64,000 bases of DNA, taken from the NCBI GenBank assembly GCA_034433695.1, contig DAOUAK010000007.1, positions 498 to 64,497 on the forward strand, written 5' to 3'. Each line of letters starts with the position of its first letter. The first letter of the stretch is position 1. The notes beneath the pieces were generated by a model that did no database searches, was not told the DNA's origin, and saw nothing but the letters and a program-made list of their open reading frames with translations. The stretch comes from Chloroflexia bacterium. GTDB taxonomy: Bacteria > Chloroflexota > Chloroflexia > DTKN01. The position numbers were made by a program, and so were the translations under genes. Below, one piece after another: positions 1-64,000 of the stretch.

Positions 1-4
1 GCCC

Positions 5-2877
<2,873 letters not shown>

Positions 2878-2881
<4 letters not shown>

Positions 2882-2907
2882 CGCCCCCGCCGGTGGTGGT
2901 GTACAAT
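2878..2907 (+). promoter_or_regulatory. sigma70-like promoter TTGACG-18-TACAAT overlapping the uvrA stop; likely drives the GT2/flippase-like operon
   Basis: TTGACG at 2878-2883 and TACAAT at 2902-2907. An AAGGAG RBS at 2937-2942 precedes TTG 2949. The spacer/-10 region shares a 19-mer with the promoter at 10144-10172. Confidence 0.5.
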
Positions 2908-2948
2908 GCCCCCGGCGAGTGGCCGGAATCTCGCCCAAGGAGAAGCCG

Positions 2949-3839
2949 TTGGCCGAAAGTCGTGTCGCCACGCCGGAGGTGAGCGTCGTCCTTCCGGCCC
3001 ATAACGAGGCCGGCCGGGTGGGCGCCGTGGTGAAGGCCATCCGCCGGAACTATCCGGAGGCGGAGATTCTGGTGGTGGATGACGCCTCCACCGACGCCAC
3101 CGCCGACGAAGCCCGGTCCGCCGGGGCCATCGTCCTCCGCCACCCCTATAACAAGGGCAATGGCGCCGCCGTCAAGACGGGCCTGCGCCAGGCCCGCGGC
3201 CGCCTGATCGTGCTGATGGACGCCGATGGCCAGCACGATCCGGACGACATTCCCCGCCTCCTGGAGCCGCTGGCGGAGTACGATCTGGTCGTCGGGGCCC
3301 GCCACCCGGCTTCCCAGTCCTCCTTTCTGCGTCGCCTGGGCAACGGCTTCTTCAACGCCCTGGCCACGTACCTCACCGGCCGGCCCATCCCCGACCTGAC
3401 CAGCGGCTTCCGCGCCGCCCGCCGGGAAGCGCTTTTAGAGTTCCTCCACCTCCTGCCCAACGGCTACTCTTACCCCACGACGACCACGCTGGCCTTTCTC
3501 AAGGCCGGCTACAGCGTGGCCTTTGTCCCGATCCGCTCGGCCCGGCGCGAGGGGGGAAAGAGCGGCATCCGCCTCCTCCGCGACGGCATCCGCTTCATCC
3601 TCATTATCCTGCGCATCGCCACCCTCTTTTCGCCGCTCAGGGTCTTTCTGCCGGTCAGCGCCGGCCTCTTTGTCCTGAGTTGCCTTTCGGCCGGCTACAC
3701 CATCTTGACCGAGGCCCGGCTCCATATTCCCAACTCGGCCGTCCTCCTCTTCACGATGAGCGTCATCGTCTTCCTGATCGGGCTGGTCTCGGAACAGATC
3801 GCCCTGCTACGCTTCGAGCGGCGGGAGCATCGGCCGTAG
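2949..3839 (+). CDS. GT2 polyprenyl-phosphate glycosyltransferase (ArnC/GtrB/DPM1-like) with C-terminal TM helices
   Basis: Motifs VVLPAHNEAGR, VVDDASTD, DADGQHDP; C-terminal hydrophobic segments. The long 2763 ORF overlaps uvrA. In-frame TTG at 2949 is 6 nt after AAGGAG, so it is the likely start. Confidence 0.8.
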   Translation: MAESRVATPEVSVVLPAHNEAGRVGAVVKAIRRNYPEAEILVVDDASTDATADEARSAGAIVLRHPYNKGNGAAVKTGLRQARGRLIVLMDADGQHDPDDIPRLLEPLAEYDLVVGARHPASQSSFLRRLGNGFFNALATYLTGRPIPDLTSGFRAARREALLEFLHLLPNGYSYPTTTTLAFLKAGYSVAFVPIRSARREGGKSGIRLLRDGIRFILIILRIATLFSPLRVFLPVSAGLFVLSCLSAGYTILTEARLHIPNSAVLLFTMSVIVFLIGLVSEQIALLRFERREHRP

Positions 3840-3855
3840 CGACGAGGGAGGTAAC

Positions 3856-4872
3856 TTGGGCAAACGGTGGCAGCGGTGGGGTGGTCTCGCACTGCGCTGG
3901 GCCCTCCGGCTTCTCGGACCGGCCCTCCTGGTCTATATCCTCTGGAGCAACCGCGACGAACTGACCCTGGCCGGGGAAACGCTGCGTCGGGTGCAGTGGT
4001 TCCCCTTGGTGCTGGCCTTTGTGCTGGTCTTTCCCTTTGTCCTGCTCAAGGGCTGGCGCTGGCAGGTCATCCTGAAGGACCTGGGGCAGGACGTCCCCTG
4101 GAAGCGGCTTACCTTCTACTATGCCCTGGGCATCTTCCTGGGCGCCGCCGTGCCGGGGCAGGCCGGCGATTTCCTGAAAGCCTGGTACCTCAAGGAGGAC
4201 GGCTATGACCTGGGGGCCGCCTTCCTGAGCACGGTGGTGGACCGGCTGTTCGATATGCTCATGATGGGCCTCCTGGCCCTGAGCGGGCTATACATCCTCC
4301 TGCGCCTGGCCTCGGCCCCGACGCTCCTCCTCGTCCTGGGCCTCATGCTGGCCGGCATCGTCCTCTTCCTGAGCCTCCTCCTGGACCGGCGCTGGCGCAA
4401 CTGGTTGATCGAACGGGTGCTGCGTTATATCATCCCGGCGGCGGTGCGGCGCGTCCTGCGCGAATACAACGTCCGGGCCTACCTGGATCACTTTTTCCTG
4501 AGTTGGCGGAACGTAGCCCTGGGGACGGCCATCTCCCTCCTCTCTTTCTCTACTACTTTTTTCCGCCTGTGGCTGCTCATCCCGGCGCTGGGGAAGACGC
4601 TACCGGTCGAAACCTTTGTCCCCACGATGGCCCTGATGGGGCTGGCCAGCCTCCTTTCGGTGGCCGGCCTGGGGACGCGGGAAAGCGTCCTCCTGGCCAT
4701 CCTGGGGATACCGGCCCTGACCTACCCGGCCGTCTGGTCGCGGGGGGAAATCCTCAGCCTCTCCGCCCTGATCCTCTGCCTGGGTCTGGAAAACCTGGTG
4801 CTCGGCCTGCCGCTCTACCTCCTGCGTCCGCTGGGGAATCGGGGCGAAACCTACAGAGGGGGGACGTTCTAA
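3856..4872 (+). CDS. flippase-like / lysylphosphatidylglycerol-synthase-TM-like polytopic membrane protein (UPF0104-like)
   Basis: 338 aa with about 8 hydrophobic helices. Contains a PGQAGDFLKAWYL-type motif typical of flippase-like domain proteins that pair with DPM1-like GT2 genes. Starts 17 nt after the GT2 stop. Confidence 0.65.
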   Translation: MGKRWQRWGGLALRWALRLLGPALLVYILWSNRDELTLAGETLRRVQWFPLVLAFVLVFPFVLLKGWRWQVILKDLGQDVPWKRLTFYYALGIFLGAAVPGQAGDFLKAWYLKEDGYDLGAAFLSTVVDRLFDMLMMGLLALSGLYILLRLASAPTLLLVLGLMLAGIVLFLSLLLDRRWRNWLIERVLRYIIPAAVRRVLREYNVRAYLDHFFLSWRNVALGTAISLLSFSTTFFRLWLLIPALGKTLPVETFVPTMALMGLASLLSVAGLGTRESVLLAILGIPALTYPAVWSRGEILSLSALILCLGLENLVLGLPLYLLRPLGNRGETYRGGTF

Positions 4873-5891
4873 CGTTCAACGACGGTCAGGGAATCCCCTG
4901 CCCGTCGGGCAATCTCCCGGCGCAGGCGTAGCGTGCTCCAGGGGGAAAGGGGCGGGGAGAGGAGGCGGGTCAGTTCCCGGAGCGACACCTGACGCAGGCG
5001 CTGGACGGCCCGGCGCTCCGGTCGGAGCGAGGGCAGCATCCGGAATGCGGCCAGCCGGCCACGCCAGATTTCATGCTTCCCACTCACGACTCCGTAGGCA
5101 CATGCGGCCAGGTCATAGGCCAGAATCAGGGGAGCGTAGCGCAGCCACAGGCCGGCCGGCAGGTTCAGGTACAGCACCAGCCAGCGGTTGCGGGCCAGGT
5201 AAAAGGCCTTGAAGGGAGAATCCTCCCCGCCGGTAGCCGAGTAGATGTGGCGGACGATGGCTCCAGGGGAGAGGAGGCACCTCCACCCGGCCAGCCGGGC
5301 CCGCCAGGCCAGGTCCACATCCTCCAGGTAGGCGAAGAATTCGGGACGGAAAAGCCCCACCTGCTCCAGCATGGCCCGACGCAGAAGGGCCGCCCCACCG
5401 CTGGGGCCGAAGATTTCCTGCGGTCTATCCGGCAGTTCCTCCCGCCGCCGGCCGAGCCAGAGGTCCAGCGCCACTCCATCCCACTGCATCCGGATGCCGG
5501 CCGAGGCCACAAACTCCGGCCAGCGGGCGAAGACGAGCACCCCCCCCACCATGCCCACGCGCTCGTCCTGCCCGGCCGTTTCCACGAGCGCCTCCAGAAA
5601 ACGGGGTTCGGCCTGGGTATCGTTGTTCAGGAGGACGAGGAGATCTCCCCGGGCCGCCGCGATTCCGGAATTTACGCCCTCGGCAAAGCCCAGGTTGCGC
5701 GAATGGACGAGCAGGCGCACTTTGGGAAAATGCTCGGCCACCCATTGGGGCGAGCCGTCGGTGGAGGCGTTGTCCACCAGGATGGTCTCAAAGGCGGGGA
5801 AAGTCTGCCGGGAGAGTGCTTCCAGGCAGGGGCCAAGGAAAGGCCGGCCGTTCCAGTTGACGATGATGACCGAGCAGCAGGGGGAACTCAC
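4869..5891 (-). CDS. GT2 family glycosyltransferase
   Basis: Sits in the C-terminal part of the 700-aa ORF. Motifs SVIIVNWNG, VDNASTDGS, LNNDT, YLEDVDLAWR. GTG start at 5891 overlaps the M20 stop (GTGA). The region upstream of that in the same frame is a GC-rich spurious extension. Confidence 0.8.
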   Translation of the reverse strand: MSSPCCSVIIVNWNGRPFLGPCLEALSRQTFPAFETILVDNASTDGSPQWVAEHFPKVRLLVHSRNLGFAEGVNSGIAAARGDLLVLLNNDTQAEPRFLEALVETAGQDERVGMVGGVLVFARWPEFVASAGIRMQWDGVALDLWLGRRREELPDRPQEIFGPSGGAALLRRAMLEQVGLFRPEFFAYLEDVDLAWRARLAGWRCLLSPGAIVRHIYSATGGEDSPFKAFYLARNRWLVLYLNLPAGLWLRYAPLILAYDLAACAYGVVSGKHEIWRGRLAAFRMLPSLRPERRAVQRLRQVSLRELTRLLSPPLSPWSTLRLRREIARRAGDSLTVVER

Positions 5892-7246
5892 TCCGGCAGG
5901 CCCTCCGCCAGGTGGCCCAGCAAGACGGCGACGTGGACGATGCCCCGCTCCAGGTCGCCCAGGCGCACGTTCTCGTTCGCCCCGTGAACCTGGGAACCGG
6001 GATGGCCGATGCCCAGCCCGACCACCGGCATTCCCAATCCCTGCCCAAAGAAAAAGATCGGCCCGGAGCCGCCGGCGATGGGGAAAACGGCCGGGTTTTT
6101 CCCAAAGGCCCGTCGGGTGGCCTCCACCACGGCGCGGACGAAGGGGGCTTCGGGGGGCGTGCGGAAGGGCTGGAGCGGGGAACCCAGCACCCGAATCTGG
6201 ATGTCCCCAAAACCCTCTCGGTCCAGGTAGCAGCGTAGTTGCTCCAGCACTTCCTCCGGACGCTGCCGGGGCACCAGCCGAAAGTCCAGCCGGGCCCGGG
6301 CCGTTGCCGGTATGATGGTCCGTTCGCCCTCCCCCGTGTGTCCGCCGGCCAGGCCCGAGATGTTGCAGGTGGGGGAGTAGAACTGGCAGAGGAGAAGGGT
6401 ACTCCCGGACATCCCCTGCAGGAAAGACGGCACCTTCCAGGACTCCAGGTAATCCTTCTCCGGGAAAGGAAGCCGACGGGACTTGCGGATCTCCTCGTGG
6501 CCGGGGCCCTCCACCGCGTCGTAGAAGCCGTCTATGAGGATCTCCTCGTCCGGGCTTTTCAACCGGGAGAGGGCCCAGACCAACCGCCAGGCCGGGTTGG
6601 GGGCGATGGTGGCCCAGCCGGAGTGTAGTTCGGTGGTGGCGCCCCGCACCTCCAGTTCCACGCTGAGGAGTCCCTTCATCCCCAGGTAGAGGTGGGGCCG
6701 GCCGTCGCTGCTTACGCTCCCGCTTTCCCAGATGCAACCATCGGCCCGCAGGCGTTCGGCGTGGCCCAGGACGAACTCGGCCAGATGGGGGCTGCCCACT
6801 TCCTCCTCCCCTTCCACCAGGAAGCGCACCCCCACCGGGAGGCCGCCCTCCAGTTCCTGCCAGGCACGCAGGGCCCACAGGCGGGCCAGAAGCGTCCCCT
6901 TGTTGTCCACCGCCCCCCGGGCGTAGAGGCGGCGGCGGTACAGGCACGGCGCAAAGGGGGGAAAGCGCCACTCGCGCTCGTCGCCGGCCGGCTGCACATC
7001 ATAGTGGTCGTAGAAGAGGACGGTCGGCCGGCCCGGAAGTAGCCGCTCGGCCACGACCACCGGCGGTCCGCCGGCAGAGAGGAGTTGCACCTCCAGTCCG
7101 CAATCCTCCAGCGCACGGGCTACCCAGTCGGCGGCCGCCTTCAGATCTTCCGGCCGGCCGGCCATGCCGGGGATGGCACAGAGGCATCGCAGGTCTTCCA
7201 CCACCTCGGGCAGGTGTTTTCGGGCAAAATCTCGAAAGCGTTGCAT
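5888..7246 (-). CDS. M20 family metallopeptidase (ArgE/DapE/dipeptidase-like)
   Basis: Motifs YDHYDVQPA, GAVDNKG, EGEEEVGS, GIGHPGSQVHGANE. Likely ATG at 7246 is 7 nt after AAAGGAG; the ORF extends in frame to GTG at 7273. Confidence 0.8.
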   Translation of the reverse strand: MQRFRDFARKHLPEVVEDLRCLCAIPGMAGRPEDLKAAADWVARALEDCGLEVQLLSAGGPPVVVAERLLPGRPTVLFYDHYDVQPAGDEREWRFPPFAPCLYRRRLYARGAVDNKGTLLARLWALRAWQELEGGLPVGVRFLVEGEEEVGSPHLAEFVLGHAERLRADGCIWESGSVSSDGRPHLYLGMKGLLSVELEVRGATTELHSGWATIAPNPAWRLVWALSRLKSPDEEILIDGFYDAVEGPGHEEIRKSRRLPFPEKDYLESWKVPSFLQGMSGSTLLLCQFYSPTCNISGLAGGHTGEGERTIIPATARARLDFRLVPRQRPEEVLEQLRCYLDREGFGDIQIRVLGSPLQPFRTPPEAPFVRAVVEATRRAFGKNPAVFPIAGGSGPIFFFGQGLGMPVVGLGIGHPGSQVHGANENVRLGDLERGIVHVAVLLGHLAEGLPE

Positions 7247-7273
7247 GGCTGTGCTCCTTTCAGAACCCGGCAC

Positions 7274-7759
7274 CTAGCGGGCGGCCGGAGGGATGTCCGG
7301 CCCCTCCCTCTGACGTTCGCGCAGGCTGCGTAAAAGCTGCGTCCGGATGATCTCACGCTCACGACGGGCCCGCCGCTCCTCCGGGGTGCGATCGAGGACC
7401 ATCTGCACCGTCTTCACCAGGGCTATCGGGCTGAACGGCTTGGTGATATACTCGTCGGCTCCCAGTTGCCATCCCTGGATGATGTCGGAATCCTGCACCA
7501 GGGCCGTGAGCACAACCACCGGGATATCCTGAAAAGCCTTGTTCTGGCGCAGACGACGCAAAACCTCCCAGCCGTCCAGCCCCGGGCCCAACATAATGTC
7601 CAGAATGACGAGGTCCGGCTGTTCCTCGGCCACCCGCTCAAGGGCTTCCTGGCCGCTGGTGGCGGTGATCACTTCGTGGTTTTCCAGCCGCAGGTTGACC
7701 TCGATCAACTTGAGGATGGGGTGTTCGTCTTCAACGACCAGAATTCGGCTCATGTCCAT
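7274..7759 (-). CDS. single-domain response regulator (REC)
   Basis: ILVVEDE, DLVILDIML, DGWEVL and TKPF motifs in 161 aa. Its stop abuts the start of the M20 gene. Confidence 0.85.
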   Translation of the reverse strand: MDMSRILVVEDEHPILKLIEVNLRLENHEVITATSGQEALERVAEEQPDLVILDIMLGPGLDGWEVLRRLRQNKAFQDIPVVVLTALVQDSDIIQGWQLGADEYITKPFSPIALVKTVQMVLDRTPEERRARREREIIRTQLLRSLRERQREGPDIPPAAR

Positions 7760-9134
7760 CTCCTGTCGCGGATGGGGAGGGTGGGCAACGGGCGATCAGG
7801 TCCTCTACGCAGGCAGAAAACTGCTTCAGGGAGAACGGCTTCAGGAGAAAGGCATCAATATGTAGCCGGAAGGCGCGTTCCTCATCTTCGGCATCGGTGG
7901 AGAGAAGAAGGATGGGCTGGTGCCGGAGTTCCGGGATGGCCCGCAACTGTCGGCAGAGGTCCCAGGCGGAGCCGTCTTCCTGCCAGGCATCCAGGATAAT
8001 GAGCGAGGGGACAGAGGAGCGGACGGAAGACAGCAGTTCGCCCCCGGTGAAATAGAGGTGCACCCGCCGGCCGGCCCGCTCCAGATGCATCCGCAGGAGT
8101 TGCAGGAGGTCTCGCTCGGCCCCGGCAATGACCACCTCGCAGGGCCATGGGCGCCCCCGTCGTTCCATCTCCGGGGACAGGGGGCGAGCGGGAGGAACGC
8201 GCCGGTCCACGACATAGGTGCTCCCCGGCATCCGCTTGGCCAGGTGTTTCATCTCCGCCGCCAGTCGGCCCATCTCGTCCAGGCTGGAAAAAGCACGGCG
8301 GACGTTGGTCACCACGCCGATGGAGATGGTCATCAGAGGAAAGCGATGGGGCACCCCATGCCGGTCATAGCCCCGCAGATAACCCTGTTCCAGGTCGGAC
8401 GGGTCGTAGAGGGCGGGGATGGCGGCATCGAAACGTTCGGTCAGGGTTTTGCAGATCGCTTCCACCTGTTCCGGCCGGGCGATAATGGCGAAATCGTCCC
8501 CACCGATATGGCCGATGAAATCGTCCGGCGTGCCTTTCTCGGCCACCGCCTCCTGGATCAGGCGGGCCAGCAGGCGGATGGCCTCATCGCCGCGTACAAA
8601 GCCGTAGGCGTCGTTGAAAGCCTTGAAGTTGTCCATATCCACGTAAAGCAAGGCCAGAGGTGCCCCGCTCTGAAGGCGGTAACGCAACTCTTCTTCCAAC
8701 AGGCGGTTGCCCGGAAGTCCGGTCAGCGGGCTGCGCACCGGAATCTCCCTGGCCCGCCGCAGGAGGGCACGGATGCGGGCCAGGAGTTCGTCCAGGTCGA
8801 AAGGTTTGGTCACATAGTCGTCGGCCCCGCTTTCAAATCCGGAGAGTTTGTCCCCCAGCGCCGAACGGGAAGTCAGCATAAGGATGGGTACGTGGCCGAT
8901 GCGGGTATCGTTGCGCAGTTGCCGACAGACCTCGAAGCCGTCCATCTGCGGCATCATCACGTCTACCAGAATGACGTCCGGCACGCTCTCCTGGGCCATC
9001 GAGATGGCTTCGGCCCCGTTCCCGGCCAGGGCTACGCGGTATCCGGCCTTCTCCAGGAAGAGGCGCAAAAGTTCCCGAACTTTCGGATCGTCGTCGGCAA
9101 CGAGGATGGTGGCCTTTTCGGTTTCCATCTTCAA
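7731..9134 (-). CDS. response regulator with REC, GGDEF-like domain (degenerate GGDDF) and a C-terminal receiver-like domain
   Basis: N-terminal REC (VADDD, ILVDVMMP, DGFE, TKPF). GGDEF fold region (LTGLPGNR, LLYVDMDNFKAFND, RGDEAI, GGDDF). C-terminal REC-like segment with ILDAW but a weak acidic pocket. Start overlaps the PfkB stop (TTGA). Confidence 0.8.
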   Translation of the reverse strand: MKMETEKATILVADDDPKVRELLRLFLEKAGYRVALAGNGAEAISMAQESVPDVILVDVMMPQMDGFEVCRQLRNDTRIGHVPILMLTSRSALGDKLSGFESGADDYVTKPFDLDELLARIRALLRRAREIPVRSPLTGLPGNRLLEEELRYRLQSGAPLALLYVDMDNFKAFNDAYGFVRGDEAIRLLARLIQEAVAEKGTPDDFIGHIGGDDFAIIARPEQVEAICKTLTERFDAAIPALYDPSDLEQGYLRGYDRHGVPHRFPLMTISIGVVTNVRRAFSSLDEMGRLAAEMKHLAKRMPGSTYVVDRRVPPARPLSPEMERRGRPWPCEVVIAGAERDLLQLLRMHLERAGRRVHLYFTGGELLSSVRSSVPSLIILDAWQEDGSAWDLCRQLRAIPELRHQPILLLSTDAEDEERAFRLHIDAFLLKPFSLKQFSACVEDLIARCPPSPSATGDGHEPNSGR

Positions 9135-10072
9135 CTCACCAACCGCTGGTAGAGCAGTTCCAGGCAGAGGTCGCTGCGCACCGTCTCCAGCGATTGGGCG
9201 GTCAACGCGGCGGCCGAGACGCCCAACCAGACCGCCTCGTCCAGGGGGAAATGGTTGACCAGGCCGTAGATGATGGCCGCGGTCTGGGCATCGGCCGCTC
9301 CGGTCGGGTCCACGACATCGGCGCGCACGGTCGGGATGTAGCCGTTTTGTTCCCGGCTGGCATAGGCCACCCCCTGCTGCCCCAGGGAGATGACCACCAC
9401 CTTCACGCCGGCGGAAACGAGTTGTCGGGCAGCATCGGCCGCTTCCCGGGAGGAGGAGATGGTCAGTCCGGTCAGTGCCTCGGCCTCCACCGCTCCGGCC
9501 GTCAGGAGGTCAATATGCTCCAGATGGTCCCGGTAACGGCGGGCCAGTTCAAAGGAGACCGGATCCAGGCAAAAGGGCACTCCGTACTTCTGGGCCAGGC
9601 GCATGGCCGTCTCGACGGCCGGCCTGGGGGTATTGGCGTCCACCACCACCATACGGGCCTGGCGGAAAAGCCGCCGGCGGTCGTAGATGTAGCGCGGAGT
9701 CAGTTCGGACAGGATGGCCGTATCGTCCACGGCAGCGGAGAGGTTTCCTTCGCCGTCGACCAGGGCCACATAGGAGGCCGTGCGTCCGTCGCGCAGGAAA
9801 AGCACCTGGCTCACATCCACCCCGGTGCGGCCGGTATGTTTGACGACCTGATGGCCGAAGGGGTCGCGGGCCACCACCGTCAGGAGGGCGGTGCGCAATC
9901 CCAGGCGGGCCAGGTTCTCGGCGATATTGCGGGCTACCCCTCCCACGGTGATACGTACCCGGCCCGGATTGGAGGTGGACGGGTGAATCCGGCCGGCCAC
10001 ATGCCCCTTGATGTCCAGGCAGGCCGCCCCGATGACCACGATTTCGGGATTCCATGGGTCCATCGCCGCCAT
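9131..10072 (-). CDS. PfkB family carbohydrate/nucleoside kinase (ribokinase-like)
   Basis: 313 aa. Motifs VVIGAACLDIKG, GGVARNIAENLARLG, DPTGAADAQ, and a GAGD-type anion hole at the C-terminus. Confidence 0.85.
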   Translation of the reverse strand: MAAMDPWNPEIVVIGAACLDIKGHVAGRIHPSTSNPGRVRITVGGVARNIAENLARLGLRTALLTVVARDPFGHQVVKHTGRTGVDVSQVLFLRDGRTASYVALVDGEGNLSAAVDDTAILSELTPRYIYDRRRLFRQARMVVVDANTPRPAVETAMRLAQKYGVPFCLDPVSFELARRYRDHLEHIDLLTAGAVEAEALTGLTISSSREAADAARQLVSAGVKVVVISLGQQGVAYASREQNGYIPTVRADVVDPTGAADAQTAAIIYGLVNHFPLDEAVWLGVSAAALTAQSLETVRSDLCLELLYQRLVS

Positions 10073-10083
10073 CCTCCTCCTGC

Positions 10084-10111
10084 ATTATACCACAGGAAGC
10101 GCCAGACGCAA
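10084..10111 (-). promoter_or_regulatory. promoter TTGCGT-16-TATAAT (minus strand) for the PfkB/REC/M20/GT2 operon
   Basis: Minus-strand read is TTGCGTCTGGCGCTTCCTGTGGTATAAT followed by GCAGGAGGAGG and ATGGCGGCGATGG, the PfkB kinase start. Extended -10 is TGgTATAAT. Confidence 0.55.
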
Positions 10112-10143
10112 CGGCGAACGAACCCGGCATCCCCTAGCGAGGT

Positions 10144-10172
10144 TTGCGCAAGGTCCGGTGATGGTGTACAAT
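10144..10172 (+). promoter_or_regulatory. promoter TTGCGC-17-TACAAT for the NTPase-kinase cassette
   Basis: TTGCGC at 10144-10149 and TACAAT at 10167-10172. It shares the 19-mer CCGGTG(R)TGGTGTACAATG with the promoter at 2885-2908. The implied transcription start of about 10180 favours TTG 10212 as the translation start. Confidence 0.5.
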
Positions 10173-10211
10173 GAATTTATCTATAGCCGTGGTTGGTGGA
10201 GGCCGGAAGCG

Positions 10212-12131
10212 TTGGCTTTCGTTCGTAATCCGTTCTTCCATCGGCATCGCATCACCGATCTGGCCTACTTTTACGGCCGGCAGCGGGAACTGGAGCACCT
10301 CTGTGGGGCCCTCCTCACCGGCCAGTGCCGGGCCATCGTCGGCGAACGCAAGATAGGCAAAAGTTCGCTTCTGACCTCCCTGACCACTCCTTCCATCCGG
10401 CGGCGTTTTGGATTGGAAGCCGAACGTTACCTGTTCGCCTACCTCGACCTGGAGGGGATGGTCTCGGCCAGCCGCAGCGAATTCTGGCAGGAGGTGCTGG
10501 AGCAGTATTCCTCCGGCCTGCGGGAAGAGGACCTGCGTCTCCTTTTCCACAGCACGGCCCGGGAAACCGAAGTCCGCTTCATGCGGATTCGTCGCCTCCT
10601 TCGCCAGGCCGGCGATGCCGGTTACCGCCCCGTCCTCATCCTGGACGAATTCGAGGCCCTGGCCCAGAACCCCGACTTTGGCCCCGACTTTTACGGCGAA
10701 CTGCGCAGCCTGGCCGGTGAGGTCGGCGTGGTCTATATCACCGCCTCCCGACGTAGCCTCTACGAACTCACCTACCGGCACTCCGGCACCCTTTCCTCCC
10801 CTTTCTTCAACATCTTCACCGAACTCCCGTTGGGGCTGATGACCGAGGAGGAGGTCCAGGCGCTCCTGGAGGGGATTTCCCGTCTGGGCGGCAGCCCGGG
10901 CCTGGGTTCGGAGGAAGTCCGGCTGGCCCTGGAGTGGGCCGGCCCGCACCCCTTCTTTGCCCAGGTGGCCGGCTATCACCTCTGGGAACTGGGGGCCGGA
11001 AAGCGCACCCTCCTTCCCGCCGAACGCGAACAGGCCTGGCGTCGCTTCCTGGCCGAGGCCGAGGACCACTACCGCTACTCCTGGGCGCAACTGGACGAGA
11101 CCGAACGTGTGGGCGTCCTTCACCCCGAACGGGTGCCCGAGGAGGTACAGCGGCGGCTATTGCGCCGGGGCGTGTTGCGGGTGGTGGAGGGCGAGTTGCG
11201 ACCCTTCTCCCGGCCCTTTGCAGAATTTGCCCGTCGCCAGGAGCAGGCGACCCCCTCGACCCCATCGTTGACCACCACCCTCGGCGAGGACCTGACCGGC
11301 CGGAGCATCGGCCCCTATCGCATCCTGGAACGCTGTGGGCAAGGGGGCATGGCCGAGGTCTACAAGGGCTACCACCCGCTCATTGACCGTTACGTGGCCG
11401 TCAAAGTGCTTCGGCCGGCCCTGGCTTCCGATGAAGAGTTCCGTCGCCGTTTCCAGCGCGAAGCCACCGCCGTCGCCGCCATGCGCCATCCCAACATCGT
11501 CCAGTTGTACGACTTTGGCCAGATCGGGGAGCGTTTCTATATGGTCATGGAATACATCGAAGGCGGCACCTTACGAGACCGCCTTCGGGCCCTCCCCGAA
11601 GGAAACCGGCGACTTCCCCCGGCCGAGGTGGTGGCCATCGTTCGAGGCATCGCCGCCGCTCTCGATTACGCCCACCAGCGGGGCATCGTCCACCGCGACG
11701 TCAAACCGGCCAACGTGATGTTCACCCGCGACGGCGACCCTGTGCTGACCGACTTTGGCATCGCCCGGATGCTGGGGGAAGGCTCCGTGACGATGGCCGG
11801 CGTGAGCATCGGCACTCCGGACTATATGTCCCCCGAACAGGCCCGGGGAGAACCGGCCACTCCGGTCTCCGACATCTATTCCCTGGGCGTGATGGTCTAT
11901 GAGATGCTCACCGGACGGCGTCCCTTCAGCGCCGAAACGCCCCTGGGGGTTATCGCGCAGCACCTCCAGGGGGACTTTCCTTCCCCTCGCAATGTGGACC
12001 CGTCTTTTCCCGAGGCCCTGGAAGGCGTCCTGCGCCGGGCTCTGGCCAAGGAACCTGCCGCTCGCTACTCCACGGCCGGAGAATTGGCCCGTGAATTGCA
12101 GGCGGCGGTGGAACAGGATATTTCCCATTGA
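10212..12131 (+). CDS. P-loop NTPase (STAND/AAA_16-like) fused to C-terminal Hanks-type Ser/Thr protein kinase
   Basis: N-terminal part: FYGRQRELEHL, Walker A GERKIGKSSL, Walker B VLILDEFE, helical lid and winged helix. C-terminal part: GQGGMAEVYKG, AVKVL, HRDVKPANV, DFG, TPDYMSPE. Likely start is TTG 10212 after GGTGGAGG; alternative in-frame ATG at 10161. The 10008 ORF start is an antisense-overlap artefact. Confidence 0.8.
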   Translation: MAFVRNPFFHRHRITDLAYFYGRQRELEHLCGALLTGQCRAIVGERKIGKSSLLTSLTTPSIRRRFGLEAERYLFAYLDLEGMVSASRSEFWQEVLEQYSSGLREEDLRLLFHSTARETEVRFMRIRRLLRQAGDAGYRPVLILDEFEALAQNPDFGPDFYGELRSLAGEVGVVYITASRRSLYELTYRHSGTLSSPFFNIFTELPLGLMTEEEVQALLEGISRLGGSPGLGSEEVRLALEWAGPHPFFAQVAGYHLWELGAGKRTLLPAEREQAWRRFLAEAEDHYRYSWAQLDETERVGVLHPERVPEEVQRRLLRRGVLRVVEGELRPFSRPFAEFARRQEQATPSTPSLTTTLGEDLTGRSIGPYRILERCGQGGMAEVYKGYHPLIDRYVAVKVLRPALASDEEFRRRFQREATAVAAMRHPNIVQLYDFGQIGERFYMVMEYIEGGTLRDRLRALPEGNRRLPPAEVVAIVRGIAAALDYAHQRGIVHRDVKPANVMFTRDGDPVLTDFGIARMLGEGSVTMAGVSIGTPDYMSPEQARGEPATPVSDIYSLGVMVYEMLTGRRPFSAETPLGVIAQHLQGDFPSPRNVDPSFPEALEGVLRRALAKEPAARYSTAGELARELQAAVEQDISH

Positions 12132-15100
12132 GCGTTCCCGGAGCCGTTCCGAAAATGTATCGTAAGAGTATCCAATCCGGCCTCCTCGAAGGTATCCTTC
12201 TGGCCCTGACCCTGGGCCTGGTCATCGTCGAGGATGAGGTCGTCCGCCTCCTGCCAGGGGAAAGGGCGACTCCGCTCCTGCCTCGCGACCTGGTACGCAC
12301 CTTTGCCCTAATTCTGGCGGCTATCTTGCTCCTCTTCCTGGGCATTCTGGCGGCGATGCGGGTGCGGCCGGCCCGACCCAGAGAAGGGTTTCTGGCCGGT
12401 GCTACAAGCGGTTGGGTGGCCGGATGGGTGGTGACCACCTTTCTCTTCTTCCCCCTGGTCGTCCTGCGTGAGGGGTTGCCTCCCTATCAGCAGGTCCTCC
12501 TTCGGCCCGAGATCGTCGCGGATGAGGCCCGGCTGGCTCAGGTGGCCTGGTCCGCCTGGCAACTCTCCGTCGGTGTGGCCTTCCTTGTTCCCCTTGCAGG
12601 CCTTGGTTTGGGCGGTATCGAGGGCCTGGCCTACGCCTGGTTGCGGCGTAACGTCGCATCCTTCCAGGAAGGACCCGCGCTTCCGCTTCTTTTGAGGGAA
12701 ATCCGAGGTGGCTGGACCCTCCCGGTCGAACGCGACGAGCACATCCTGCGGGCCGGCCTGTGGGGTGGGACGATGGTGGGCACTTTCCTGGCCCTGGAAG
12801 TGCTCCTTTTGACCTTGCAGGCCCTATCCGCCGTTCCCTTGCCGGCCAACCGGAGCGCCCTCCTGGAGCAGGGCCGACTTCTGGCGCTGGCTGGTCCGCT
12901 GGCCGTCCTGGTGCCCCCGGCCTTTCTCCTGTGGGGCGGCAGCGGCATCCTGCTTCTCAAGGACCCGCCGACCCGTTTCCGTTCCCGTCTGGCAGCCGGC
13001 ACCCTTTCCGGTGCCGTGGCCGGGACCTTCCTTTCCACCCTGGCCCTCCTTCCGGCCCTGAACGCCGGTCTGGCCCTCCTGCCACTTTGGCTCCGGTCCG
13101 GTGGAGAGCGTCCGCCCTTCCTTCCCGAGCAATTGGCCCTCCTGGCCCGCAACTTTTTCTTCCTCTACCTCCCGATTCCCCTGGCCTTACTTTTCCTCTC
13201 CGCCCTGGCCGGCTTTCTCCTGGGCCTGCCCTTTGCCCTGCTCAGCGCCTACCTCTGGCCGCGCCGGCCGGTGGATCGGGCCATCCGGCTGGTCGGACGG
13301 TTGCGCCAGCAGCCGGAGACTCTTCTGCCGGAACTGTACGCCCTTTTCCAGCACGACCGTCAGGCCGGCCCGGTGCTTCGCCATCTGGCCTACCTTTTCC
13401 AGAAGGAGAAAGACCCCGGCCTGGCTACCCTGGCCGCCGCCTATCAGGCCCTCTATGAGCCTTTCACCTATCCCGCCGAGTCCCTGGAGGAGATTCTCGA
13501 GACCAGCGCCACCGTCCTGGCCGCCACCCCCGAACGGCGCTGGAGCCGCGAGATCGGGGAACTGCACCGTTTCCTCGATGAGGGGTTGCAGGCCCGCAAC
13601 CTCCTGCACCTGGCAGCCATCCGTCCCCTTCCGGAAGAGCACACTTCCTCCCTGCCACCTCCTCTGATCCGGGTTTGGGAACGCCTTTCTGCGGTCGTCC
13701 ATGAGGTGAAAAAGGCCCAGCGGGTGGACGACCCCAACGGGCGGGCCATCTACCTGAACCGTGCCCTGGAGGAGGTGGCGGCGGCCCGGCGGCTCTCCGA
13801 GGAAGATATGGCCTTTCCTCACGGCCGCCGGCCGGCTACCTTTTACCCGGAACAACGAGTCCTGGCCGTCCTCCTTCCCCACTGGCAGGCCATCCTCCAC
13901 GAAGCCCTCCGCGACCTGCGCGGACGGGCTCTCCTGCGGGCCGAACTGGTCACCCGCCGGATGTCCTGCCAGCCCCGCCTGAAGTTGCACCTGCGTCTGA
14001 CCAACGCGGGGCTGAATGTGGCCGAGCGGGTGCGTCTCTACCTTCTCCCCGGGCCGGACTACCAGTTGACGGAGGAAAGCGAGGCCCGCCTGGAGGTGCT
14101 TCTGCCCGGCGAGGAACGGACGGTGGAACTGGCGCTGGAGCCGCGGAATTCCCAGCGGATGCGCGTGGTGGTCCAGATCCTCTACGACGACGCCGTGGAC
14201 GAAAACCGGGAGATGGTCCTGGCCGATGAGGTGGTCTTCCTGGCCGAGGAGCGTCCCTTCCAGCGGATTTTCCCCATTCCCTACGTGACCGGCACCCCGC
14301 TGAAGACGAAGGAGATGTTCTTCGGTCGGCAGGACGTTTTCACCTACGTCCGCGAACACCTCCTGGGAGCCTACCAGAACAACATCATCGTCCTCCACGG
14401 CCAGCGGCGCACCGGCAAGACCTCGGTGCTCTACCGCCTGTCCGAGGTCCTCCAGGATACCCATTACTGCGTCTTGCTCGACATGCAGGGTATGGCCGTC
14501 CGCAACGAGGCCGAACTTTTTTACACCTTCAGCGACGAGATCGCGTATGCTCTCGGGCGGGAGGGAATTCCGGTACAACTGCCCCCACGCCAGGAGTACG
14601 AGGCCCAACCGGAGTTCACCTTCCGTTCCCGCTTCCTTCGCAACCTCTATCCGGCCCTGGGGGAAAAACGCCTCCTGCTCATGTTCGACGAGTTCGAGGA
14701 ACTTCAGGGGCTGGTGGAGGCCGTCCATCTGAGGGCCGACATTTTCCCCTTCTTGCGCAACCTGATGCAACATGAGGAAAAGGTGGATTTCCTCTTCTCC
14801 GGGACCCACAAACTGGAGGAACTGGCGGCCGAGTACTGGTCGATTCTCTTCAATATTGCCACCTATAAAAAGATTTCTTTCCTTGAACCGGACGAGGCCC
14901 GCCGCCTCATCACCGAGCCGGTAGCACCCTATGGGATGGAATACGACTCGCTGGCGGTGGAACAAATCCTCCGCGTTACGGCCGGCCATCCCTTCCTGAC
15001 CCAACTCGTGTGCCATGAAATGGTGGCCTACCATAACGAGGTGGAGCGCAGTTACCTCACCGTGGCCGACGTGGATGCGGTGCTGGAGCGCATCGCCGAG

Positions 15101-15412
15101 CGGGGCGAGGCCCACTTCAAATACATCTGGTCGGAAGCCGATCCCCAGGAACGGGCAGCGATGCTGGCCCTGGCCGAACTGCTGGCCTATAGCGAAGGAG
15201 CCTCGGCCGAGGAAATTTCCGCCCTCTCCGCCCGGCGTGGCCGGCCGCTGGAGGGCGAAGCCGCCCTTTCCGCCCTCCTCCGTCTGGAATCCCGCGACAT
15301 TGTGGTCCGCCTGTCCCCGGGCTCCGAGCGTTTCCGTTTCTATATAGACCTGGTCCGCCGCTGGATCGCCGTGAACCCGCAACTGGCCGATCAGGTGTCC
15401 ACCCGCCCATAA
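12128..15412 (+). CDS. polytopic membrane protein (about 10 TM) with C-terminal paralogous P-loop NTPase (STAND/AAA_16-like) and winged helix
   Basis: N-terminal ~380 aa with about 10 hydrophobic helices. Then a cytoplasmic helical region and a beta-rich segment (RLEVLLPGEERTVELALEPRN). Then FFGRQDVF, Walker A GQRRTGKTSV, Walker B LLLMFDEFEE. Start is TTG 12128 (TTGA overlap with the upstream stop) or ATG 12155. Confidence 0.75.
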   Translation: MSVPGAVPKMYRKSIQSGLLEGILLALTLGLVIVEDEVVRLLPGERATPLLPRDLVRTFALILAAILLLFLGILAAMRVRPARPREGFLAGATSGWVAGWVVTTFLFFPLVVLREGLPPYQQVLLRPEIVADEARLAQVAWSAWQLSVGVAFLVPLAGLGLGGIEGLAYAWLRRNVASFQEGPALPLLLREIRGGWTLPVERDEHILRAGLWGGTMVGTFLALEVLLLTLQALSAVPLPANRSALLEQGRLLALAGPLAVLVPPAFLLWGGSGILLLKDPPTRFRSRLAAGTLSGAVAGTFLSTLALLPALNAGLALLPLWLRSGGERPPFLPEQLALLARNFFFLYLPIPLALLFLSALAGFLLGLPFALLSAYLWPRRPVDRAIRLVGRLRQQPETLLPELYALFQHDRQAGPVLRHLAYLFQKEKDPGLATLAAAYQALYEPFTYPAESLEEILETSATVLAATPERRWSREIGELHRFLDEGLQARNLLHLAAIRPLPEEHTSSLPPPLIRVWERLSAVVHEVKKAQRVDDPNGRAIYLNRALEEVAAARRLSEEDMAFPHGRRPATFYPEQRVLAVLLPHWQAILHEALRDLRGRALLRAELVTRRMSCQPRLKLHLRLTNAGLNVAERVRLYLLPGPDYQLTEESEARLEVLLPGEERTVELALEPRNSQRMRVVVQILYDDAVDENREMVLADEVVFLAEERPFQRIFPIPYVTGTPLKTKEMFFGRQDVFTYVREHLLGAYQNNIIVLHGQRRTGKTSVLYRLSEVLQDTHYCVLLDMQGMAVRNEAELFYTFSDEIAYALGREGIPVQLPPRQEYEAQPEFTFRSRFLRNLYPALGEKRLLLMFDEFEELQGLVEAVHLRADIFPFLRNLMQHEEKVDFLFSGTHKLEELAAEYWSILFNIATYKKISFLEPDEARRLITEPVAPYGMEYDSLAVEQILRVTAGHPFLTQLVCHEMVAYHNEVERSYLTVADVDAVLERIAERGEAHFKYIWSEADPQERAAMLALAELLAYSEGASAEEISALSARRGRPLEGEAALSALLRLESRDIVVRLSPGSERFRFYIDLVRRWIAVNPQLADQVSTRP

Positions 15413-15564
15413 GAGAGGGTAACCGCGGTGCGCAACTCCAGGCGGGTCGCTTTCCCGGCGATGTTCCTCCTACGGTGATACACACCCGGCCAGGATTGGA
15501 CGGGTGAGACAACCCCCGGGTTGCCCAGCGCGGATACCCCGGTAGCGGTCTTGGGACGGGCCGG

Positions 15565-15780
15565 CTATTCGGGGCTTTCGTACTTGAAGGAAAGTTTGAT
15601 CTTGGCCCGGTAGGCGCGCACCTTGCCGTCTTCGATCTGCATGTCCAGTTCAGCGACTTCGGCGATGCGCAGATCGCGCAGCGTCTTGGCGGCCGTCTCC
15701 ACCGCGTTGGCGGCGGCGCGTTCCCACGACTCGGTGCTGGTGCCGATGATCTCGATAACTTTGTAGACAGTGTCGGCCAT
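15565..15780 (-). CDS. dodecin family flavin-binding protein
   Basis: MADTVYKVIEIIGTSTESWERAA...KIKLSFKYE, about 71 aa, matches the dodecin fold signature. Start taken at the second Met. Confidence 0.75.
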   Translation of the reverse strand: MADTVYKVIEIIGTSTESWERAAANAVETAAKTLRDLRIAEVAELDMQIEDGKVRAYRAKIKLSFKYESPE

Positions 15781-15850
15781 GGTCTCCTCCTTGCCGCTGT
15801 CCGGCAACCTCACCCGGCCCTGAAAACGGGTATACCTGATCCAGGCGATT

Positions 15851-16108
15851 CTATTCGCCGGAGGTACAGCCGACGACGATCGTGCCTCGGCCGACGTGGG
15901 CCTCCAGCAAGCCCTCGGCGACGAGTTCGCTGTAGGCGTTCAGCACCGGAGTCCGGGATAGCCCCAGACGGCGGGCCAGCCGGCGTTCCGAAGGCAGACG
16001 TGTCCCCGGAGGCAGTTCGCCGCGCAGAATCTTTTCCCGAATCTGGTCGCGAATTTGTAGATAAAGAGGGATATGGCTCTCCAGATTCAAATTCAGATGG
16101 ATGTCCAT
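15851..16108 (-). CDS. GntR-type winged-helix HTH-only transcriptional regulator (85 aa)
   Basis: LYLQIRDQIREKILRGELPPGTRLPSERRLARRLGLSRTPVLNAYSELVAEGLL is a GntR N-terminal HTH. No effector domain is present. Confidence 0.7.
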   Translation of the reverse strand: MDIHLNLNLESHIPLYLQIRDQIREKILRGELPPGTRLPSERRLARRLGLSRTPVLNAYSELVAEGLLEAHVGRGTIVVGCTSGE

Positions 16109-16180
16109 GGCTCTTCCTCGACTGCCTGTATCCGAAACCCAGTCCAGTCTAAGATGGGCCAGGGAAATATACCGGGTTTT

Positions 16181-16209
16181 ATTATACCCTAATCGCCCCG
16201 GGAGAGCAA
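16181..16209 (-). promoter_or_regulatory. promoter TTGCTC-17-TATAAT (minus strand) for the GntR-HTH/dodecin genes
   Basis: Minus-strand read is TTGCTCTCCCGGGGCGATTAGGGTATAATAAAA. Same GGTATAATAAAA -10 context as other promoters in the window. Confidence 0.5.
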
Positions 16210-16222
16210 ATGCGGAAATTGT

Positions 16223-16253
16223 GGTAAAATAGGGGTGATCCGTTCAAAAGGAG
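16223..16253 (+). promoter_or_regulatory. extended -10 (TGgTAAAAT) promoter plus AAAGGAGG RBS for the YgfK-like gene
   Basis: TGGTAAAAT at 16223-16232 and AAAGGAGG at 16246-16253, followed by ATG 16260. Confidence 0.4.
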
Positions 16254-16259
16254 GCCCCA

Positions 16260-19200
16260 ATGCGTGTCCAGTCCTTTGAGATGCTTCTGCACGGGATTTT
16301 GGAGGAACTCGATCGTTCCGATTCGCTCTTCGGCCTGCACCGTTCCCTCTTTTATATCCCTCGGCCCGATGCTCCCTACCGACTGGAACTCTTCGGCCGG
16401 CCACTGGGAACGCCCATCGGGCCGGCAGCCGGCCCCCATACCCAACTGGCCCAGAACATCGTCTGCGCCTGGCTCTGCGGCGGGCGCTTCATCGAACTCA
16501 AGACCGTCCAGATCCTCGACGAACTCGTGATCCCGCGCCCCTGCATCGACATGGAGGACGAGGGCTATAACGTGGAGTGGTCGCAGGAGTTGAAACTGGA
16601 GCAATCGGCCTGGGAATATATCAAAGCCTGGGCGCTCATCCATATCCTGCATCGCCTTCTGGGATTCCCGGGCGCCCCGGATACGATCTTCAATATGAGC
16701 GTCGGCTATAACCTGGAGGGCATCCAGAGTCCGCCGATGGTGCGCTTCATGGAACGCTTGACCGACGCTTCGGCCGAAATCGCCGCCCTCCAGGACATCC
16801 TGCGGAAACGCTTTCCCCAATGGGCCGACATCGCCATCCCCTCCCGCATCGTCAACAGCGTTACCCTCTCTACCATGCACGGTTGCCCCCCGGAAGAGAT
16901 CGAGCGGATCGCCCGCTACCTGCTGGAGGAAAGGGGATTCCATACCCTGGTCAAATTGAATCCCACCTTACTGGGGAAAGAGGAGGTTCTGTACATCCTC
17001 CACGAGCGCCTGGGCTTTTCCGAAATCCGCATCCCCGACGCCGTCTTTGAGCACGACCTGGCCTACGACCGGGCGGTGGACCTCATCCGCTCCCTCCTTT
17101 CGGCGGCCGCCGGCCGGGGGTTGACCTTCGGGGTCAAGTTGAGCAATACGCTGGCGATGTCCAACCACAAGGGCCTCCTGCCCGGGGAGGAGATGTACAT
17201 GTCCGGGCGGGCGCTCTATCCGATCACCCTGAACCTCTTCCGAAAACTGGCCCGCGACCTGGGTGAGGGCCTCCCCGTCTCCTACTCTGCCGGGGCCGAT
17301 GCCTTCAACATCGCTACCCTCCTGTCCTGCCGGGCCCGTCCGGTGACCGCTGTCTCTGACCTCTTGAAGCCCGGAGGTTACGGCCGGCTGGGTCAATATC
17401 TGGAGGAACTGGAGGGAGAGATGCGCAGGCGTGGAGCGGCCTCCCTGGACGAACTGGCCCTCCACTGGCAGGACAACCTGGAGGAAGCAGCCGACGAGGC
17501 GCTGGAAAACCCGCGCTATAAGAAATCGTATTTTCCCTACGGTCTGCCCAAAGTAACCTCTCCCCTGGGCCTCTTCGATTGCATAACGGCCCCTTGCGTG
17601 GAGGCCTGTCCGGTGGGCCAGGATGTCCCTACCTATGCCTACCATATCGCCCGGGGGGAATACGACCGGGCCCTGGAGGCCATCCTGGCCCAGAACCCCC
17701 TGCCGGCCGTGACCGGCTATATCTGCACCCACGTCTGCCAGACCCGTTGCACCCGCAACAACTACGAGGCCCCCGTGGCCATCCGCTCGCTGAAGCGCTT
17801 TGCCGCCGAACACGGCCGCGTCGCCCTCACCCCGGCCCCGGATACCGGCCGCCGGGTGGCGATTGTCGGCAGTGGCCCCTCGGGCCTGGCGGCGGCCTTT
17901 TTCCTGGCCCTGAACGGGGTGCAGGTCACCGTCTTCGAGGCCAGGGAGCGCCTCGGCGGCATGCCGGCCCTGGCCCCGGCCTTCCGCCTGCCGCCGGAGG
18001 TGCTCCAGGCCGACCTGGAGCGCATCCGGAACCTGGGTGTGCGGCTCGAACCGGCGCATCCCATCGCCTCCCCGACGGAACTCCTCGGCCGGGGCTTTGA
18101 CGCCGTCTACGTAGCCTGCGGTTTTCCCCGGGAGGCCGGACTGGACATCCCCGGCATCGAGGGCGAGGGCGTCTACCCGGCGCTGGAATTTCTGGAGCGG
18201 GTGGCCCGGGGCGAGAGACCCGAACTGGGCCGGCAGGTGGTGGTGATCGGCGGGGGCAATACGGCCGTGGACGCCGCCCGCACTGCCTGGAGGCTCACCG
18301 GTCGGCCGGTCACGCTCCTCTACCGGCGCACCCGGGCGGAGATGCCGGCGGAACCGGAGGAAGTGGCCGCGTTTCTGGCCGAAGGGAACATCCTGGAGGA
18401 ACGGGTCTCCCCGAAGGCGGTCCTTCGGGAGAGCGGCCGGGTGGTCGCCCTGGAATGCCTGCGCAACCGGCCGGGGGAACCCGGTCCGGACGGCCGGCCG
18501 CTCCCGCTCCCCATCCCCGGAAGCGAGTTCCGCCTGCCTGCCGATGCCCTCATCGTTGCCATCGGCCAGAGCCCGGGGCGGGATTTCCTGGCGGAAAGCG
18601 GCCTGGCCCTGGCCGAGGACGGCACCATCCGCACCGACCCGATGGGGCGCACCTCCATCCCCCGCGTCTATGCCGGGGGCGATGCCGTCCGCGGCCCGGA
18701 AACGGTCATCGCCGCCTGCGCCGACGGCCGGCGGGCGGCCGAGGCCATCTGCCACGACCTGGGCCTGCCACTGATGTATCCACAGGCGCGGCCGGCCGTG
18801 CCTTCGCCGGAGGAGATCGTCCGTCTCAAGGGAGTGCGGGCCCGTCGTATCCTCCCCTATGGGCCGGAACTCCTTCCTCCGGAGGAACGCCGTGGCTTTG
18901 TCTGCGTCGAACATGCCCTTTCGGCGGAGGCGGCCCGGGCCGAGGCTTCCCGTTGCCTGCAATGCGCTACGCTCTGCGACAAGTGCGTCGAGGTCTGTCC
19001 CAACCGCGCCAACCGTACCTACGAAGTGATTCCCCGGAAGTGGACGCTGCCTGTCCTTTCCTTGCAGGACGGTCGGCTGGTGGTCTGTGGGGAAGAAGCG
19101 TTCGAGATCGTCCAACCCCGTCAGATTCTGCACCTGGCCGACCTTTGCAACGAATGTGGCAACTGTGCCACCTTCTGTGTGCATCCGGGCCGGCCCTATA

Positions 19201-19505
19201 GGGAAAAGCCCCGCCTTTTCCTGGATGAAAGTGCCTTTATTGTGGAAGAAAACAATGTCTTCCATATTGCCGGCCGCACCATTCGAAGACGGGAAGGCGG
19301 GGAAGAATCGCAACTCGTATTGGAAGGCAAGGAAGCCGTCTTTGAAAATGCCCGGCTGCGGCTTCTTCTGACAGAAGACCTGGCCCTCCGCGAGGCTACG
19401 CTGAAGGAGCCTTTCACCGGAACCCTTTCCCTGCGGCCGGCGGCCGAGATGCGGGTCATCCTAGAGGGGGTGCTCACCTCACTACCCTTCCTGGTGAACC
19501 GCTGA
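16260..19505 (+). CDS. YgfK-like putative oxidoreductase (dihydroorotate-DH-like TIM barrel + GltD-like FAD/NAD(P) domain + 2x[4Fe-4S] ferredoxin)
   Basis: 1081 aa. Central CITAPCVEACPVGQD...CTHVCQTRC Fe-S region. VAIVGSGPSGLAAAF Rossmann motif. C-terminal CLQCATLCDKCVEVCP and CNECGNCATFC clusters. Overall architecture matches the E. coli YgfK class (putative selenate reductase subunit). Confidence 0.8.
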   Translation: MRVQSFEMLLHGILEELDRSDSLFGLHRSLFYIPRPDAPYRLELFGRPLGTPIGPAAGPHTQLAQNIVCAWLCGGRFIELKTVQILDELVIPRPCIDMEDEGYNVEWSQELKLEQSAWEYIKAWALIHILHRLLGFPGAPDTIFNMSVGYNLEGIQSPPMVRFMERLTDASAEIAALQDILRKRFPQWADIAIPSRIVNSVTLSTMHGCPPEEIERIARYLLEERGFHTLVKLNPTLLGKEEVLYILHERLGFSEIRIPDAVFEHDLAYDRAVDLIRSLLSAAAGRGLTFGVKLSNTLAMSNHKGLLPGEEMYMSGRALYPITLNLFRKLARDLGEGLPVSYSAGADAFNIATLLSCRARPVTAVSDLLKPGGYGRLGQYLEELEGEMRRRGAASLDELALHWQDNLEEAADEALENPRYKKSYFPYGLPKVTSPLGLFDCITAPCVEACPVGQDVPTYAYHIARGEYDRALEAILAQNPLPAVTGYICTHVCQTRCTRNNYEAPVAIRSLKRFAAEHGRVALTPAPDTGRRVAIVGSGPSGLAAAFFLALNGVQVTVFEARERLGGMPALAPAFRLPPEVLQADLERIRNLGVRLEPAHPIASPTELLGRGFDAVYVACGFPREAGLDIPGIEGEGVYPALEFLERVARGERPELGRQVVVIGGGNTAVDAARTAWRLTGRPVTLLYRRTRAEMPAEPEEVAAFLAEGNILEERVSPKAVLRESGRVVALECLRNRPGEPGPDGRPLPLPIPGSEFRLPADALIVAIGQSPGRDFLAESGLALAEDGTIRTDPMGRTSIPRVYAGGDAVRGPETVIAACADGRRAAEAICHDLGLPLMYPQARPAVPSPEEIVRLKGVRARRILPYGPELLPPEERRGFVCVEHALSAEAARAEASRCLQCATLCDKCVEVCPNRANRTYEVIPRKWTLPVLSLQDGRLVVCGEEAFEIVQPRQILHLADLCNECGNCATFCVHPGRPYREKPRLFLDESAFIVEENNVFHIAGRTIRRREGGEESQLVLEGKEAVFENARLRLLLTEDLALREATLKEPFTGTLSLRPAAEMRVILEGVLTSLPFLVNR

Positions 19506-19588
19506 TCCTCCGTGCCTTGCCCCGGCCGGCCGAAGGACCCATCCTGTCCTTCCCCGCCACGGAGAGACCTCGATGCGCACAAGGGCAT

Positions 19589-19621
19589 CGGGTAGGCAAG
19601 GGCAATGCCCCTGCCTACCCG
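19589..19621. repeat. intergenic hairpin, member 1 of the CGGGTAGG...CCTACCCG family
   Basis: CGGGTAGGCAAGGGCAATGCCCCTGCCTACCCG forms a ~15-bp stem with one mismatch, 85 bp after the YgfK-like stop. Confidence 0.6.
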
Positions 19622-19869
19622 CAACCGGCCCGCCCGACGAGTTTTACAACCTACCAAGAAAAAGGGCCGTAGAGAGGCTTTTGGGAGGCCCAATTCGGTG
19701 GTTTGACCGGCAACAGGCAGCAAAAAACCGACCCTTCGCGCCCGGGTTGCGAAAGGCTTGGCCTTCGGCTCTTCGTTTTGAGGGCATGGACGGCGCGGCT
19801 TCTCCAGAAAAATAGGCAGCCTACCCATCGGGGTCGCTCGCAGGCGCCACCACTGAACCTACCCCAGCC

Positions 19870-20470
19870 CTAAAGGGCGGGGTTCTGGTGGCGACCCGAC
19901 CGACTCTCTCGGACTCTCGGCTGTCGGCCCCATCCGCAGGAAACCGGATCAGGCAGATAGTTCTCCGGGTTGTTGGCCCGCCGTTTCCTCTCCACCTGCC
20001 GCTGCAACCGCCGTACCTCTCCTTGTCCGCCCTTGAGCGGCGTGGCCAGGTCCACCTGCGCCCCCCAATCTTCCCCGGCCAGCCCGAACACCCACGGACC
20101 GGGGTCTACCCCGACCCGGCCTGTGCCCACCGTGTTTTTTCGGCTTCCGGTAGGGCTGCCCCTCGCAGATGAGTTGCGCCCAGTAGTGCACCTTCCCGTT
20201 CAGCCTCCGGCGGATCAAACGCACGTCCTTGACCCGGCTGGAAAGCCCATGCGCGACCACCGCGTCGCCCTTGGGGATAACGGCCCGAAGCCGCAAGCCC
20301 ATCCATTCTACGTAACCATCGCGCCAGCGGATGCCGCTCCCGTTCGTCTTGCCCTCCACGCTGTCGAACTGGTTGCGCCCCTTGAAGCGGGGCCGGCCCC
20401 TCTTGCCCACGGCATACCCCCGAACCGCCCGGAAGGCGCGGGTGGCCGTATAATGTAAGTGCCAATTGCC
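19870..20470 (-). pseudogene. tnpB: IS200/IS605-family tnpB (OrfB) relic, 5'- and 3'-truncated with a frameshift
   Basis: One minus frame reads GRPRFKGRNQFDSVEG...GIRWRDGYVEWMGLRLRAVIPKGDAVVAHGLSSRVKDVRLIRRRLNGKVHYWAQLICE (the TnpB PrFKsK...GkWyvs region). A second minus frame continues with VGVDPG...LKGGQGEVRRLQRQVERKRRANN (RuvC-I plus the RlqRk.sRkkk.S.N motif). N-terminal ~90 aa and the C-terminal RuvC/zinc-finger half are absent. Confidence 0.6.
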
Positions 20471-20500
20471 GCCCACCTTCCCACCCCCTTTCCCCCTGCG

Positions 20501-20528
20501 TTTTCCCCCGCCCAAGGGCGGGGGAAAA
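20501..20528. repeat. 28-bp perfect palindrome TTTTCCCCCGCCCAAGGGCGGGGGAAAA at the tnpB-relic/GH-fragment junction
   Basis: Arms TTTTCCCCCGCCC and GGGCGGGGGAAAA are exact reverse complements. Lies between the two 5'-truncated divergent gene fragments. Confidence 0.7.
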
Positions 20529-20583
20529 CAGCCGCCCTTCCTCCCCATTCCTGAAGGAAGGGGCATCCGGGCGGCAAAATCTG

Positions 20584-21354
20584 GTGAAAGAGAAGGATGC
20601 CCCGCTGGACTTCTTTTCGTGGCATCTCTACTCCAACGACCCGCAGGATCGGGCCCGCGCGGCCAGATTTTACCGTCAGGAGTTGGACGGTCTCGGCTTT
20701 CAGACCACCCAGATGCACGTCACCGAATGGAATACGGACATCCGGCAAACAGGGGACCAGAGCGCCGAGGCATTTGCCCTGCGCGTCGGCGGCAAAGGGG
20801 CGGCCATCCTGACGGCGGCGTGGATAGCCATGCAGGAAAACGGCGTCGCCGAGGCGACCTTTTATCGCGGTCCAGACCCGGACATGAATGCGCCTACTTT
20901 CCACGGTCTTTTCTTTGCCAACGGTCAGCCCAAGCGGGTGGCGCTGGCCTTCTCGCTGTGGGCGAAGATGGCGTCCCATCCGCAGCGGCTGGCGGTCTCC
21001 AGTACCCCTGAGGGGGCGCTCTGGTTGCTGGCGGGGCAAGATCCGGCAGGGGAAATCGCTCTCCTTATCGCCAATCCGACCGATAGGCCGGTGAAGTACA
21101 CGATCTCCGGCGTGGATGTGGGCCGGCCGACGCTCTTCCAGGTGAGCGATGCCGATGAGCAGATTCGATCGCCGATGGTCACCGGAAATGTGAGAGATCG
21201 GCGGCAATACGGTCCAGATGGTAACCATCGCCAAGTGATCTTCAGAACCGTTTTACCTCATGGAAAGGTAAGATTTTTCATGAGGCAAAACGGGACTTGC
21301 CAAAGCTGCGATTTTGTGGTAGTGTTTCCTGGGGCGCCCTTTGTGTATGAATAG
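20584..21354 (+). pseudogene. 5'-truncated clan GH-A glycoside hydrolase fragment (C-terminal part of the TIM barrel)
   Basis: Begins at the strand-6 motif DFFSWHLY and carries the strand-7 nucleophile motif HVTEWN. The N-terminal ~200 aa of the barrel are missing. Adjacent to the tnpB relic. Confidence 0.5.
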
Positions 21355-21635
21355 ACACCCATACGCTACTCCAAAGGAGCGCTCCTTCCAACCTGGTTCT
21401 CTACGTGGTTGTTAGGATGTGGAAAAGAGCCTGTCTGAAAACCACCAAGGGCCCGAAGGACACCAAGTTTCATCTACTCCTTTGCCATCTTGCTATTTTT
21501 TCAGACTCGCCCTAAAAGTTACGCAGAAGGGCGGCACCCCAAGTTCTGAGGCCCAGGGCCTTCGATATAGGGGGCAAGCCTCTGGCGACCACCGGATATG
21601 GCGCAAGTGCCCAACTGCACAGGTCCTATATACCG

Positions 21636-22691
21636 ATGAATGTCCGCGAGATTCGTGAAGGTAGCGAGTGGAACCGCCTGCTGCTTTCGTTTCCCCACCC
21701 CCACATCCTTCAGTCCTTCGAATGGGGAGAGGTCAAACGGGCCACCGGATGGGCGCCCAGGCGACTTCTCCTGGAAGAAGGAGGGCAGGCACGGGCGGCC
21801 GCGCTGATTCTGCGGCGGGAAGTACCCTTTCTGGGGGCTCCGGTTCTCTATGTGCCCAAAGGCCCTCTTCTGGCGGAGGACGGGTCGGCCCTCCTGGAAG
21901 CGGCCCTGGCATGGCTGGAGGAAGAAGCCCGTCGGGCGCGGGCCATCTTTATCAAAATCGACCCCGACATCGTCGCCGACGATGCCGCCGCCCTGGAGGT
22001 GCTCCGTCGGCGCACCTGGCGGCGGGGGGAGGATGTACAGTTTCGCAATACGATTCTGGTGGACCTCCGGGCCGAGGAAGAGGCCCTCCTGGGGCGGATG
22101 AAGCCCAAGACCCGCTACAACATCCGCCTGGCCGAACGGCGGGGGGTGCGGGTGCGGGAAGGGACAGCGGCCGACCTGGAGGCTTTCTACGAACTCTACC
22201 GGGAGACGGGCCGGCGCGACGGCTTCCTCACCCGGCCCTATCCCTACTACCGGCAGGTCTGGCAGACCTTCCTGGAGGCGGGGTGGGGGCGTCTGTTTCT
22301 GGCCGAGCACGAGGGGGAACTGCTGGCCGGCCTCTTTCTCCTGCGCTTCGGCCCCTGCGCCTGGTATATGTACGGCGCCTCCTCCGGCCGCAAGCGGGAG
22401 CACATGCCCAACCATCTCCTCCAGTGGGAGGCGATGCGCTGGGCCAGGGCGGCCGGCTGCACGACCTACGATTTCTGGGGAGCGCCCGACCAACTGCATC
22501 CGGAGGACCCGCTCTGGGGTGTGTACCGCTTCAAGGCAGGCTTTGGCGGGCGCTTTGTCTCCCGCCTCGGTGCCTACGATTTCGTCGTCCGGCCGGCCCT
22601 GTACCTGGCCTTCTCCTGGGCCGTGCCGCGCCTCCTCGCGCTCTGGCGACGACTGCGGGGAGAGCCGACGTTGGGGCAGGCCGGGCCTTGA
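21636..22691 (+). CDS. FemAB family peptidoglycan interpeptide-bridge aminoacyltransferase
   Basis: HILQSFEWGEVK at the N-terminus, KTRYNIRLAERRGV, YMYGASS and FKAGFGG motifs are typical of FemABX/lipid II aminoacyltransferases. Confidence 0.75.
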   Translation: MNVREIREGSEWNRLLLSFPHPHILQSFEWGEVKRATGWAPRRLLLEEGGQARAAALILRREVPFLGAPVLYVPKGPLLAEDGSALLEAALAWLEEEARRARAIFIKIDPDIVADDAAALEVLRRRTWRRGEDVQFRNTILVDLRAEEEALLGRMKPKTRYNIRLAERRGVRVREGTAADLEAFYELYRETGRRDGFLTRPYPYYRQVWQTFLEAGWGRLFLAEHEGELLAGLFLLRFGPCAWYMYGASSGRKREHMPNHLLQWEAMRWARAAGCTTYDFWGAPDQLHPEDPLWGVYRFKAGFGGRFVSRLGAYDFVVRPALYLAFSWAVPRLLALWRRLRGEPTLGQAGP

Positions 22692-22811
22692 GGTCTCACG
22701 TTCAAGCGTCTAGAAATGGGATGATTTCCCCGTTGATTCAACGGATACTCGGCAGAAAAGGCTTGTACGCCTGCGTTCCAGAGGGATGAACGGGTACAGC
22801 GGAGGCCCGAG

Positions 22812-23348
22812 ATGCCGCATAACCTCCTTCTGACCGGCCGGCCGGGCATCGGCAAGACCACCGTCATCCGGCGTGTCCTGGAGAGGCTGCCACCGATCCG
22901 GCTGGGCGGCTTTACCACGGCCGAGATCCGAGGGCCGCACGGCCGGCTTGGTTTCCGGGCCACCGCCCTCGGCGGCCCCGAGATCGTCCTGGCCCACGTG
23001 GAACAGGCCGGCCCCTATCGGGTGGGGGCCTATGGGGTAGACATAGCCACCTTCGAGCGGGTCATCCTGCCCTTCCTGGACCCACGACGGGAGGATGTGG
23101 AACTCTTCGTCGTGGATGAGATCGGCAAGATGGAGTGCTTTTCGGCGCTCTTCCAGGCCCGGGTGCGGCAACTTCTGGACGACCCGCGTCCGGTTCTGGG
23201 AAGTGTGGCCCTGCGCGGGCCGGCCCTGATCGAAGAAGTCCACCGCCGGCCGGACGTGGAACGGGTGGAAGTGACGCCGTCCAACCGCGCCGGCCTGCCC
23301 GAGGTGATCGCCGCCCGGTTGCAGCGCTGGCTGAGGGGCATGGAATAG
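22812..23348 (+). CDS. THEP1/NTPase_1 family nucleoside-triphosphatase
   Basis: 178 aa. Walker A LLTGRPGIGKTT, Walker B ELFVVDEIGKME. The size fits the MJ1559-type NTPase. Confidence 0.75.
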   Translation: MPHNLLLTGRPGIGKTTVIRRVLERLPPIRLGGFTTAEIRGPHGRLGFRATALGGPEIVLAHVEQAGPYRVGAYGVDIATFERVILPFLDPRREDVELFVVDEIGKMECFSALFQARVRQLLDDPRPVLGSVALRGPALIEEVHRRPDVERVEVTPSNRAGLPEVIAARLQRWLRGME

Positions 23349-23358
23349 GAAGAAGGCG

Positions 23359-24034
23359 ATGCGACCGTACCTGCTCGCCCTGCTTCTGGTCCTTTTCCCG
23401 CTCTTCGGTGGAGCCTGCGGAGGAACGCCCGCAACCCCGACGAGCGCGACGGAGGAAGTTACCCTGCCGCCGCCCCGGACCCAGGGGGGAATGAGCCTGA
23501 CGGAGGCACTGGCCCATCGGCGCTCGGTCCGCTCTTATACCGAACAAAGCCTGACCTGGGAAGAAATCTCGCAACTTCTCTGGGCGGCCCAGGGCGTCAC
23601 CGACCCACGGGGCTTTCGCGCGGCCCCCTCGGCCGGAGCCCTCTACCCGCTGGAGGTGTACCTCGTGCTGCCCGAGGGCTGGTATCACTACCGGCCGGCC
23701 GACCATCGCCTGGAAGTACGGGGGCGGGGCGACCTCCGGCGAGACCTCTGGATGGTCGGGCTGAACCAGGAGGCACTGCTCCGGGCGCCGGCACTCTTTG
23801 TCATCACCGGGGTGGTCTCCCGCACGGCGGCCAAGTATGGGGATCGGGCGGAGCGTTACGTCTTTCTGGAGGCCGGCCACGCCGCGCAGAACCTGCTCCT
23901 CCAGGCCACCGCCCTGGGCCTCCGCCGTCCCCATCGGCGCCTTTGACGACGCAGGAGTGCGCCGGGTCTTGGGGTTATCTCCGGCGGAGACCCCCCTTTA
24001 CCTGATCCCGGTGGGAAGGCCGGGGGAACCGTAA
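23359..24034 (+). CDS. nitroreductase family lipoprotein, apparently frameshifted near 23917-23922
   Basis: Lipobox LFGGAC; nitroreductase motifs RRSVRSYTEQ, ALYPLEVY, LEAGHAAQNLLLQATALGL. The C-terminal continuation SAVPIGAFDDAGVRRVLGL...PVGRPGEP is in another frame (ORF 23798-24034). This is either a -1 shift at a C-run or a sequencing error. Confidence 0.55.
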
Positions 24035-24066
24035 CCCCCTTTATGCCGGACCCGGGGAATCAAAAG

Positions 24067-24139
24067 CGCGGCTGGGGCGACTCGAACGCCCGACCACCTA
24101 CTCCGGAGGCAGGTGCTCTATCCACTGAGCTACAGCCGC
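24067..24139 (-). tRNA. tRNA-Arg (anticodon CCG)
   Basis: Minus strand reads GCGGCTG TA GCTC AGTGGATA GAGC A CCTGC CTCCGGA GTAGG TGGTC GGGCG TTCGAGT CGCCC CAGCCGC G. Cloverleaf with 7-bp acceptor stem, U33 and anticodon CCG. CCA is not encoded. Confidence 0.85.
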
Positions 24140-24147
24140 GTGGCTTT

Positions 24148-24176
24148 ATTATACCCTATTCTGTTCCGGAACGCAA
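24148..24176 (-). promoter_or_regulatory. promoter TTGCGT-17-TATAAT (minus strand) for tRNA-Arg
   Basis: Minus-strand -10 at 24153..24148 and -35 at 24176..24171. The tRNA 5' end lies 8-9 nt downstream of the -10. Shares the TTTATTATACCCTA context with the promoter at 16181. Confidence 0.55.
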
Positions 24177-24183
24177 ATCAGGT

Positions 24184-24212
24184 TTGCATCCCCCGGAAGG
24201 GCGTAGTATAAT
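24184..24212 (+). promoter_or_regulatory. promoter TTGCAT-17-TATAAT for secD and likely the downstream operon
   Basis: TTGCAT at 24184-24189 and TATAAT at 24207-24212. GGAGG RBS precedes TTG 24249. Confidence 0.55.
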
Positions 24213-24248
24213 GCCTGATATCTACGGCCGATTTTTCTGGAGGTCTCT

Positions 24249-25727
24249 TTGTCGCGCCGCGACGGGATTTTGCTGGCCCTTATCGTGCTTCTGACGGGGC
24301 TGGGGCTCTGGATCGACCTGGCCAGTCCGGCCATTGCCTTCTGGAGGACGGTGCCGGAGGGTTCGACCGCCGAGCAGGAGCATCTCATCCGCTCCACGAC
24401 GCTTCGGCTGGGACTGGACCTGCAGGGAGGGACGCAGGTCATCCTGGAGGCCCAGGTCCGGCCGATCTCCTGGAGCCTTGCCCGCTGGTCCACCCCGGAA
24501 GGTGTGGCCGGCTTTGTGCGCGAGGTCTACGAAAATACGGCCGCGGCCGGCGGGGAAACGATGGAGGTGGCCCGGGATATTATTAACGACCGGGTCAACG
24601 GCCTGGGGGTGACGGAGGCGGTGGTGCAGGTGCAGGGTTCCAACCGCATCATCGTCGAACTGCCCGGTGTTCCCGACCCGGAGCAGGCCCTGGCCACCGT
24701 CCAGAGCACCGGCTTCCTGGAGTTTGTAGACACCCTGGGGGAGGACCTGCCTCCGGATACCCTCATCAGCACGACCTACGGCCTGACCGCCGAGGAGATC
24801 GCCGCCATCACCTGGACGCGGGTTTACCCCACCGTGGTTACTGGTTACGAACTCGTGGCCAACCGCATCGGCACCCAGCCCAGGGAACTCACCGGAGAGC
24901 CGATGGTGCTCCTGGGCTTTAATGCCGGGGGGACGCGCAAACTGGCCGAGTGGAGCCGGACGCACGTGGGTCAGCCGCTGGCCATCGTGCTGGATAAAAA
25001 GGTCATCTCCGCTCCGGTCGTGCGGGAGCCCATCACCGATGGGGCGGCTTCCATTAGCGGCGGAGGGATGACCTGGCGCGAGGCGGAACGCATCGCCCTG
25101 CTCCTGCGGTATGGGGCGCTTCCCGTCCCCCTGACGGTGGTGGAGAACCGCACCGTCGGGCCGACGCTGGGGCAGGATTCGGTGAACAAAAGTGTCATCG
25201 CCGGCATCATCGGTCTGTGCACGGTGCTCCTCTTCATGACCCTCTACTACCGGCTGCCGGGCACCCTGGCCGGCTTGGCGCTCTGTATCTATACCGTCCT
25301 CATCTTTGCCATCTATAAACTCGTCCCGGTTACCCTGACCCTCCCCGGCGTGGCCGGCCTGCTCCTCTCCATCGGCATGGCCGTGGATGCCAACATCCTG
25401 ATTTTCGAGCGGATGAAGGAAGAACTGCGGGCCGGGAAGACGCTCCGGGCTTCTATCGAGGCCGGATTCGACCGGGCCTGGACCTCGATCTGGGATTCGA
25501 ACCTTTCCACCTTGTTGACCTGCGTGATCCTCTACCTCTTCGGCCGTTCGCTGGGGGCCAGTATGGTCAAGGGCTTTGCCATCACCCTGGCCATCGGCGT
25601 GGCCGTGAGCATGTTCAGCGCCATCACCGTCACCCGCACCTTCCTGCGGGCCGTCTACGGTGTCCTCGGCTCGTACCTGGAGCGCCACTCCCGCTTCCTT
25701 TTGGGCGTGGCTCTGGAGAGACCCTAG
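24249..25727 (+). CDS. secD: protein translocase subunit SecD
   Basis: 492 aa. N-terminal signal anchor, periplasmic domain, C-terminal 5 TM with the GIAVDANILIFERMKEE motif. Confidence 0.95.
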   Translation: MSRRDGILLALIVLLTGLGLWIDLASPAIAFWRTVPEGSTAEQEHLIRSTTLRLGLDLQGGTQVILEAQVRPISWSLARWSTPEGVAGFVREVYENTAAAGGETMEVARDIINDRVNGLGVTEAVVQVQGSNRIIVELPGVPDPEQALATVQSTGFLEFVDTLGEDLPPDTLISTTYGLTAEEIAAITWTRVYPTVVTGYELVANRIGTQPRELTGEPMVLLGFNAGGTRKLAEWSRTHVGQPLAIVLDKKVISAPVVREPITDGAASISGGGMTWREAERIALLLRYGALPVPLTVVENRTVGPTLGQDSVNKSVIAGIIGLCTVLLFMTLYYRLPGTLAGLALCIYTVLIFAIYKLVPVTLTLPGVAGLLLSIGMAVDANILIFERMKEELRAGKTLRASIEAGFDRAWTSIWDSNLSTLLTCVILYLFGRSLGASMVKGFAITLAIGVAVSMFSAITVTRTFLRAVYGVLGSYLERHSRFLLGVALERP

Positions 25728-25729
25728 CC

Positions 25730-26662
25730 ATGCTGCACCTGACGCGCCACCGCTACCTCTACTTCCTCATCTCCGCCCTGATCATCGTCCCGGGGGTGGT
25801 GGCGATGATCCTTTCGACCGTCCGCTACGGCGCACCGATGCGGCTGAGCATTGACTTCACCAGCGGCTCGTATGTGGAGGTCGGCCTGCCCCGCCCGGTA
25901 GAATCGGAGGAGGTGCGGGCCGTCTTCCAGGAAGAGGGGCTGGACGTGGCCTCGGTGCAACTGACCGAAGGCGACCGTGTGGCTATCGTGCGCACCCAGG
26001 TGATCGATATGGCTACCAAGGGCCAGCTGATGGAGGCGCTGAAGGCGCGTTTCGGGGAGGTCATCGAGCGACGCTTTGATGTGGTGGGGCCTTCGATCAG
26101 CCAGGTGGTCACGCGCAACGCCCTCTACGCGGTGATCGCCGCCGCGCTGGTCATCCTGGGCTTTATCACCTTCGCCTTCCGTAAGGTGCCGCATCCCTTT
26201 CGCTACGGCCTTTGCGCCATCATCGCCATGGTGCACGACATTCTGGTGACGGTGGGGCTTTTCTCGCTGGCGGGCCTGCTCTGGGGCTGGGAGGCCGATA
26301 CCCTCTTCCTTTCGGCCCTCCTCACGGTGATCGGCTTTTCGGTGCAAGATACCATCGTGGTCTACGACCGCATCCGCGAGAACACCCCCCGGATGCGCGG
26401 GCTACGCTTTGAGGAGATCGTGGACCACAGCCTGACCCAGACGCTGCATCGCTCGCTGACGACGCAGTTGAACGCCATGTTCGTGATGGTGGCCCTGCTC
26501 CTCTTCGGCGGGGCCTCGATCAAGCAGTTTATCCTGGTCATGTTCATCGGCCTGGCCAGCGGCACCTATTCCTCGCTTTTCAACGCCGTGCCGCTGCTGG
26601 TCGTGTGGGAAAATCGAGAGGTACCGCGCTTCTTGCGCCGATTGGCGGGCAAGGTGGCCTGA
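25730..26662 (+). CDS. secF: protein translocase subunit SecF
   Basis: 310 aa. IIAMVHDILVTVG and VVYDRIREN motifs; starts 3 nt after the secD stop. Confidence 0.95.
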   Translation: MLHLTRHRYLYFLISALIIVPGVVAMILSTVRYGAPMRLSIDFTSGSYVEVGLPRPVESEEVRAVFQEEGLDVASVQLTEGDRVAIVRTQVIDMATKGQLMEALKARFGEVIERRFDVVGPSISQVVTRNALYAVIAAALVILGFITFAFRKVPHPFRYGLCAIIAMVHDILVTVGLFSLAGLLWGWEADTLFLSALLTVIGFSVQDTIVVYDRIRENTPRMRGLRFEEIVDHSLTQTLHRSLTTQLNAMFVMVALLLFGGASIKQFILVMFIGLASGTYSSLFNAVPLLVVWENREVPRFLRRLAGKVA

Positions 26663-26687
26663 GCCTGGGGCCTGCCTGGAGAGGTGC

Positions 26688-28106
26688 ATGATGGAGGAAT
26701 ACACGCCCGACAAGGAGTTGGCCGGCCGGCTGCGCGAAATCCGCGAGCAGGTCCGGACCCGAAGCGATTTCCTTCGCTCGATCCGGGAAAAGGAAGATGA
26801 AGAACTGCTTTACGGTGACCGCGACCTCCGCCTGTTTCCCCAACTACGAAGCCATCTGGAGGAGGTGGGACGGCTCTGGCAGGTGCAGGAGCAGCCCTTC
26901 CGTTCCCGTCTCCCCATCCTGGGCCCCCTCATCGCCTGGTTTCGCGAGCGCTGGAACCGTATTTCGACCAAATGGTACGTCCTGCCCATCCTCCAGCAAC
27001 AGGTCCACTTCAACGCCGCCGTGGGCCGGGTGCTCCAGGACCTGCACCGTTTCGTCCAGACCTCTTCCTACGACCTGGTCCGGCGCATGGATGCGATGTT
27101 CTACCCGCTGGATCAGGAGCAAGCCGCCCTCCACGCCGCCCTGCAGGACCTCCGCGCCGCCCTGGACGAGCAGGCGGGCAAACTCCGGGAAGAAATCGGG
27201 CGCCTGGAGGTTTCCCTGGCCCAGGCCGAGGAACGCCTGGAGGTTTCCCTGGCCCAGGCCGAAGCCCGTCGGGAGCGGCGGCAGCAGGAACTGGCCCATC
27301 AACAGGAACTCGACCGTCGCGGCCTGGCCTTCCTGCGGATGAAACTCGATGCCCTTCTGGCCCGGATTGGGCCGGCCGGTCCGCCGGCGCTCGAGCCGGC
27401 CGTGGCCGAAGAGCGCGAATCCCTCCGTGACCACGACTACTACCGCTTCGAAGACCTCTACCGGCGCGAGGAGGAGATTCGGGCGCTGCAACGGGAGTAT
27501 CTACCCTTCTTCCAGGGTCGGAAGAACGTTTTGGACCTGGGGTGCGGCAAGGGTGAATTTCTGGAACTCTTGCGCGAGAACGGGATCGAAGGGTACGGCG
27601 TGGACCTGAACGAGGAGATGGTGCGCCGCTGTCAGGAAAAGGGGCTTCGGGTGTTCCGGGCGGATGCCCTGGGGCACCTGGCCGGCCTGCCGGACGGCTC
27701 TCTGGGTGGACTCTTTGCCGCCCATCTGGTCGAGCATCTTCCCCCGCGCACGCTCCTGGAACTCGTCCAGATGGCCTGGGCCAAACTCCAGTCGGGGGCC
27801 TACCTGATTCTGGAGACGCCCAATCCGCTCTGCCTGTGGGCGCTGGTGAACTATTTCTACCTGGATATGTCCCACGTCAAACCGATCCACCCTCAGGCCC
27901 TCACCTTTTTGCTGGAGATGCACGGCTTTCAGGAGGTTGAGGTGCGCTACCTGCATCCGGTGCCCGAGGGGGTGCGGATGGTACTCCTGCCGGAAGGGGG
28001 AGGAGGAGACTGGGAAGAGATGGCGGCGCTCCTGAACACCAACTTTGGCCGGCTCAACGACCTCCTCTACGGCTACGCCGACTATGCCGTCATCGCCCGG
28101 AGGTGA
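26688..28106 (+). CDS. coiled-coil + class I SAM-dependent methyltransferase domain protein
   Basis: C-terminal VLDLGCGKGEFLELL and LFAAHLVEHL methyltransferase motifs. N-terminal helical/coiled-coil region containing a tandem 11-aa duplication. Paralog of the gene at 33174. Confidence 0.75.
   Translation: MMEEYTPDKELAGRLREIREQVRTRSDFLRSIREKEDEELLYGDRDLRLFPQLRSHLEEVGRLWQVQEQPFRSRLPILGPLIAWFRERWNRISTKWYVLPILQQQVHFNAAVGRVLQDLHRFVQTSSYDLVRRMDAMFYPLDQEQAALHAALQDLRAALDEQAGKLREEIGRLEVSLAQAEERLEVSLAQAEARRERRQQELAHQQELDRRGLAFLRMKLDALLARIGPAGPPALEPAVAEERESLRDHDYYRFEDLYRREEEIRALQREYLPFFQGRKNVLDLGCGKGEFLELLRENGIEGYGVDLNEEMVRRCQEKGLRVFRADALGHLAGLPDGSLGGLFAAHLVEHLPPRTLLELVQMAWAKLQSGAYLILETPNPLCLWALVNYFYLDMSHVKPIHPQALTFLLEMHGFQEVEVRYLHPVPEGVRMVLLPEGGGGDWEEMAALLNTNFGRLNDLLYGYADYAVIARR
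27201..27266 (+). repeat. in-frame tandem duplication of 33 bp (2 units, 31/33 identical) inside the methyltransferase coiled-coil
   Basis: CGCCTGGAGGTTTCCCTGGCCCAGGCCGAGGAA followed by CGCCTGGAGGTTTCCCTGGCCCAGGCCGAAGCC. Encodes RLEVSLAQAEE then RLEVSLAQAEA. Confidence 0.8.
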
Positions 28107-29422
28107 GGAGGGTTGCCTTGCGTATCGCCTACTTCAGCCCACTGCGGCCGGTGGCCTCCGGCATTTCGGACTATAGCGAAGACCTTCTCCCCTACCTGGC
28201 CCAAGAGGCGGACCTCTCCATCTTCGTGGATGGCTATGAGCCGTCCAATCTGCTGATTCGCCGGCAGTTCCCCGTTCTTGACTATCGAGAGTTCGCTTCC
28301 CTTCACTCCAGACATCCCTTTGACATCTGCCTCTACCACATGGGCAACCACATCTGCCACGCTTACATCTACGAGATGCTTCAGGAATACCCCGGTGTGG
28401 TCGTGCTCCACGACACCGTGTTGCACCACTTTCTCGGAGAATATCTGGAGAGGGGAGGGAGTGTGGATGCTTATCTGTCTGCCTTCCCGGAGGAGGAGGG
28501 GCTATCGCTCCTGCGTCGGCGCGGTTCCGGTTTGTGGAGCCACCTGGACCACTTTCTCTATCCGGGAATTCGGCAAGTGGTGGCCAGAAGCCGGGGAATC
28601 ATTGTGCACAGCGAGACGGCACGCCGGGCCGTCCTTCAAGTGGCCCCCCAGACCCGGGTGACGGTCATCCCCCACCTTGTAGGGCCGCAACGTTCTCCCT
28701 ATGCCCATCTGCCCCCGGCAGAGATCAAAGTCCGGCTGGGTTACCGCCCCGAAACTTTTCTCATCGTTTCCCCGGGCATCGCGACGCCCTCCCGACGGAT
28801 CGATGCCCTGCTGCGCCTCTTTGCCGTATTCAACCGGGAGTTTCCTCACAGCCGTTGTGTGATCGCCGGGCCGGACCATCCGGAGGTTCGCATCCGGGAG
28901 CAGGTCCATGCCCTTCGACTGGACGGCCTGGTGCGGGTAACCGGTTTTGTGGATGTTCCCACTTTTCAGACCTATATCCTGGCCGCCGATGTCCTGATCA
29001 ATTTGCGTTACCCTCTGGCCGGGGAAACTTCGGGGGGACTGGTTCGTGCCCTGGGGATGGGCAAACCGGTGCTGATTTCCAATGCCGGCCAGTACGCCGA
29101 ATTTCCCGACGATTGCTGTCTGAAGGTCGACCTGGGGGGGGCCGAGGAGGAAATGGTCCTGGCCTACCTGGATGCACTGGCGCGCGATCCGTCGCTTGGG
29201 CAATGTATCGGAGAACAAGCGCGTAAGTATATTCAGACCTACCACTCAGGCGAAAGGGTGGCCAGGGCCTACCTGGATTTCCTGCGCTCCGTTCTGGCCG
29301 AAACACCTCCGGAGCCGGTCGAACCCCCTCTGGGGGATGAAGGCGATGTGCCGGCCGTCATCGATCGCATCCGTCGGGAGGTGATCCGGAAGGGATGGGC
29401 CGGGCAAATCTCCGGGATCTAG
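28103..29422 (+). CDS. GT4 family glycosyltransferase (GT-B fold)
   Basis: RIAYFSPLRPVASGISDYS at the N-terminus; C-terminal GFVDV...GETSGGLVRALGMGKPVLIS EX7E-type region. GTG 28103 overlaps the upstream stop; alternative TTG 28118 is 7 nt after GGAGG. Confidence 0.85.
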   Translation: MRRVALRIAYFSPLRPVASGISDYSEDLLPYLAQEADLSIFVDGYEPSNLLIRRQFPVLDYREFASLHSRHPFDICLYHMGNHICHAYIYEMLQEYPGVVVLHDTVLHHFLGEYLERGGSVDAYLSAFPEEEGLSLLRRRGSGLWSHLDHFLYPGIRQVVARSRGIIVHSETARRAVLQVAPQTRVTVIPHLVGPQRSPYAHLPPAEIKVRLGYRPETFLIVSPGIATPSRRIDALLRLFAVFNREFPHSRCVIAGPDHPEVRIREQVHALRLDGLVRVTGFVDVPTFQTYILAADVLINLRYPLAGETSGGLVRALGMGKPVLISNAGQYAEFPDDCCLKVDLGGAEEEMVLAYLDALARDPSLGQCIGEQARKYIQTYHSGERVARAYLDFLRSVLAETPPEPVEPPLGDEGDVPAVIDRIRREVIRKGWAGQISGI

Positions 29423-29461
29423 GCCGGAGACCGGGCCGAGGATCTGACAGGTTCGGCGAAA

Positions 29462-30670
29462 ATGCGTCCGCTGGTCTTTGTTTCTACCTGGTACGGGCCG
29501 GAAACTGTAGGTGGGGCAGAAAACCTCTGCCGGCGGCTGGCAGAAGAATGTTGCCGGGCCGGCCAGCAGGTCACCGTCTACACGACCACTTCGCGGGGCT
29601 ATACGTTCCCCTGGTTCGACCCCTATTACCCCGAAGGCGTCCAGGAGTGGAACGGCGTGCCGGTCCACCGTTTCCCCATCTGTCGGTGGCAGGAAGCCTC
29701 CTTCTGGGGAGAGCGGCTTGACCTCCTGAGAAAACTACCGGTCTTTGCCCCGGAAGAGGTGGCCCACCTTCTGGAAATGCCCCAAAGCGATGAACTGTAC
29801 CGGGCCATCGCCCGGAATCAGGAAGCCTTTTTTGTCTTCTTCATCTATTCCCACAATCTGACATTTTGGGGAAGCCAGATTGCCCCGGAGCGTTCGTTTC
29901 TCCTGCCCTGCCTGCACGACGAGCCGTATGCCTACCATTTCGCCACGGCCTGGCTGATGGAATGGGTTCCCTGGCTTCTCTGTCTTTCAGAACCGGAACG
30001 CGAACTGGCCCTCCGGCTGTACCGGGTTCCGCCGGAGCAGGCCTTTCTCGTCGGGATGGGGGTGGATACCCACTGGCGGGGGGATGCAGAACGCTTCCGC
30101 TCCCGACATGGCATCGGCGAGCCGTTTCTGCTCTATGTCGGCCGGCGCGATAGTTCCAAAAACGTTCCCCAGTTGCTGGAATATTTTTGCGCCTATAAGA
30201 GGCGGCATCCGGGCCATCTCCGCTTGCTCCTCGTCGGGCCGGGGGAGATCGCGATTCCCCCTGAGGGGGCCGGCCAAATCCTGGACCTGGGGGTCCTGGA
30301 CGAGCAGGACAAGCAAGATGCTTACGCTGCTGCAACTCTGCTGGTCCAACCCTCACCCCTGGAGAGTTTCTCCATCGTCTTGATGGAGGCCTGGCTTCAG
30401 GGCACGCCGGCGCTGGTCAATGCCCGCTGTGCGGTAACAACTTTTCACTGCCGGCGCAGCCATGGAGGATTATACTACCGGGGCTACGGGGAATTCGAGG
30501 CCTGTCTGGACTATATTCTGGCGCGACCGGCCCTACGAGAACGGATGGGGGCGGCTGGCCGGACCTATGTCCTCCACCATCACACCTGGCCGGCGGTGGT
30601 CGAGCGCCTTCTCCGGGCCGTGGAGGAAAAGGAACGAGCCTTGTCGTCCGGATACGTTTCCCACAGGTAA
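29462..30670 (+). CDS. GT4 family glycosyltransferase
   Basis: VFVSTWYGPETVGGAENLCRRLAEE at the N-terminus; C-terminal LVQPSPLESFSIVLMEAWLQGTPALV sugar-donor binding region. Confidence 0.85.
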   Translation: MRPLVFVSTWYGPETVGGAENLCRRLAEECCRAGQQVTVYTTTSRGYTFPWFDPYYPEGVQEWNGVPVHRFPICRWQEASFWGERLDLLRKLPVFAPEEVAHLLEMPQSDELYRAIARNQEAFFVFFIYSHNLTFWGSQIAPERSFLLPCLHDEPYAYHFATAWLMEWVPWLLCLSEPERELALRLYRVPPEQAFLVGMGVDTHWRGDAERFRSRHGIGEPFLLYVGRRDSSKNVPQLLEYFCAYKRRHPGHLRLLLVGPGEIAIPPEGAGQILDLGVLDEQDKQDAYAAATLLVQPSPLESFSIVLMEAWLQGTPALVNARCAVTTFHCRRSHGGLYYRGYGEFEACLDYILARPALRERMGAAGRTYVLHHHTWPAVVERLLRAVEEKERALSSGYVSHR

Positions 30671-30674
30671 TCCG

Positions 30675-33155
30675 ATGGTTGCCCTGGGAACGATAGGTCT
30701 TTGCCTCCTTATAGCCCTGATCGGCCATCTTCTTTATCGGGCCCTTTTCCCCCAGACCTATGAAGCCTGGGAAGAGTCTCTCTTCCTCCGCTTCTTTGCC
30801 GGCTTCCTCCTCTGTGGCTGGATGGCACTTTTGCTGGCCGAACTCGGCCTGTTTTCCCCGATCTTGGTGGTCCTGCTCCTTGCAATGGGAAGCGGCATCG
30901 TATGGCTCGCCCGCCGGCGACACCTCCGCAGGCAACTCCGTCCCCGGCTACGCCTCGGAAAGAAATCCGCCCTCATCGCCGTCCTTTTCCTGGGCCTGGG
31001 CACCATCCTTGTTTTCCCCGGGGAGTGGGTGCTGGGTGGGCAGGACCCGGGGGCCTATATCGTCACCGGTGTTTCCATCGCCCGGACCGGCGGAATCCTC
31101 GTCCGGGACCCACAGGTTGCCTCCATACCCGAACAGGGGAACTTTTTGTTTTCCTCTTACATCGGCCAACAGTGGCTGCTCCCCGGCTTCTACCTGACCG
31201 ATCGGGAAAGCGGTGAGATTACCCCCCAGTTCCTGCACCTGTACCCGTCCTGGTTGGCCCTCTTTTATTCCATAGGTGGACTGACTTCGGCCCTGCTGGC
31301 TACGCCGCTTTTTACCCTGCTGGGTCTGCTGGCTTTCTACTTCCTGGTCCGGAATCTTGTCGGCCGATGGGCCGCTCCGGTAGCCCTGGTGTTTCTGGCC
31401 CTGAACCCGGCCCAGATCTGGTTTGCCCGGGAACCGGGAGCCGAAAGCCTGACCCTTCCGCTTCTTCTGGGGGGCTGGTACCTCTTCGATCGCGCCCTGC
31501 ACGAACCGGACCGCCGCGACCTGGCCGTGCTGGCCGGACTGTCTCTGGGCCAGGTGGCCCTGGCCAAGATCGAGTTTCTTTCCCTACCGGTATTGATCTA
31601 TGGCTATCTTCTGCTGCGAAGAAGTCTGGCCCGGTTCGAGGCGAATGAACGGGTCTTTCTTTGTATGTATACCCTCGTCCTTGTCCATGCCGCACTCCAT
31701 ATAGCGTTGATTTCCCGACCCTACGTACTGACCTTCTCTACCTCCCTGGGGTACAGCCGTTTCCTCCCGGCCTGGGCCTGGTTTCTCCTGCTGGGACTGG
31801 GGTTCGCAGGGGTGGTGCTTCTCCTGATCTTCCGGCGATCGGTGGGACGTCTGATGCGCCATCTGTGGACCCACGAGGACCGGATACGCCGGGGGCTGGT
31901 GCTTCTGGGGCTGATCGCAGTGCTCTATGGAGCGGTCGTCTGGCCGCTCCTCGCCCCGGCACGGCTCTATGTGGAAGGAGAATGGCGGACGAATTACCAC
32001 CGTCTGTTCTTCCTCCGCCTGCTGTGGTACCTTTCCCCCCTGGGCCTCGCCCTGAGCGTTGCCGGGCTGCTCTGGTGGATACGCCGACGGCTGGACGGCC
32101 CCTCTCTCCCCTTTTTCGCCGCCTTTGCCCTGGAAGGGGCCATCTTTGTGCATAGCACGATGGACTATCCTTCCCATTTCTGGATGATGCGACGCTACAT
32201 CCCTCTGGTCTTTCCCTGCCTGGCCATCGGGATGGCGGCAGCGCTACAGGCGATACGCCGGGTTTCCCTCTGGAAGACGGTGCGATACGGCACGGCCTGG
32301 CTTCTTGTGGGGCTACAGGTCCTATTCCTGGTGCAGGCCGGTTTTCCCATCGCCTCGCGGCGTGAATTGGCCGGGACGATCCACCGCCTGGAAGTGCTGG
32401 CCGAGGGCCTGCCCCAATCGTCTCCTGTCTTCGTGGAGCAATTTGGGGTCGCCCTGGCAACTCCTTTGCGCTTTCTTTACGGCAAAGAAGCCTTTGCCCT
32501 GCCCCAGCCGGTACCCTGGAGGGATCTATGGCTGCTCCTTCAGCAATGGCCGGCCGATGGCGATGCTTATCTGTTGCTGGAAAATCCCCCTTCGGTTTTC
32601 TACGGGGGAGTCCGACTCTCTCGGATCGCCACCTTTGTCCTGGAGACCTGGGGTACCGAGACGACCCTGGATCACTTACCCCGAGAGGCGGTGCTGGTGC
32701 GCTCGGTGCAGGGCATCTACCGGGTAGAACGACAGAGGGCCGGACCGGTTTTGCTGGAGTTCTCATCCCCGGAGCCCCAGTGGAGCGGGGATCAGATCAC
32801 CGTGATTTTCCCGGAGGTGTCTTCTCCGCTCGACCTGCGCCTGGAGGTGGCCGGCTTCCGGCCGGAGACGGTTCCGCCGGCCCGGGTACAGTTTTTCTGG
32901 AACGGACGAAGCATCGCCGATTTTCCCCTGCCCCGTACACCCGAACCCCAGGAAATCGTCCTGACTTTGCCTCCGGAGGAAGGCGAAGCCTATCTGGAGA
33001 TTCGCTTCACGACCTGGAATCCCCGTGCTGCCGGCTTCGGGGACGACCCCCGTGACCTGGGGGTTCTTCTCAAGTCCCTGGTTGTGAAAGAAAGCGATCG
33101 GCCTGAAAACCGGCAGACGTTGCGCCGGCTCATCGCTCGTGATATCATCGAGTGA
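30675..33155 (+). CDS. large polytopic membrane protein with C-terminal soluble domain; putative GT-C-fold glycosyltransferase or polymer-handling protein
   Basis: About 826 aa from ATG 30675, 4 nt after the GT4 stop. At least 12 hydrophobic helices, then a ~230-aa hydrophilic C-terminal domain. No family motif that I can name confidently. Confidence 0.5.
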   Translation: MVALGTIGLCLLIALIGHLLYRALFPQTYEAWEESLFLRFFAGFLLCGWMALLLAELGLFSPILVVLLLAMGSGIVWLARRRHLRRQLRPRLRLGKKSALIAVLFLGLGTILVFPGEWVLGGQDPGAYIVTGVSIARTGGILVRDPQVASIPEQGNFLFSSYIGQQWLLPGFYLTDRESGEITPQFLHLYPSWLALFYSIGGLTSALLATPLFTLLGLLAFYFLVRNLVGRWAAPVALVFLALNPAQIWFAREPGAESLTLPLLLGGWYLFDRALHEPDRRDLAVLAGLSLGQVALAKIEFLSLPVLIYGYLLLRRSLARFEANERVFLCMYTLVLVHAALHIALISRPYVLTFSTSLGYSRFLPAWAWFLLLGLGFAGVVLLLIFRRSVGRLMRHLWTHEDRIRRGLVLLGLIAVLYGAVVWPLLAPARLYVEGEWRTNYHRLFFLRLLWYLSPLGLALSVAGLLWWIRRRLDGPSLPFFAAFALEGAIFVHSTMDYPSHFWMMRRYIPLVFPCLAIGMAAALQAIRRVSLWKTVRYGTAWLLVGLQVLFLVQAGFPIASRRELAGTIHRLEVLAEGLPQSSPVFVEQFGVALATPLRFLYGKEAFALPQPVPWRDLWLLLQQWPADGDAYLLLENPPSVFYGGVRLSRIATFVLETWGTETTLDHLPREAVLVRSVQGIYRVERQRAGPVLLEFSSPEPQWSGDQITVIFPEVSSPLDLRLEVAGFRPETVPPARVQFFWNGRSIADFPLPRTPEPQEIVLTLPPEEGEAYLEIRFTTWNPRAAGFGDDPRDLGVLLKSLVVKESDRPENRQTLRRLIARDIIE

Positions 33156-33173
33156 GCGGCGAGGAGGAGCACA

Positions 33174-34790
33174 ATGACAGAAGATCAATCGGTTGAACGC
33201 CTGGCAGCGCAGTTACAGGAGATATCCAAACGCCTCAACGCTTCTCGAGTTCTTACAGAGCCGCGACCCTCCTCTCGTATACCTCTCCTGTGGCCGCTAA
33301 TCAACCTGGTGCGCCGATGGCTCAACACCCTGGCCACACGCTGGTACGTGGCCCCCCAGATGGAACAGCAGGCCCGATTTGCCCAGGAAATGACGGCCGC
33401 CTACGACTACCTGGCAGCAACACTCGTGTTCCTGGCCCAGAGACTGGACGAACATGCCTGCAGGCTGGACGAACTGGAGGAAAAACTCGATGAATTGAAG
33501 CGAAACCTCCTCGCCTTGCGATCCTCGTCGGCCGTCCCACCGCCTGACTTTGCCGATCTGCTTTCCCTCCCCCCCGAAGCCCTGCTGGCCTGGGAAAATG
33601 CCGATTTGCCACCCCCACGGACTGAAAGTGCCCCGGGGATGGAATGGGCCAAATGGTATGACCGGGAGAACGCTCTGACCTTTCCGCTGCTTCGATCTGA
33701 CCAAGTAACCGCCTGGCATTATCTATTCAGCCTGGCCGTGTGTGGTGTGGCCCTGAACTGCCGGCCTGGTGACCTCGTGCTCGATCTGGCCGGAGGTCCG
33801 GGGTGGGTCTCCGAGCATCTGAACCGATTAGGCATACGGACGGTCTTACTGGACATCGTCGAGGACCTGCTCCACACCTCTCGTCTCCGTTTCTCCCTCG
33901 ACCGACGGTTGCAAAAGGGCGCCGTCCATCACTCCGTCGTCGGCGATGCCCTACGGCTCCCTTTCGCCGAGGCTACCTTTGATGGAATAATCTGCATGAA
34001 TGCCCTGCACCACATGCCCTCTTACGAGGTCGTTCTGCGCGAGATCTTTCGCGTGCTGAAACCGGGTGGGCGGGCCGTCTTTGGGGAACCAGGAGAAGGA
34101 CACGCTCGCGCTCCTGCCTCGCAGTCTGCTATGCGCGAGTACGGTGTTATAGAAAAAAACGTCCCCCTGCCCTTGCTTTACGTCTACGCCAAGAGGGTGG
34201 GGTTCGTGCGCATGTGGCGGTATCCATTTGCATACCCCGAAGCCCTGGAACTATCGTATCCTGAAGAGGCCGGTTCAGATGCCGGCGTTCTGCAGAGAAT
34301 GGCCCTGGTTCTGCCCGACTGGTTACGTACCCTTTCCTTCTTTGCTTTGGAAAAAGAGGGACGGGAATTGCCTACAAGCGACCTCCGTCCCCTGGAACAA
34401 GTGCGACACCGGCTACAGGCGGAAATCGTGTTGCTACGCTCCTTCCCTCAAGTCCCAGCCGGCAGCCGGTTTGTGCAACGGGTACGGGTGCGCAACGTAG
34501 GCGATGTGGTCTGGCTGGCCGGGGAGCGGCCCTACGGAGGTTATGTGCGCCTGGGAATCAAACTGGGCGATGGGGCCGGCCGGCTGATTCGGGATGACTG
34601 GCTGCGGGTGACTCTGCCACACGACGTGGCTCCGGAAGAGGAGGTCGAGTTTGACATATCCGTTCAGACGCCCACGATACCGGGCACCTACACACTGATC
34701 TACGACCTGGTGAACGAAGGCCGGGCCTGGTTCCAGACCTATGGATCCAGGGCAGTAGAGCAACCCCTGCAGGTGGTCGATGCCGGTTGA
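33174..34790 (+). CDS. coiled-coil + class I SAM methyltransferase + C-terminal beta-rich domain protein (paralog of 26688 gene)
   Basis: N-terminal TRWYVAPQMEQQARF resembles TKWYVLPILQQQVHF in the paralog. Methyltransferase motifs VLDLAGGPGW, ICMNALHHMP, VLKPGGRAVF. RBS GAGGAGG precedes the start. Confidence 0.7.
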   Translation: MTEDQSVERLAAQLQEISKRLNASRVLTEPRPSSRIPLLWPLINLVRRWLNTLATRWYVAPQMEQQARFAQEMTAAYDYLAATLVFLAQRLDEHACRLDELEEKLDELKRNLLALRSSSAVPPPDFADLLSLPPEALLAWENADLPPPRTESAPGMEWAKWYDRENALTFPLLRSDQVTAWHYLFSLAVCGVALNCRPGDLVLDLAGGPGWVSEHLNRLGIRTVLLDIVEDLLHTSRLRFSLDRRLQKGAVHHSVVGDALRLPFAEATFDGIICMNALHHMPSYEVVLREIFRVLKPGGRAVFGEPGEGHARAPASQSAMREYGVIEKNVPLPLLYVYAKRVGFVRMWRYPFAYPEALELSYPEEAGSDAGVLQRMALVLPDWLRTLSFFALEKEGRELPTSDLRPLEQVRHRLQAEIVLLRSFPQVPAGSRFVQRVRVRNVGDVVWLAGERPYGGYVRLGIKLGDGAGRLIRDDWLRVTLPHDVAPEEEVEFDISVQTPTIPGTYTLIYDLVNEGRAWFQTYGSRAVEQPLQVVDAG

Positions 34791-34973
34791 GCAGAGGCGC
34801 GCTGGGGGATGCCCCTGCTCGTCTACCGGAGACCGGCGGCCCGGCCTGACCGTCCGGAGGACGGGAGACTCTGATGACCCATTAACGTTTCTCCAACGAC
34901 CCTCTAAGACCGGTTCTCTACTTTTCCCATGAAATCATCTCAGGATGAATACGGATAAGGTGTGAGGTGACGT

Positions 34974-37571
34974 ATGACGCTGGACCTGAACCGTTTTACC
35001 GAAAAGGCCGCCGAAGCGGTCCTGGCCGCCCAGAGGGAAGCCCAGGAACGCCACCATAGCCAGATCGAGCCGCTCCACCTGCTCGCCGCCCTCCTGGGGC
35101 AGAGCGATGGGGTGGTGCCGCAGGTCGTCCAGAAGGTCGGGGCCAGCCCGGCCCAGGTGCTGGCCGTGGCGCAAGAGGAACTGGCCCGGCTGCCCCAGGC
35201 CTACGGGGCCACCCAGGTCTACCTTTCGCCCGCGCTTTCCCAGGTGGCCCAGATCGCCGAGGAGGAGGCCCGCCGCCTGCGCGACGAGTATATCTCTACC
35301 GAGCACCTCCTCCTGGGCCTGGCCGACGAGCGCGTGCGCGGGCCGGCCGCCGACATCCTGCGCCGCTTCGGCCTTCAACGCGACGCTATCCTCCGCGCCC
35401 TCACCGGCATCCGCGGCAGCCAGCGCGTCACCAGCCCAACCCCGGAGACGACCTACCAGGCCCTGGAACGCTACGGCCGCGACATCACCCGCCTGGCCCG
35501 GGAAAATAAACTCGACCCGGTCATCGGACGCGACGACGAAATCCGACGCGTCATCCAGGTCCTCTCCCGGCGCACCAAGAATAACCCCGTCCTCATCGGC
35601 GAGCCGGGCGTGGGCAAGACGGCCATCGTCGAGGGGCTGGCCCAGCGCATCGTCCGAGGGGACGTTCCGGAGGGCCTGAAGAACAAGCGCCTGGTGCAAC
35701 TGGACCTGGGGGCGCTCATCGCCGGCACCAAGTATCGGGGCGAGTTCGAGGAGCGCCTGAAGGCCGTGCTCAAGGAAATCTCCCAGAGCGAAGGGCAAAT
35801 CATCCTCTTTATTGACGAACTCCATACCGTCGTGGGGGCCGGCGCGGCCGAGGGGGCGATGGATGCCTCCAACATGCTCAAACCGATGCTCGCCCGCGGC
35901 GAACTGCACTGCATCGGGGCAACCACCCTGGACGAGTACCGCAAGCATATCGAGAAGGACGCCGCCCTGGAGCGACGCTTCCAGCCCATCTATGTGGGCG
36001 AGCCGACGGTGGAGGACACCATCTCCATCCTCCGCGGCCTGAAGGAGCGGTATGAAGTGCACCACGGCGTGCGCATCAAGGATAGTGCCCTGGTGGCCGC
36101 CGCCATGCTGGCCCACCGCTACATCTCCGATCGCTTCCTTCCGGACAAGGCCATTGACCTCGTGGACGAGGCCGCCTCGCGCCTGCGCATCGAGATCGAC
36201 TCGATGCCGGCCGAACTCGACGAGATCGAACGTCGCATCATGCAACTGGAGATCGAACGCACCGCCCTCAAGAAGGAACGCGACCCCGCCTCCCGGGAGC
36301 GCCTGGAACGGATCGAGCGTGAACTGGCCGATCTGGGCGAAAAGCGCCAGGCCCTGCGCGCCCGCTGGGAACAGGAGAAGCAGGCCATCCAGGCCATCCG
36401 TCAGACCAAGGCCCGGATAGACGAGGTGCGCGGGGAGATCGAGCGCGCCCAACGCGCCCTGGACTATAACCGGGCCGCCCAACTCCAGTACGGCACGCTG
36501 GTCGAACTGGAGAAGGAACTGCGTGAGCAGGAGGCCCGGCTGGCCGAACTTCAGAAGGACGGCGCACTCCTCAAGGAGGAAGTGGGAGAGGAAGATGTGG
36601 CCGAGGTGGTGGCCAAATGGACCGGTATCCCGGTGAGCCGTCTCCTGGAGGGAGAGATTCAGAAACTCGTGCATATGGAGGAGCGGCTTCGCAGCCGGGT
36701 GGTCGGCCAGGACGAGGCCATCGCCGCCGTCTCCAACGCCATCCGGAGGGCGCGGGCCGGCCTGCAGGACCCCAACCGGCCGTTGGGCTCCTTCCTCTTC
36801 CTGGGGCCCACGGGTGTGGGCAAGACCGAGCTGGCCCGGGCCCTGGCCGAATTCCTCTTCGATAACGAGGACGCCATGGTGCGCATCGACATGAGCGAGT
36901 ACCAGGAGCGTCACACCGTCTCCCGTCTCATCGGCGCCCCGCCCGGCTATGTGGGCTACGAGGAAGGGGGACAACTCACCGAGGCCGTGCGCCGCCGGCC
37001 CTATAGCGTCGTCCTCTTCGACGAGACGGAAAAGGCCCACCCGGAGGTCTTTAACGTGCTCCTGCAGGTGCTGGACGACGGCCGACTCACCGACGGACAG
37101 GGCCGCACGGTGGACTTTAAAAACACCGTGGTCATCATGACCTCGAATGTGGGAAGCCCCTACCTTCAGGACCTGCGCAAGGGACAGGAAGAGGAGGTGC
37201 GCCGGCGCGTCCTGGAGGCGCTGCGGGCCCAGTTCCGGCCCGAATTCCTGAACCGCATTGACGAGATCCTCATCTTCAACCCGCTGGGACCGGAAGAGAT
37301 CCGTCAGATCGTGGAAATCCAGATGCGCCGGGTGCAGGAGCGGCTGCGGGAGCGCAAGTTGGAACTCCGGTGGACGGAGGAGGCCCGCCGCCATCTGGCC
37401 GAAGTCGGTTTCGATCCGGCCTACGGCGCCCGACCGCTCAAGCGGGCCATCCAGCGGGAGGTATTGGACCCGCTGGCCCTGAAGGTGCTGGAAGGCGAAT
37501 TCCGCGAGGGAGATACGGTGGTGGTGGATGCGGAGGCCGGTCGCATCGTCTTCCGGAAAAACCCCTCGTAA
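34974..37571 (+). CDS. clpB: ATP-dependent chaperone ClpB
   Basis: 865 aa. Two AAA+ modules ([15 protein letters not shown] and [15 protein letters not shown]), a middle coiled-coil domain and an N-terminal Clp_N repeat. Confidence 0.95.
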
Positions 37572-37598
37572 CATCTTGACCATGAGAAAATGGGGCGT

Positions 37599-37627
37599 TT
37601 GCGCGATAGCCCGGCAGCGGTTATAAT
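37599..37627 (+). promoter_or_regulatory. promoter TTGCGC-17-TATAAT upstream of the P-type ATPase
   Basis: TTGCGC at 37599-37604 and TATAAT at 37622-37627. Confidence 0.5.
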
Positions 37628-37690
37628 AGGTCAACGTTCAAACCGGGTCGCCCTGGAGCGCCCTGAATCCGGCAAGAGGAAGACCGTCCG

Positions 37691-40579
37691 GTGTTGGAAG
37701 AGGCCTATCGCCTTCCTGTTGAGGAAACCGCCCGGCGCCTGCAGACCAGCCTGGAATACGGCCTGAGCGCCGAACAGGCCCGTGCTCTCCTGGAGACGTT
37801 CGGCCCCAACGAACTCCCGGAGGAAGCCCCCACTCCCCTCTGGCGGCGTTTCCTGAACCAGTTTAAAAGTTTCCTGGTGATAATCTTGCTCCTGGCCGCC
37901 GCGATCTCCCTCGTCATCGCCGTCTTTCACCCGGAAGGCGGCGGGGAGGAGTACGTGGATGCCGCGGCCATCTTTGCCATCGTCCTTTTGAACGCCGTCC
38001 TGGGCGTCGTTCAGGAAAGCCGGGCCGAGAGTGCCCTGCGCGCCCTGCGCAAGATGGCCGCCCCCAGCGCCCGCGTGCTCCGTGACGGCCACGTGCAGAC
38101 GATTCCGGCCCGGGAACTGGTCCCCGGCGACCTGGTCCTTCTGGAGGCCGGCAACTATGTCCCGGCCGACCTGCGTCTGGTGGAAAGCGTCAATCTGCGG
38201 ATCGAGGAGGCCGCCCTCACCGGCGAATCGGTACCCGCGGAAAAGCGCGCTGCCGAGGTCTTCCAGAGCGAAATTCCTGTGGGGGACCGGCTCAACAGCG
38301 CCTTTATGGGCACGGTCGTTTCCTACGGTCGGGGGAAGGGGATCGTCACGGCCACGGGCCGGCATACCCAGTTGGGCTTGATCGCCGAGATGCTGCGCTC
38401 CTATGAGGCCGAGCCGACGCCCCTCCAGATCAAACTGGACCAGTTGGGGCGTTGGTTGGGGGTAGCCGCGCTGGCAATCTGTGGGGCCATCTTCGCACTC
38501 GGGCTGGTGCAGAACTGGCCGCCGCAGACGGAGACCCTCCTGGTCCTTTTTATGACCGCCGTCAGCCTGGCCATCGCCGCCGTGCCCGAGGGTTTGCCGG
38601 CCGTCGTCACCATCTGCCTGGCGCTGGGCACGCAGCGGATGCTCCGCCGCCACGCTCTCATCCGCAACCTGCCGGCCGTGGAGACGCTGGGCTCGGCTAC
38701 TGTCATTTGCTCGGACAAGACCGGCACCCTCACCCAGAACGAGATGACCGTGGTCAAGGTCTGGGCCGGCGGCCTTTCCTACGGGGTGGAGGGACGAGGT
38801 TACCAACCTTGGGGACGTCTCCTCCTCCACGGCGAGGAGGTGCGCCCGGAGGAGCACCCGACCCTCTACGGTGTCCTCCTGGGCGGTCTCCTCTGCAACG
38901 ATGCCCGTCTGGAGAAGATCGAGGGGACCAGCGAAGAACGCTACCGGATGGCCGGGGATCCCACCGAGGGGGCGCTGGTCGTGCTGGCGGCCAAGGCCGG
39001 CCTGTGGCAGGAGGAGACGGAGAGGCGTTTCCCCCGCGTGGGCGAGGTGCCATTTGACTCGGCGCGCAAACGGATGACCACCCTGCACGCCTGGGCCAAC
39101 AGCCCGGGAAAGCCCTCGCCGTTCCTCGCCGATAGTCCTTACCTGGCCTTTGTCAAAGGAGCCCCTGACCTGCTTCTGGAGCACTCCCGATACCTCCTGG
39201 ACGACGGCCATGTACGCCCCCTGGGCGATCGGGATCGACAGGAAATCCTGGCCGCCATGGACGGCATGGCCGGCGATGCCCTGCGCGTCCTGGCGGTGGC
39301 CTGTCGGCCCCTCCCGGAATTGCCTGCAAACCCACGGGCCGAAGAGGTGGAGCAGGACCTCGTCTTCCTGGGCCTGGTGGGAATGATCGACCCGCCCCGG
39401 CCGGAGGTGCGCGACGCCATCCGGACGGCCCGCGAGGCCGGCATCAAGACGATCATGATCACCGGCGACCACAAACGCACGGCCATGGCCATCGCCAGCG
39501 ACCTGCATATGTTTACCCCGGGCCTCCAGGGCCTCACGGGTGAGGAACTCGACCGTATGAACGAGGAGGAGTTCCGCCCCCTGGCAGCGGTCGTGGACGT
39601 GTACTCGCGGGTCTCCCCCCAGCACAAGGTGCGGATCGTGGACGCCCTCAAGGCCCAGGGGCACATCGTGGCCATGACCGGCGATGGAGTCAACGATGCC
39701 CCGGCGGTCAAACGCGCCGACATCGGCGTGGCGATGGGCATCACCGGGACGGACGTGGCCAAAGAGGCGGCCGACATGGTGCTCACCGACGATAACTACG
39801 CCTCGATCGTCGCCGCCGTCGAGGAGGGACGGGTCATCTTTTCCAATATCCGCAAATTCGTCTACTACCTCCTTTCCTGCAACGTGGGGGAGATCCTCAT
39901 CGTGTTTCTGGCTACCGTCCTGGGGCTGCCGGCCTTGCCTTTTTTGCCGATCCACCTCCTTATGCTCAACCTGGTGACCGACGGCCTGCCGGCCCTGGCG
40001 CTGGGGATGGAACCGCCCGAGCCGGACGTGATGAAGCGGCCGCCGCGCCCTCCGAAGGAGCCGATCATCAACCGGGAGATGTGGTGGGGCATCGCCGTGC
40101 AGAGTGTGCTGATCGCGGCGGCGACGCTGGCTGCCTTCCTGATCGGGCTACGCTGGCACGAAGGTCGGGCCGATCAGGTCGCCGCTGCCCAGACGCTGGC
40201 TCTGTCTACGCTGATTACGGCTGAACTTTTGCGCGCCTTTACCGCCCGCTCCGAGCGCGTTTCTCTCTGGCGACTGGGCTTCCTGAGCAACCGGAACATG
40301 CTCTGGGCCGTAGGGAGTTCCTTCCTTATTCTCCTGGCCATCATCTACATTCCTTTCCTGGACCCGGTTTTCCATACCACCTTCCTCACCCTGCCGGAAT
40401 GGGGGCTTTTGCTCCCGCTGGCCTTTTTGCCGGCCCTGGGAGCCGAGGTTACCAAGGCGCTGCTGCGGTGGCGAGGAGGACGGCGCAGCGGGGCGCAGCG
40501 CGCCGCACCTCCGCCGGCCCTTTCGGGGGGAACGGGCGATCGGGGCGGGCCTTTTCCCGAATCTCAGGAAGGAGCATAG
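37691..40579 (+). CDS. P-type cation-transporting ATPase (Ca2+-ATPase-like, P2 type)
   Basis: DKTGTLT phosphorylation motif, TGES actuator motif, [19 protein letters not shown] hinge, ten TM segments, N-terminal cation-ATPase domain [21 protein letters not shown] start. Confidence 0.9.
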
Positions 40580-40582
40580 CGG

Positions 40583-42004
40583 ATGTCCTTTGTTCCTCCT
40601 TCCGGCGAGAGGTTGCGCCTGGAGCGCTGGTGGCATGGGCTTTTGGCCGGCCTGTCCAGAAGCGGCTTATTCTCGACCCGGCCCAGGGCGGGCACAGCGC
40701 GACGTCCTGGGGCAAAGGGCCTCCCTCGGCGGGTCGCCCTGAGGCTACCTTTCCGAGCCCTGGGCCTCCGGGGGTGGCTCAACCTTTTTCTGGTCGCCCT
40801 GGGCATTTTCTATCTGGCCTTTGGGTTCGTCTACCTCTGGACGGGGAAAATCGTCCACCACCTGGGAGTGGACTTCCGGACCTTCCGCGCCTCGGCCGAG
40901 ATCGCCTGGAAATACGGCTTCGGCCATATTTACGACCCGGCCAAACAGGACGAGTTCCAGAGGCCCTGGTACGACCAGCATATCTTCGGCACCGGCTTTG
41001 ACTCCTATGACTATGCCCCTACCTACTACCTGCCGGCCTTTGTCCTTCTCTTCTTGCCGCTTCTCCTTTTCGATCCCCGGACCAGTTTCTACCTCTGGAC
41101 CGGCCTGAACGTTTTGCTCCTGCTCCTCTACCTCTGGCACTTCCGCAGGGCCCTGCAGGACCACCTGGACTGGGGCATCCTCTTCCGTATGGTGCTCTGC
41201 GTGCCCGTGATCACCAGCCTCCTGGCCGGGCAGGTCAACGTCCTGCTGCTGGTCTGTATGGGCGAATTCATCCTGGCCCTGGTCCGGGGGCGGGACTTTC
41301 GGGGAGGCCTCTGGCTGGCCGGCCTGCTCCTGAAGTGGCAGGTGCTCATCTTTTTTTTCCCCGGCCTGCTCCTCAGCCGGCGTTTTCGGACGCTGGCCGG
41401 CTTTGCCCTGGTGGCCTTCCTCATCCTGCTCCTTTCGGTGGTCCTGGTCGGGCCCGACGGCCTCCTGGCGGTGGGGAAACTATACCTCAAGGCCTCCTTT
41501 GGGGAAAACCGCACCATCAACCCCCAGTTGATGATGAACTGGCGCTCGCTGGCGGCCAATCTCGGCCTGGTCTTGCCCGCCGCCCTGGCCTGGGTGCCGG
41601 CCGTCGTGGGGATGATGGCTACGGCTATCGCTGGGTTGGCGCTCTGGATGCGTCGGTTGGAGGTTTCCTCGCCTTCCTTCGGCTTTGTCCTCCTCGGCAC
41701 CTACGCCGCGACCTGCGCCACCTCCTGGCATATGCATATCTACACCGGCCTTCCCCTGATTCTTCCCCTGCTTCTGCTCTACAGCCAGGGTCGGATCTCC
41801 TGGAAAGTCCTGTATCTCTGGCTTTATGTGCCGGCGGCGCTTTTCCCCGTCCTCTACGTCCTGACCTCGGAACTGGCCTTTAACCTGATCGGACTGACGA
41901 CGCTGGGGCTGAACCTCTTCTTGCTGGGGCGTTCGGTCTGGGAGGTCCTCGGCCCCGGAAGCGGGAGCGCGGCAAGTCGTTCCGGGCTTAAATCTGCCCC
42001 GTGA
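40583..42004 (+). CDS. polytopic membrane protein, DUF2029/GT87-like putative mannosyltransferase
   Basis: About 10 TM helices. GQVNVLLL and KWQ motifs resemble DUF2029 (PimE/MptA-type GT-C). Starts 4 nt after the ATPase stop. Confidence 0.55.
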   Translation: MSFVPPSGERLRLERWWHGLLAGLSRSGLFSTRPRAGTARRPGAKGLPRRVALRLPFRALGLRGWLNLFLVALGIFYLAFGFVYLWTGKIVHHLGVDFRTFRASAEIAWKYGFGHIYDPAKQDEFQRPWYDQHIFGTGFDSYDYAPTYYLPAFVLLFLPLLLFDPRTSFYLWTGLNVLLLLLYLWHFRRALQDHLDWGILFRMVLCVPVITSLLAGQVNVLLLVCMGEFILALVRGRDFRGGLWLAGLLLKWQVLIFFFPGLLLSRRFRTLAGFALVAFLILLLSVVLVGPDGLLAVGKLYLKASFGENRTINPQLMMNWRSLAANLGLVLPAALAWVPAVVGMMATAIAGLALWMRRLEVSSPSFGFVLLGTYAATCATSWHMHIYTGLPLILPLLLLYSQGRISWKVLYLWLYVPAALFPVLYVLTSELAFNLIGLTTLGLNLFLLGRSVWEVLGPGSGSAASRSGLKSAP

Positions 42005-42022
42005 GGGTTCGGGAGGGCGCTT

Positions 42023-43075
42023 TTGAAGGTCGTCTCGGTCGTTGGGGCCCGCCCCCAGTTCATCAAAGCCGCTGCGGTCAGCCGGGTGCTGCGCCGGCGG
42101 CACGAGGAGGTGCTGCTCCACACCGGCCAGCACTATGACGACCTGATGTCGGACGTCTTTTTCCGTGAACTCGACCTCCCCCGGCCCGACGTCAATCTGG
42201 GGGTCGGCTCCGCTTCCCACGGCCGTCAGACCGGCGAAATGCTCATCGGCATCGAGCGGGTCCTCCAGGAGGAACGCCCGGACCGGGTGCTCATCTACGG
42301 CGACACGAACTCCACCCTGGCCGGGGCCCTGGCGGCGGCCAAACTGGGAATCCCCCTGGCTCACGTGGAGGCCGGGCTGCGCTCCTTCAACCGGACGATG
42401 CCCGAAGAAATCAACCGCCTCGTAGCCGACCGCCTCTCCGACTTCCTCTTCTGCCCCACCCGGACGGCAGTGGAGAACCTGGCCCGCGAAGGCATCACCT
42501 CCGGCGTGCACCTGGTCGGCGATGTCATGTACGACATCCTTCTCTGGAGCCTTCCTCTGGCCGAGCGCCGCTCCGGCATCCTGGAGAGGCTAGGGGTGGT
42601 GCCCGGCACCTACCTTCTGGCCACCGTCCACCGTGCCGGCAACACCGACATCCGCGAAAACCTGGCCGCCATCGTCGCCGGCCTGAACGCCACCGGGGAG
42701 CCGGTCGTTTTCCCCCTCCATCCTCGCACCCGCCTCGCCCTGGACCGGTGGGGCATCGTCCCGACGGAGAACGTCCGTCTGATCGAGCCGGTCGGCTACC
42801 TGGATATGCTCGTTCTGGAGAAGAATGCCCGTCTCATCCTCACCGACTCCGGCGGGGTACAGAAGGAAGCCTACTGGCTGGGCGTCCCCTGCCTCACCCT
42901 GCGCGAGGAGACCGAATGGGTGGAGACGGTGGAGGCCGGCTGGAACCTCCTGGTGGGGACGTCGGTGGAACGCCTGATCGAAGCGGTGCACACCTTCCAT
43001 CCCCGGGGGGATCGGCCGGCCTTTTTCGGCGACGGTCGGGCGGGAGAAAAGATCGTAGAAACCCTCACCGGGTAG
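42023..43075 (+). CDS. wecB: UDP-N-acetylglucosamine 2-epimerase (non-hydrolysing)
   Basis: MKVVSVVGARPQFIKAA, HTGQHYD, VLIYGDTNSTLAGALAA, HVEAGLRSFNRTMPEEINR: canonical WecB/MnaA motifs. Confidence 0.9.
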   Translation: MKVVSVVGARPQFIKAAAVSRVLRRRHEEVLLHTGQHYDDLMSDVFFRELDLPRPDVNLGVGSASHGRQTGEMLIGIERVLQEERPDRVLIYGDTNSTLAGALAAAKLGIPLAHVEAGLRSFNRTMPEEINRLVADRLSDFLFCPTRTAVENLAREGITSGVHLVGDVMYDILLWSLPLAERRSGILERLGVVPGTYLLATVHRAGNTDIRENLAAIVAGLNATGEPVVFPLHPRTRLALDRWGIVPTENVRLIEPVGYLDMLVLEKNARLILTDSGGVQKEAYWLGVPCLTLREETEWVETVEAGWNLLVGTSVERLIEAVHTFHPRGDRPAFFGDGRAGEKIVETLTG

Positions 43076-43101
43076 GCGGGGTATGGCCTCAACCTACCCG
43101 G
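43068..43101. repeat. intergenic hairpin, member 3 of the CGGGTAGG...CCTACCCG family (between convergent wecB and GT4)
   Basis: CCGGGTAGG cggggtatggcctcaa CCTACCCGG: 9-bp stem with a 16-nt loop. Confidence 0.55.
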
Positions 43102-44365
43102 AAACCGGCTGGTTCCGGTTCGGCAGCAACCCTTCGAGCAAATCTACCAACTGCCGGGCCTGGGTCTGGCGGGAGTAGTGTTCCTCCACAAAGTGCCGGC
43201 CGCGCCGGCCCATTTCCCGGCATTTCTCCCGGTCGGCGGAAAGCGCAAGGATGGCCCGGGCCATCTCTCTGGGCTCCTCCGGCGGGACGTACACCCCGGC
43301 CTGGGCCCGCTCCAGCACCTCCCGGGCCTCCCCGGGAATGCTCAACACCACGGGGCAGGCGCAGGCCCAGGCGTCGAACATCTTGGAGGGCAGGGCGCTG
43401 TGAAAAAGTTCCGCCCGACGCAGCGGCACCAGGGCCACGTCGGCCGCCGAGAAAAAGGCCGGCATCTCCTCCCGCGGCCGGCCCTCCAGCATCGTCACGT
43501 TCCTGAGCCCCATCTCCTCCTTCCTCCGCATCAGGTCGGCCTTGCAGGGCCCCTCGCCCACCAGGAGAAAGTGGATATGGGAAGCGCCCGTAAGCAACCG
43601 GGCCGCCTCCAGCACCGTCTCCAGGCCCTGGGCCACGCCGTGGATGCCGGCATAGAGCACCAGGAAGGGGCGCTTCGGGAAGCGTTCCTCCCCAAAACCT
43701 AATTCCCGACGCAGGAGGTAGCCGGCCGTCGGCTCGGGGCGAAAGAGGTCGGTATTGGCTCCGTTGGGGATGAGGACAATCTTCTCCGCCGGGAAGCCGC
43801 GTTCCACCAGCCGCTGGCGGATGCCCTCGGTGACCACGACGATGCGCCGGGCGCGTCGGTAGCACTGCTCCTCCAGCGCGGTAGCCCAGCGGATCCAGCG
43901 CGGGTTCCGGAGTTCCCCCAGCGCCACGGCCGACTCGGGCCAGAGGTCACGCACCTCAAAGACCATCGGGATACGCCGGAGGTGAGAAAGGGCGAGCGCT
44001 GCCCCACCGACAAAGAGCGGCGGGGAAGTGGCATAGAGGAGGTCGTAGCGCCCCCGAGCTCGAAACAGCCCGGCCAGGATGGCCTGGAGCATGAAGGTCA
44101 GATAAAAGGCCAGACGGGTGCGCATGGTCTTGACCGGGGAGGTCCAGACCCAGACCCGGATGATGTCAATCCCGTCCAGTTCCTCCCGCACCCAGAAACG
44201 CCGGCGGTACTCCGGCCGGATGACGCCTTCCGGGTGGTTGGGCACCTCGGTCAGCATGGTGACGGTGTGGCCGGCCTGGACAAGCCCCTGGGCCATCTCA
44301 TAGGCCCGCGTCTGGGTGGCGCCGACCTCGGGGGGAAAATACTGGCTGAGGTAGAGGATGCGCAT
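43094..44365 (-). CDS. GT4 family glycosyltransferase (WbuB-like)
   Basis: MRILYLSQYFPPEVGATQTRAYEMAQGL at the N-terminus; C-terminal FSAADVALVPL...SKMFDAWACACPVV region. Confidence 0.85.
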   Translation of the reverse strand: MRILYLSQYFPPEVGATQTRAYEMAQGLVQAGHTVTMLTEVPNHPEGVIRPEYRRRFWVREELDGIDIIRVWVWTSPVKTMRTRLAFYLTFMLQAILAGLFRARGRYDLLYATSPPLFVGGAALALSHLRRIPMVFEVRDLWPESAVALGELRNPRWIRWATALEEQCYRRARRIVVVTEGIRQRLVERGFPAEKIVLIPNGANTDLFRPEPTAGYLLRRELGFGEERFPKRPFLVLYAGIHGVAQGLETVLEAARLLTGASHIHFLLVGEGPCKADLMRRKEEMGLRNVTMLEGRPREEMPAFFSAADVALVPLRRAELFHSALPSKMFDAWACACPVVLSIPGEAREVLERAQAGVYVPPEEPREMARAILALSADREKCREMGRRGRHFVEEHYSRQTQARQLVDLLEGLLPNRNQPVSG

Positions 44366-44461
44366 CGGTCGTTTCCCCTTGGGGTGAGAGCCAAACGTCC
44401 ACGCTTCCGTGGCCCAGAGGGTTCTCCCCCTGTACAGGAGACCTTTCGGCCCCCTCAGAGG

Positions 44462-45328
44462 TTAAGGCGGCCCTTGGAATATCGAATCCACCTCTTCCAC
44501 CAGCCGCACCCCGGCGCTGGCGCCCAGGCGGTCGGCCCCGGCCACCAGCATCTTCAGGGCATCTCCGGCGGTGCGGATGCCTCCGGCGGCCTTTACCCCC
44601 GCCCTTTGCCCCACTGTCCGACGCATCAGCAGCACATCATACACCGTGGCGCCGCCCGAGGCGAAGCCGGTGGAGGTCTTGACGAAATCGGCTCCGGCCG
44701 CCATGGCCAGTTCGCAGGCCCGCACTTTTTCGACATCGTCCAGCAGGGCCGTCTCGAGGATGACCTTGAGCCGGACTCCGGCGGCATGGCAGACCTCGGC
44801 CAGGCGGGCGATCTCCTCCTGAACCACGTCCTCGTTTCCGGCCTTCAGGTCGCCGATGGAAAGCACCATGTCCACTTCCCTTGCCCCATCCTGGACGGCC
44901 TGGCGGGTCTCCTCGACCTTGGCGTAGGTTGAGGTTGCGCCCAACGGGAAGCCGGCCACCGTGCAAATGAGCACGCGGCTTCCCTGAAGGAGTTGGGCAC
45001 ATAGCGGCACGTAACGCGGGTTCACGCAGACGGAGAAGAAACGATGCCGGAGGGCCTCGCCGCAGAGCGTTTCGATCTGGGCCGGGGTGGCCTCGGGTTT
45101 GAGCAGGGTATGGTCGATCAGACCGGCCAACACCTCAGCCGGCCCTTCCCCCCGAAGACGGGCTGCCCAGTATCCGGCCTGGGGGGACAAAAGTTCCCGG
45201 GCCCGCTCTGCGCACCTGCCGTTACAGGATGGACACAGCGGACAACCGCCGGCCCGGGCCTTTTCCTCCAGGGTCGGCAACAGGTCGGCCAGGGTGAGGT
45301 CAAGCAGTTGCCGGGCTTCGAGGTTCAT
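44462..45328 (-). CDS. deoC: deoxyribose-phosphate aldolase with ~65-aa N-terminal Cys4 extension
   Basis: DeoC core has LIDHTLLKPEAT, SVCVNPRYV and the Schiff-base Lys region FVKTSTGF. ATG 45328 is preceded by GGGGGAG. The extension carries CPLCPSCNGRC. Confidence 0.85.
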   Translation of the reverse strand: MNLEARQLLDLTLADLLPTLEEKARAGGCPLCPSCNGRCAERARELLSPQAGYWAARLRGEGPAEVLAGLIDHTLLKPEATPAQIETLCGEALRHRFFSVCVNPRYVPLCAQLLQGSRVLICTVAGFPLGATSTYAKVEETRQAVQDGAREVDMVLSIGDLKAGNEDVVQEEIARLAEVCHAAGVRLKVILETALLDDVEKVRACELAMAAGADFVKTSTGFASGGATVYDVLLMRRTVGQRAGVKAAGGIRTAGDALKMLVAGADRLGASAGVRLVEEVDSIFQGPP

Positions 45329-45486
45329 CGGTTTCTCCCCCTCTACCATCCAGGCCCCGAAGGCCCTGCCATTGGGTCGGGTGCTTCTCGGTTTATTCCT
45401 TCCACGTCCGATTTCCTCCACGCCCACGATATCCGGGATACAGCCAGCGCGAGGATTCTCGTCCGTCCCCGGCCCGGTTACACCTC

Positions 45487-46806
45487 CTACCAGGGAATGC
45501 GCTCCCGTAGATAGGGGAGCAACTCCTCCACGTGCACCCGAACCTGCTCCATTGTATCCCGGTCGCGCACGGTGACGGTGCGGTCCTCCAGGCTCTGGAA
45601 GTCCACGGTGATGCAATAGGGGGTGCCGACCTCGTCCATGCGCCGATAGAGCCGGCCGATGGCCCCGGTGTCGTCGTAGATGGTGCGGATGTGCGGGCGT
45701 AGCATCCGGGCGATCTCCTGGGCCAGGCTCACCAGGGCCGGAACGTTTCGCTTCAACGGGAAGACGGCCACCTTGATCGGGGCCAGGAGGGGATGCAGCC
45801 GCAGCACCACCCGCTTCTCCCCCCGGACGATCTCCTCATCGTAAGCGTCGAGGAGGAAGACCAGGACGGCCCGGTCCACCCCGCCGGAGGGCTCGATCAC
45901 GTAGGGGATGATGTGCTGGCCGGTCTCCTCGTCAAAGTAGCGGAGCGGGTGGCCGCTGCCCTCGCCGTGCCGTCGCAGGTCGTAATCGGTGCGGTTGGCG
46001 ATGCCTTCCAGTTCCTTCCAACCCAGCGGGTCGGGGAAGCGATACTCGATGTCGTAGCAGGCGGCGGCATAGTGGGCCAGTTCCTCCGGCTCGTGGGCCC
46101 GCACCTGCAGGTGCTCGGGGTGGATGCCCAACTCGATATACCAGCGCAGCCTCTCCTGAATCCACTCCTGGTGGATGCGCTCGGCGTCCTCTGGCCGGCA
46201 GAAGTACTCCAGTTCGAATTGCTCAAATTCGCGGGTACGGAAGGTAAAGTTGCCGGTGACGATCTCGTTGCGGAAGGCCTTGCCGATCTGGGCGATGCCG
46301 AAGGGAAGTTTGGGCGTCGGTCGGGCCGTGTTGAGGACGTTTTCGAAGTTGACAAAGATCGTCTGGCAGGTCTCGGGACGCAGATAGGCCACCGAGGCTT
46401 CGTCTTCCACCGGCCCGACAAAGGTCTTGAACATCATATTGAACTGACGCGGCTCGGTAAAGTCGGTGCCGCCGCAGTTGGGACAGCGCTTCTCCTCCAG
46501 CATGTCCGGGCGGAAACGCTGATGGCACGATTTGCACTCCACCAGGGGGTCGGTGAAACTGGCGACGTGGCCGGAGACTTCCCAGATCCGCGGGGACATC
46601 AGGATGGCCCCATCAATGCCCTCGACGTCGGGTCGTTCCCAGACGATGCGTCGCCACCAGGCCTGTTTGACGTTGCATTTGAGTTCCGAGCCCAGGGGGC
46701 CGTAATCCCAGGTGCTGGCAAAGCCGCCATAGATCTCGCTGGAGGGAAAGATAAAGCCACGTCGTTTGCATAAACTGACGATGACGTCCATCGAAGGTGC
46801 AGCCAT
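45487..46806 (-). CDS. glyQS: glycine--tRNA ligase (dimeric class II GlyRS)
   Basis: MAAPSMDVIVSLCKRRGFIFPSSEIYGG matches the GlyQS N-terminus; zinc-ribbon insertion CKSCHQRFRPD...CPNCGG. ATG 46806 after GGAGG. Upstream part of the long ORF is spurious. Confidence 0.9.
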   Translation of the reverse strand: MAAPSMDVIVSLCKRRGFIFPSSEIYGGFASTWDYGPLGSELKCNVKQAWWRRIVWERPDVEGIDGAILMSPRIWEVSGHVASFTDPLVECKSCHQRFRPDMLEEKRCPNCGGTDFTEPRQFNMMFKTFVGPVEDEASVAYLRPETCQTIFVNFENVLNTARPTPKLPFGIAQIGKAFRNEIVTGNFTFRTREFEQFELEYFCRPEDAERIHQEWIQERLRWYIELGIHPEHLQVRAHEPEELAHYAAACYDIEYRFPDPLGWKELEGIANRTDYDLRRHGEGSGHPLRYFDEETGQHIIPYVIEPSGGVDRAVLVFLLDAYDEEIVRGEKRVVLRLHPLLAPIKVAVFPLKRNVPALVSLAQEIARMLRPHIRTIYDDTGAIGRLYRRMDEVGTPYCITVDFQSLEDRTVTVRDRDTMEQVRVHVEELLPYLRERIPW

Positions 46807-46846
46807 AGAGAACCCGCCTCCGAAGAGCCTCGGCCGACTCGACTTC

Positions 46847-47746
46847 CTACTTTTCTTCCTCGGCCCGTGGGTGGGCCTGTTCATAGGCCTCGTGGAGTTG
46901 CTCCGTAGCCAGTTGGGTGTAGATCTGAGTGGTGGCGATGGAGGTATGTCCCAGGAGTTCCTGGATGGAGCGCAGGTCGGCCTTCCGCTGGAGAGCATGG
47001 GTGGCGAAGGTATGGCGTAGGGTGTGGGGGGTGATGTTGAGGAGGCCGATTTCCTCGGCGTATTTTTTCAGCATCAGCCAGAAGCCCTGGCGGGTCATCG
47101 GCCGGCCACGCCGGTTGAGGAAGAGGTGCTGCTCGGCGGAAGAACGGGCCAGGTAGGGGCGGCCCGTTTCTAGGTACTCCTGCACCGCCTGCACCGCGGT
47201 GGCACTCAGCGGAATGATGCGCTCCCGGTTCTGCTTGCCGATGCAACGGACGGAGCCGGTCGTCAGGTTGATGCTGTCCAGTTTCAGACTCACCAGTTCG
47301 CTGACGCGCAGGCCCGTGGCATAGGCTACCTCCAGCATGGCCCGGTCGCGCAGGGCGACCGGGGTGTTGGAACGGGCCGGCAGTTCCAGGAGTTCATCTA
47401 CCTCCTCCACGGAGAGGACGCGGGGCAGCCGGCGGGAGATCCGGGGCATTTCCAGCCCCTCACAGGGGTCGCGCTGGATTTTCCCTGCGCGGAGCAGGTA
47501 GACGAAGAAGGAATGGATGGCCGAGAGGCGACGGACGACAGTCGAAGGGGTGTACTTGCGCTCCTTCAGGTAAACCATAAAGGCCAGCAGATCCTCGCGG
47601 GTCACGTCGGCCCAGTTCCGGAAGGAGCGTTGTTCCTGCAGGAAGTTGTAGAACTGGGTCAGGTCGGTGTGGTAGGCGGCAAGGGTGTGGGGAGAGAACT
47701 GGCGTTCGACCTCCAGATAGTCCAGAAATTCCTCGATCTCTTTCAT
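46847..47746 (-). CDS. xerD: tyrosine recombinase XerC/XerD type
   Basis: 299 aa. RHTFATHAL, LLGHTSIATTQIYTQL and a catalytic Tyr in QIYT. N-terminal SAM-like core-binding domain. Confidence 0.9.
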   Translation of the reverse strand: MKEIEEFLDYLEVERQFSPHTLAAYHTDLTQFYNFLQEQRSFRNWADVTREDLLAFMVYLKERKYTPSTVVRRLSAIHSFFVYLLRAGKIQRDPCEGLEMPRISRRLPRVLSVEEVDELLELPARSNTPVALRDRAMLEVAYATGLRVSELVSLKLDSINLTTGSVRCIGKQNRERIIPLSATAVQAVQEYLETGRPYLARSSAEQHLFLNRRGRPMTRQGFWLMLKKYAEEIGLLNITPHTLRHTFATHALQRKADLRSIQELLGHTSIATTQIYTQLATEQLHEAYEQAHPRAEEEK

Positions 47747-47842
47747 CGCTTTTCCTCACCAGTCATTTACCGAAATTGACCGGCCCATCCGGTCTAGCAT
47801 ATTATACCGCAAGAGGGCCGTTATGTCAAAGCCGGTTACGAT

Positions 47843-47871
47843 TTGACAGAACGGCCGGCCGGGGGTATAAT
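47843..47871 (+). promoter_or_regulatory. promoter TTGACA-17-TATAAT for tRNA-Lys
   Basis: TTGACA at 47843-47848 and TATAAT at 47866-47871. The tRNA 5' end at 47880 is 8 nt after the -10. Confidence 0.6.
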
Positions 47872-47879
47872 AAAAATGT

Positions 47880-47952
47880 GGGCCGCTAGCTCAACTGGTA
47901 GAGCAGTTGACTCTTAATCAACGGGTTCGAGGTTCGAGTCCTCGGCGGCTCA
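47880..47952 (+). tRNA. tRNA-Lys (anticodon CTT)
   Basis: GGGCCGC TA GCTC AACTGGTA GAGC A GTTGA CTCTTAA TCAAC GGGTT CGAGG TTCGAGT CCTCG GCGGCTC A. Good cloverleaf; CCA is not encoded. Confidence 0.85.
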
Positions 47953-48032
47953 TGGGTTTTCTGGATGTTCCGTTGTCGAACGGTCAGTCGTTATCCGTCC
48001 ACCTTCTTCGGTATCGAGTGGGGAGGTATCCT

Positions 48033-49694
48033 ATGTCTCGAAAAACCCTCTTCCTCTTCGGCGCCTCTCTCCTGGGCCTCGCGGTGATCGGCGTTTCTCT
48101 GGGCCTGATCTTGACCCGCCCTTCGGGAAGCGAGGTCTCGCCTCTGGCCCCCTACATTCCGTCCGAGGCGCCTGTGGTCCTTTTCGTCCGGATTCCCGTG
48201 GGGGAAGGGGCCAAGGCCTGGTCGCCGCTCTCCGATATTCTATCCGAGATCCCCGGCTTCCAGGTAGGAATCGCCATGCTCTGGAGTAGACCCTTGTTCT
48301 CGGGGACGGACATCCGCCTGAAGCAGGATGTGGAACCCTGGTTGGGGAATTCCCTGGCCGTCTGCTTCACCCGGATGCCGGCCGAAATATTCGGCGGCGC
48401 GGCGGAGTCGGAGGTCCCCTCTCTCCTTTTTGCCGTTGAGGTGCGGGATGAGGCAGCGTTCCGCGCCTTCCTGGAACGCCTCCGCTCGGAACTGGAAAAG
48501 GCCGGGACGCCGCTGGAGGAAAGCACCTTCGGCCGGTATACCCTCTTTGCCCTTCCCCAGCAGAACCTTTCCTTTGCCCTTCGCGATGGCCGCATCCTCC
48601 TCCTCTCCGATGCAGACACGCTGAAGGCGGCTTTGGAGCGGGAGGAGAAGGATTCTTTGGCCGGTAGCGCCGACTACCGGGCCCTTCTCGCCCACCTGTC
48701 TTCGGGCGGGGTGCTCCAGGTGTATTTCTCCTCCAAAGGTCTGGGCCTCCTTCAGCGCCAGGCGGCGACCGTCTCCGCCGGGATACCCATGAAAGCCGGT
48801 GCTTTCACCTTGCTCGTGGAATCCGAGGGTCTGCGGCTCCAGGCCGTTTCCCTGATCGACCGGGAGGCGCTGGCCGAGGTAGGTGCGGGGGATTACTGGT
48901 CTCCGAACCCGGAGCGGGCGCTTTCCTTTCTGCCCAAAGAAAGCCTCCTGGTTTTTTCCAGCCGTGTGCCCGACCTGGAAGGCCTCCGGGAAGGAATCCT
49001 ATCCGCCCTCCGCCCAATCGACCCCTCTGCCTATCGGGAACTCCGGGACGCCCTGGAGGAGTTGAGCGAAAAGGGCCTGGATGTGGAAAAGGACCTCCTT
49101 CGCTGGATGGGCGGGGAAGTCGGCTTCTTTGTCGCGCTGAGCGGGGAAGGGGGGATTCCTCTGGGGGAAAATGCCCCCTCGATGCGCCTCGGCTTGCTGG
49201 TGGAGGTTCGGGACCTGGACCAGGCCCGGCAGGGCATGGAGAAAGTCGAAGCCCTGCTGGGCCAGGAGGCCGGCTTCTCCTTCTCCGACCGCGAGATCGC
49301 CGGCCTGACCTTCCGCGTCTCCCGTATCCCGGGGGAGTCGGACCTGACCCCTGGCTACGCCCTGGTGGACAATTTTCTGGTCCTGGCCCTCGACAAGGCC
49401 TCCCTCGAGTCGCTGGCCCAGGCCCGGTCCAACCCCGGAGAACGGGTATCTTCGGCAGAGGAATTTCAGGCGGTCCTGCGCTTCCTGCCGGGGTCGCGTA
49501 CCGCACTTACTTTCCTGAACCTGGAAAGCCTCTGGAAGACCCTGGCCTCCGCCCTGCCGGACGAGGCGCGCCGAGGTGCCGGAGCATGGCTTTCCATAGC
49601 CGAGCACTTCCAGGGCCTGGGTATCGCTACGGCCGCCGGCCGGCCCCAGGACGAGGTCCTGACCGGAGTCGTGTTCCTGCACATCGTCCGCTAG
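48033..49694 (+). CDS. uncharacterised signal-anchored/secreted protein (DUF3352-like)
   Basis: ATG 48033 after GGGAGG. N-terminal hydrophobic anchor LFLFGASLLGLAVIGVSLGLIL. No catalytic motifs recognised. The 47907 ORF start would overlap the tRNA and is rejected. Confidence 0.5.
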   Translation: MSRKTLFLFGASLLGLAVIGVSLGLILTRPSGSEVSPLAPYIPSEAPVVLFVRIPVGEGAKAWSPLSDILSEIPGFQVGIAMLWSRPLFSGTDIRLKQDVEPWLGNSLAVCFTRMPAEIFGGAAESEVPSLLFAVEVRDEAAFRAFLERLRSELEKAGTPLEESTFGRYTLFALPQQNLSFALRDGRILLLSDADTLKAALEREEKDSLAGSADYRALLAHLSSGGVLQVYFSSKGLGLLQRQAATVSAGIPMKAGAFTLLVESEGLRLQAVSLIDREALAEVGAGDYWSPNPERALSFLPKESLLVFSSRVPDLEGLREGILSALRPIDPSAYRELRDALEELSEKGLDVEKDLLRWMGGEVGFFVALSGEGGIPLGENAPSMRLGLLVEVRDLDQARQGMEKVEALLGQEAGFSFSDREIAGLTFRVSRIPGESDLTPGYALVDNFLVLALDKASLESLAQARSNPGERVSSAEEFQAVLRFLPGSRTALTFLNLESLWKTLASALPDEARRGAGAWLSIAEHFQGLGIATAAGRPQDEVLTGVVFLHIVR

Positions 49695-49959
49695 GGGCGG
49701 AAAGGGCCTTGAGCCTATCCGGAATCCCGTAGGGAAACTCTACCCGGACGACCCGGAAAGGCCGGCCTACGCCTATTTTCGGACCTAGCCCCTGGAGGCA
49801 TCACTTTGCCCGCCCTGGCCGGCTATACGGCTTCCGGCCCGTCTATGTTCTACCCCAACCGGGAGTCCCGCCGAAGCGCCGGACGCCCCCCGGCAAATCC
49901 GATTCCCTCCTGCCCCGCAGATAAAAGTTTCCAATTTGTTGCCGCTTTTTGCCAATGAC

Positions 49960-49988
49960 TTGACAAAATAAGGAATCTGTGGTATAAT
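49960..49988 (+). promoter_or_regulatory. promoter TTGACA-17-TATAAT (TGgTATAAT extended -10) for the DUF2089-MFS operon
   Basis: TTGACA at 49960-49965, TATAAT at 49983-49988, GGAGG RBS, ATG 50008. Confidence 0.6.
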
Positions 49989-50007
49989 AAAAGGCAGGAG
50001 GTGGACC

Positions 50008-50391
50008 ATGTATACCGTTGGCGGAAACTGCCCGATCTGCGGCGATCGGATGTACCTGGAGCGGCTGCACTGCCCGCAGTGCGGGACGGTGCTGGAGGGG
50101 ACCTTTTCCCTGAGCCCGCTTTTTCGCCTGAGCGCCGAGCAGATTCATTTTGTGGAACTCCTGGTCAAGCATCGGGGTAACATCCAGCGGGTGGGTGAGG
50201 AACTGGGCCTTTCCTACCGTACCGCCCGCAGCCGGATGGAGGAGATCGCCGCCGCGCTGGGCTACGAACTCCCGCCGGAGGAAGCCCGGGTACGCCCCGG
50301 CCCTGAACGCCGCCGGGAGATTCTGGAGGCCCTGCAGGCCGGCCGGCTGACCTCCGAGCAGGCCATCCGGATGTTACGAGGAGAAGAATAA
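50008..50391 (+). CDS. DUF2089-type zinc-ribbon + HTH protein
   Basis: CPICGDRMYLERLHCPQCG zinc ribbon, followed by the HTH LSAEQIHFVELLVKHRGNIQRVGEELGLSYRTARSR. Confidence 0.7.
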   Translation: MYTVGGNCPICGDRMYLERLHCPQCGTVLEGTFSLSPLFRLSAEQIHFVELLVKHRGNIQRVGEELGLSYRTARSRMEEIAAALGYELPPEEARVRPGPERRREILEALQAGRLTSEQAIRMLRGEE

Positions 50392-51683
50392 TGTCGCCTG
50401 TGGGCAACGCCTCCTGGCGTGTCCTGCGTAACCCCAACTTCCTGCGCCTCTGGCTCGGCCAGATGATCTCCTTCATCGGCGACTATTTCTACTTCCTGGC
50501 CATCCCGATCATGGTCGAACGGCTGACCGGCTCGGCCATGATGGTCGGCCTGTCGGTGATCTCCTCGGCCCTGCCGATGCTCCTCCTCGGTCCCCTGGCC
50601 GGGGTCTTTGTGGACCGCTGGAATCGCCGGCCCACCATGGTCGTCGCCGATGTGCTGCGCGGGCTTCTGGTGCTCCTGTGCCTGCTGGTGCGCACGGCCG
50701 ATCAGGTATGGCTCTATTATGTTATCGGCTTCTTGATGTCATGCGTGGGGCGCTTCTTTTTCCCGGCCCAGAGCGCCCTCCTGCCCCGCATTGTCGAGAA
50801 CTCCGATGACCTCCTGGCGGCCAACGGCCTGATGCAGGTCATCCAGACGATCGGGCTGGTGGCCGGGCCGGCACTGGCCGGCTTCACCATCGGCCTGTGG
50901 GGGGAACAGGTCGCTTTCTTCTTCGATTCGGCCAGTTTCCTGATCTCGGCCGTCGCCATCTGGACGATACGTCTCCCTCACCGGGAAGCCCCGTGCCGGG
51001 AGGAGCACGGCCGGGTCTCTGCCGTCTGGGCCGAGTTGCGGGAGGGACTGGCCCACCTCTTTAGCAGCCAGACCCTCGTGGGCATGTTGATCTGCATCAT
51101 GGTCCTCCAACTGGGCATCGGTGCCGTCAACGTGATCTGGGTGCCCTACCTGCAACGTACCTTTGGCGTGGGCGCCGAGGGTCTGGGCACCGTGGATGCG
51201 GCGCAGGGGGCAGGCATGCTCTTGGGCAGTGCCATCCTCGGCTGGGTGGCCGCCCGGATGAGGAAGAGCGCCACCGTCGGCTGGAGTTTGGTGGGGATCG
51301 GCCTTTTTCTGGCGGGAATGGGGCTTGCCCCTTCCTTTGCCCTCATCGTCGCCTGCAGTTTCGGGCTTGGGCTGATGATCCTGCCGGCCAACTCGGCGGC
51401 GACAACGCTGGTGCAACTGGCGACCAGCGATCGGAATCGGGGACGGGTGGTGAGCGCCATCAACGCCCTGGCCACCCTGGTCGGTCTTCTCTCGATGGCT
51501 TTGGCTTCCCTGGGGGCCGAAATCGTCAGGTTCCCGACCGTATACCTCTTCTGCGGGGCGACCTCCGTGGTGGCCGGCCTGCTGGCCCTGCGGATTCCCG
51601 AACCGGCCCGAGCGAAGGAATGGGCGATGGGAAGCCCTCAGGATGGGCAGAAAGCCCTTCCCAATAGCGGAGGTGAATTATGA
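50391..51683 (+). CDS. MFS transporter
   Basis: 12 predicted TM helices and a GPLAGVFVDRWNRR MFS motif. Start overlaps the upstream stop (TAATG). Confidence 0.85.
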   Translation: MSPVGNASWRVLRNPNFLRLWLGQMISFIGDYFYFLAIPIMVERLTGSAMMVGLSVISSALPMLLLGPLAGVFVDRWNRRPTMVVADVLRGLLVLLCLLVRTADQVWLYYVIGFLMSCVGRFFFPAQSALLPRIVENSDDLLAANGLMQVIQTIGLVAGPALAGFTIGLWGEQVAFFFDSASFLISAVAIWTIRLPHREAPCREEHGRVSAVWAELREGLAHLFSSQTLVGMLICIMVLQLGIGAVNVIWVPYLQRTFGVGAEGLGTVDAAQGAGMLLGSAILGWVAARMRKSATVGWSLVGIGLFLAGMGLAPSFALIVACSFGLGLMILPANSAATTLVQLATSDRNRGRVVSAINALATLVGLLSMALASLGAEIVRFPTVYLFCGATSVVAGLLALRIPEPARAKEWAMGSPQDGQKALPNSGGEL

Positions 51684-52039
51684 GCGAGGAACGTATGCAA
51701 ATTCTACGGATGCTGGAGGCCCGCCAGATCACGGCCCGAGAGGCCGCCGAACTCCTGGCCGCCCTGGAAAAGCCCAAGCCCGGGCCGGAGCCCTCCACCC
51801 GCGGCCGCTGGCTGCGCGTGCGGGTAACCGACCTCAAAAGCGGCAAACCCAAGGTCAGCGTCAATGTCCCACTGGGACTGATGGAAGTCGCCCTGCGGCT
51901 GGGGGCACGCTTCATTCCCAAGGACGTCTCCCTGAACCCGCAGGAAATCATGGAGTTTATCCGCGGCGGCCAGGTCGGAAAGATCGTGGACGTCGAGGAC
52001 GAAGAGGACGGCGAACGGGTCGAAGTTTACGTGGAGTGA
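51680..52039 (+). CDS. small protein with N-terminal helical motif (ERMQILRMLEARQITAREAAELLAALE) and beta-strand region
   Basis: 119 aa. The N-terminal motif is homologous to the C-terminal motif of the next gene; the C-terminal half resembles the first strands of DUF4097. Start overlaps the MFS stop (ATGA). Confidence 0.5.
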   Translation: MSEERMQILRMLEARQITAREAAELLAALEKPKPGPEPSTRGRWLRVRVTDLKSGKPKVSVNVPLGLMEVALRLGARFIPKDVSLNPQEIMEFIRGGQVGKIVDVEDEEDGERVEVYVE

Positions 52040-52076
52040 ACCTCCGCAACCCGTCGCCGTAACAAGGAGGAAAAAG

Positions 52077-53525
52077 ATGTTGACCCGCCAGATCGAACTG
52101 GGTGAGAGTCCGTCGGTCGAGATCGAAGGCGAGGGGGAGCTGCACATCCTGGGCACCGAAGAGCGTCTCCTGCGCCTGGAGACGGTACGAGAAGAGGATG
52201 TCGAGGTCCGCCAGGAGGCCGGCCGGGTGTTCCTGCGCCTGCACAACAATACCAGTCTCCTCCTGTGGCGGGAAACCCCGCTCGCCCTGCGCCACCTGCG
52301 GGGAGATGTCCGCGGGCGCGGCCTGAAGGGCCCCCTGGAGGTGGATAAAGTCGAAGGCGACCTGAGCCTCTCCGAGGTGGGCGAGGTGCACCTGGGCCAG
52401 ATCGAGGGGGATGTCTCCATCCATCAGGCCGGCGACATCCACGGCCGGGGTGTCCTGAGCGGCGACCTCAGCCTGCGCCGCGTGGGAACGGTGGAACTGG
52501 CCGAAGTGGAAGGAGACGTCGCCCTCCACGAAGCCGCCTCCCTTTCCCTGGAGCGAGCCGGCGACGACCTCTCCGCCGGAGACGTGGCCGGCGATGTCCG
52601 GTTGAAAGAGGTCCACGGCGACGTCCTCCTGCGAGACATCGGCGGAGCGACCGAAGTGGGCCGGGCCGAGGGAGACCTGACCGCCCGCAATGTGCGCGGC
52701 GACCTGCTTGTGGGGCGGGTGGACGGCGACATCGTTCTGGACACGGCCCTGCGGGAAGGCTGCACCTACCGCCTGGTGGGCCGGGGGGACATTGTCGTGC
52801 GCTGCCCGGAGGGAACGGCGGCCCGTTTCCTGATCCGGGCGTCGTCCTGGATCGTCCCCCCTTCCGAGGTGTACCGCGTGGAGCGTCGAGAGGAGGGAGG
52901 GGTGGCCGTGCAACTCGGTCAGGGTGGGCCGGACGTACACCTTGTGGCGGACGGCGAGGTGGTGCTGGGGCCGACCGGCGATTGGGAGCGCTCGGTACAC
53001 GACTTTAGCCGGCGCATGGAGGAGTGGGGCCGGCGCTTCGGCCGGCAGATGGAAGAATGGGGCGAGGAATTGCGGGAACGCCTGCAACGGACCGATTGGG
53101 AACGCCTCGGTCGGGAAATCGAGGAAGCCACCGCCCGCGTCGCCCGGCTGGTAGAAACGCGCCTTCAGGAACTCGACCTGGACGAACTGAGCCGGAGGGC
53201 CGAAGAATCCGCCGTCCAGGCCGGAGAAAGGGTACGTCAGGTGGATTGGGAACGCATCGCCCAGAAGATCGAACAGGCCACCCGCCAGGGGATGGAACGC
53301 ATCCAGGCCGGCCTGCAACGCCTTCAGGAACGCCTCCGCCGCCAGGCCGAAACGTCACCTTCTCCGCCGCCTCCGCCCCCACCTCCGGAGGCGCCTCCGC
53401 CGCCCCCGGAAAAGGAGGCTACCCCTTCCCCGCTGGATGAGGAGCGTATGGCCATCCTGCGCCTGGTGGAAGAGGGTCGCCTGACGGCCGATGAGGCTGC
53501 CGCCCTTCTGGACGCCCTGGAGTAG
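52077..53525 (+). CDS. DUF4097-like beta-helical repeat protein (putative adhesin/LiaG-YvlB family) with Pro-rich linker and C-terminal helical motif
   Basis: Repeated GDVxL/EGDV strands through the N-terminal ~280 aa, then a coiled-coil, the SPSPPPPPPPPEAPPPPPEKE linker, and the C-terminal DEERMAILRLVEEGRLTADEAAALLDALE. Confidence 0.65.
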   Translation: MLTRQIELGESPSVEIEGEGELHILGTEERLLRLETVREEDVEVRQEAGRVFLRLHNNTSLLLWRETPLALRHLRGDVRGRGLKGPLEVDKVEGDLSLSEVGEVHLGQIEGDVSIHQAGDIHGRGVLSGDLSLRRVGTVELAEVEGDVALHEAASLSLERAGDDLSAGDVAGDVRLKEVHGDVLLRDIGGATEVGRAEGDLTARNVRGDLLVGRVDGDIVLDTALREGCTYRLVGRGDIVVRCPEGTAARFLIRASSWIVPPSEVYRVERREEGGVAVQLGQGGPDVHLVADGEVVLGPTGDWERSVHDFSRRMEEWGRRFGRQMEEWGEELRERLQRTDWERLGREIEEATARVARLVETRLQELDLDELSRRAEESAVQAGERVRQVDWERIAQKIEQATRQGMERIQAGLQRLQERLRRQAETSPSPPPPPPPPEAPPPPPEKEATPSPLDEERMAILRLVEEGRLTADEAAALLDALE

Positions 53526-53535
53526 GGGCGTAACA

Positions 53536-53567
53536 TGCATTTAGAGCAACATGTTGTTAAAAATGCA
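53536..53567. promoter_or_regulatory. AT-rich palindromic operator-like site upstream of the GNAT gene
   Basis: TGCATTTAGAGCAACATGTTGTTAAAAATGCA is an imperfect 32-bp palindrome with a perfect 10-bp core CAACATGTTG at 53547-53556. Overlaps a possible TGtTAAAAAT -10. AGGAGG RBS and GTG 53595 follow. Confidence 0.45.
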
Positions 53568-53594
53568 ACGTATTGCTCGAGCAGGAGGTGACCC

Positions 53595-54524
53595 GTGGAG
53601 ATCGTCGCGGCCACCCCGAGCCGGCCTCTGGAGGCGGTACTGGAGGACTATCGCCGGCACTATGGCCTGGGCAAGGATGTGGTGCTGAACTTTCTGGTAG
53701 AAGCCCTGACCACCCGCCAGGCGCGGGCGTTGATGGCGGTGGAAGCCGGCCGGCCGCTGGGCGTCGTCATTTTCAGCCGGAGAGGGGACGAGGGCCGCAT
53801 CCACCTCCTGCACGCCCAAAGTCCGGATGCCCGGGAGGCTCTGCTCAAACGGGCGGAAGAGGAACTGGCCGGCCTCGGGAGGCTGGCCCGTCTTTCGTCC
53901 ACGCTACCTTTTGGGGTCGGCGAGAGCCTGGCGGAGACCTTCTCCCGGCACGGCTACCGGAGCATCGGTCGGGGGCGCATGGTCCTGCCGCTGGAAACGC
54001 CCGTGCCGGAGGCGATCGTGCCGGCAGGTTACCGTCTGTTACCCTGGCAGGACGACCGCCTTCCGGATGCGGCGGCCCTCTTGCAGGAGGTCCACGCCGG
54101 CCCGGAGGACCTCGCCCTCTATCCCGACCTGGCCACCGTAGAAGGAGCCGAACGCCTCCTCCGGCGTTGCCTGGAGGGAGAGTTTGGCCTCTTCAAATCG
54201 GCCCTTTCCTTTATGGCGCTGGCGGAAGAGGAGCATGACCCGGCCCGTCCCCGGCTGGCCGGCCTTTGCCTTTCCGTCTGGCATCCCGGCTATCCCGGCC
54301 AGGGCTTTATCCTCGACCTGGGGGTGGCTGCTGCCCATCGCCGTAAGGGGCTGGGCCGGGCCCTGGTGCTGACCACGGCGCGGGCCTTTGCCCGGGCCGG
54401 TGCCACGGCCCTGGGCCTGGCCGTCAACCTCTCCAACCGCCCGGCCGTCTCCCTCTACGAAAGCCTCGGTTTTCACCTCGAAGAGCGTTTTCTCGTCTTC
54501 CAGCGGCCGGCCCTGCCTGCATAG
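53595..54524 (+). CDS. GNAT family N-acetyltransferase (tandem GNAT-like halves)
   Basis: C-terminal GFILDLGVAAAHRRKGLGRALV acetyl-CoA binding motif; N-terminal half also GNAT-like. GTG start. Confidence 0.75.
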   Translation: MEIVAATPSRPLEAVLEDYRRHYGLGKDVVLNFLVEALTTRQARALMAVEAGRPLGVVIFSRRGDEGRIHLLHAQSPDAREALLKRAEEELAGLGRLARLSSTLPFGVGESLAETFSRHGYRSIGRGRMVLPLETPVPEAIVPAGYRLLPWQDDRLPDAAALLQEVHAGPEDLALYPDLATVEGAERLLRRCLEGEFGLFKSALSFMALAEEEHDPARPRLAGLCLSVWHPGYPGQGFILDLGVAAAHRRKGLGRALVLTTARAFARAGATALGLAVNLSNRPAVSLYESLGFHLEERFLVFQRPALPA

Positions 54525-54560
54525 CGGGTAGGGGCAGGGCAAGGCCCCGCCTCTACCCGG
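54525..54560. repeat. intergenic hairpin, member 2 of the CGGGTAGG...CCTACCCG family, immediately after the GNAT stop
   Basis: CGGGTAGGGGCAGGGC aag GCCCCGCCTCTACCCG: 14 of 16 positions pair. Confidence 0.55.
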
Positions 54561-54582
54561 CAGGTGGGCCTGACTTCCAGAT

Positions 54583-54611
54583 TTGCGGATTTGAAGGCCG
54601 TGTAGTACAAT
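54583..54611 (+). promoter_or_regulatory. promoter TTGCGG-17-TACAAT for the metallophosphoesterase gene
   Basis: TTGCGG at 54583-54588 and TACAAT at 54606-54611. Confidence 0.45.
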
Positions 54612-54667
54612 GGGGCGCGGCAAACGGGGGAGAACCGTTTCTCCCCCGGTTTTCAGGTGGGAAACCG

Positions 54668-55402
54668 ATGCGTTTTGCGGTGATCTCCGACATCCATGCC
54701 AACCTGGCCGCCCTGGAAGCCGTTCTGGAAGACATCGGGGACGGCGTGGACCGGATCTGGTGTCTGGGCGATGTCGTCGGCTATGGCCCGGACCCCAACG
54801 AGTGCGTGGAGCGCGTCCGTCGGGAGGACATGGTCTGTGTGGCCGGAAACCACGACTGGGCCTGCCTGGGGAAGGTGGACCTCCTGGAGTTTAACCCCGA
54901 TGCCCGTCGGGCCTGCCGCTGGACGATGGAACAACTGACCCCGGAGAACCGGGAGTTTCTGGACCATCTGCCCGTTTCCCTGGTCATCGGGGATTTTACC
55001 CTGGTGCACGGCAGCCCGAGGGCGCCGATCTGGGAGTATATCACCCAGCCCGAAGCCGCCCAAGACAACTTCGGTTTCTTTGACTCCCGGGCCTGTCTGG
55101 TGGGGCATACCCACGTGCCGCTGGCCTTTTACCTGCCCCCGGGGGATAGGGCGAACTGCGAACGCTGCTGGCTGGGCGGGCTGGAGCGGCTGGAACTGGG
55201 TGGGGGGCGCTGGATTCTCAATCCGGGCGGGCTGGGCCAACCCCGCGACGGCGACCCTTCGGCTCCCTATTTTATCCTCGACACCGAGGCCATGACGCTG
55301 GAAATACGCCGGGTGCCCTACCCGGTGGAGGTCACCCAGCGGCGCATGGAGGAGGCCGGCCTGCCGGGTAACCTCATCCTGCGCCTGGGCTTTGGGTGGT
55401 GA
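54668..55402 (+). CDS. metallophosphoesterase (calcineurin-like, YfcE/MJ0936-type)
   Basis: FAVISDIHAN, GDVVGYGP, GNHD, GHTH and LNPGG motifs. Confidence 0.85.
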   Translation: MRFAVISDIHANLAALEAVLEDIGDGVDRIWCLGDVVGYGPDPNECVERVRREDMVCVAGNHDWACLGKVDLLEFNPDARRACRWTMEQLTPENREFLDHLPVSLVIGDFTLVHGSPRAPIWEYITQPEAAQDNFGFFDSRACLVGHTHVPLAFYLPPGDRANCERCWLGGLERLELGGGRWILNPGGLGQPRDGDPSAPYFILDTEAMTLEIRRVPYPVEVTQRRMEEAGLPGNLILRLGFGW

Positions 55403-56591
55403 GGGTTACGCGCCCCTGCGTTTCCCAAACCCCGGCGGTGAGGCGAATGACCACGGCCTGCTCCAGCACCATCGGGTGAAAAACCTGCCGGTCGGCCGCC
55501 GTGATGAGCACCTGGCCGCGGCCCTCCAGAAGCCATCCCTGTAAATAGTTCCTTCGCTCCGGATCGAGTTCGGAGAGGACATCGTCCAGGAGGACGACCG
55601 GCATCTCGCCGCTTCGATCCTGCAACCACCCCACCTGAGCCAGTTTCAGGGCAATTGTAGCGGTGCGTTGCTGGCCGCGGGAGCCGTAGACGGCCAGGTC
55701 CATCTCCCCCAGGAAAAAGCCCAGATCGTCCCGGTGCGGCCCCAGGAGAGTCATCCCTCGTTCCACTTCCTCGGGCCAGGCCCGGGCCATCGCCTGGCGG
55801 AAGGCATAGGCCACGCTCTCCTCATCCTCTTCGGGACGGCAGGGGACGTGGTGCCGGTAGATCAGCCGCAGCGGTTCGGGAGTGCCGGTCAGGCGGCCGT
55901 GCAAATTTTCCAGGAGCGGCGCAAGTGCCGTCACCAGGCGATGGCGGGCCACGATGAGGTAGGCGCCGTTCTGCACCATCTCCCGGTTCCAGAAGGCCAC
56001 CTGTTCTCGGACCTCCGGCGGCAATTTCCCCGTCTCTTTCCATCCCTGAAGCAGCCGGTTGCGCTGGAGGACGACGCGCCGGTAGCGCTCCAGCGCCTGC
56101 CAGTAACGCGGGTCGGCCTGAAGGAGGACGGCGTCCAGGTAGTTTCGCCGGCGGGCGGGGGAGCCGGTGATCAGGTTGAGGTCCTCCGGCTCGAAGAGGA
56201 CGACCTGGAGCCGGCCGACCGCCTCCCGGGCCCGCACCGGCCGGCGGTTGAGAAAGAAGCGCTTCTGGCAGCGTCCGGTGAGCCGCCCCTGGGGGTCCAC
56301 CAGGCGCTGGACGGCCACCTCCAGCGAAAGAAGCCCGTCCTTCCGCTCCACGCGGCCGGCGACGCGGGCAAAAGGGGGCAGACCCATTTCCGCCGGGGCT
56401 TCCCAGTGGATGAGTTCGCGTTCGGCCCCGGCCCGTGGGGAGCGGGCCGTCGCCAGAAGGACCAGCGCCTCCAGAAAACTCGTCTTGCCGGATGCGTTCG
56501 GCCCCCAGAGGACGGTGATCCCCGGCGAGAGGGAAACCTCCAGGCGGCGATAGTTCCGAAAATCCTTGAGCGCTACGTAAAGAAGGTGCAT
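55374..56591 (-). CDS. recF: DNA replication and repair protein RecF
   Basis: MHLLYVALKDFRNY...GPNASGKTSFLEA Walker A, C-terminal LLLDDVLSELD. ATG at 56591; upstream part of the ORF is spurious. Confidence 0.9.
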   Translation of the reverse strand: MHLLYVALKDFRNYRRLEVSLSPGITVLWGPNASGKTSFLEALVLLATARSPRAGAERELIHWEAPAEMGLPPFARVAGRVERKDGLLSLEVAVQRLVDPQGRLTGRCQKRFFLNRRPVRAREAVGRLQVVLFEPEDLNLITGSPARRRNYLDAVLLQADPRYWQALERYRRVVLQRNRLLQGWKETGKLPPEVREQVAFWNREMVQNGAYLIVARHRLVTALAPLLENLHGRLTGTPEPLRLIYRHHVPCRPEEDEESVAYAFRQAMARAWPEEVERGMTLLGPHRDDLGFFLGEMDLAVYGSRGQQRTATIALKLAQVGWLQDRSGEMPVVLLDDVLSELDPERRNYLQGWLLEGRGQVLITAADRQVFHPMVLEQAVVIRLTAGVWETQGRVTLTTQSPGAG

Positions 56592-56651
56592 CACCGTAGG
56601 GGCGCCCTCGGAGGACGCCTGCTGGGGCCGGGGCAACCCGGGTGGTTGCCC

Positions 56652-59600
56652 TTACGGCGCCTCAAAGACCAGGATACGCCCGTTCCCCGAATCGCTCACA
56701 TAGATCCGGCCGGTTTCATCCACGGCGATACCGACGGGGATGGACATCGGCACCCGGCCGGCGTCCACCCCACTCCAGACCAGAAGGACCTTCCCCGCCC
56801 CATCGGTAGCGGCCACATAGTTGCGTCCCGGGACGGTAAAGTAGACCTGCCCGCCGGGGGAAACGGCCACATACGGCTTGTTGTTATCTCCCGTGGAAAG
56901 TTCCCAGCCGGGAACCTCCCAGGTTGCGGCCGGCTGGGGGGAAATTCTTCCATCCGGGCCCGGAGCAAAGACCTGAAGGCGCATGTTCCAGGCGTCGGCG
57001 ACGTAGAGACGGCCGGAGGCATCCACGGCCAGGCCGACCGGCTCCAGAAACTGCCCCGGGGCGGAGCCGGCCGTCCCCCACTGGTAGAGGTACTCGCAGG
57101 TCAGGCGGCCGGATTCATCCGGGCGAACCCGGTAGGCCAGGATGCGCTCGTTCCCCGTATCGGCCACATAGACATTCCCCTGGGCATCCACGGCGACGGC
57201 GCGGGGGCCGTAGAAGCCGAAGGGATGGGCAGCGCGGGCGTTAGCATCCTCTCCCGTATCCACCAGAATCCCCTCACCCCATTTGCCCAGGAAATTGCCT
57301 TCGCCGTCAAAGACCTGGATGCGGTGATTCCATGTATCGGCGACGTAGACATGCCCCTGCCCGTCCACCGCCAGTCCCCAGGGGGTCTTGAACTGGCCGT
57401 CCCCCATCTGCAGAGGGCCTTCGCCGTCGGGGTCCAGGCAGCCTTCGCCGGTCTGAAGGTCACAGTAGGTACCCCAGGAGAAAAAGTTCCCCTGCGCATC
57501 GAAGCGGACCACGCGGTGATTGCCGCTGTCGGCGACGAAGAGGTTTCCCTGGGCGTCCAGGGCTATAGCCCCCGGAGCCCACAACTGGCCGGAGCCGCTT
57601 CCCGGACTTCCCATCACCCTTATCGCCGTGCGTTCGGTGAGTTTTTGGAGATAGGGGTCCTCTTCGAGTGCGGAGGGGCCGGCCGGCAAGAGGTCGCTGC
57701 GCACATAGAGGTAAAAGTCCTGGCCGGGAGCGACGAGGGGGACGCGCAACGCCTGACCGGGAGCAACGCTGGGGTTGCCGCCGTTCAGGGAAAGAAGCGT
57801 CTCGGAGGCGATGCCTAGGCGGGCGGCGATGGAGGCGAGGCTCTCGCCGGGCCGGACCTGGTAGGTAACCTCCGTGGGCAACTGGCGGTAGAGCCAGTAG
57901 TTCCAGAGGTCCCCCAGCCCTTTGGGGCTATATCTCCAGAACGCCAGGAGGGGCACCGTCTGGTAGCCTGCATCGGTTGCCCCGGCATAAAGGAAAGTCC
58001 AGCGCCGAAACGTCCCGTCCTCGGGAAATCCCCAGCGCGCCTTCAACCGCATCCCGGTATATTTTGCGGCCAGGACGGAACGCAGGGCCGGCTCGTGCTC
58101 GGCCAGGATCAGGACGATGTCGCCCTCGGTGCGGGGCACTCCCTGGCTTCCGTCGAATTCGGTGAGGGTGCCGGCCTGCTCAAAGGCGCGCAGATACCAG
58201 CGGAAGGGCCAGGCCAGCGTGTTCGTACAGGAGGGATCGGGGGGCTCCGTCGGGCAGGGGTTGTCCACCAGCACCCGGAGGCCATGCCCGCCGGTGGGGT
58301 CGGCGGACGTGCGCATCTCGCTCTTGCGGGTCTGGTCGCGGGACAGGCGTTCGATCTGGCGCACCACCAGAGGCACATCCGGCGCGGTCTGGTCGCGGAC
58401 GAGCATCTCCTGTGGGGAGTCGCCGCCGTAAAAGTTCAGGAGGAAGGTGCTGCGGGCGGTATAGAGGGCCAGAAGGAGGAGGCCCAGGACGGCAAACGAT
58501 TGCCCCAGGCGGCGGCCCTCACTCCGCCAGATACGCCAGGCCAGGAAAGCCAGCAGCCCGAGGACGATGAGGGCCAGGACACCCATCAGCAGGCTCTGGT
58601 ACTCCTCGACACGGGGATGGGGCAACTGCCCCTGGCCCAGAATCACCAGGCCGCGCAGGGCAAAGGCCAGGAGGAGAAAGAGGGGGGCGATGGCCCACTC
58701 GCCGTGACGCCACAGTTTGCGCCAGGCACACCAGGAGGCGAAGCGTTCCAGGGCCAGACCGGAGAGGAGCATCCAGGGCAAAGCCACGTGCAGGAGAAGC
58801 CAGGGAGATTTTTCCCCGGCCCAGGAGAAGGCCAGGAAGGAGAAGACGGACCAGTAGGACAGGAAGACATGGAAGAGAGGAACGTCGAACGTTGAACGAG
58901 GAACGTTGAACGAGGAACGGCCGGCTTCTTCCGTCCCAGAACGTCTCATCCGGGCCAGGACCAGCCCCAGGCCGGCCAATCCGGCGGTCAGGGCGATCGG
59001 CTCGTAGAGGGCCAGGAGGATGGGATAGTACGACCAGTCCCCCCCACCCTGGAGATGCCGTCCGGCCCAGTATTCGATTCCCCGCACCAGGCCGTCCAGA
59101 AAACCGCGCGGATGGGTGAGAAAGGTGGTAAAGAAGAGGGCAAAGATCAGGCCAAAGACGCCCAGGGCGGTGAAAAAGGGGCGGGGGTCTTCCCGGAGAG
59201 AACGCACCGCCTGCACCAGGGCGGAGGCATCGGCGCGGAGGAAAGAGAGGCCCAGGTAGCCCAGGGAGAGGAAGGCCAGCAGGATGAGGACGGCTTGCAG
59301 GACGGGAACAACGCCCAGGGTGGCCAGGCCGGCCGCCCCCAGAAGGCCGACCACAAAGACCAGGCCGGCGATGGTCCTCCCCTCGGTGAGAAAGCGCTCT
59401 CCCTGGACCTGGAGGAGATAGGCCCACCCCAGGAAAGAAAGGAAGACAAGGCCGATGAGGAAGGAAGCCTCATGGGTGGTTACGGCCAGGGCCAGGCAGG
59501 CCCCGGCCAGGACCAGGTCGGCGGGGCGGCGTACCTCCAGGTAGCGGAAGAGGAAAAAGACTGCGCCCAGGGTAAAGAGGGCGACGAACGCTTCCGGCCG

Positions 59601-60101
59601 GGCAGAGCGGGAAAAGTAGACGAAGGAAGGAGAAAGGGCCAGCAGCGCAAGGGTGGCTATACCGCCCCAATGGCCCAGCCAGCGCCGCAGGGGGAAGGCC
59701 AGGGCCACGAGCAGCACGCCGGCCAGGGCCGGAGCCAGGCGGGCCGTGGCGTCGCTATCCCCGAAGAGGAAGTAGAAAAGGGCGGTCAGGTGGTAGAGAA
59801 AGGGGCCGTGGAAAGCCGGATCGTACCGATAGGGAAGGGCACCCCGGTAGAACTGCCAGGAGAACCAGGCATAGAGGGACTCGTCCGGATGCATCGCCCG
59901 GCCGCCCAGGTCCAGAAGGCGCAGGAGCGCCGCCGCAAGAAGCAGGCCCAGGAAGAGCCAGACCGGCACGGGGACGCGGGTCAGGTCCACCGTCCGGTCC
60001 AACAACGAAAGCGGCCGGCCGACGCCTTCGTTCGCACGGGTAACCCTGGGGATCGCCCCCTCCTGAGCATATGGTCCTTCTCTTTCGGCCATCTTGTTCA
60101 C
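56652..60101 (-). CDS. ArnT/PMT_2-like GT-C membrane glycosyltransferase fused to LysM domain and NHL-repeat beta-propeller
   Basis: N-terminal HPDESLYAWFSW (DE motif of the ArnT/PMT first loop) followed by more than 12 TM helices. LysM segment YQVRPGESLASIAARLGIASETLLSLNG. At least 6 NHL-like blades (e.g. GNLFVADSGNHRVVRFD, GHVYVADTWNHRIQVFD, GNVYVADTGNERILAY, GRLYVADAWNMRLQVF, GRIYVSDSGNGRILVFE). Confidence 0.8.
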   Translation of the reverse strand: MNKMAEREGPYAQEGAIPRVTRANEGVGRPLSLLDRTVDLTRVPVPVWLFLGLLLAAALLRLLDLGGRAMHPDESLYAWFSWQFYRGALPYRYDPAFHGPFLYHLTALFYFLFGDSDATARLAPALAGVLLVALAFPLRRWLGHWGGIATLALLALSPSFVYFSRSARPEAFVALFTLGAVFFLFRYLEVRRPADLVLAGACLALAVTTHEASFLIGLVFLSFLGWAYLLQVQGERFLTEGRTIAGLVFVVGLLGAAGLATLGVVPVLQAVLILLAFLSLGYLGLSFLRADASALVQAVRSLREDPRPFFTALGVFGLIFALFFTTFLTHPRGFLDGLVRGIEYWAGRHLQGGGDWSYYPILLALYEPIALTAGLAGLGLVLARMRRSGTEEAGRSSFNVPRSTFDVPLFHVFLSYWSVFSFLAFSWAGEKSPWLLLHVALPWMLLSGLALERFASWCAWRKLWRHGEWAIAPLFLLLAFALRGLVILGQGQLPHPRVEEYQSLLMGVLALIVLGLLAFLAWRIWRSEGRRLGQSFAVLGLLLLALYTARSTFLLNFYGGDSPQEMLVRDQTAPDVPLVVRQIERLSRDQTRKSEMRTSADPTGGHGLRVLVDNPCPTEPPDPSCTNTLAWPFRWYLRAFEQAGTLTEFDGSQGVPRTEGDIVLILAEHEPALRSVLAAKYTGMRLKARWGFPEDGTFRRWTFLYAGATDAGYQTVPLLAFWRYSPKGLGDLWNYWLYRQLPTEVTYQVRPGESLASIAARLGIASETLLSLNGGNPSVAPGQALRVPLVAPGQDFYLYVRSDLLPAGPSALEEDPYLQKLTERTAIRVMGSPGSGSGQLWAPGAIALDAQGNLFVADSGNHRVVRFDAQGNFFSWGTYCDLQTGEGCLDPDGEGPLQMGDGQFKTPWGLAVDGQGHVYVADTWNHRIQVFDGEGNFLGKWGEGILVDTGEDANARAAHPFGFYGPRAVAVDAQGNVYVADTGNERILAYRVRPDESGRLTCEYLYQWGTAGSAPGQFLEPVGLAVDASGRLYVADAWNMRLQVFAPGPDGRISPQPAATWEVPGWELSTGDNNKPYVAVSPGGQVYFTVPGRNYVAATDGAGKVLLVWSGVDAGRVPMSIPVGIAVDETGRIYVSDSGNGRILVFEAP
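58879..58920. repeat. short tandem repeat (GAACGNN x6, or 14-mer GAACGTTGAACGAG x2.5) inside the GT-C/NHL coding sequence
   Basis: GGAACGTCGAACGTTGAACGAGGAACGTTGAACGAGGAACGG. Encodes the SSFNVPRSTFDVP loop between TM segments. The unit length is not a multiple of 3. Confidence 0.6.
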
Positions 60102-60110
60102 CTGACGAGA

Positions 60111-63014
60111 TCAACGCTTGGGTATATGATCCTTCAACCATTCCAGCGGCAAGACCAGGTCGCGCCGAATGTAGACGGCGAACTCGCGTGCCCCCAGCGG
60201 GGAAGGAACCTGGCGGAAGAGCAGGTAGCGCCAGATGCGGGCCTGCCCACTGGGGTTGAGCAGGACCTGAAAGACATCGCCCAGGTCGGGTTCGCGCATC
60301 TGTCCGAGGATACTATAGCCGCCGGGAAAAGAGGCCGGGCGCAGGAGGCTCAGGAGCGGGCCGGCCGGACCCAGCGGAAACTGCCCGACCTCCCGGGCCG
60401 CCTGGTAGGCTCGAGAAAAGACGCCCGGCAGAAGGAGGGAGATCGGTTCCAGGGCGGCCATCCGGCGCTCGCGCTCTTGAAGCAACTCCGGGGCCAGACG
60501 CTCCATAAAGGTACGGGTACTCCGGTAGATTTCCTCGGGAAACCACCAGTTGAAGGCATAGTAGCGGGTGGGGGCAAAATCCTTCTCCAGGAAGGCCGCG
60601 CTTTCGCTGCCATAGGTCCGGTAGGTTAGGACGACGGCGGCATCCCGGTATTGCTGGAGGCTGGCGGGGCTGACGGTGGCCCCGACCAGGGCCCGGTGGG
60701 GGTAGTTGCGCAGATACCACTCCAGCGGCCAGGCCACCTCGTTTTCGTAAAGGACGGTTATGTCCCGGCCGCCGGTGGTGAGGGTGGAGAGGGTGCCGAT
60801 TTCGTCCACGGCCCACTGCAGGTCGGAGGAGGACTGAACGTAGATGAGCATCTCCACCGGCGTATCGTTGTTCAGGTAGGTCAGCCGGAAGGCGCTGCCG
60901 AAACTGTAGAGGGAGAAAAGGATCAGGAGGAGAAGGGCGGCGCTGCGCCAGGCCCGCTTCCCCACCAGGAGGGCCCGGAGGAGGAGGGCAACGGCAAAGA
61001 TCGCCGGGGGAACGTAGAGCGCATACCACTCCCCATAGGCTTGCTCCGGGTGTTCGGCCGGCCAGCCGAAGGAGCGGGAACTGGCCCCCAGGATGGACAT
61101 CCCAAAGGCCGCCAGGCCCAGCACCCAAAAGCCCGCCTCGCTCCGCCAGGCGCTTTCCCCCCCGGAGAAGGCCAGGTAGGCCAGGCCCAGGAGGACGGCG
61201 CTGCACCCGAGCCAGAGGAGAAACTCGGCCGGCCGGGAGAAGAAAGCGCGGCCGGCCCAGAGGAGGAGACCGGCCCCCAGGAGAAAAGTCAGGCGGTCGG
61301 CCCAGAGGCGGGCCGGGGCCGGGCCGGATTCGTCGCCTCCGGGATGTCCGGCGGGCCGCCGGCCGCCGCCGGCGCGGGGACGCGCCTGAAGCAGCCGATC
61401 CTGCCGAAGCCACCGCCCGAGAAGACCCGGCCCCTCCGGCCGGGCGGCCACAACCCTCCCCAGGAACGTCGCCGCCAGGAGGACAAAGGGCAGGGCCGGG
61501 TGGACGTTCAGCCAGGGGGTCTGTTCCCCGGCAAAGGAGTACAGGAAGAGGGTCAGCGGGGCCCACAGGGAAAGCAACCCGGTGGCGAACCCCGGGGCGG
61601 CGGCCGGCGGCGCGGCCATCTCCTGCCCGGGTTGCGGACACCCGGCCTGCCCCCGGGTCAGCCCCCGCCAGGCATAGTACAGGACCCCCAACGTGCCAAA
61701 GAGGAGCGAGACCGGCTCATAGACGGAAATCAGCATGAGGAAGTATTGCGGGCCGACGTGGATGCGCTTGACCTCCTGTTGCGTGAGCCAGAAGCCCAGA
61801 GGTTGCAGGAGGCCGGTGGCCCAACCGGTCATGCTCTGGAAAAAAGAAGTGTGGAGGACAAAAAAGATGCCCCAGAAGAGGCCGGCGGCCAGGGCAAAAC
61901 GTCGCGGGTTCCAGAGCAGGCCCAGCGCGACCGAGAGGGCGAAGGTGAAGGCGACGGCGATGAGGGCCAGGGGAACTACCTCGGAGGGAAACTCGGTGGA
62001 GTTGTATCCCAGCGGAGGCAGGCCGCGCAACGCGATCAGGGCGTTCAGGGGAACGGCCGAGAGAAGCGGCAGGACCAGGGCCAGGAGGAGGACCACCAGG
62101 TCCAGCGAGGGGTCTATAGAGGCAAGGCCTGCCTTGCCCCTACTGCGGCATTCCCAGAGGTATCCGACCAGCATGGCCAGCACGGCCGCCCCGGCTGCCA
62201 GAAGAAAACCCAGGGAAAGGGCACTCAACGGGAGACCGAAGACCTTGATGAGGGGAGGGAGGAAGGCCCCTCGGCCCATGACCTGCCAGAGGTCCTCCAG
62301 AGCGGCCGGAAGCAGGCCCAGCAGAGGCCAGAAGGCGTGCAGGCCGTAGCGTTCCCAGAGCACCTGGGCCACCAGGAAGAGAAAGAAGACGGCGGTAGCA
62401 AGGTATGCGGTCGGCTTGGCGCAAAAGTGCAAACAGGTGGCCAGAACGGCCCCATAGAGCCAGAGGTCCCGCCGTTCGCCCACATAGCGCACGATGCAGA
62501 CAAAGAGGAGAAGGGTGAAAAAGGCCCCGAAGACGTCGGGGTGGCCGAAGCGGCCGAAGTAGAGAAAGGTCGGCGAGATAAGGAGAAGGAAAGAGGCCAG
62601 GAGTGCTCCCCAACGGCCCAGGTAGCGGCGAAGCAGGGCCGGCAGCATGACCGTGGCCGTGCCGAAGACGGCCAGAATCAGGCGAAAGGTGGCATCGCTA
62701 TCGCCGAAGAGGAAATAGGAAAGAGCGGCGGCGTGGTAGATGAGGGGGCCGTGGTAGACGGCGTCGTGCACCCAGCCATAGCCCCGGTAGATGTTCCAGC
62801 CGAAGAGGGCGTGGATGCCCTCGTCGTGGTGCAGGGCCATCCCGTTCAGGAGGGCGAAACGGGTGAGGAGGGCCAGGGCGAAGATCAGGAGGTAGAGGAG
62901 CGTCTCCAGAGAAAGTCCCCGACGGGACGCCGTATGGCCGGCCGGGATAGAGGGCCGGCCGGCTTCCGGCAAAGAGGTGTCATCTTCCTGCGCCCGAGGC
63001 CATGCTTGGGCCAT
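60111..63014 (-). CDS. ArnT/PMT_2-like GT-C membrane glycosyltransferase (paralog of the adjacent gene)
   Basis: HHDEGIHALFGWNIYRGYGWVHDAVYHGPLIYH aligns with HPDESLYAWFSWQFYRGALPYRYDPAFHGPFLYH of the neighbour. More than 14 TM helices and a C-terminal soluble domain. Confidence 0.8.
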   Translation of the reverse strand: MAQAWPRAQEDDTSLPEAGRPSIPAGHTASRRGLSLETLLYLLIFALALLTRFALLNGMALHHDEGIHALFGWNIYRGYGWVHDAVYHGPLIYHAAALSYFLFGDSDATFRLILAVFGTATVMLPALLRRYLGRWGALLASFLLLISPTFLYFGRFGHPDVFGAFFTLLLFVCIVRYVGERRDLWLYGAVLATCLHFCAKPTAYLATAVFFLFLVAQVLWERYGLHAFWPLLGLLPAALEDLWQVMGRGAFLPPLIKVFGLPLSALSLGFLLAAGAAVLAMLVGYLWECRSRGKAGLASIDPSLDLVVLLLALVLPLLSAVPLNALIALRGLPPLGYNSTEFPSEVVPLALIAVAFTFALSVALGLLWNPRRFALAAGLFWGIFFVLHTSFFQSMTGWATGLLQPLGFWLTQQEVKRIHVGPQYFLMLISVYEPVSLLFGTLGVLYYAWRGLTRGQAGCPQPGQEMAAPPAAAPGFATGLLSLWAPLTLFLYSFAGEQTPWLNVHPALPFVLLAATFLGRVVAARPEGPGLLGRWLRQDRLLQARPRAGGGRRPAGHPGGDESGPAPARLWADRLTFLLGAGLLLWAGRAFFSRPAEFLLWLGCSAVLLGLAYLAFSGGESAWRSEAGFWVLGLAAFGMSILGASSRSFGWPAEHPEQAYGEWYALYVPPAIFAVALLLRALLVGKRAWRSAALLLLILFSLYSFGSAFRLTYLNNDTPVEMLIYVQSSSDLQWAVDEIGTLSTLTTGGRDITVLYENEVAWPLEWYLRNYPHRALVGATVSPASLQQYRDAAVVLTYRTYGSESAAFLEKDFAPTRYYAFNWWFPEEIYRSTRTFMERLAPELLQERERRMAALEPISLLLPGVFSRAYQAAREVGQFPLGPAGPLLSLLRPASFPGGYSILGQMREPDLGDVFQVLLNPSGQARIWRYLLFRQVPSPLGAREFAVYIRRDLVLPLEWLKDHIPKR

Positions 63015-63065
63015 CGCCGTCTTGTGCTCCTGCCTTGGGTATGGCCGGGATGTCCCGGCAAGGCC

Positions 63066-63094
63066 ATTATACCTGAAGAGGCCGGCCCAGGCAA
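63066..63094 (-). promoter_or_regulatory. promoter TTGCCT-17-TATAAT (minus strand) for the tandem GT-C genes and possibly recF
   Basis: Minus-strand read is TTGCCTgggccggcctcttcagGTATAAT. The -10 lies 50 nt upstream of the start at 63014. Confidence 0.5.
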
Positions 63095-63476
63095 ATCGCG
63101 TAGAGGCATACGTAGGGCCGCTTCATAGTCGCTGAACAGGGGACTATGGGCAGGGATCCCCCGATTTGCCAGAACGATCATCGGGTGCTTTCAGGTGTAT
63201 ACAGTCTGGGCTCGGACAAATTTTGAATTGTGGGTTGCAACTGGCAAAAGTTGGTCTGTTCGTGCACGCTGGTGGGGAAACATCCTGGAATATGATGCCC
63301 TGGTGGGGCGCGATCTCGAGTAAGGTCGAAATCGAGCGATTTTCATGAGTCCGGTTGGTTACACCAGCACGAAAGCGGCGTTGGACGAGTTCTCGGCCCA
63401 ACCTTTAGCGGCTCTGCGTATTTTGGGGGTAACTATCGGACTATGAAACAGCCCTCGACACACAATTACGGGGGAC

Positions 63477-63505
63477 TTGACAAATTGCAATAGGTGTGGT
63501 ATAAT
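63477..63505 (+). promoter_or_regulatory. promoter TTGACA-17-TATAAT (TGgTATAAT) at the right end of the window
   Basis: TTGACA at 63477-63482 and TATAAT at 63500-63505. Followed by a ~100-nt leader containing a 12-codon uORF and a GC palindrome. Confidence 0.6.
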
Positions 63506-63607
63506 GGGTGTAAACGGGCCGGCGGCCCGGCCGAGAAAAAGCGAAGGAGGTGATAGGATGGACGTTTCGGCCAACCGGTACTCGAAAGCAGGTTGAAAGG
63601 AGGAGGG

Positions 63608-63850
63608 ATGTCCTCGAAGCGGCGAGAAAAGGCGGCAAGCGGCATCGGGGTCGGGCCGGCCCTGGCCGGCCTGGCGATTGTGGTGCCGGTCTGGGTGGGC
63701 CTGACCGGGCCGGCGGTGGCCGGGAGACCCCAGGGGGCGGGAGAGCCTCCGGTGGCCTTTCCCCAGTCTTTGCCGACCGCTGCCGGAGGGGAGCCGGCGG
63801 CCGGCGTGCAGCACCGCGAGGTTGTGGGCACGATCCCCCTGGGGCTGTGA
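63608..63850 (+). CDS. small hypothetical membrane protein (about 80 aa)
   Basis: ATG 63608 is 6 nt after AGGAGG. One hydrophobic helix (ALAGLAIVVPVWVGL). No homology recognised. Confidence 0.35.
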   Translation: MSSKRREKAASGIGVGPALAGLAIVVPVWVGLTGPAVAGRPQGAGEPPVAFPQSLPTAAGGEPAAGVQHREVVGTIPLGL

Positions 63851-63869
63851 AAGGGAAGGAGGAAAAAGG

Positions 63870-64000
63870 TGAAAACGAGGACCTGGAGAGTGGTACTGCT
63901 TCTGTCCGGAGTGTTTCTGGCCGTCCTGCAGGGCGAAGGAGGGGTAACCCCGGCCATGGCCGGTTCCCCCGATGGAAAGGTAGAGGTGCTGGCCGTCCCC
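63870..64000 (+). CDS. hypothetical secreted protein, 5' part only (runs off the window)
   Basis: GTG 63870 after GGAAGGAGG. Signal-peptide-like VKTRTWRVVLLLSGVFLAVLQG. Confidence 0.35.

Follow-up and report, generated by a model that had tools for sequence, protein, structure and literature searches.

What does a response regulator do when its GGDEF domain reads GGDDF, when it carries a receiver-like domain at each end, and when the cluster of genes around it comes without a histidine kinase? The locus analyzed here, which lies in a 64-kb stretch of DNA (the window), raises this question and also that of whether the neighboring genes belong with the regulator at all. We consider it probable, judging by its sequence features, that the cluster represents an orphan two-component output module, consisting of a phosphorylation-activated diguanylate cyclase and a partner receiver.

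Extent and organization of the gene cluster

The cluster is real: five densely packed open reading frames (ORFs) occupy the minus strand from 4869 to 10072, and each of their domains scores above the curated Pfam cut-off. Its features, in the order of transcription, are as follows.

10084..10111, minus strand: promoter-like sequence TTGCGT-16 nt-TATAAT with a TGn extended -10 (from reading the sequence)
9131..10072, minus strand: PfkB-family kinase (Pfam PfkB, 177.7 bits)
7731..9128, minus strand: REC-GGDEF-REC response regulator, 465 aa (Pfam REC, twice, and GGDEF)
8763..9107, minus strand: N-terminal receiver of the regulator, aa 8-122 (97 bits to PleD D1)
8199..8732, minus strand: GGDDF-type GGDEF domain, aa 133-310 (Pfam, TIGR00254, AF2)
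8490..8504, minus strand: GGDDF motif, GGT GGG GAC GAT TTC, aa 209-213 (sequence)
7791..8138, minus strand: C-terminal pseudo-receiver, aa 331-446 (second Pfam REC stretch, predicted secondary structure)
7274..7759, minus strand: single-domain response regulator, 159-161 aa (Pfam REC, 95.7 bits)
5888..7246, minus strand: M20-family metallopeptidase or deacylase, 452 aa (Pfam Peptidase_M20 and M20_dimer)
4869..5891, minus strand: GT2 glycosyltransferase, 340 aa, GTG start (Pfam Glycos_transf_2, 102 bits)

The ORFs and Pfam domains agree with what an earlier, sequence-only reading had reported, namely, a PsuK-like PfkB kinase, a REC-GGDDF-pseudoREC regulator, a REC protein, an M20 protein, and a GT2 enzyme, tightly packed on the same strand. 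That reading had also described the genes as chained by 4-nt overlaps and a 1-nt gap, which holds for the M20/GT2 junction, where the GTG start of the GT2 gene overlaps the M20 stop codon (GTGA), but not for the other junctions. The PfkB kinase (313 aa, or 310 aa from the second ATG at 10063, as in its orthologs) is separated from the regulator by 2 nt if the latter starts from ATG 9128, a start backed by homologs, and overlaps it by 4 nt only if TTG 9134 is the start. The regulator is identical to the database protein P0241, which starts at the ATG, and an exact-sequence look-up of the version with the TTG start returned no match. The regulator and REC genes overlap by 23 to 29 nt, not 4; the M20 gene follows a 27-nt spacer, with a Shine-Dalgarno sequence (AAGGAG) ahead of its ATG at 7246, and would abut the REC gene only if it started from GTG 7273. 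At the far end, the reported overlap of stop codons at 4869-4872 was confirmed and involves the stop of the GT2 gene and that of a convergent, plus-strand flippase-like gene.

The promoter proposed for the cluster, TTGCGT-16-TATAAT, is indeed present; it occurs once in the window and in none of 100 shuffles, and its -10 element is preceded by TGn. The distance from the end of this element is 11 nt to ATG 10072 and 20 nt to ATG 10063. The -35 element, however, is weak, with 3 of 6 consensus positions, and the sequence is for that reason rejected by a generic sigma-70 scan; it is plausible only as an extended -10 promoter. Terminator-like matches inside the cluster are no commoner than in shuffled sequences and, together with the spacing and the conserved gene order, this is indirect evidence that the five genes may share one transcript.

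The GGDDF domain and its clade

The GGDDF motif was confirmed at aa 209-213 (nt 8490-8504). Its fourth position is occupied by Asp212 instead of Glu, which places it outside the [G/A/S]G[D/E]E[F/Y] pattern, and the domain had accordingly been suspected of being catalytically impaired or altered. It is recognized by both PF00990 (64.1 bits; cut-off, 23.8) and TIGR00254 (66.6 bits; cut-off, 37.4), but these models align only over the first ~100 of their 161 to 168 positions (~60%), so that the C-terminal half of the domain is divergent. In the AF2 model of the 465-aa regulator (mean pLDDT, 85.9), the GGDEF domain scores mostly 74 to 97 per 10-residue block. Foldseek searches list WspR, PleD, and DgcR as the top matches of the regulator, and the GGDEF domain matches that of GcbC (5euh; TM, 0.80) and 3ign (TM, 0.75). 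A Cas10/mCpol-type GGDD polymerase was considered and rejected, as only GGDEF models match and all fold matches are diguanylate cyclases.

In an alignment with PleD, which had been suggested as a check, GGEEF aligns to GGDDF and the equivalents of D327, K332, N335, and D344 are conserved. The conserved residues are D164/D166, K169, N172, and D181, among which the metal-binding D164 (PleD D327) and the guanine-specifying N172 and D181 (PleD N335 and D344) are invariant in the family, as is D211, the third residue of the motif. The product-inhibition site (I-site), sought as RxxD five residues upstream of GG, is missing; positions 200 to 203 read TPDD, the first of which varies within the family. 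GRN is a canonical motif of GGDEF domains and its Arg contacts phosphate; here, PGS stands in its place, with Ser replacing the Arg, and is accompanied by an extended conserved hairpin (Y241..D245..G249..D255-R256).

Of the 120 closest homologs, 114 carry GGDDF, as do 135 of 148 representatives of the clade, and the motif is, judging by this distribution, the normal signature of the clade and not a sign of decay. The clade comprises 2,038 representatives at E<=1e-30 (these are representatives of 50%-identity clusters, ~2,000 in all), and a scan of species-representative genomes yielded at least 597 matching stretches in many phyla. Its members come from Clostridia, Omnitrophota, Eremiobacterota, Acidimicrobiia, Nitrospirota, Geobacterales, and Chloroflexota. 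The periphery of their active site is distinctive: His replaces Arg before GG, PGS replaces GRN, and the hairpin is long and has an invariant D-R. The regulator matches the clade over the full length of the domain and displays its motifs, D[LIM]DxFKxxND, GH[IV]GGDDF, the DR hairpin, and PGSxY. In some clade members the base-specifying Asp is replaced by Ser (Hypr-type) or Asn, which indicates the canonical mode of substrate binding. Full-text literature searches returned nothing on "IGGDDF" and nothing relevant on GGDEF regulators of Chloroflexi; the clade is essentially unstudied, GSU1937 being its sole member with experimental activity.

The GGDDF domain of GSU1937, fused to GacA and expressed in E. 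coli, makes cGAMP and c-di-GMP, its GADDF mutant is dead, and deletion of the gene lowers the activity of a cGAMP reporter in G. sulfurreducens; the activity is weaker than that of GacA and comes from one artificial fusion only (PMC8835794). We identified GSU1937 with the database protein P0494, which contains the exact peptide junction of the published deletion primer; P0494 was missed by a homolog search seeded with a Geomonas protein and listed when the seed was a protein from a Geobacter metagenome-assembled genome. Its domain falls in one GGDEF clade with the domain studied here, to which it aligns without gaps over 178 residues (46% identity), and GH[IV]GGDDF, the long hairpin, and PGSxY are common to both. 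The two proteins differ in that GSU1937 has a TM-HAMP input in place of the receiver, has no pseudo-receiver, and carries Ser, not Asp, at its base-specifying position and therefore makes cGAMP as well as c-di-GMP.

Could the GGDDF domain nevertheless be catalytically dead, with the protein serving as a scaffold or nucleotide receptor under the control of phosphorylation, in the manner of the degenerate GGDEF domains of PelD and LapD? In receptor domains of that type, it is usually the metal and base ligands that are lost and RxxD that is kept. The pattern here is the opposite, with all ligands invariant and RxxD absent, and GGDDF is fixed across ~2,000 representatives. A role as cross-dimer catalytic base has been ascribed to the fourth-position Glu, and the GGDDF-EAL protein PA3258 of Pseudomonas aeruginosa shows no cyclase phenotype (PMC8835794), which, along with the failure of the curated models to align with the C-terminal half of the domain, would fit a loss of activity; GSU1937, however, is from the same clade and is active, unlike its GADDF mutant. 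A dead domain thus appears quite improbable, and the conservation of the PleD-equivalent residues, the prevalence of the motif, and the activity of GSU1937 also speak against the earlier suspicion of impairment. This corrects the annotation reflex by which a non-canonical GGDEF motif is taken to mean an inactive domain.

Receivers, kinase absence, and a proposed mechanism

The N-terminal receiver has a complete phospho-acceptor pocket (D12, D13, D56, T86, and K108), which is invariant or nearly so among 117 family members. In the C-terminal domain, as had been suspected, the acidic pair is missing: its positions are taken by G336-A337 (S/G and A in the family), which makes this domain a pseudo-receiver. 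It retains Asp380 at the acceptor position, Ser410, and Lys430, the last of which is Gln in 58 of 117 homologs. The single-domain REC protein has an intact pocket (E10/D11, D54, T85, and K107) and an Arg/Glu-rich C-terminal tail; its gene also overlaps that of the regulator in three related genomes (L001, L002, and L087) and directly follows it in a fourth (L086).

No histidine kinase is encoded in the cluster, as previously noted, and a search of the major ORFs throughout the 64-kb window revealed neither HisKA nor HATPase_c. In Caulobacter crescentus, the divK-pleD operon places a cyclase beside a single-domain response regulator and likewise lacks a histidine kinase gene. The situation here matches that precedent; orphan regulators typically come without a kinase, and nothing about this is anomalous. 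In other phyla, no fewer than 17 members of the clade are encoded directly downstream of an H-box histidine kinase. As for the output side, searches of the window found no c-di-GMP receptor (PilZ or riboswitch) and no phosphodiesterase, and the Rfam search found no riboswitch in it.

The regulator resembles PleD in being a receiver-controlled GGDEF protein with one true and one pseudo-receiver, and the cluster likewise pairs it with a single-domain regulator without a histidine kinase. In contrast to PleD, its domain order is REC-GGDEF-pseudoREC, not REC-pseudoREC-GGDEF, which accounts for the poor overall superposition of the two (TM, 0.29); it has GGDDF instead of GGEEF and no RxxD I-site, and the single-domain regulator is encoded downstream, not upstream. 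The best REC-GGDEF structural matches are DgcR from Leptospira biflexa and WspR (6zxm, TM of 0.68 on the target; WspR, E of 2.7e-24), which differ from it in that their motifs are canonical, they possess I-sites, and they lack a C-terminal pseudo-receiver; the identity is only 24 to 26%.

In an orphan output module of this kind, a histidine kinase encoded elsewhere would phosphorylate Asp56 of the N-terminal receiver. Receiver-driven dimerization, expected by analogy with DgcR and WspR, would then bring together two GGDDF domains, each of which would bind GTP, with c-di-GMP as the likely product. The C-terminal pseudo-receiver, specific to Chloroflexales, probably serves as a dimerization or docking surface, similarly to the D2 adaptor domain of PleD, since the residues that replace its acidic pair would not hold Mg2+. 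The single-domain receiver, apparently translationally coupled to the regulator, may also be phosphorylated by this kinase, in a relation to the regulator like that of DivK to PleD.

The PsuK-like kinase and conservation of the gene order

The best PDB match of the PfkB kinase is E. coli PsuK (7vkp, 1.6e-45), and its top NCBIfam match is the pseudouridine kinase model NF007355, with 165.4 bits against an equivalog cut-off of 540, so that we list it as a PfkB family member that is only PsuK-like. It shares with PsuK/YeiC the GGxxRN and DxTGAxD motifs, which are kept as GG[VC]ARN and DPTGA[AGS]D in 10 PfkB orthologs adjoining the regulator; it differs in reading GAAD, not GAGD, and in that the cluster has no PsuG glycosidase partner.

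The same five genes, also tightly spaced, are found in GCA_964592645.1 (L002) and GCA_964613665.1 (L087), whose regulators are 66 to 70% identical to the one described here. The flanking genes differ, and the gene order therefore recurs beyond what chance would produce. The PfkB-regulator pair is present in 10 loci, is joined by the REC gene in 4 lineages, and is further joined by M20-GT2 in 3. The deeper conserved core thus consists of PfkB and the regulator, which M20 and GT2 join only in the closest relatives. Across Chloroflexales, the PsuK-like kinase would be a partner that is conserved beside the regulator and transcribed together with it. Named homologs are the only basis for assigning the DNA itself to Chloroflexota/Chloroflexia.

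This adjacency, with a spacing of 0 to 100 nt, is kept between lineages whose regulators are only 45 to 55% identical, and it invites the idea that the domain is active but makes something else (for example, cGAMP, a different cyclic or linear dinucleotide, or even a nucleotide derived from a PfkB-phosphorylated nucleoside), with the PsuK-like kinase feeding or modifying the pathway. The clade-specific active-site periphery and the cGAMP made by GSU1937, the one tested member, point the same way. However, N172 and D181 are the guanine-guanine combination, without the Hypr Ser, and the PfkB link is confined to Chloroflexales, being missing from the other ~75 loci and from two Chloroflexales loci (L009 and L089); furthermore, we know of no pathway that joins a PsuK-type kinase to a GGDEF enzyme. 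We find a different product very doubtful. It is similarly unlikely that the clade is a mechanistically distinct GGDEF branch with different chemistry or regulation, coupled in Chloroflexales to the PsuK-like kinase and the pseudo-receiver; if it were, nucleoside phosphorylation would be linked to second-messenger output in this group. The features behind this suggestion are the altered catalytic base, the lost I-site, the PGS phosphate loop, and the invariant D-R hairpin. Setting these unlikely readings aside, we regard an ordinary orphan two-component module as the most probable nature of the locus, and the REC-GGDDF-pseudoREC protein of Chloroflexales, found beside a PsuK-like kinase, offers a testable entry to c-di-GMP signaling in Chloroflexota.

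M20 and GT2 appear to have been added in a single sub-lineage, and a shared transcript may be all that ties them to the rest. It is a real possibility, somewhat short of even, that the cluster does not work as a whole. The PfkB, M20, and GT2 genes would then serve metabolism or the envelope and have only their orientation, and perhaps a transcript, in common with the two regulators, which would have their targets elsewhere. M20-GT2 is missing beside PfkB-RR-REC in L086, a TPR protein takes its place in Roseiflexaceae, and a 90-nt gap precedes M20 in L002, whereas in the window every junction is tightly spaced or overlapping and all five genes are kept in three genomes with unrelated flanks. 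The GT2 enzyme also fits separate functions: no c-di-GMP-binding element was found in it, reading its sequence revealed no I-site-like motif, and there is no riboswitch. A PilZ-like element considered in its C-terminus was rejected, as the RxxxR...DxSxxG pattern is not seen there.

The sequence-only reading had looked to the cluster's other neighbors for input and function. The nSTAND-Ser/Thr kinase neighbor, proposed as the source of phosphorylation, is found only in the near-identical genome L001 and is absent from L002, L086, L087, and L088; the ArnC/flippase neighbors, from which regulated envelope glycosylation had been suggested, are not conserved either. Neither the input nor the glycosylation link is therefore supported, the latter also in view of the restriction of M20-GT2 to the closest relatives and the lack of a c-di-GMP-binding element in GT2. 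The M20 protein itself scores 327 bits against NCBIfam PRK06446, for which the cut-off is 369.

Organization and conservation of the cluster

The cluster probably encodes an orphan, phosphorylation-activated diguanylate cyclase with a GGDDF motif and its partner single-domain receiver, co-transcribed with a PsuK-like kinase, an M20 hydrolase, and a family 2 glycosyltransferase (GT2); the last two would share the transcript only in the sub-lineage represented by the window. All five proteins score above the curated Pfam cut-offs:

10084-10111, minus strand: promoter-like element TTGCGT-16-TATAAT with a TGn extended -10
9131-10072, minus strand: PfkB kinase
7731-9128, minus strand: REC-GGDEF-REC regulator
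7274-7759, minus strand: single REC protein
5888-7246, minus strand: M20 peptidase with its dimerisation domain
4869-5891, minus strand: GT2 glycosyltransferase

The regulator, read from its ATG start, is identical to the database protein P0241, and the region is ~99% identical to the MAG contig JBBINT010000033 (GCA_037443735.1; locus L001). Apart from junction details, the arrangement described by a sequence-only reading is confirmed, and its interpretation is partly supported. The tight packing stands, as do the 4-nt GTGA overlap between M20 and GT2 and the overlap of the GT2 stop codon with that of the convergent LPG_synthase_TM/flippase-like gene (4869-4872). However, 4-bp overlaps do not run throughout: there is a 2-nt gap between PfkB and the regulator, a 23-29-nt overlap between the regulator and REC, and a 27-nt spacer with an AAGGAG Shine-Dalgarno sequence between REC and M20. 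The proposed promoter is present and unique in the window (G+C content ~65%), with no occurrence in 100 shuffles, but a generic sigma-70 scan of the window does not call it because its -35 element is weak. The -10 element stops just 11 nt short of the first PfkB ATG, and PfkB orthologues begin at the second one (10063); a transcript initiated here would thus start with a very short leader.

GCA_964592645.1 (L002) and GCA_964613665.1 (L087) have all five genes in this order, likewise closely spaced, and their regulators are 66-70% identical to that in the window. As the flanks there are unrelated to those in the window (a Tex or a 2-thiouracil desulfurase-like gene upstream, RNase D downstream), the arrangement is more than chance. 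A locus whose regulator is 60% identical (L086) keeps PfkB-RR-REC alone, followed by ClpB on the opposite strand, and Roseiflexaceae (45-55% identity) display the order Band_7-PfkB-RR-TPR. Thus, PfkB and the regulator form the conserved core; the second receiver is an addition of one sub-lineage, and M20-GT2 are restricted to the closest relatives. A 44%-identical homologue (L089) comes without PfkB and has a PAS histidine kinase gene 0.7 kb downstream. Only the near-identical L001 also has the nSTAND-Ser/Thr kinase and ArnC-like/flippase pairs on either side of the cluster, so neither phosphorylation input from the neighboring Ser/Thr kinase nor a theme of envelope glycosylation, both suggested from the sequence alone, finds comparative support.

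The GGDDF domain and its clade

The GGDDF motif (aa 209-213; nt 8490-8504) had been taken as a sign of an impaired or altered domain. An alignment with PleD does not bear this out: its residues D327, K332, N335, and D344 correspond to D164, K169, N172, and D181, all invariant in the family; what the regulator lacks is the RxxD I-site, replaced by TPDD. The motif is carried by 114 of the 120 best homologues. A domain profile search among 1.84 billion proteins retrieved 2,038 representatives (of 50%-identity clusters) at E<=1e-30; in the best 150 of these the domain is matched full length in every case, and GGDDF was read in 135 of the 148 that were new. A scan of species-representative genomes gave at least 597 matching stretches, with those listed showing 43-61% identity and coming from Clostridia, Omnitrophota, Eremiobacterota/Vulcanimicrobiota, Acidimicrobiia, Nitrospirota, Planctomycetia, Geobacterales, and Chloroflexota. 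Such counts across many phyla argue that GGDDF is not a lineage-specific lesion. The wider interest is limited to this clade, which is large, conserved, and almost unstudied.

The clade signature includes D[LIM]DxFKxxNDxYGxxxGD, the core motif DF[IV]GH[IV]GGDDF, a lengthened hairpin with invariant Tyr, Asp, and Asp-Arg, and the motifs S[IL]SI[GA]V, AAExKxxAK, and PGSxY, the latter having PGS where canonical cyclases have GRN. Curated GGDEF models accept the domain, aligning only its first ~60%. The structure predicted by AF2 is confident (mean pLDDT of 85.9) and most resembles WspR, PleD, DgcR, and isolated GGDEF domains. Given Asn172 and Asp181, c-di-GMP is the expected product of the window protein. 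In some other clade members, REC-GGDDF proteins included, Ser or Asn replaces Asp at the specificity position, in keeping with canonical nucleotide binding by the domain.

Experimental data come from GSU1937 of Geobacter sulfurreducens, which combines TM-HAMP with a Hypr serine and a GGDDF motif and contributes to in vivo cGAMP levels (PMC8835794). Fusion of its GGDDF domain with the GacA receiver made both cGAMP and c-di-GMP in Escherichia coli, and a GADDF mutant was inactive (PMC8835794). The published scarless-deletion primer for GSU1937 translates in frame to VQKLIASSTPGSNY. The homologue search returned a 436-aa G. sulfurreducens protein, P0494, with VQKLIAS at residue 11, STPGSNY at residue 421, Ser at the base-specifying position, and GHVGGDDF; the presence of the primer-encoded peptides together with the latter two features identifies it as GSU1937. 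It aligns with the window domain over 178 residues without gaps (46% identity, E of 2e-57), sharing the clade-specific hairpin and PGSxY.

Several other clade members deserve mention. The base-specifying Asp (PleD D344) is changed to Ser (Hypr-like) or Asn in the REC-GGDDF proteins of L020 and L064, the HAMP-GGDDF proteins of L025, L046, and L068, and in L024 and L071, which makes them candidate synthases of cGAMP or other dinucleotides outside Geobacter. Tandem REC-GGDDF paralogue pairs, 1.3-2.1 kb apart, are found in L057 and L077. Judging by neighbor genes assigned by reading sequences rather than from Pfam, the HK-REC-GGDDF pair of Eremiobacterota/Vulcanimicrobiota (L012-L016, L080) has FtsE-like, M23 peptidase, and S41 (CtpA-like) genes around it. 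In gut Clostridia (L027-L030, L049, and others), by the same reading, the GGDDF protein has a degenerate N-terminal receiver, and its gene lies between those for a surface protein of very large size, a protein with Ig-like repeats, and an amidase-like protein.

Receivers, kinases, and co-encoded enzymes

The N-terminal receiver of the regulator has an invariant D12/D13/D56/T86/K108 pocket, and the 161-aa single REC protein has the equivalent E10/D11/D54/T85/K107; with these residues, both can be expected to undergo phosphorylation. The C-terminal domain is a receiver by fold (Pfam, AF2) and, as proposed earlier, no acidic pocket, with Gly-Ala replacing the acidic pair. Of 117 homologues, 114 keep Asp380 and 58 have Gln at the Lys430 position. 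This domain evolves much faster than the remainder of the regulator, and Pfam does not recognize it in the Roseiflexus protein. Among the matches listed, it is confined to Chloroflexales, and elsewhere the clade consists mostly of ~310-aa REC-GGDDF or sensor-HAMP input proteins with the GGDDF domain at the C terminus. By analogy with PleD D2, it is probably a pseudo-receiver for dimerisation or docking.

The absence of a histidine kinase from the cluster holds: no HisKA or HATPase_c domain and no H-box pattern was found in the major ORFs of the 64-kb window. This is not anomalous; divK-pleD is not known to include a kinase gene either. An H-box kinase gene immediately precedes at least 17 REC-GGDDF genes in other phyla; the clade is thus a normal two-component output, and its Chloroflexales members are orphans.

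Pseudouridine kinase (E. coli PsuK, 7vkp; 1.6e-45) is the nearest match of the PfkB protein, whose score of 165 bits is far below the cut-off of 540 for the NCBIfam pseudouridine kinase equivalog. Nucleotide and catalytic motifs (GAAD, GAGD, or GASD) are kept in ten regulator-adjacent orthologues. For the M20 protein, the nearest subfamilies are dipeptidase-like and uncharacterised, and GT2 is a generic soluble-type family 2 transferase. No riboswitch or PilZ-like motif linking these three proteins to c-di-GMP was found.

Other features of the window

The nSTAND pair (10161-15412, plus strand), which L001 shares and the other relatives do not have beside the cluster, comprises an nSTAND NTPase fused to a Ser/Thr protein kinase (10161-12131) and, with a 4-nt overlap, a 1,094-aa nSTAND protein (12128-15412). 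Three long ORFs with no Pfam matches, at 20308-21234 (-), 21668-22789 (+), and 23062-23934 (-), have third-position G+C of 0.50-0.64 vs ~0.8 elsewhere and may be spurious, lying over non-coding or foreign DNA; a tRNA gene (24067-24139, -) adjoins them. An 899-aa ORF (34935-37634, -) has coding-like composition (GC3 of 0.74) and no Pfam family at E<=1e-5. With or without counting the regulator cluster, the window is rich in glycosylation genes: a dense envelope-glycan set (26688-34790, 40583-44365, and 56652-63014) includes two SAM methyltransferases, several GT1/GT4, GT87, UDP-GlcNAc 2-epimerase, and three PMT_2-type proteins, one of them fused to NHL repeats and LysM. A gene for an XerC/D-type tyrosine recombinase (46847-47746, -) adjoins a tRNA gene (47880-47952, +). 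In L001, genes for a Tsp45I-type restriction enzyme and an N6/N4 methyltransferase (19121-21035, outside the window, past its left end) adjoin the UvrA-like gene that opens the window (5-2881).

Follow-up and report, generated by a model that had tools for sequence, protein, structure and literature searches.

Two neighbouring genes of a Chloroflexia bacterium, gene A and gene B, each encode a STAND-like P-loop NTPase, in one case fused to a Ser/Thr kinase and in the other to a membrane domain. The locus raises the question of whether the two products work together and, if so, whether such a pair has been described before. The window (the whole stretch of 64,000 nucleotides that was analysed) had been examined earlier from its letters alone, and the original prediction was of a two-gene cassette in which a membrane-sensed signal is relayed to the kinase. 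The reading favoured here, on balance, is that the two genes make up a self-contained signalling module, translated together, in which two NTPases relay a signal across the membrane to a kinase output.

Gene arrangement

ORF analysis of the window confirmed both genes as real and on the + strand. They are bracketed, as described earlier, by opposite-strand genes for a PfkB kinase (9131–10072) and a dodecin (15565–15813), and they are divergent from a string encoding PfkB, an RR-GGDEF-RR protein, an RR and an M20 peptidase, the second-messenger and response-regulator operon already noticed. The start of gene A, formerly placed at 10212, is replaced by the ATG at 10161, as the identical public protein (P0017) is annotated with 656 aa; the gene thus spans 10161–12131. 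The 88 bp between it and the pfkB-like gene on the − strand (10073–10160) are the presumed promoter region, a location that we infer from the gene arrangement. The pair had been credited with its own promoter, a claim that found no backing: no sigma-70-like or consensus promoter site was found in 9900–15900, nor was a terminator downstream of gene B.

Gene B (12155–15412, + strand) most likely begins at the ATG at 12155, judging from the family N-terminus, M-[YI]-[RK]-K-S, and from the 1085-aa public annotation of an identical protein (P0001). The two genes are then separated by 23 nt (12132–12154) containing GGAG. The TTGA overlap proposed earlier therefore does not apply here, although in relatives a 4-nt overlap is the commonest junction (31 of 52). 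An alternative start at TTG 12128 would restore a 4-nt overlap with gene A.

A soluble NTPase–kinase

The product of gene A is a soluble protein with no hydrophobic segment in its hydropathy profile, and consists of an nSTAND2 NTPase, a lid and winged-helix part, a linker and a Hanks-type kinase. Pfam supports the predicted combination of an NTPase with a complete kinase: nSTAND2 matches aa 63–316 at 47.7 bits (cutoff 24), along with nSTAND1 and AAA_22, followed by Pkinase at 183 bits (8.7e-54). The NTPase module (10227–11225, + strand; aa 23–355), delimited from Pfam and motif conservation, runs from an NPFF motif, of which N23 and P24 are invariant across 44 A-like proteins, through a C-terminal helical, predicted winged-helix part. 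Across 50 orthologs, the Walker A motif GERKIGKSS (10341–10367) has G, E, R, K, G, K, S and S each 100% conserved, as are the D, E and E of Walker B, VLILDEFE (10632–10655). A conserved arginine (R182, in FYGELRSLAGE) follows Walker B, and the module also carries a GxP lid motif (AGPHPFF). The linker to the kinase (11226–11312) is rich in S, T and P; in the family, measured over window residues ~351–385, it is 33–51 aa long with 29% S/T/P.

The kinase domain (11313–12119, + strand) carries the G-loop, the VAVK lysine, the alphaC glutamate, HRDVKPAN, DFG and SPE motifs, with catalytic residues 100% conserved in orthologs and conserved threonines in the activation loop. It scores 356 bits over the catalytic domain against NCBIfam PknB_PASTA_kin, below the equivalog cutoff of 450, and is predicted from its intact catalytic motifs to be an active, PknB-like kinase. 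The motifs quoted for gene A in the original prediction were thus all present and 98–100% conserved.

A membrane-embedded paralogous NTPase

Gene B encodes a polytopic membrane protein of receptor type. Its membrane domain (12155–13252, + strand; aa 1–366) has ~8 long TM helices with short loops, contains an internal tandem duplication, and evolves fastest of all parts of the protein. The earlier count of about ten TM helices is revised: the hydropathy profile has 8–10 peaks, and the AF2 model has ~8 long helices and additional short ones. A cytoplasmic linker region of ~340 aa follows, in which ~220 aa of helices precede a ~100-aa beta-sandwich, modelled confidently (pLDDT 86) and in agreement with the sandwich-like segment foreseen. 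Its helical juxtamembrane domain (13253–13921; ~223 aa) begins at an invariant RPVD and has a conserved KKxxRVDD, and the CARDB-like or Ig-like sandwich (13934–14239) carries an N-x-G-L-N-V-A motif.

Pfam matches are confined to the C-terminal third (nSTAND1 at 34.8 bits and nSTAND2 at 31.4 bits, together at aa 727–1022; AAA_22), and bear out the predicted NTPase module, which extends from PIPYVTGTP to GEAHFKYIW (14273–15184). In Walker A, GQRRTGKTS (14399–14425), conservation reaches 100% at G, Q, R, R, G, K and the last S, and 98% and 90% at the two T positions; in Walker B, LLLMFDEFEE (14672–14701), all 51 orthologs share DEFEE, which is followed by a conserved arginine (R868, in FPFLRNLMQHE). 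The last ~75 aa (15185–15409), with the conserved pattern RDI..R....S..Y.F..DL.RRW in the alignment, are presumed to form a winged helix, and a relative, P0186, has an HTH_12 winged-helix match at the equivalent position. Nothing else in the two proteins is as conserved as this NTPase module, which has a mean pairwise identity of 70% across the phylum and retains 67–72% identity where the TM domain falls to 24–29%. No solved structure related to it by sequence was found. The NTPases of A and B share 25% identity over 297 aa (E = 1e-11), in keeping with the paralogy proposed for them.

Linkage of the two genes across Chloroflexota

It could be argued that A and B are two independent STAND-like proteins that merely lie side by side, as the 23-nt gap and lack of overlap in the window might suggest. 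The pair was kept in all eight independent contexts examined first, and in the full set gene A lies upstream of gene B on the same strand in 53/53 informative Chloroflexota genome loci, directly so in 52, despite wholly different flanks. Pairwise distances for the domains of A track those for the domains of B closely (r = 0.85–0.91), pointing to correlated evolutionary rates, and the frequent 4-nt overlaps noted above, together with a pairing that persists in the wider family when input domains, output domains or gene order change (see below), also speak against chance adjacency. These linkage statistics effectively refute the idea, which we regard as very improbable, and the comparative data argue for the functionally coupled cassette of the original prediction, whose expected conservation as neighbours across Chloroflexota was observed.

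All genomes carrying the pair are MAGs, with ~1 A–B locus per genome. Identity follows taxonomy, at 56–86% for Chloroflexia-labelled MAGs and 36–48% for those of Anaerolineae type. Walker A and B of both NTPases and the kinase catalytic residues are 98–100% conserved (~50 orthologs each), so that the motifs are not degenerate, and neither ORF falls into a well-characterised family. No third gene is conserved beside the pair in the flanks of the Chloroflexota loci, the best candidate occurring in five. Nor does a substrate of the kinase, an FHA protein or a PP2C phosphatase recur nearby, a point that counts against the relay. The flanking genes differ in every lineage, which is compatible with genome rearrangement or mobility. 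In one genome, an R–M-like cassette is inserted between A and B.

A wider modular family

The helical, sandwich and NTPase unit of gene B is also found in other proteins, always starting directly after a TM helix, and is preceded either by a multi-TM domain or, in longer proteins, by a beta-propeller ectodomain in a TM1–propeller–TM2 layout (Reg_prop, WD40 or FG-GAP propellers). Among the 29 informative metagenome loci, defined as those with both flanks available, an A-like NTPase gene adjoins the receptor in 27. The 43 partners and gene A of the window make up a set of 44 A-like proteins, all with Pfam nSTAND2 above threshold, whose outputs include the OmpR-type DNA-binding domain Trans_reg_C (22), Pkinase (14), CHAT (3) and cyclase (2); some relatives of gene A carry CHAT, EAD7 or HD-CE domains. 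Receptors beside the other kinase-type partners are mostly multi-TM. The NTPase cores are therefore constant while inputs and outputs interchange, which is the pattern expected from a receptor/output relay and supports, at the level of comparative genomics, the proposed transfer of a membrane signal to the kinase. The window pair is the member with multi-TM input and kinase output of a far larger modular family, one that is essentially unstudied.

Proposed mechanism

In the proposed relay, gene B would be the receptor, integral to the membrane, with the juxtamembrane helices and the CARDB-like sandwich joining the cytoplasmic NTPase to a polytopic, internally duplicated TM domain that has almost no extramembrane loops; gene A would be the soluble output protein, with a flexible S/T/P-rich linker between its paralogous NTPase and the PknB-like kinase. 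A stimulus in or at the membrane would alter the gene B NTPase in its bound nucleotide or its oligomerisation, and this NTPase would then recruit or co-assemble with that of gene A into a hetero-oligomer. Kinase domains clustered in this way could trans-autophosphorylate on the conserved activation-loop threonines, and the activated kinase would phosphorylate cytoplasmic targets. The direction of signal flow, the nucleotide dependence, the physical A–B interaction and kinase activation by clustering are steps that we infer.

The flow could instead run from the inside out, with gene B as a mechanotransmitter of the FtsX/MacB kind that uses its own NTPase to power conformational work in the membrane or envelope, its TM domain being output rather than input and the kinase of gene A sensing or regulating the process. 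FtsX and MacB (type VII ABC systems) have a dimeric 4-TM arrangement, which the duplicated TM domain resembles; both NTPases appear catalytically competent from their motifs, and some flanking genes are envelope-related, with YkuD L,D-transpeptidases in four loci. Set against this, the Foldseek comparison was not significant (best E = 0.23, TM-score ≤0.23), gene B has no Pfam FtsX match, no ABC ATPase partner and no large periplasmic domain, and the likeness in fold is a lead only. STAND-type NTPases work as switches, not motors, and the occurrence of the cytoplasmic module behind sensor-type Reg_prop ectodomains, beside partners whose outputs are DNA-binding, cyclase or kinase domains, is far easier to reconcile with signalling from the outside in. 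Inside-out flow is accordingly considered improbable.

Defence and mobility context

A different role for the same architecture would be that of an anti-phage or conflict system of the abortive-infection type, in which gene B senses invasion at the membrane, through phage injection or membrane damage for instance, and the NTPase complex switches on the kinase, which would serve as an effector that is toxic or raises an alarm, comparable to STAND/Avs-type and kinase-based systems. Both NTPases belong to nSTAND1/nSTAND2, whose definition as families goes back to predicted counter-invader systems, and relatives of gene A bear domains typical of conflict systems (CHAT protease, EAD7, HD-CE), so part of the family, or even the A–B pair, may serve in defence. 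The unconserved flanks and the R–M-like insertion could be read in the same way, as could the strong PADLOC matches of the gene A kinase domain (PD-T4-6 and mad6), but these are limited to the generic Hanks kinase domain, and gene B matches no PADLOC model. The genomic surroundings, which the earlier reading had proposed to check for defence islands, gave no defence link: of the 121 nearest flanking genes, which are of housekeeping type, only ~4 match a PADLOC model. No relatives were present in 2.9 million viral contigs searched, and none that are close were found on plasmids, where only remote NTPase matches occurred. The copy number of about one per genome, the identity pattern that follows taxonomy, and the use of OmpR-type DNA-binding domains as half of the family outputs also count against defence, and a gene B NTPase ~70% identical across the phylum is unlike fast-diversifying immune sensors. 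A defence function is judged unlikely, though it deserves to be kept in mind.

Relation to described systems

The closest earlier description of the pair is a two-gene nSTAND2 operon reported by Kaur, Iyer, Burroughs and Aravind (Kaur et al. 2021, eLife; PMC8195603, Fig. 6C) as a computational prediction only. There too, the products of two neighbouring genes are paralogous STAND-like NTPases that include a winged helix (presumed in A–B), one protein being '??+STAND+wHTH', with an uncharacterised N-terminal region, and the other nSTAND2 with a C-terminal output; the NTPases were predicted to form a toroidal hetero-multimer, so the hetero-oligomer idea has precedent. That operon is proteobacterial and described as mobile, and the NTP-binding motifs are eroded in the NTPase that bears the effector, which is HEPN (with TPRs) or GT4. 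In A and B, by contrast, the Walker motifs of both NTPases are fully conserved, the output is a kinase (or a DNA-binding domain, cyclase or CHAT in relatives), the partner is integral to the membrane and has the helical and CARDB-like module, the order in Chloroflexota is A then B, and defence or mobile context is absent. The original statement that the pairing is not a described system thus stands for the membrane-receptor/kinase version, of which no description was found in the searchable literature, but not for paired nSTAND2 NTPases as such.

In classical STAND regulators (PknK, AfsR/SARP, MalT, GutR), nucleotide-dependent oligomerisation activates the output. Like gene A, they fuse a P-loop NTPase switch to a Ser/Thr kinase or DNA-binding output, but they are single soluble polypeptides with an N-terminal output, the NTPase and C-terminal TPR or other repeat sensors. 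As predicted and borne out by Pfam, the kinase of gene A is C-terminal to the NTPase and the pair has no TPR or WD repeats; the sensing role falls to a separate protein, the paralogous NTPase embedded in the membrane.

Two-component systems likewise have side-by-side genes for a membrane receptor and a cytoplasmic output protein, and swappable inputs and outputs around a constant transmitter/receiver pair, making the wider family, in its logic, a two-NTPase analogue of them. A and B differ in having no HisKA/HATPase_c or receiver domains; their cores are two paralogous P-loop NTPases, and nucleotide-dependent co-assembly would take the place of phosphotransfer. With receptor-type Hanks kinases (PknB-like), gene A shares the catalytic domain and the activation-loop threonines, and it is probably activated, as they are, by induced proximity. 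It differs from them in its sub-cutoff equivalog score and in having no TM helix, PASTA or other sensor domain, and its coupling to the membrane would be indirect, via gene B.

Genomic context and gene boundaries

Genes A and B lie head to tail on the forward strand and are bracketed by opposite-strand genes, a PfkB-family kinase (9131-10072, reverse strand) beside A and a dodecin (15565-15813, reverse strand) beside B. Their G+C content (64-66%) is the same as that of the surroundings. Gene A was assigned the ATG at 10161 (10161-12131, forward strand) because an identical public protein has 656 aa. For gene B (12155-15412, forward strand) the ATG at 12155 is the start, as indicated by the length of the deposited protein (1085 aa) and by the ortholog N-terminus, M-[YI]-[RK]-K-S. 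The original prediction had started B at the TTG at 12128, overlapping the stop of A (TTGA), and this had to be revised; an exact look-up of the TTG version matched nothing, and a gap of 23 nt, with GGAG within it, separates the TGA of A from the ATG of B. The idea of translational coupling nevertheless holds for the family, in which 31 of 52 ortholog A-B junctions are 4-nt overlaps. The pair was also thought to have its own promoter, for which a consensus scan gave no support, as it detected no sigma-70-type site; it also detected no terminator after B.

Domain architecture of A and B

The N-terminal part of A (aa 31-316) matches the Pfam families nSTAND2 (PF20702, 47.7 bits, cut-off 24), nSTAND1 (PF20703, 30.1 bits, cut-off 27.1) and AAA_22, and carries Walker A (GERKIGKSS) and Walker B (VLILDEFE) motifs and a GxP-type lid motif (AGPHPFF) that is conserved among orthologs. 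The C-terminal part (aa 386-638) is a protein kinase (Pkinase, 8.7e-54, model positions 1-254 of 263) with a complete core of G-loop, VAIK Lys, alphaC Glu, HRD..N, DFG and APE, conserved at 98-100%, so that the motifs are not degenerate. By these features it is a Hanks-type (eukaryotic-like) Ser/Thr kinase, and PknB-like threonines are kept in the activation loop of the orthologs. NCBIfam and PADLOC recognise A only through this generic kinase domain.

In B, the Pfam matches are confined to the C-terminal region, where aa 727-1022 correspond to nSTAND1 (34.8 bits), nSTAND2 (31.4 bits), both above the curated cut-offs, and AAA_22, with other NTPase families below cut-off; the first 720 residues have no Pfam match. 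The Walker A (GQRRTGKTS) and Walker B (LLLMFDEFEE) motifs are again accompanied by a conserved GxP-type lid motif (AGHPFLTQ), and the key Walker residues of both proteins are 100% kept in 50-51 orthologs. All the motifs first quoted for A and B are present, and the profile searches place both proteins above the nSTAND1 and nSTAND2 cut-offs. As both match the profiles and keep the Walker A (GxxxxGK[ST]) and Walker B (hhhhDE) consensus, they are predicted STAND-like P-loop NTPases. Each also has an arginine after Walker B (R182 in A, R868 in B) that is at least 95% conserved and is a candidate arginine finger. The approximately 75 residues that follow the NTPase module of B probably form a winged helix, and a Pfam match of this kind (HTH_12) was seen only in one relative, P0186.

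The remainder of B is a membrane domain followed by a middle region. In aa 1-375 the hydropathy profile has 8-10 TM peaks, and an AF2 model (pLDDT 80, pTM 0.81), computed from an alignment of 15 sequences, predicts about eight long helices joined by short loops. The two halves of this domain are homologous (27% identity over 172 aa, E=1e-6; hhalign 94%), and a Foldseek search of the model against the PDB gave nothing significant. Kinship with FtsX/MacB-type permeases, which would be marked by a Pfam FtsX match, a 4-TM bundle fold and an ABC ATPase partner, is at most a tentative lead, as Pfam shows no FtsX match in B. The middle region, 340 residues past the last TM helix, is predicted (pLDDT 86) to consist of a helical domain of about 220 aa and then a beta-sandwich of about 100 aa. 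Identity to distant orthologs rises along the protein, from 24-29% in the TM domain and 35-42% in the middle region to 67-72% in the NTPase. Sequence searches of the PDB found no relatives of the NTPase module of either protein.

Paralogy and conserved linkage

The NTPase modules of A and B share 25% identity over 297 aa (E=1e-11) and, judged from this alignment, are true paralogs, as had been proposed. The two genes also keep together. Eight independent contexts, reached from homologs of B (42-100% identity) and of A (about 50-54%), all have A directly ahead of a B about 1,100 aa long, between flanks that are wholly different each time. A scan of genomes (one per species) gave 59 loci, about one per genome, all in Chloroflexota MAGs of the Chloroflexia, Anaerolineae, Thermoflexales, Ardenticatenaceae, Caldilineaceae and Promineifilaceae. 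When HMMs built for A and B were run on these loci, a same-strand A, full-length or contig-truncated, was found immediately upstream of B in 52 of the 53 Chloroflexota loci with upstream sequence, which bears out the expected conservation as neighbours; no flanking gene family was conserved in more than five loci. The one exception (L049, Anaerolineae MAG PPR_0270) has A 2.5 kb upstream of B, parted from it by a 2.47-kb insertion (3530-6001) with an N6/N4 DNA methylase (3646-5049, forward strand) and an HNH endonuclease (5055-5678, reverse strand), an R-M-like cassette that has landed between the two genes of the operon. At another locus (L040:4084-6004) gene A is broken into two ORFs that overlap, reflecting a frameshift, a pseudogene or an assembly error.

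Pairwise identities of the A and B domains are tightly correlated (r=0.85-0.91), and the genes have therefore been co-inherited without swapping of partners. A search with full-length B yielded just 16 clusters, the low-complexity TM region having probably overwhelmed the word-based choice of candidates; searches with sub-regions and the genome scans show a much larger family.

A wider family with exchangeable inputs and outputs

An exhaustive phmmer search of 1.84 billion representatives with the middle region of B matched 216 proteins, among them about 18 orthologs of B. The remainder includes many proteins 1,250-2,700 aa long, with the whole middle region sited about 380 residues from the C-terminus and invariably beginning directly after a TM helix. 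At the N-terminus they have beta-propellers (Reg_prop, WD40 or FG-GAP/PQQ), numerous TM helices or both, and some have a TM1-ectodomain-TM2 receptor layout. Behind one such receptor gene (L070), with a 4-nt overlap, comes a gene for an nSTAND2 NTPase that carries a CHAT protease. That these long relatives are fusions of A and B is ruled out, their N-termini being TM domains and beta-propellers.

In metagenomes, at least 499 relatives were detected and 79 loci were fetched; among the 29 with both flanks available, the receptor adjoins one or more A-like NTPase genes in 27. When 44 A-like proteins (43 metagenome partners and A of the window) were surveyed with Pfam, every one had nSTAND2 above the gathering score, joined to varied outputs: an OmpR-type DNA-binding domain (Trans_reg_C) in 22, a protein kinase in 14, CHAT in three and a nucleotide cyclase in two, with Metallophos, HD-CE and EAD7 occurring once each. 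The remaining kinase-type partners pair mostly with multi-TM receptors, in reversed gene order. The two paralogous NTPase cores are thus constant while inputs and outputs are exchanged, and this is the signature of a receptor/output signalling pair.

At some loci two to four A-like genes with differing outputs stand in a row, which suggests that one receptor may feed several outputs. In five metagenome contigs (L138, L143, L144, L148 and L149) such a row of two to four A-like nSTAND2 genes comes after one receptor-type NTPase, the outputs including Trans_reg_C, nucleotide cyclase, CHAT, kinase with Metallophos, and HD-CE with EAD7 and kinase. At L134 (737-2033), two short A-like NTPase fragments upstream of the receptor may be a decayed partner. 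A third architecture of B-like NTPases (P0227, P0255, P0236 and P0248) has the NTPase at the N-terminus and, behind it, LysM, Big_5 or 3-keto-disaccharide-hydrolase-like domains, of kinds usually found outside the cytoplasm. Relatives of the B NTPase also include members from archaea of the Thermoplasmata (P0188 and P0191).

Signalling or defence

The nSTAND families were first defined in predicted conflict systems, and some relatives of the pair carry CHAT, EAD7 or HD-CE, so a role of A and B in conflict or defence deserves consideration, but it is unlikely given their surroundings. Only about four of the 121 nearest flanking genes match PADLOC models (a generic kinase, two mad3 and one CARF), and the flanks are of a housekeeping kind (flavoproteins, YchF, histidine kinases, YkuD and PurA); the window encodes UvrA, an MprF-like protein, an M20 peptidase, response regulators, ClpB, a P-type ATPase and an aaRS. 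Within PADLOC-DB v2, the kinase domain of A alone has matches (PD-T4-6 and mad6) and B has none below E=0.015; neither a full-length component match to a defence model nor a defence neighbourhood was found. A scan of viral contigs returned no relatives of the pair, tblastn against plasmids gave remote matches to the NTPase only, and the B NTPase is about 70% identical across the phylum. Since the flanks, the PADLOC counts, the viral and plasmid scans and the conservation of the B NTPase all tell against a conflict role, a physiological signalling role is favoured for the Chloroflexota pair. More widely, the two-NTPase core occurs both with signalling outputs (DNA-binding, kinase, cyclase) and with conflict-type outputs (CHAT, EAD7, HEPN, GT4), a point relevant to the relationship between STAND/NLR-type immune NTPases and housekeeping signalling.

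Comparison with known systems

The pair belongs to the paired nSTAND NTPase systems, or to STAND signalling more broadly. The closest description comes from Kaur et al. 2021 (PMC8195603, Fig. 6C), whose nSTAND2 two-gene operon has two paralogous STAND NTPases that are predicted to form a toroidal hetero-multimer, based on a conserved arginine finger in both proteins. As in that operon, A and B lie next to each other on one strand, have paralogous STAND NTPase cores and match nSTAND2. The operon as presented there has one NTPase with eroded motifs, which bears HEPN or GT4, whereas Walker A and B are 100% conserved in both A and B, and the effector in A is a kinase instead of HEPN with TPRs or GT4. 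The table of that paper lists Proteobacteria with HEPN or GT4, and the distribution described is sporadic and mobile; in contrast, all 59 genome loci of the present pair are from Chloroflexota, with no viral or close plasmid relatives. One remote plasmid relative (L150), a 667-aa 'AAA-like domain-containing protein' of conjugative IncF plasmids (Klebsiella pneumoniae pF13_1, NZ_CP026163.1: 46805-48808), scores about equally with the A-type and B-type NTPase profiles (42 vs 52 bits). It was considered as a published nSTAND2 partner and rejected, being a lone protein with no adjacent paralog seen.

Regulators of the PknK/AfsR/MalT type are single chains with the output N-terminal to the NTPase and a C-terminal sensor of TPR or other repeats. 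The present system differs in being split over two proteins, in the C-terminal position of the kinase in A, and in lacking repeats, Pfam finding no TPR or WD match in A or B, just as originally described. Two-component systems are similar in logic, yet A and B have no domain of any two-component family. A full-text search of open-access papers and preprints found no paper describing a membrane-receptor/kinase version, an absence that is not proof, and no experimental study of the family was found, nor any solved structure detectable by sequence. The gene pair is real and the interpretation first placed on it, a proposed membrane-linked relay to a kinase, holds up.

A proposed relay mechanism

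The analysis establishes the architecture, the intact active sites, the paralogy, the linkage and the modularity; we infer that A and B interact physically, that the signal flows from B to A and that nucleotide has a role. A stimulus intrinsic to the membrane would be sensed by the duplicated membrane domain of B and passed on by the helical and sandwich domains to its NTPase, which would co-assemble with the NTPase of A in a nucleotide-dependent manner. The kinase domains of A, clustered in this way, could then undergo trans-autophosphorylation, and the activated kinase would go on to phosphorylate substrates.

It is a fair possibility, put forward here tentatively, that the pair belongs to a class of prokaryotic systems for transmembrane signal transduction that is widespread but has gone unrecognised, a 'two-NTPase relay' parallel to two-component systems, in which a receptor NTPase acts through nucleotide-dependent hetero-oligomerisation on a paralogous nSTAND2 NTPase with a modular output. 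The receptor would combine a multi-TM or propeller-ectodomain input with helical, CARDB-like and NTPase domains, and the output could be a DNA-binding domain of the OmpR type, a Ser/Thr kinase, a CHAT protease or a nucleotide cyclase. If true, bacteria would have another general route for information across the membrane, in which paired P-loop NTPase switches stand in for His-Asp phosphotransfer and inputs and outputs are just as plug-and-play. More than 1,100 A-like protein clusters and at least 499 receptor-type loci in metagenomes show the family to be large. Chloroflexota are abundant in soils, sediments and wastewater and their physiology is poorly understood; the pair, strongly conserved among them, would link a membrane signal to Ser/Thr phosphorylation.

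Other features of the window

Divergent from the pair is a gene for a receiver-GGDEF-receiver protein (7731-9134, reverse strand) with GGDDF at aa 211 in place of the canonical GG[DE]EF, and the product may be a degenerate or atypical diguanylate cyclase. Rfam and tRNA scans found tRNA-Arg(CCG) (24066-24139, reverse strand) and tRNA-Lys(CTT) (47879-47953, forward strand), both far from the A-B locus, and no other Rfam families in the window. Three large membrane proteins are PMT_2-type (dolichyl-phosphate-mannose-like) glycosyltransferases (30462-33155, forward strand; 56652-60101 and 60111-63014, reverse strand), the second of which also carries LysM and NHL beta-propeller repeats.

Follow-up and report, generated by a model that had tools for sequence, protein, structure and literature searches.

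LysM and NHL modules on one member of a paralogous Agl23-family protein pair of Chloroflexota suggest a cell-wall-directed sugar transferase

Gene organization at the locus

The window (64,000 nucleotides of contig DAOUAK010000007.1, from a Chloroflexia bacterium assembly) carries two large genes on its minus strand, arranged head to tail and designated geneA and geneB (Table 1). As the preliminary description had proposed, they form a tandem pair: the two products are judged to be paralogs from their BLASTP alignment (in the N-terminal ~180 residues, 44% identity at E = 2e-31; ~25% identity beyond). The 9-bp gap reported between the genes was confirmed for geneB as called and increases to 18 bp if geneB is translated from the ATG at position 60092. 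This ATG is more likely than the GTG to be the true start, because a Shine-Dalgarno-like site (AGGTGA) lies 5 nt upstream of it and a 1146-aa cluster member is compatible with the shorter protein.

Both genes had been placed behind one promoter. A candidate, TTGCCT-17-TATAAT, is present ~50 bp 5' of the geneA ATG and is identified by consensus match alone (10/12 positions; four such sites in the region vs 0.6 expected). No terminator-like site was found where geneA meets geneB or in the short stretch from geneB to recF (55374-56636), and recF may therefore be co-transcribed with the pair. The neighbouring genes were annotated (recF, metallophosphoesterase, GNAT), and no donor-synthesis gene was linked to the locus.

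Table 1. Coordinates of the genes, domains and sites in the window
Feature	Position	Strand	Basis
geneA (967 aa, ATG)	60111..63014	-	ORF; upstream gene of the pair, without propeller
geneA membrane domain, ~residues 36-715	60870..62909	-	AF2 secondary structure and hydropathy
geneA D64-E65, acidic pair of HHDE	62820..62825	-	Invariant, 64-sequence alignment
geneA C-terminal alpha/beta domain, residues 716-967	60114..60869	-	BLASTP, 64-sequence alignment, AF2
geneB (1149 aa, GTG start as called)	56652..60101	-	ORF; TIGR03663 + LysM + NHL
geneB membrane domain, residues 45-558	58428..59969	-	~15 TM helices, N-in; AF2 and positive-inside count
geneB D73-E74, acidic pair of H-P-D-E	59880..59885	-	At least 90% conserved, 64 homologs
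geneB extracytoplasmic alpha/beta domain, residues 559-743	57873..58427	-	AF2, conservation
geneB LysM module, residues 744-788	57738..57872	-	Pfam, AF2 fold, PDB sequence matches
geneB six-bladed NHL beta-propeller, residues 821-1149	56655..57641	-	Pfam NHL, AF2, Foldseek
Promoter-like site TTGCCT-17-TATAAT	63066..63094	-	Consensus match only
GT2, candidate donor-synthesis gene	2763..3839	+	Glycos_transf_2, E = 3e-34; true start probably ~2949
LPG_synthase_TM/TIGR00374, candidate lipid-sugar flippase	3856..4872	+	Pfam, E = 1e-32

Family assignment

Both proteins belong to TIGR03663 ("flippase activity-associated protein Agl23"), with scores of 268.1 bits (geneB) and 228.5 bits (geneA) against the curated NCBIfam cut-off of 126.25 bits. 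The upstream partner genes of six loci (L001, L002, L004, L006, L008 and L009) also pass this cut-off. Pfam PMT_2 was matched above cut-off by geneA and geneB. TIGR03663 is the family matched well above its cut-off, and the ArnT/PMT assignment made initially was not upheld.

Three better-known identities were rejected. Neither protein has the Pfam PMT (PF02366), MIR or PMT_4TMC domains of the PMTs (GT39), and the PMT equivalog NF058602 was scored at 26.9 bits vs a cut-off of 800. For ArnT (GT83), no ArnT family appeared in the NCBIfam output, and no ArnT structure was matched by PDB sequence search, whether the query was one sequence or a profile. For STT3/AglB/PglB (GT66), there was no Pfam STT3 match and the WWDYG motif is absent from both sequences. 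The same PDB searches (single sequence and profile) gave no solved structure for the TIGR03663 family. This family comprises ~3,100 representatives (50% identity, E <= 1e-30), the shortest of those recovered being ~500-550 aa long and devoid of a propeller; the HxDE motif and a GT-C-like membrane core are common to the members aligned.

Fold, conserved motifs and membrane topology

The AF2 models were of high confidence (geneB: pLDDT 91.7, pTM 0.80; geneA: pLDDT 87.4, pTM 0.89), and in these models the multi-helix membrane domain of both proteins has the GT-C fold. The top geneA matches in the PDB by Foldseek (E < 0.1: AglB, ArnT, STT3, Pmt4, Pmt1/2, EmbB, PglB and ALG9) were all GT-C enzymes, including the Pmt1-Pmt2 and EmbA-EmbB heterodimers. 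The membrane domain of geneA has several helices beyond those of geneB and a disordered Arg/Gly-rich loop (~544-566).

In each protein an acidic pair (D64-E65 in geneA, D73-E74 in geneB) is located ~10 residues past TM1, in the first extracytoplasmic loop. The DE-containing first-loop motif noted initially is thus present in both, homologs retain it with few or no exceptions, and both the motif and the TM architecture are in keeping with the GT-C fold that had been proposed.

The membrane domain is followed by an alpha/beta domain that is common to geneA, geneB and the whole family: BLASTP segments relate geneA 716-967 to geneB 559-815. Invariant residues in this domain are D613, P632, W635, Y636 and R638 in geneB, and in geneA W766, Y767, R769, W823 and W824, within the conserved WYLR and WWFPE motifs.

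Sidedness was assigned from helix parity and charge bias. The 15-helix, N-in topology of geneB places 20 K+R inside vs 9 outside, with D73-E74 in an "out" loop. In this model, the invariant or nearly invariant residues of geneB outside the membrane (D73, E74, H98, R165, R168, W345, E430, K431, D613, W635, Y636 and R638) all fall in "out" loops or in the outside domain, and none in "in" loops. The full set of conserved outward residues is retained in both geneA and geneB.

LysM and NHL modules of geneB

The LysM domain and six-blade NHL propeller previously assigned to geneB were both recovered by Pfam and AF2, and the topology check predicted them to be extracytoplasmic rather than cytoplasmic, within an extracytoplasmic part of ~590 residues.

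LysM (PF01476) was detected at residues 747-788 (E = 1e-7; 32.1 bits vs a 20.9 cut-off), and judged by its sequence the module is canonical. The AF2 model has the beta-alpha-alpha-beta order (strands 744-748 and 784-788; helices 755-762 and 766-772), and the LysM chains 4uz2 and 4xcm were matched in the PDB sequence search. The module is a clean insertion immediately before the final strand of the alpha/beta domain. It is present in 10/40 NHL-bearing homologs; the remaining 30 have just 2-12 residues over the same span, and the ~45-residue insertion is confined to the closest relatives of the window. In this family the LysM insertion is thus rare.

Five NHL repeats were detected by Pfam (E = 2e-46), and six blades (821-1147) are present in the AF2 model. 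Foldseek aligned the propeller to Thin, TRIM71 and TRIM2, whose NHL domains are six-bladed, with TM-scores of 0.85-0.87, and to the PknD sensor domain with a TM-score of 0.75. The conserved positions are those of the canonical repeat motif with a few aromatic or charged residues, and no His/Cys cluster was found among them.

Distribution of the fusion and of the gene pair

NHL was found in 39/45 long family representatives. The GT-C/NHL fusion is a large subfamily, annotated automatically, whose members occur in MAGs labelled Chloroflexia, Anaerolineae/Anaerolineales, Roseiflexaceae and Chloroflexaceae; a literature search found no publication describing it. The architecture had been put forward as undescribed: this does not hold for the NHL fusion, which is widespread, but the LysM insertion is indeed uncommon.

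The plain paralog lies upstream of the NHL-bearing paralog in 9/11 loci with differing, unrelated flanks, and order and adjacency are retained down to ~33% identity. By these comparisons the locus qualifies as a conserved two-gene module. A neighbour-joining tree (a simple tree without support values) placed the upstream and downstream genes of the six loci taken from this lineage in clades that are mirror images of each other, as expected from co-divergence, and the duplication that gave rise to the geneA and geneB lineages appears to be ancient. Exceptions were observed: L010 and L012 (Anaerolineales-type) have a single NHL-fused gene, so the partner is dispensable in some cases, and in L013 a single short paralog precedes two NHL-fused copies.

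GT2 and flippase-like genes

A GT2 gene and a flippase-like gene elsewhere in the window had been assigned to the same pathway as geneA/geneB. The family resemblance stands: the best NCBIfam matches of the GT2, none of which reached its cut-off, were AglJ, PpgS, Dol-P-hexose transferase and ArnC, and TIGR00374 was matched by the second gene at 82 bits vs a cut-off of 43. The two genes are unlinked to geneA/geneB, and because 52 kb separate them the functional tie is a putative one. In other genomes, LPG_synthase_TM genes overlap or abut TIGR03663 genes (L014, L015 and L016), which lends some support, from gene order, to a link between lipid-sugar metabolism and TIGR03663; in L017 a TIGR03663 gene is close to GT2 genes.

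Comparison with known systems

In two groups of GT-C enzymes an extra lumenal or extracytoplasmic domain aids substrate handling: the PMTs have MIR for this, and TMTC1-4 have TPR repeats. In geneB the accessory modules are instead NHL and LysM, and are C-terminal. Pmt1-Pmt2 (GT39) and TMTC1-4 have in common with the window proteins the GT-C fold and the loop-1 DE motif, and Pmt1-Pmt2 is a heterodimer of paralogs (6p25). ArnT (GT83), which belongs to the Pfam PMT_2 group, gave the best target-normalised Foldseek TM-score (0.51-0.52 for 5f15 and 5ezm), a likeness at fold level only. ArnT takes its sugar from a polyprenyl-phosphate carrier on the outer side of the membrane, as is proposed below for geneA/geneB; the window proteins are far larger and have a C-terminal alpha/beta domain. 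The substrate of ArnT is lipid A, which is presumably absent from the wall architecture of this lineage.

The lowest Foldseek E-values (1e-6; 3wak, 7e9s) were obtained with AglB/PglB/STT3 (GT66), in which a multi-helix membrane domain is likewise followed by an extracytoplasmic alpha/beta domain with conserved Trp-rich motifs; the WYLR and WWFPE motifs of geneA/geneB are likened to these by layout only. The TM-scores were merely 0.3-0.35, and WWDYG is the GT66 feature that the window proteins lack. Among bacterial NHL propellers, the PknD sensor domain is also six-bladed and held outside the membrane by a membrane-anchored protein (1rwi). The fusion partner of the propeller in PknD is a kinase instead of a glycosyltransferase-fold membrane domain. 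We know of no ligand for the PknD propeller.

Proposed function and alternative explanations

The LysM and the outside propeller of geneB suggest a cell-wall-directed sugar transferase and not a lipid flippase. We give a probability of about one half to the following reading: geneA and geneB would act jointly, probably as a heteromer like Pmt1-Pmt2 or EmbA-EmbB, and would transfer a sugar from a polyprenyl-phosphate carrier to an envelope or wall-associated acceptor on the outward face. The catalytic and donor-binding site, at the outer surface of the membrane, would be made up of the HxDE loop together with the remaining conserved outward residues. The NHL propeller, which extends the alpha/beta domain of geneB, might bind or position the acceptor, and in this lineage the LysM could tether geneB to peptidoglycan. 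The sequence and structure comparisons establish gene structure, family membership, fold, motif conservation, the predicted outside placement of LysM and NHL, and a conserved, co-diverging pair; from these we infer transferase activity, heteromer formation, what the donor and the acceptor are, and the binding of peptidoglycan. A more specific version is put forward tentatively and is on balance doubtful: Agl23 of at least the Chloroflexota would be an outward-facing GT-C transferase that works as an obligate paralog heterodimer, one subunit docking on peptidoglycan and picking the acceptor through its NHL propeller (with LysM in this clade).

The name of TIGR03663 and membership above its cut-off point elsewhere, to a flippase or scramblase that moves polyprenyl-phosphate-linked sugars across the membrane, with LysM/NHL serving only to localise it to sites of wall synthesis. 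The only experimental data for the family concern Haloarcula hispanica Agl23, a putative hexose-P-dolichol flippase: in liposomes the purified protein moved M5GN2-PP-Dol across the membrane, and it rescued yeast rft1-delta (PMC11182771). It was likened to the window proteins via the family model TIGR03663; unlike it, they are bacterial and paired, their chains are longer, and LysM and NHL are present in one of them. Hexose-P-dolichol build-up in a mutant would, by our own reasoning, be equally expected from the loss of a consuming transferase. A transferase is favoured over a pure flippase because the ~590 outward residues are superfluous for flipping and because the conserved polar residues, including those of the soluble domain, lie on the outer face alone, as in a transferase site. 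Known GT-C transferases also share this fold and the acidic motif in loop 1, and family members elsewhere (L014-L016) adjoin dedicated flippase-like genes. We therefore regard a flippase as unlikely, though a serious contender.

Whether the two proteins work together is a separate matter. Since the complete set of conserved residues is kept in each paralog, each could work alone, with a different acceptor or donor, without forming a complex and with adjacency reflecting co-regulation only; the partnerless NHL-fused genes of L010 and L012 and the arrangement in L013 are consistent with this. Such independence is nevertheless quite improbable in view of the order and adjacency kept to ~33% identity while the flanks change, the mirrored clades, the very short intergenic gap (9-18 bp) and the precedent of paralog heterodimers in the GT-C fold (6p25, 7bvf). 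We consider it very improbable that the protein is bifunctional, with a propeller that has a catalytic activity of its own (as a lactonase, lyase or esterase of the SMP-30/SGL, PAL or Vgb kind) and acts on what the membrane domain makes or uses. Pfam SGL was matched at 46.5 bits vs a cut-off of 26.3, with weaker strictosidine-synthase-like, phytase-like and Vgb-lyase matches, but all of these matches coincide in position with the NHL repeats and score well below the 154 bits of NHL. Moreover, the conserved positions belong to the structural repeat motif without a conserved His/Cys metal cluster, and in structure the propeller is closest to NHL domains of the binding type.

Significance

The sole functional label of TIGR03663, flippase, derives from one archaeal protein, and the geneB-type subfamily, which is widespread and bacterial, offers a concrete handle on what the Agl23 family does. 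The paralog pair may be the bacterial equivalent of heterodimers such as Pmt1-Pmt2 and EmbA-EmbB. Envelope glycosylation in Chloroflexota is poorly understood, and geneA/geneB is a candidate enzyme for it. Should the family merely flip lipids, the finding would be a domain-architecture curiosity only. If the heterodimeric transferase is real, the pair would represent an unrecognised system for the glycosylation of wall or surface proteins in the monoderm-like Chloroflexota, and the archaeal Agl23 proteins would by extension be reassigned as transferases.

Gene layout and flanking sequences

geneA and geneB, the two minus-strand paralogs with a GT-C fold of which geneB carries LysM and NHL domains, are arranged head to tail: 9 nt separate the TGA stop of geneA from the GTG start of geneB (feature coordinates are collected in the table). 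An alternative geneB start is the ATG at 60092, three codons past the GTG: an AGGTGA site precedes it by 5 nt, and a 1146-aa cluster member encoded on a 64.7-kb NCBI contig agrees with it, so that the gap between the genes is 9 or 18 bp. Because third-position GC is ~0.8 in both ORFs, in a genome of 65% GC, both were considered genuine genes. In a consensus scan, the region around the promoter-like site preceding geneA contained 4 such sites vs 0.6 expected.

Downstream of geneB and in the same orientation lies recF (TIGR00611, 290 bits); no terminator-like site was found in the short gap between them. A metallophosphoesterase and a GNAT acetyltransferase are further neighbours; no glycosylation-linked genes were found flanking the pair in the window, and an Rfam scan detected no RNA element within or around the locus. 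The spacer upstream of geneA has reduced GC and no Rfam match. A perfect sigma-70 consensus (TTGACA-17-TATAAT with TG extension) is directed away from geneA, and behind it lies a small ORF that has a strong GGAGG site and encodes a one-helix membrane protein of ~80 aa. The next ORF, whose start near 63862 resembles a signal peptide, extends beyond the end of the window.

Coordinates of the features in the window, in geneB and in related loci
Feature	Location	Coordinates	Strand	Remarks
geneA	window	60111-63014	-	967 aa, ATG start (ORF)
geneB	window	56652-60101	-	1149 aa, GTG start (ORF)
Promoter-like site TTGCCT-17-TATAAT	window	63094-63066	-	~50 bp upstream of geneA; consensus match only, 10/12 positions
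Spacer	window	63015-63590
Sigma-70 consensus	window	63477-63505	+
Small ORF and ORF at window end	window	63590-64000	+
GT2, TIGR00374 flippase-like protein directly after	window	2763-4872
STAND NTPase pair	window	10008-15412	+
PMT_2-domain protein	window	30462-33155	+	897 aa
GT87-family GT-C protein	window	40583-42004	+	473 aa
GT4	window	43094-44365	-
tRNA	window	47880-47952	+	66 bits
DUF3352 ORF	window	47907-49694	+
Membrane domain	geneB	residues 45-558		~15 membrane helices (AlphaFold2)
Alpha/beta domain	geneB	residues 559-743		last strand after LysM (AlphaFold2)
LysM	geneB	residues 744-788		beta-alpha-alpha-beta (AlphaFold2)
Propeller	geneB	residues 821-1147		six-bladed (AlphaFold2)
TIGR03663 + LPG_synthase_TM	L014; L015; L016	5093-7578; 5016-7491; 6001-9386		short or mid-length TIGR03663 genes
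DUF2298/TIGR03662 neighbours	L008; L013; L014; L015; L016	1-5975; 1-5189; 8255-10489; 7476-9701; 3684-6008
Short paralog, two NHL-fused copies	L013	5240-13183
NHL-fused gene and dcw cluster	L010	1-11231		3.2-Mb contig
LytR_cpsA_psr (LCP)	L006; L009	691-1998; 664-2079

Domain composition and family assignment

Pfam scans returned PMT_2 above cut-off near the N-terminus of both proteins, and LysM (residues 747-788) with five NHL repeats in geneB. The two proteins share 44% identity across the first ~180 residues and ~25% in two later segments, which include the soluble domain past the last membrane helix; they are paralogs. Against NCBIfam, TIGR03663 (flippase activity-associated protein Agl23) scored 268 bits for geneB and 228 bits for geneA vs a curated cut-off of 126, the PMT equivalog reached 27 bits (cut-off 800), and ArnT models were absent from the matches. 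The preliminary description had read both proteins as ArnT/PMT-like enzymes; membership of those families was rejected, because the family-level HMMs of Pfam and NCBIfam give no support, and the profile scores instead assign geneA and geneB to the Agl23/TIGR03663 family.

A PDB sequence search with the membrane domain, as a single sequence or a 64-sequence profile, gave nothing meaningful (chance matches were opioid receptors and PsbY). The nearest public relatives, at 82-86% protein identity, come from MAGs with the label Chloroflexia bacterium, and one protein cluster reaches 96-97% identity.

Predicted structures and topology

AlphaFold2 models were built from 64-sequence alignments (geneB: pLDDT 91.7, pTM 0.80; geneA: pLDDT 87.4, pTM 0.89). 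The geneB propeller matched the six-bladed NHL domains of Thin, TRIM71 and TRIM2 in Foldseek (TM-score 0.85-0.87), and also the extracellular sensor domain of PknD. As NHL matches dominated the search with the full geneB model, geneA was modelled to expose the membrane fold: its top PDB matches at E < 0.1 were exclusively GT-C glycosyltransferases (AglB, ArnT, STT3, Pmt4, Pmt1-Pmt2, EmbA/B/C, PglB and ALG9), with modest TM-scores (best values: AglB, E = 1e-6; ArnT, TM-score 0.51-0.52 normalised to target).

For the topology of geneB, AlphaFold2 helices were taken as membrane segments and the Arg/Lys-rich N-terminus was set inside, the sidedness of the loops being based on helix parity and charge bias. 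In the resulting 15-helix model, K+R number 20 in the inside loops vs 9 in the short outside loops, and residues 559-1149, hence LysM and NHL, are placed outside. All invariant or near-invariant geneB residues beyond the helices (D73, E74, H98, R165, R168, W345, E430, K431, D613, W635, Y636 and R638) fall in outward loops or the outside domain, and none in inward loops. Equivalents kept in geneA are D64, E65, R111, R155, W409, E433, E497, W766, Y767 and R769; its topology was inferred from homology to geneB, as secondary structure alone leaves its helix count and parity unsettled. The HxDE motif lies ~10 residues past the first helix, which is generally where PMT-type GT-C enzymes carry their catalytic acid.

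These models agree with much of the preliminary description, which had proposed a GT-C fold, the first-loop DE motif typical of ArnT/PMT enzymes, and extracytoplasmic LysM and NHL domains. The fold was recovered in geneA, the conserved HxDE sits in an outward loop of the geneB model, LysM and NHL are present in both the Pfam matches and the AlphaFold2 model, and their predicted position is external; neither a DE motif or membrane architecture foreign to GT-C enzymes nor a cytoplasmic LysM/NHL region was found. Two NHL-fused relatives (P0095 and P0100) carry LDPAAAR and LSPSEAM in place of HxDE, and may be degenerate or non-catalytic members.

Spread of the NHL fusion and the paired module

The TIGR03663-type family is large: when 1.84 billion representatives were searched with a profile, 3,145 proteins matched at E <= 1e-30, a number that rose to 6,558 at E <= 1e-10. 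Domain scanning of 45 of the representatives of >= 990 aa among the best 150 profile matches detected NHL in 39 and LysM in none. NHL-fused members of the 90%-identity collection belong to MAGs labelled Chloroflexia, Anaerolineae/Anaerolineales, Roseiflexaceae and Chloroflexaceae. The preliminary description held a GT-C enzyme fused to LysM and NHL to be an undescribed architecture; the GT-C/NHL fusion is thus a major subfamily already labelled by annotation pipelines, and it is LysM that is unusual; no published description of the fusion was found in the literature on TIGR03663, Chloroflexi NHL glycosyltransferases and GT-C + NHL. LysM is a clean insertion of 44-49 residues in 10/40 aligned NHL-bearing homologs, namely the window's close relatives and two proteins at ~57% identity; orthologs as distant as the latter (P0010-P0023) have three to five residues over the LysM span.

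A propeller-less TIGR03663 paralog lies directly upstream of the NHL-fused gene in 9/11 loci examined (the window and the related loci L001, L002, L004, L006, L008, L009, L011 and L013). The L011 pair, of 823 and 1198 aa, is from a Chloroflexaceae MAG. The arrangement persists at identities to geneB down to ~33%, with flanking genes that vary by lineage; in L010 and L012 (Anaerolineales-type) the NHL-fused gene stands alone. A simple neighbour-joining tree of the shared region, computed without support values, grouped the upstream proteins of six loci (the window, L001, L004, L006, L009 and L011) in one clade and their downstream partners in a second clade of identical branching order, and these mirrored clades therefore indicate an old duplication with both genes inherited together. 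A second module type, seen in L008 and L013, has a short upstream partner (~600 aa). In L013 the module has undergone another duplication, with two successive NHL-fused copies (1017 and 1030 aa) after the short paralog. What is truly unusual is the LysM insertion, together with a paralog pair that is conserved and co-diverges.

Genomic context

No conserved donor-synthesis gene adjoining the pair was found in the related loci examined, where flanks vary per locus. In L014 and L015, the stop codon of one gene overlaps the start codon of the other where TIGR03663 meets an LPG_synthase_TM (flippase-like) gene, and in L016 a TIGR03663 gene precedes and abuts such a gene. This implies that a GT-C-fold protein is translationally coupled to a separate candidate flippase. 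In L008 and L013-L016, TIGR03663 genes lie beside DUF2298/TIGR03662 (Chlor_Arch_YYY) membrane proteins, some of them PMT_2-fused (1661-1737 aa), and this recurrence suggests a larger multi-GT-C cluster in some lineages. In L017, the TIGR03663 gene is near two GT2 genes. The window GT2 best matched the polyprenyl-phosphate sugar synthases AglJ, PpgS, Dol-P-hexose transferase and ArnC, all below cut-off. The lipid-linked pathway previously sketched from geneA/geneB together with this GT2/flippase-like pair (2949-4872) is plausible: its support comes from comparative context and not from linkage within the window.

The lone NHL-fused gene of L010 is divergent from an adjacent dcw cluster (MraZ, MraW, PBP, Mur ligases, MraY), which may hint at a connection with peptidoglycan synthesis or be a coincidence. 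LCP enzymes attach wall glycopolymers to peptidoglycan, and their genes, a few genes upstream of the pair in L006 and L009, are a weak hint of wall-polymer biology.

Besides the pair, the window holds three more glycosyltransferase genes (PMT_2-domain, GT87 and GT4), and their presence suggests that the genome is rich in enzymes for envelope glycosylation. A STAND NTPase-Ser/Thr protein kinase fusion (707 aa) adjoins a 1094-aa STAND NTPase; this pair is signalling or defence-like and unrelated to geneA/geneB. As called mechanically, the DUF3352 ORF begins inside a tRNA, and the true start of that gene therefore lies further downstream.

Functional interpretation

The reading that we favour, in which we infer donor, acceptor and heteromer, is that geneA/geneB act as a GT-C transferase that faces outward, probably with both paralogs joined in a heteromer. 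It is preferred because the conserved residues are confined to the outer face, because the outside domain is conserved and the fold is GT-C, because separate flippase-like genes adjoin family members and because of the Pmt1-Pmt2 and EmbA-EmbB precedents. A flippase role is a serious rival, as the sole reading with experimental backing within the family: H. hispanica Agl23, described in the citing account as a putative hexose-P-dolichol flippase (Lu et al. 2020, cited in PMC11182771), suppressed yeast rft1-delta and, when purified, translocated M5GN2-PP-Dol in liposomes (PMC11182771).

A catalytic propeller was given low weight, since no metal-type cluster was found among its conserved residues; these comprise the structural NHL motif and a few aromatic or charged positions, so that a binding role is the likelier one. 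In the favoured transferase, the NHL propeller would be the acceptor-binding module and LysM would act as a peptidoglycan tether.
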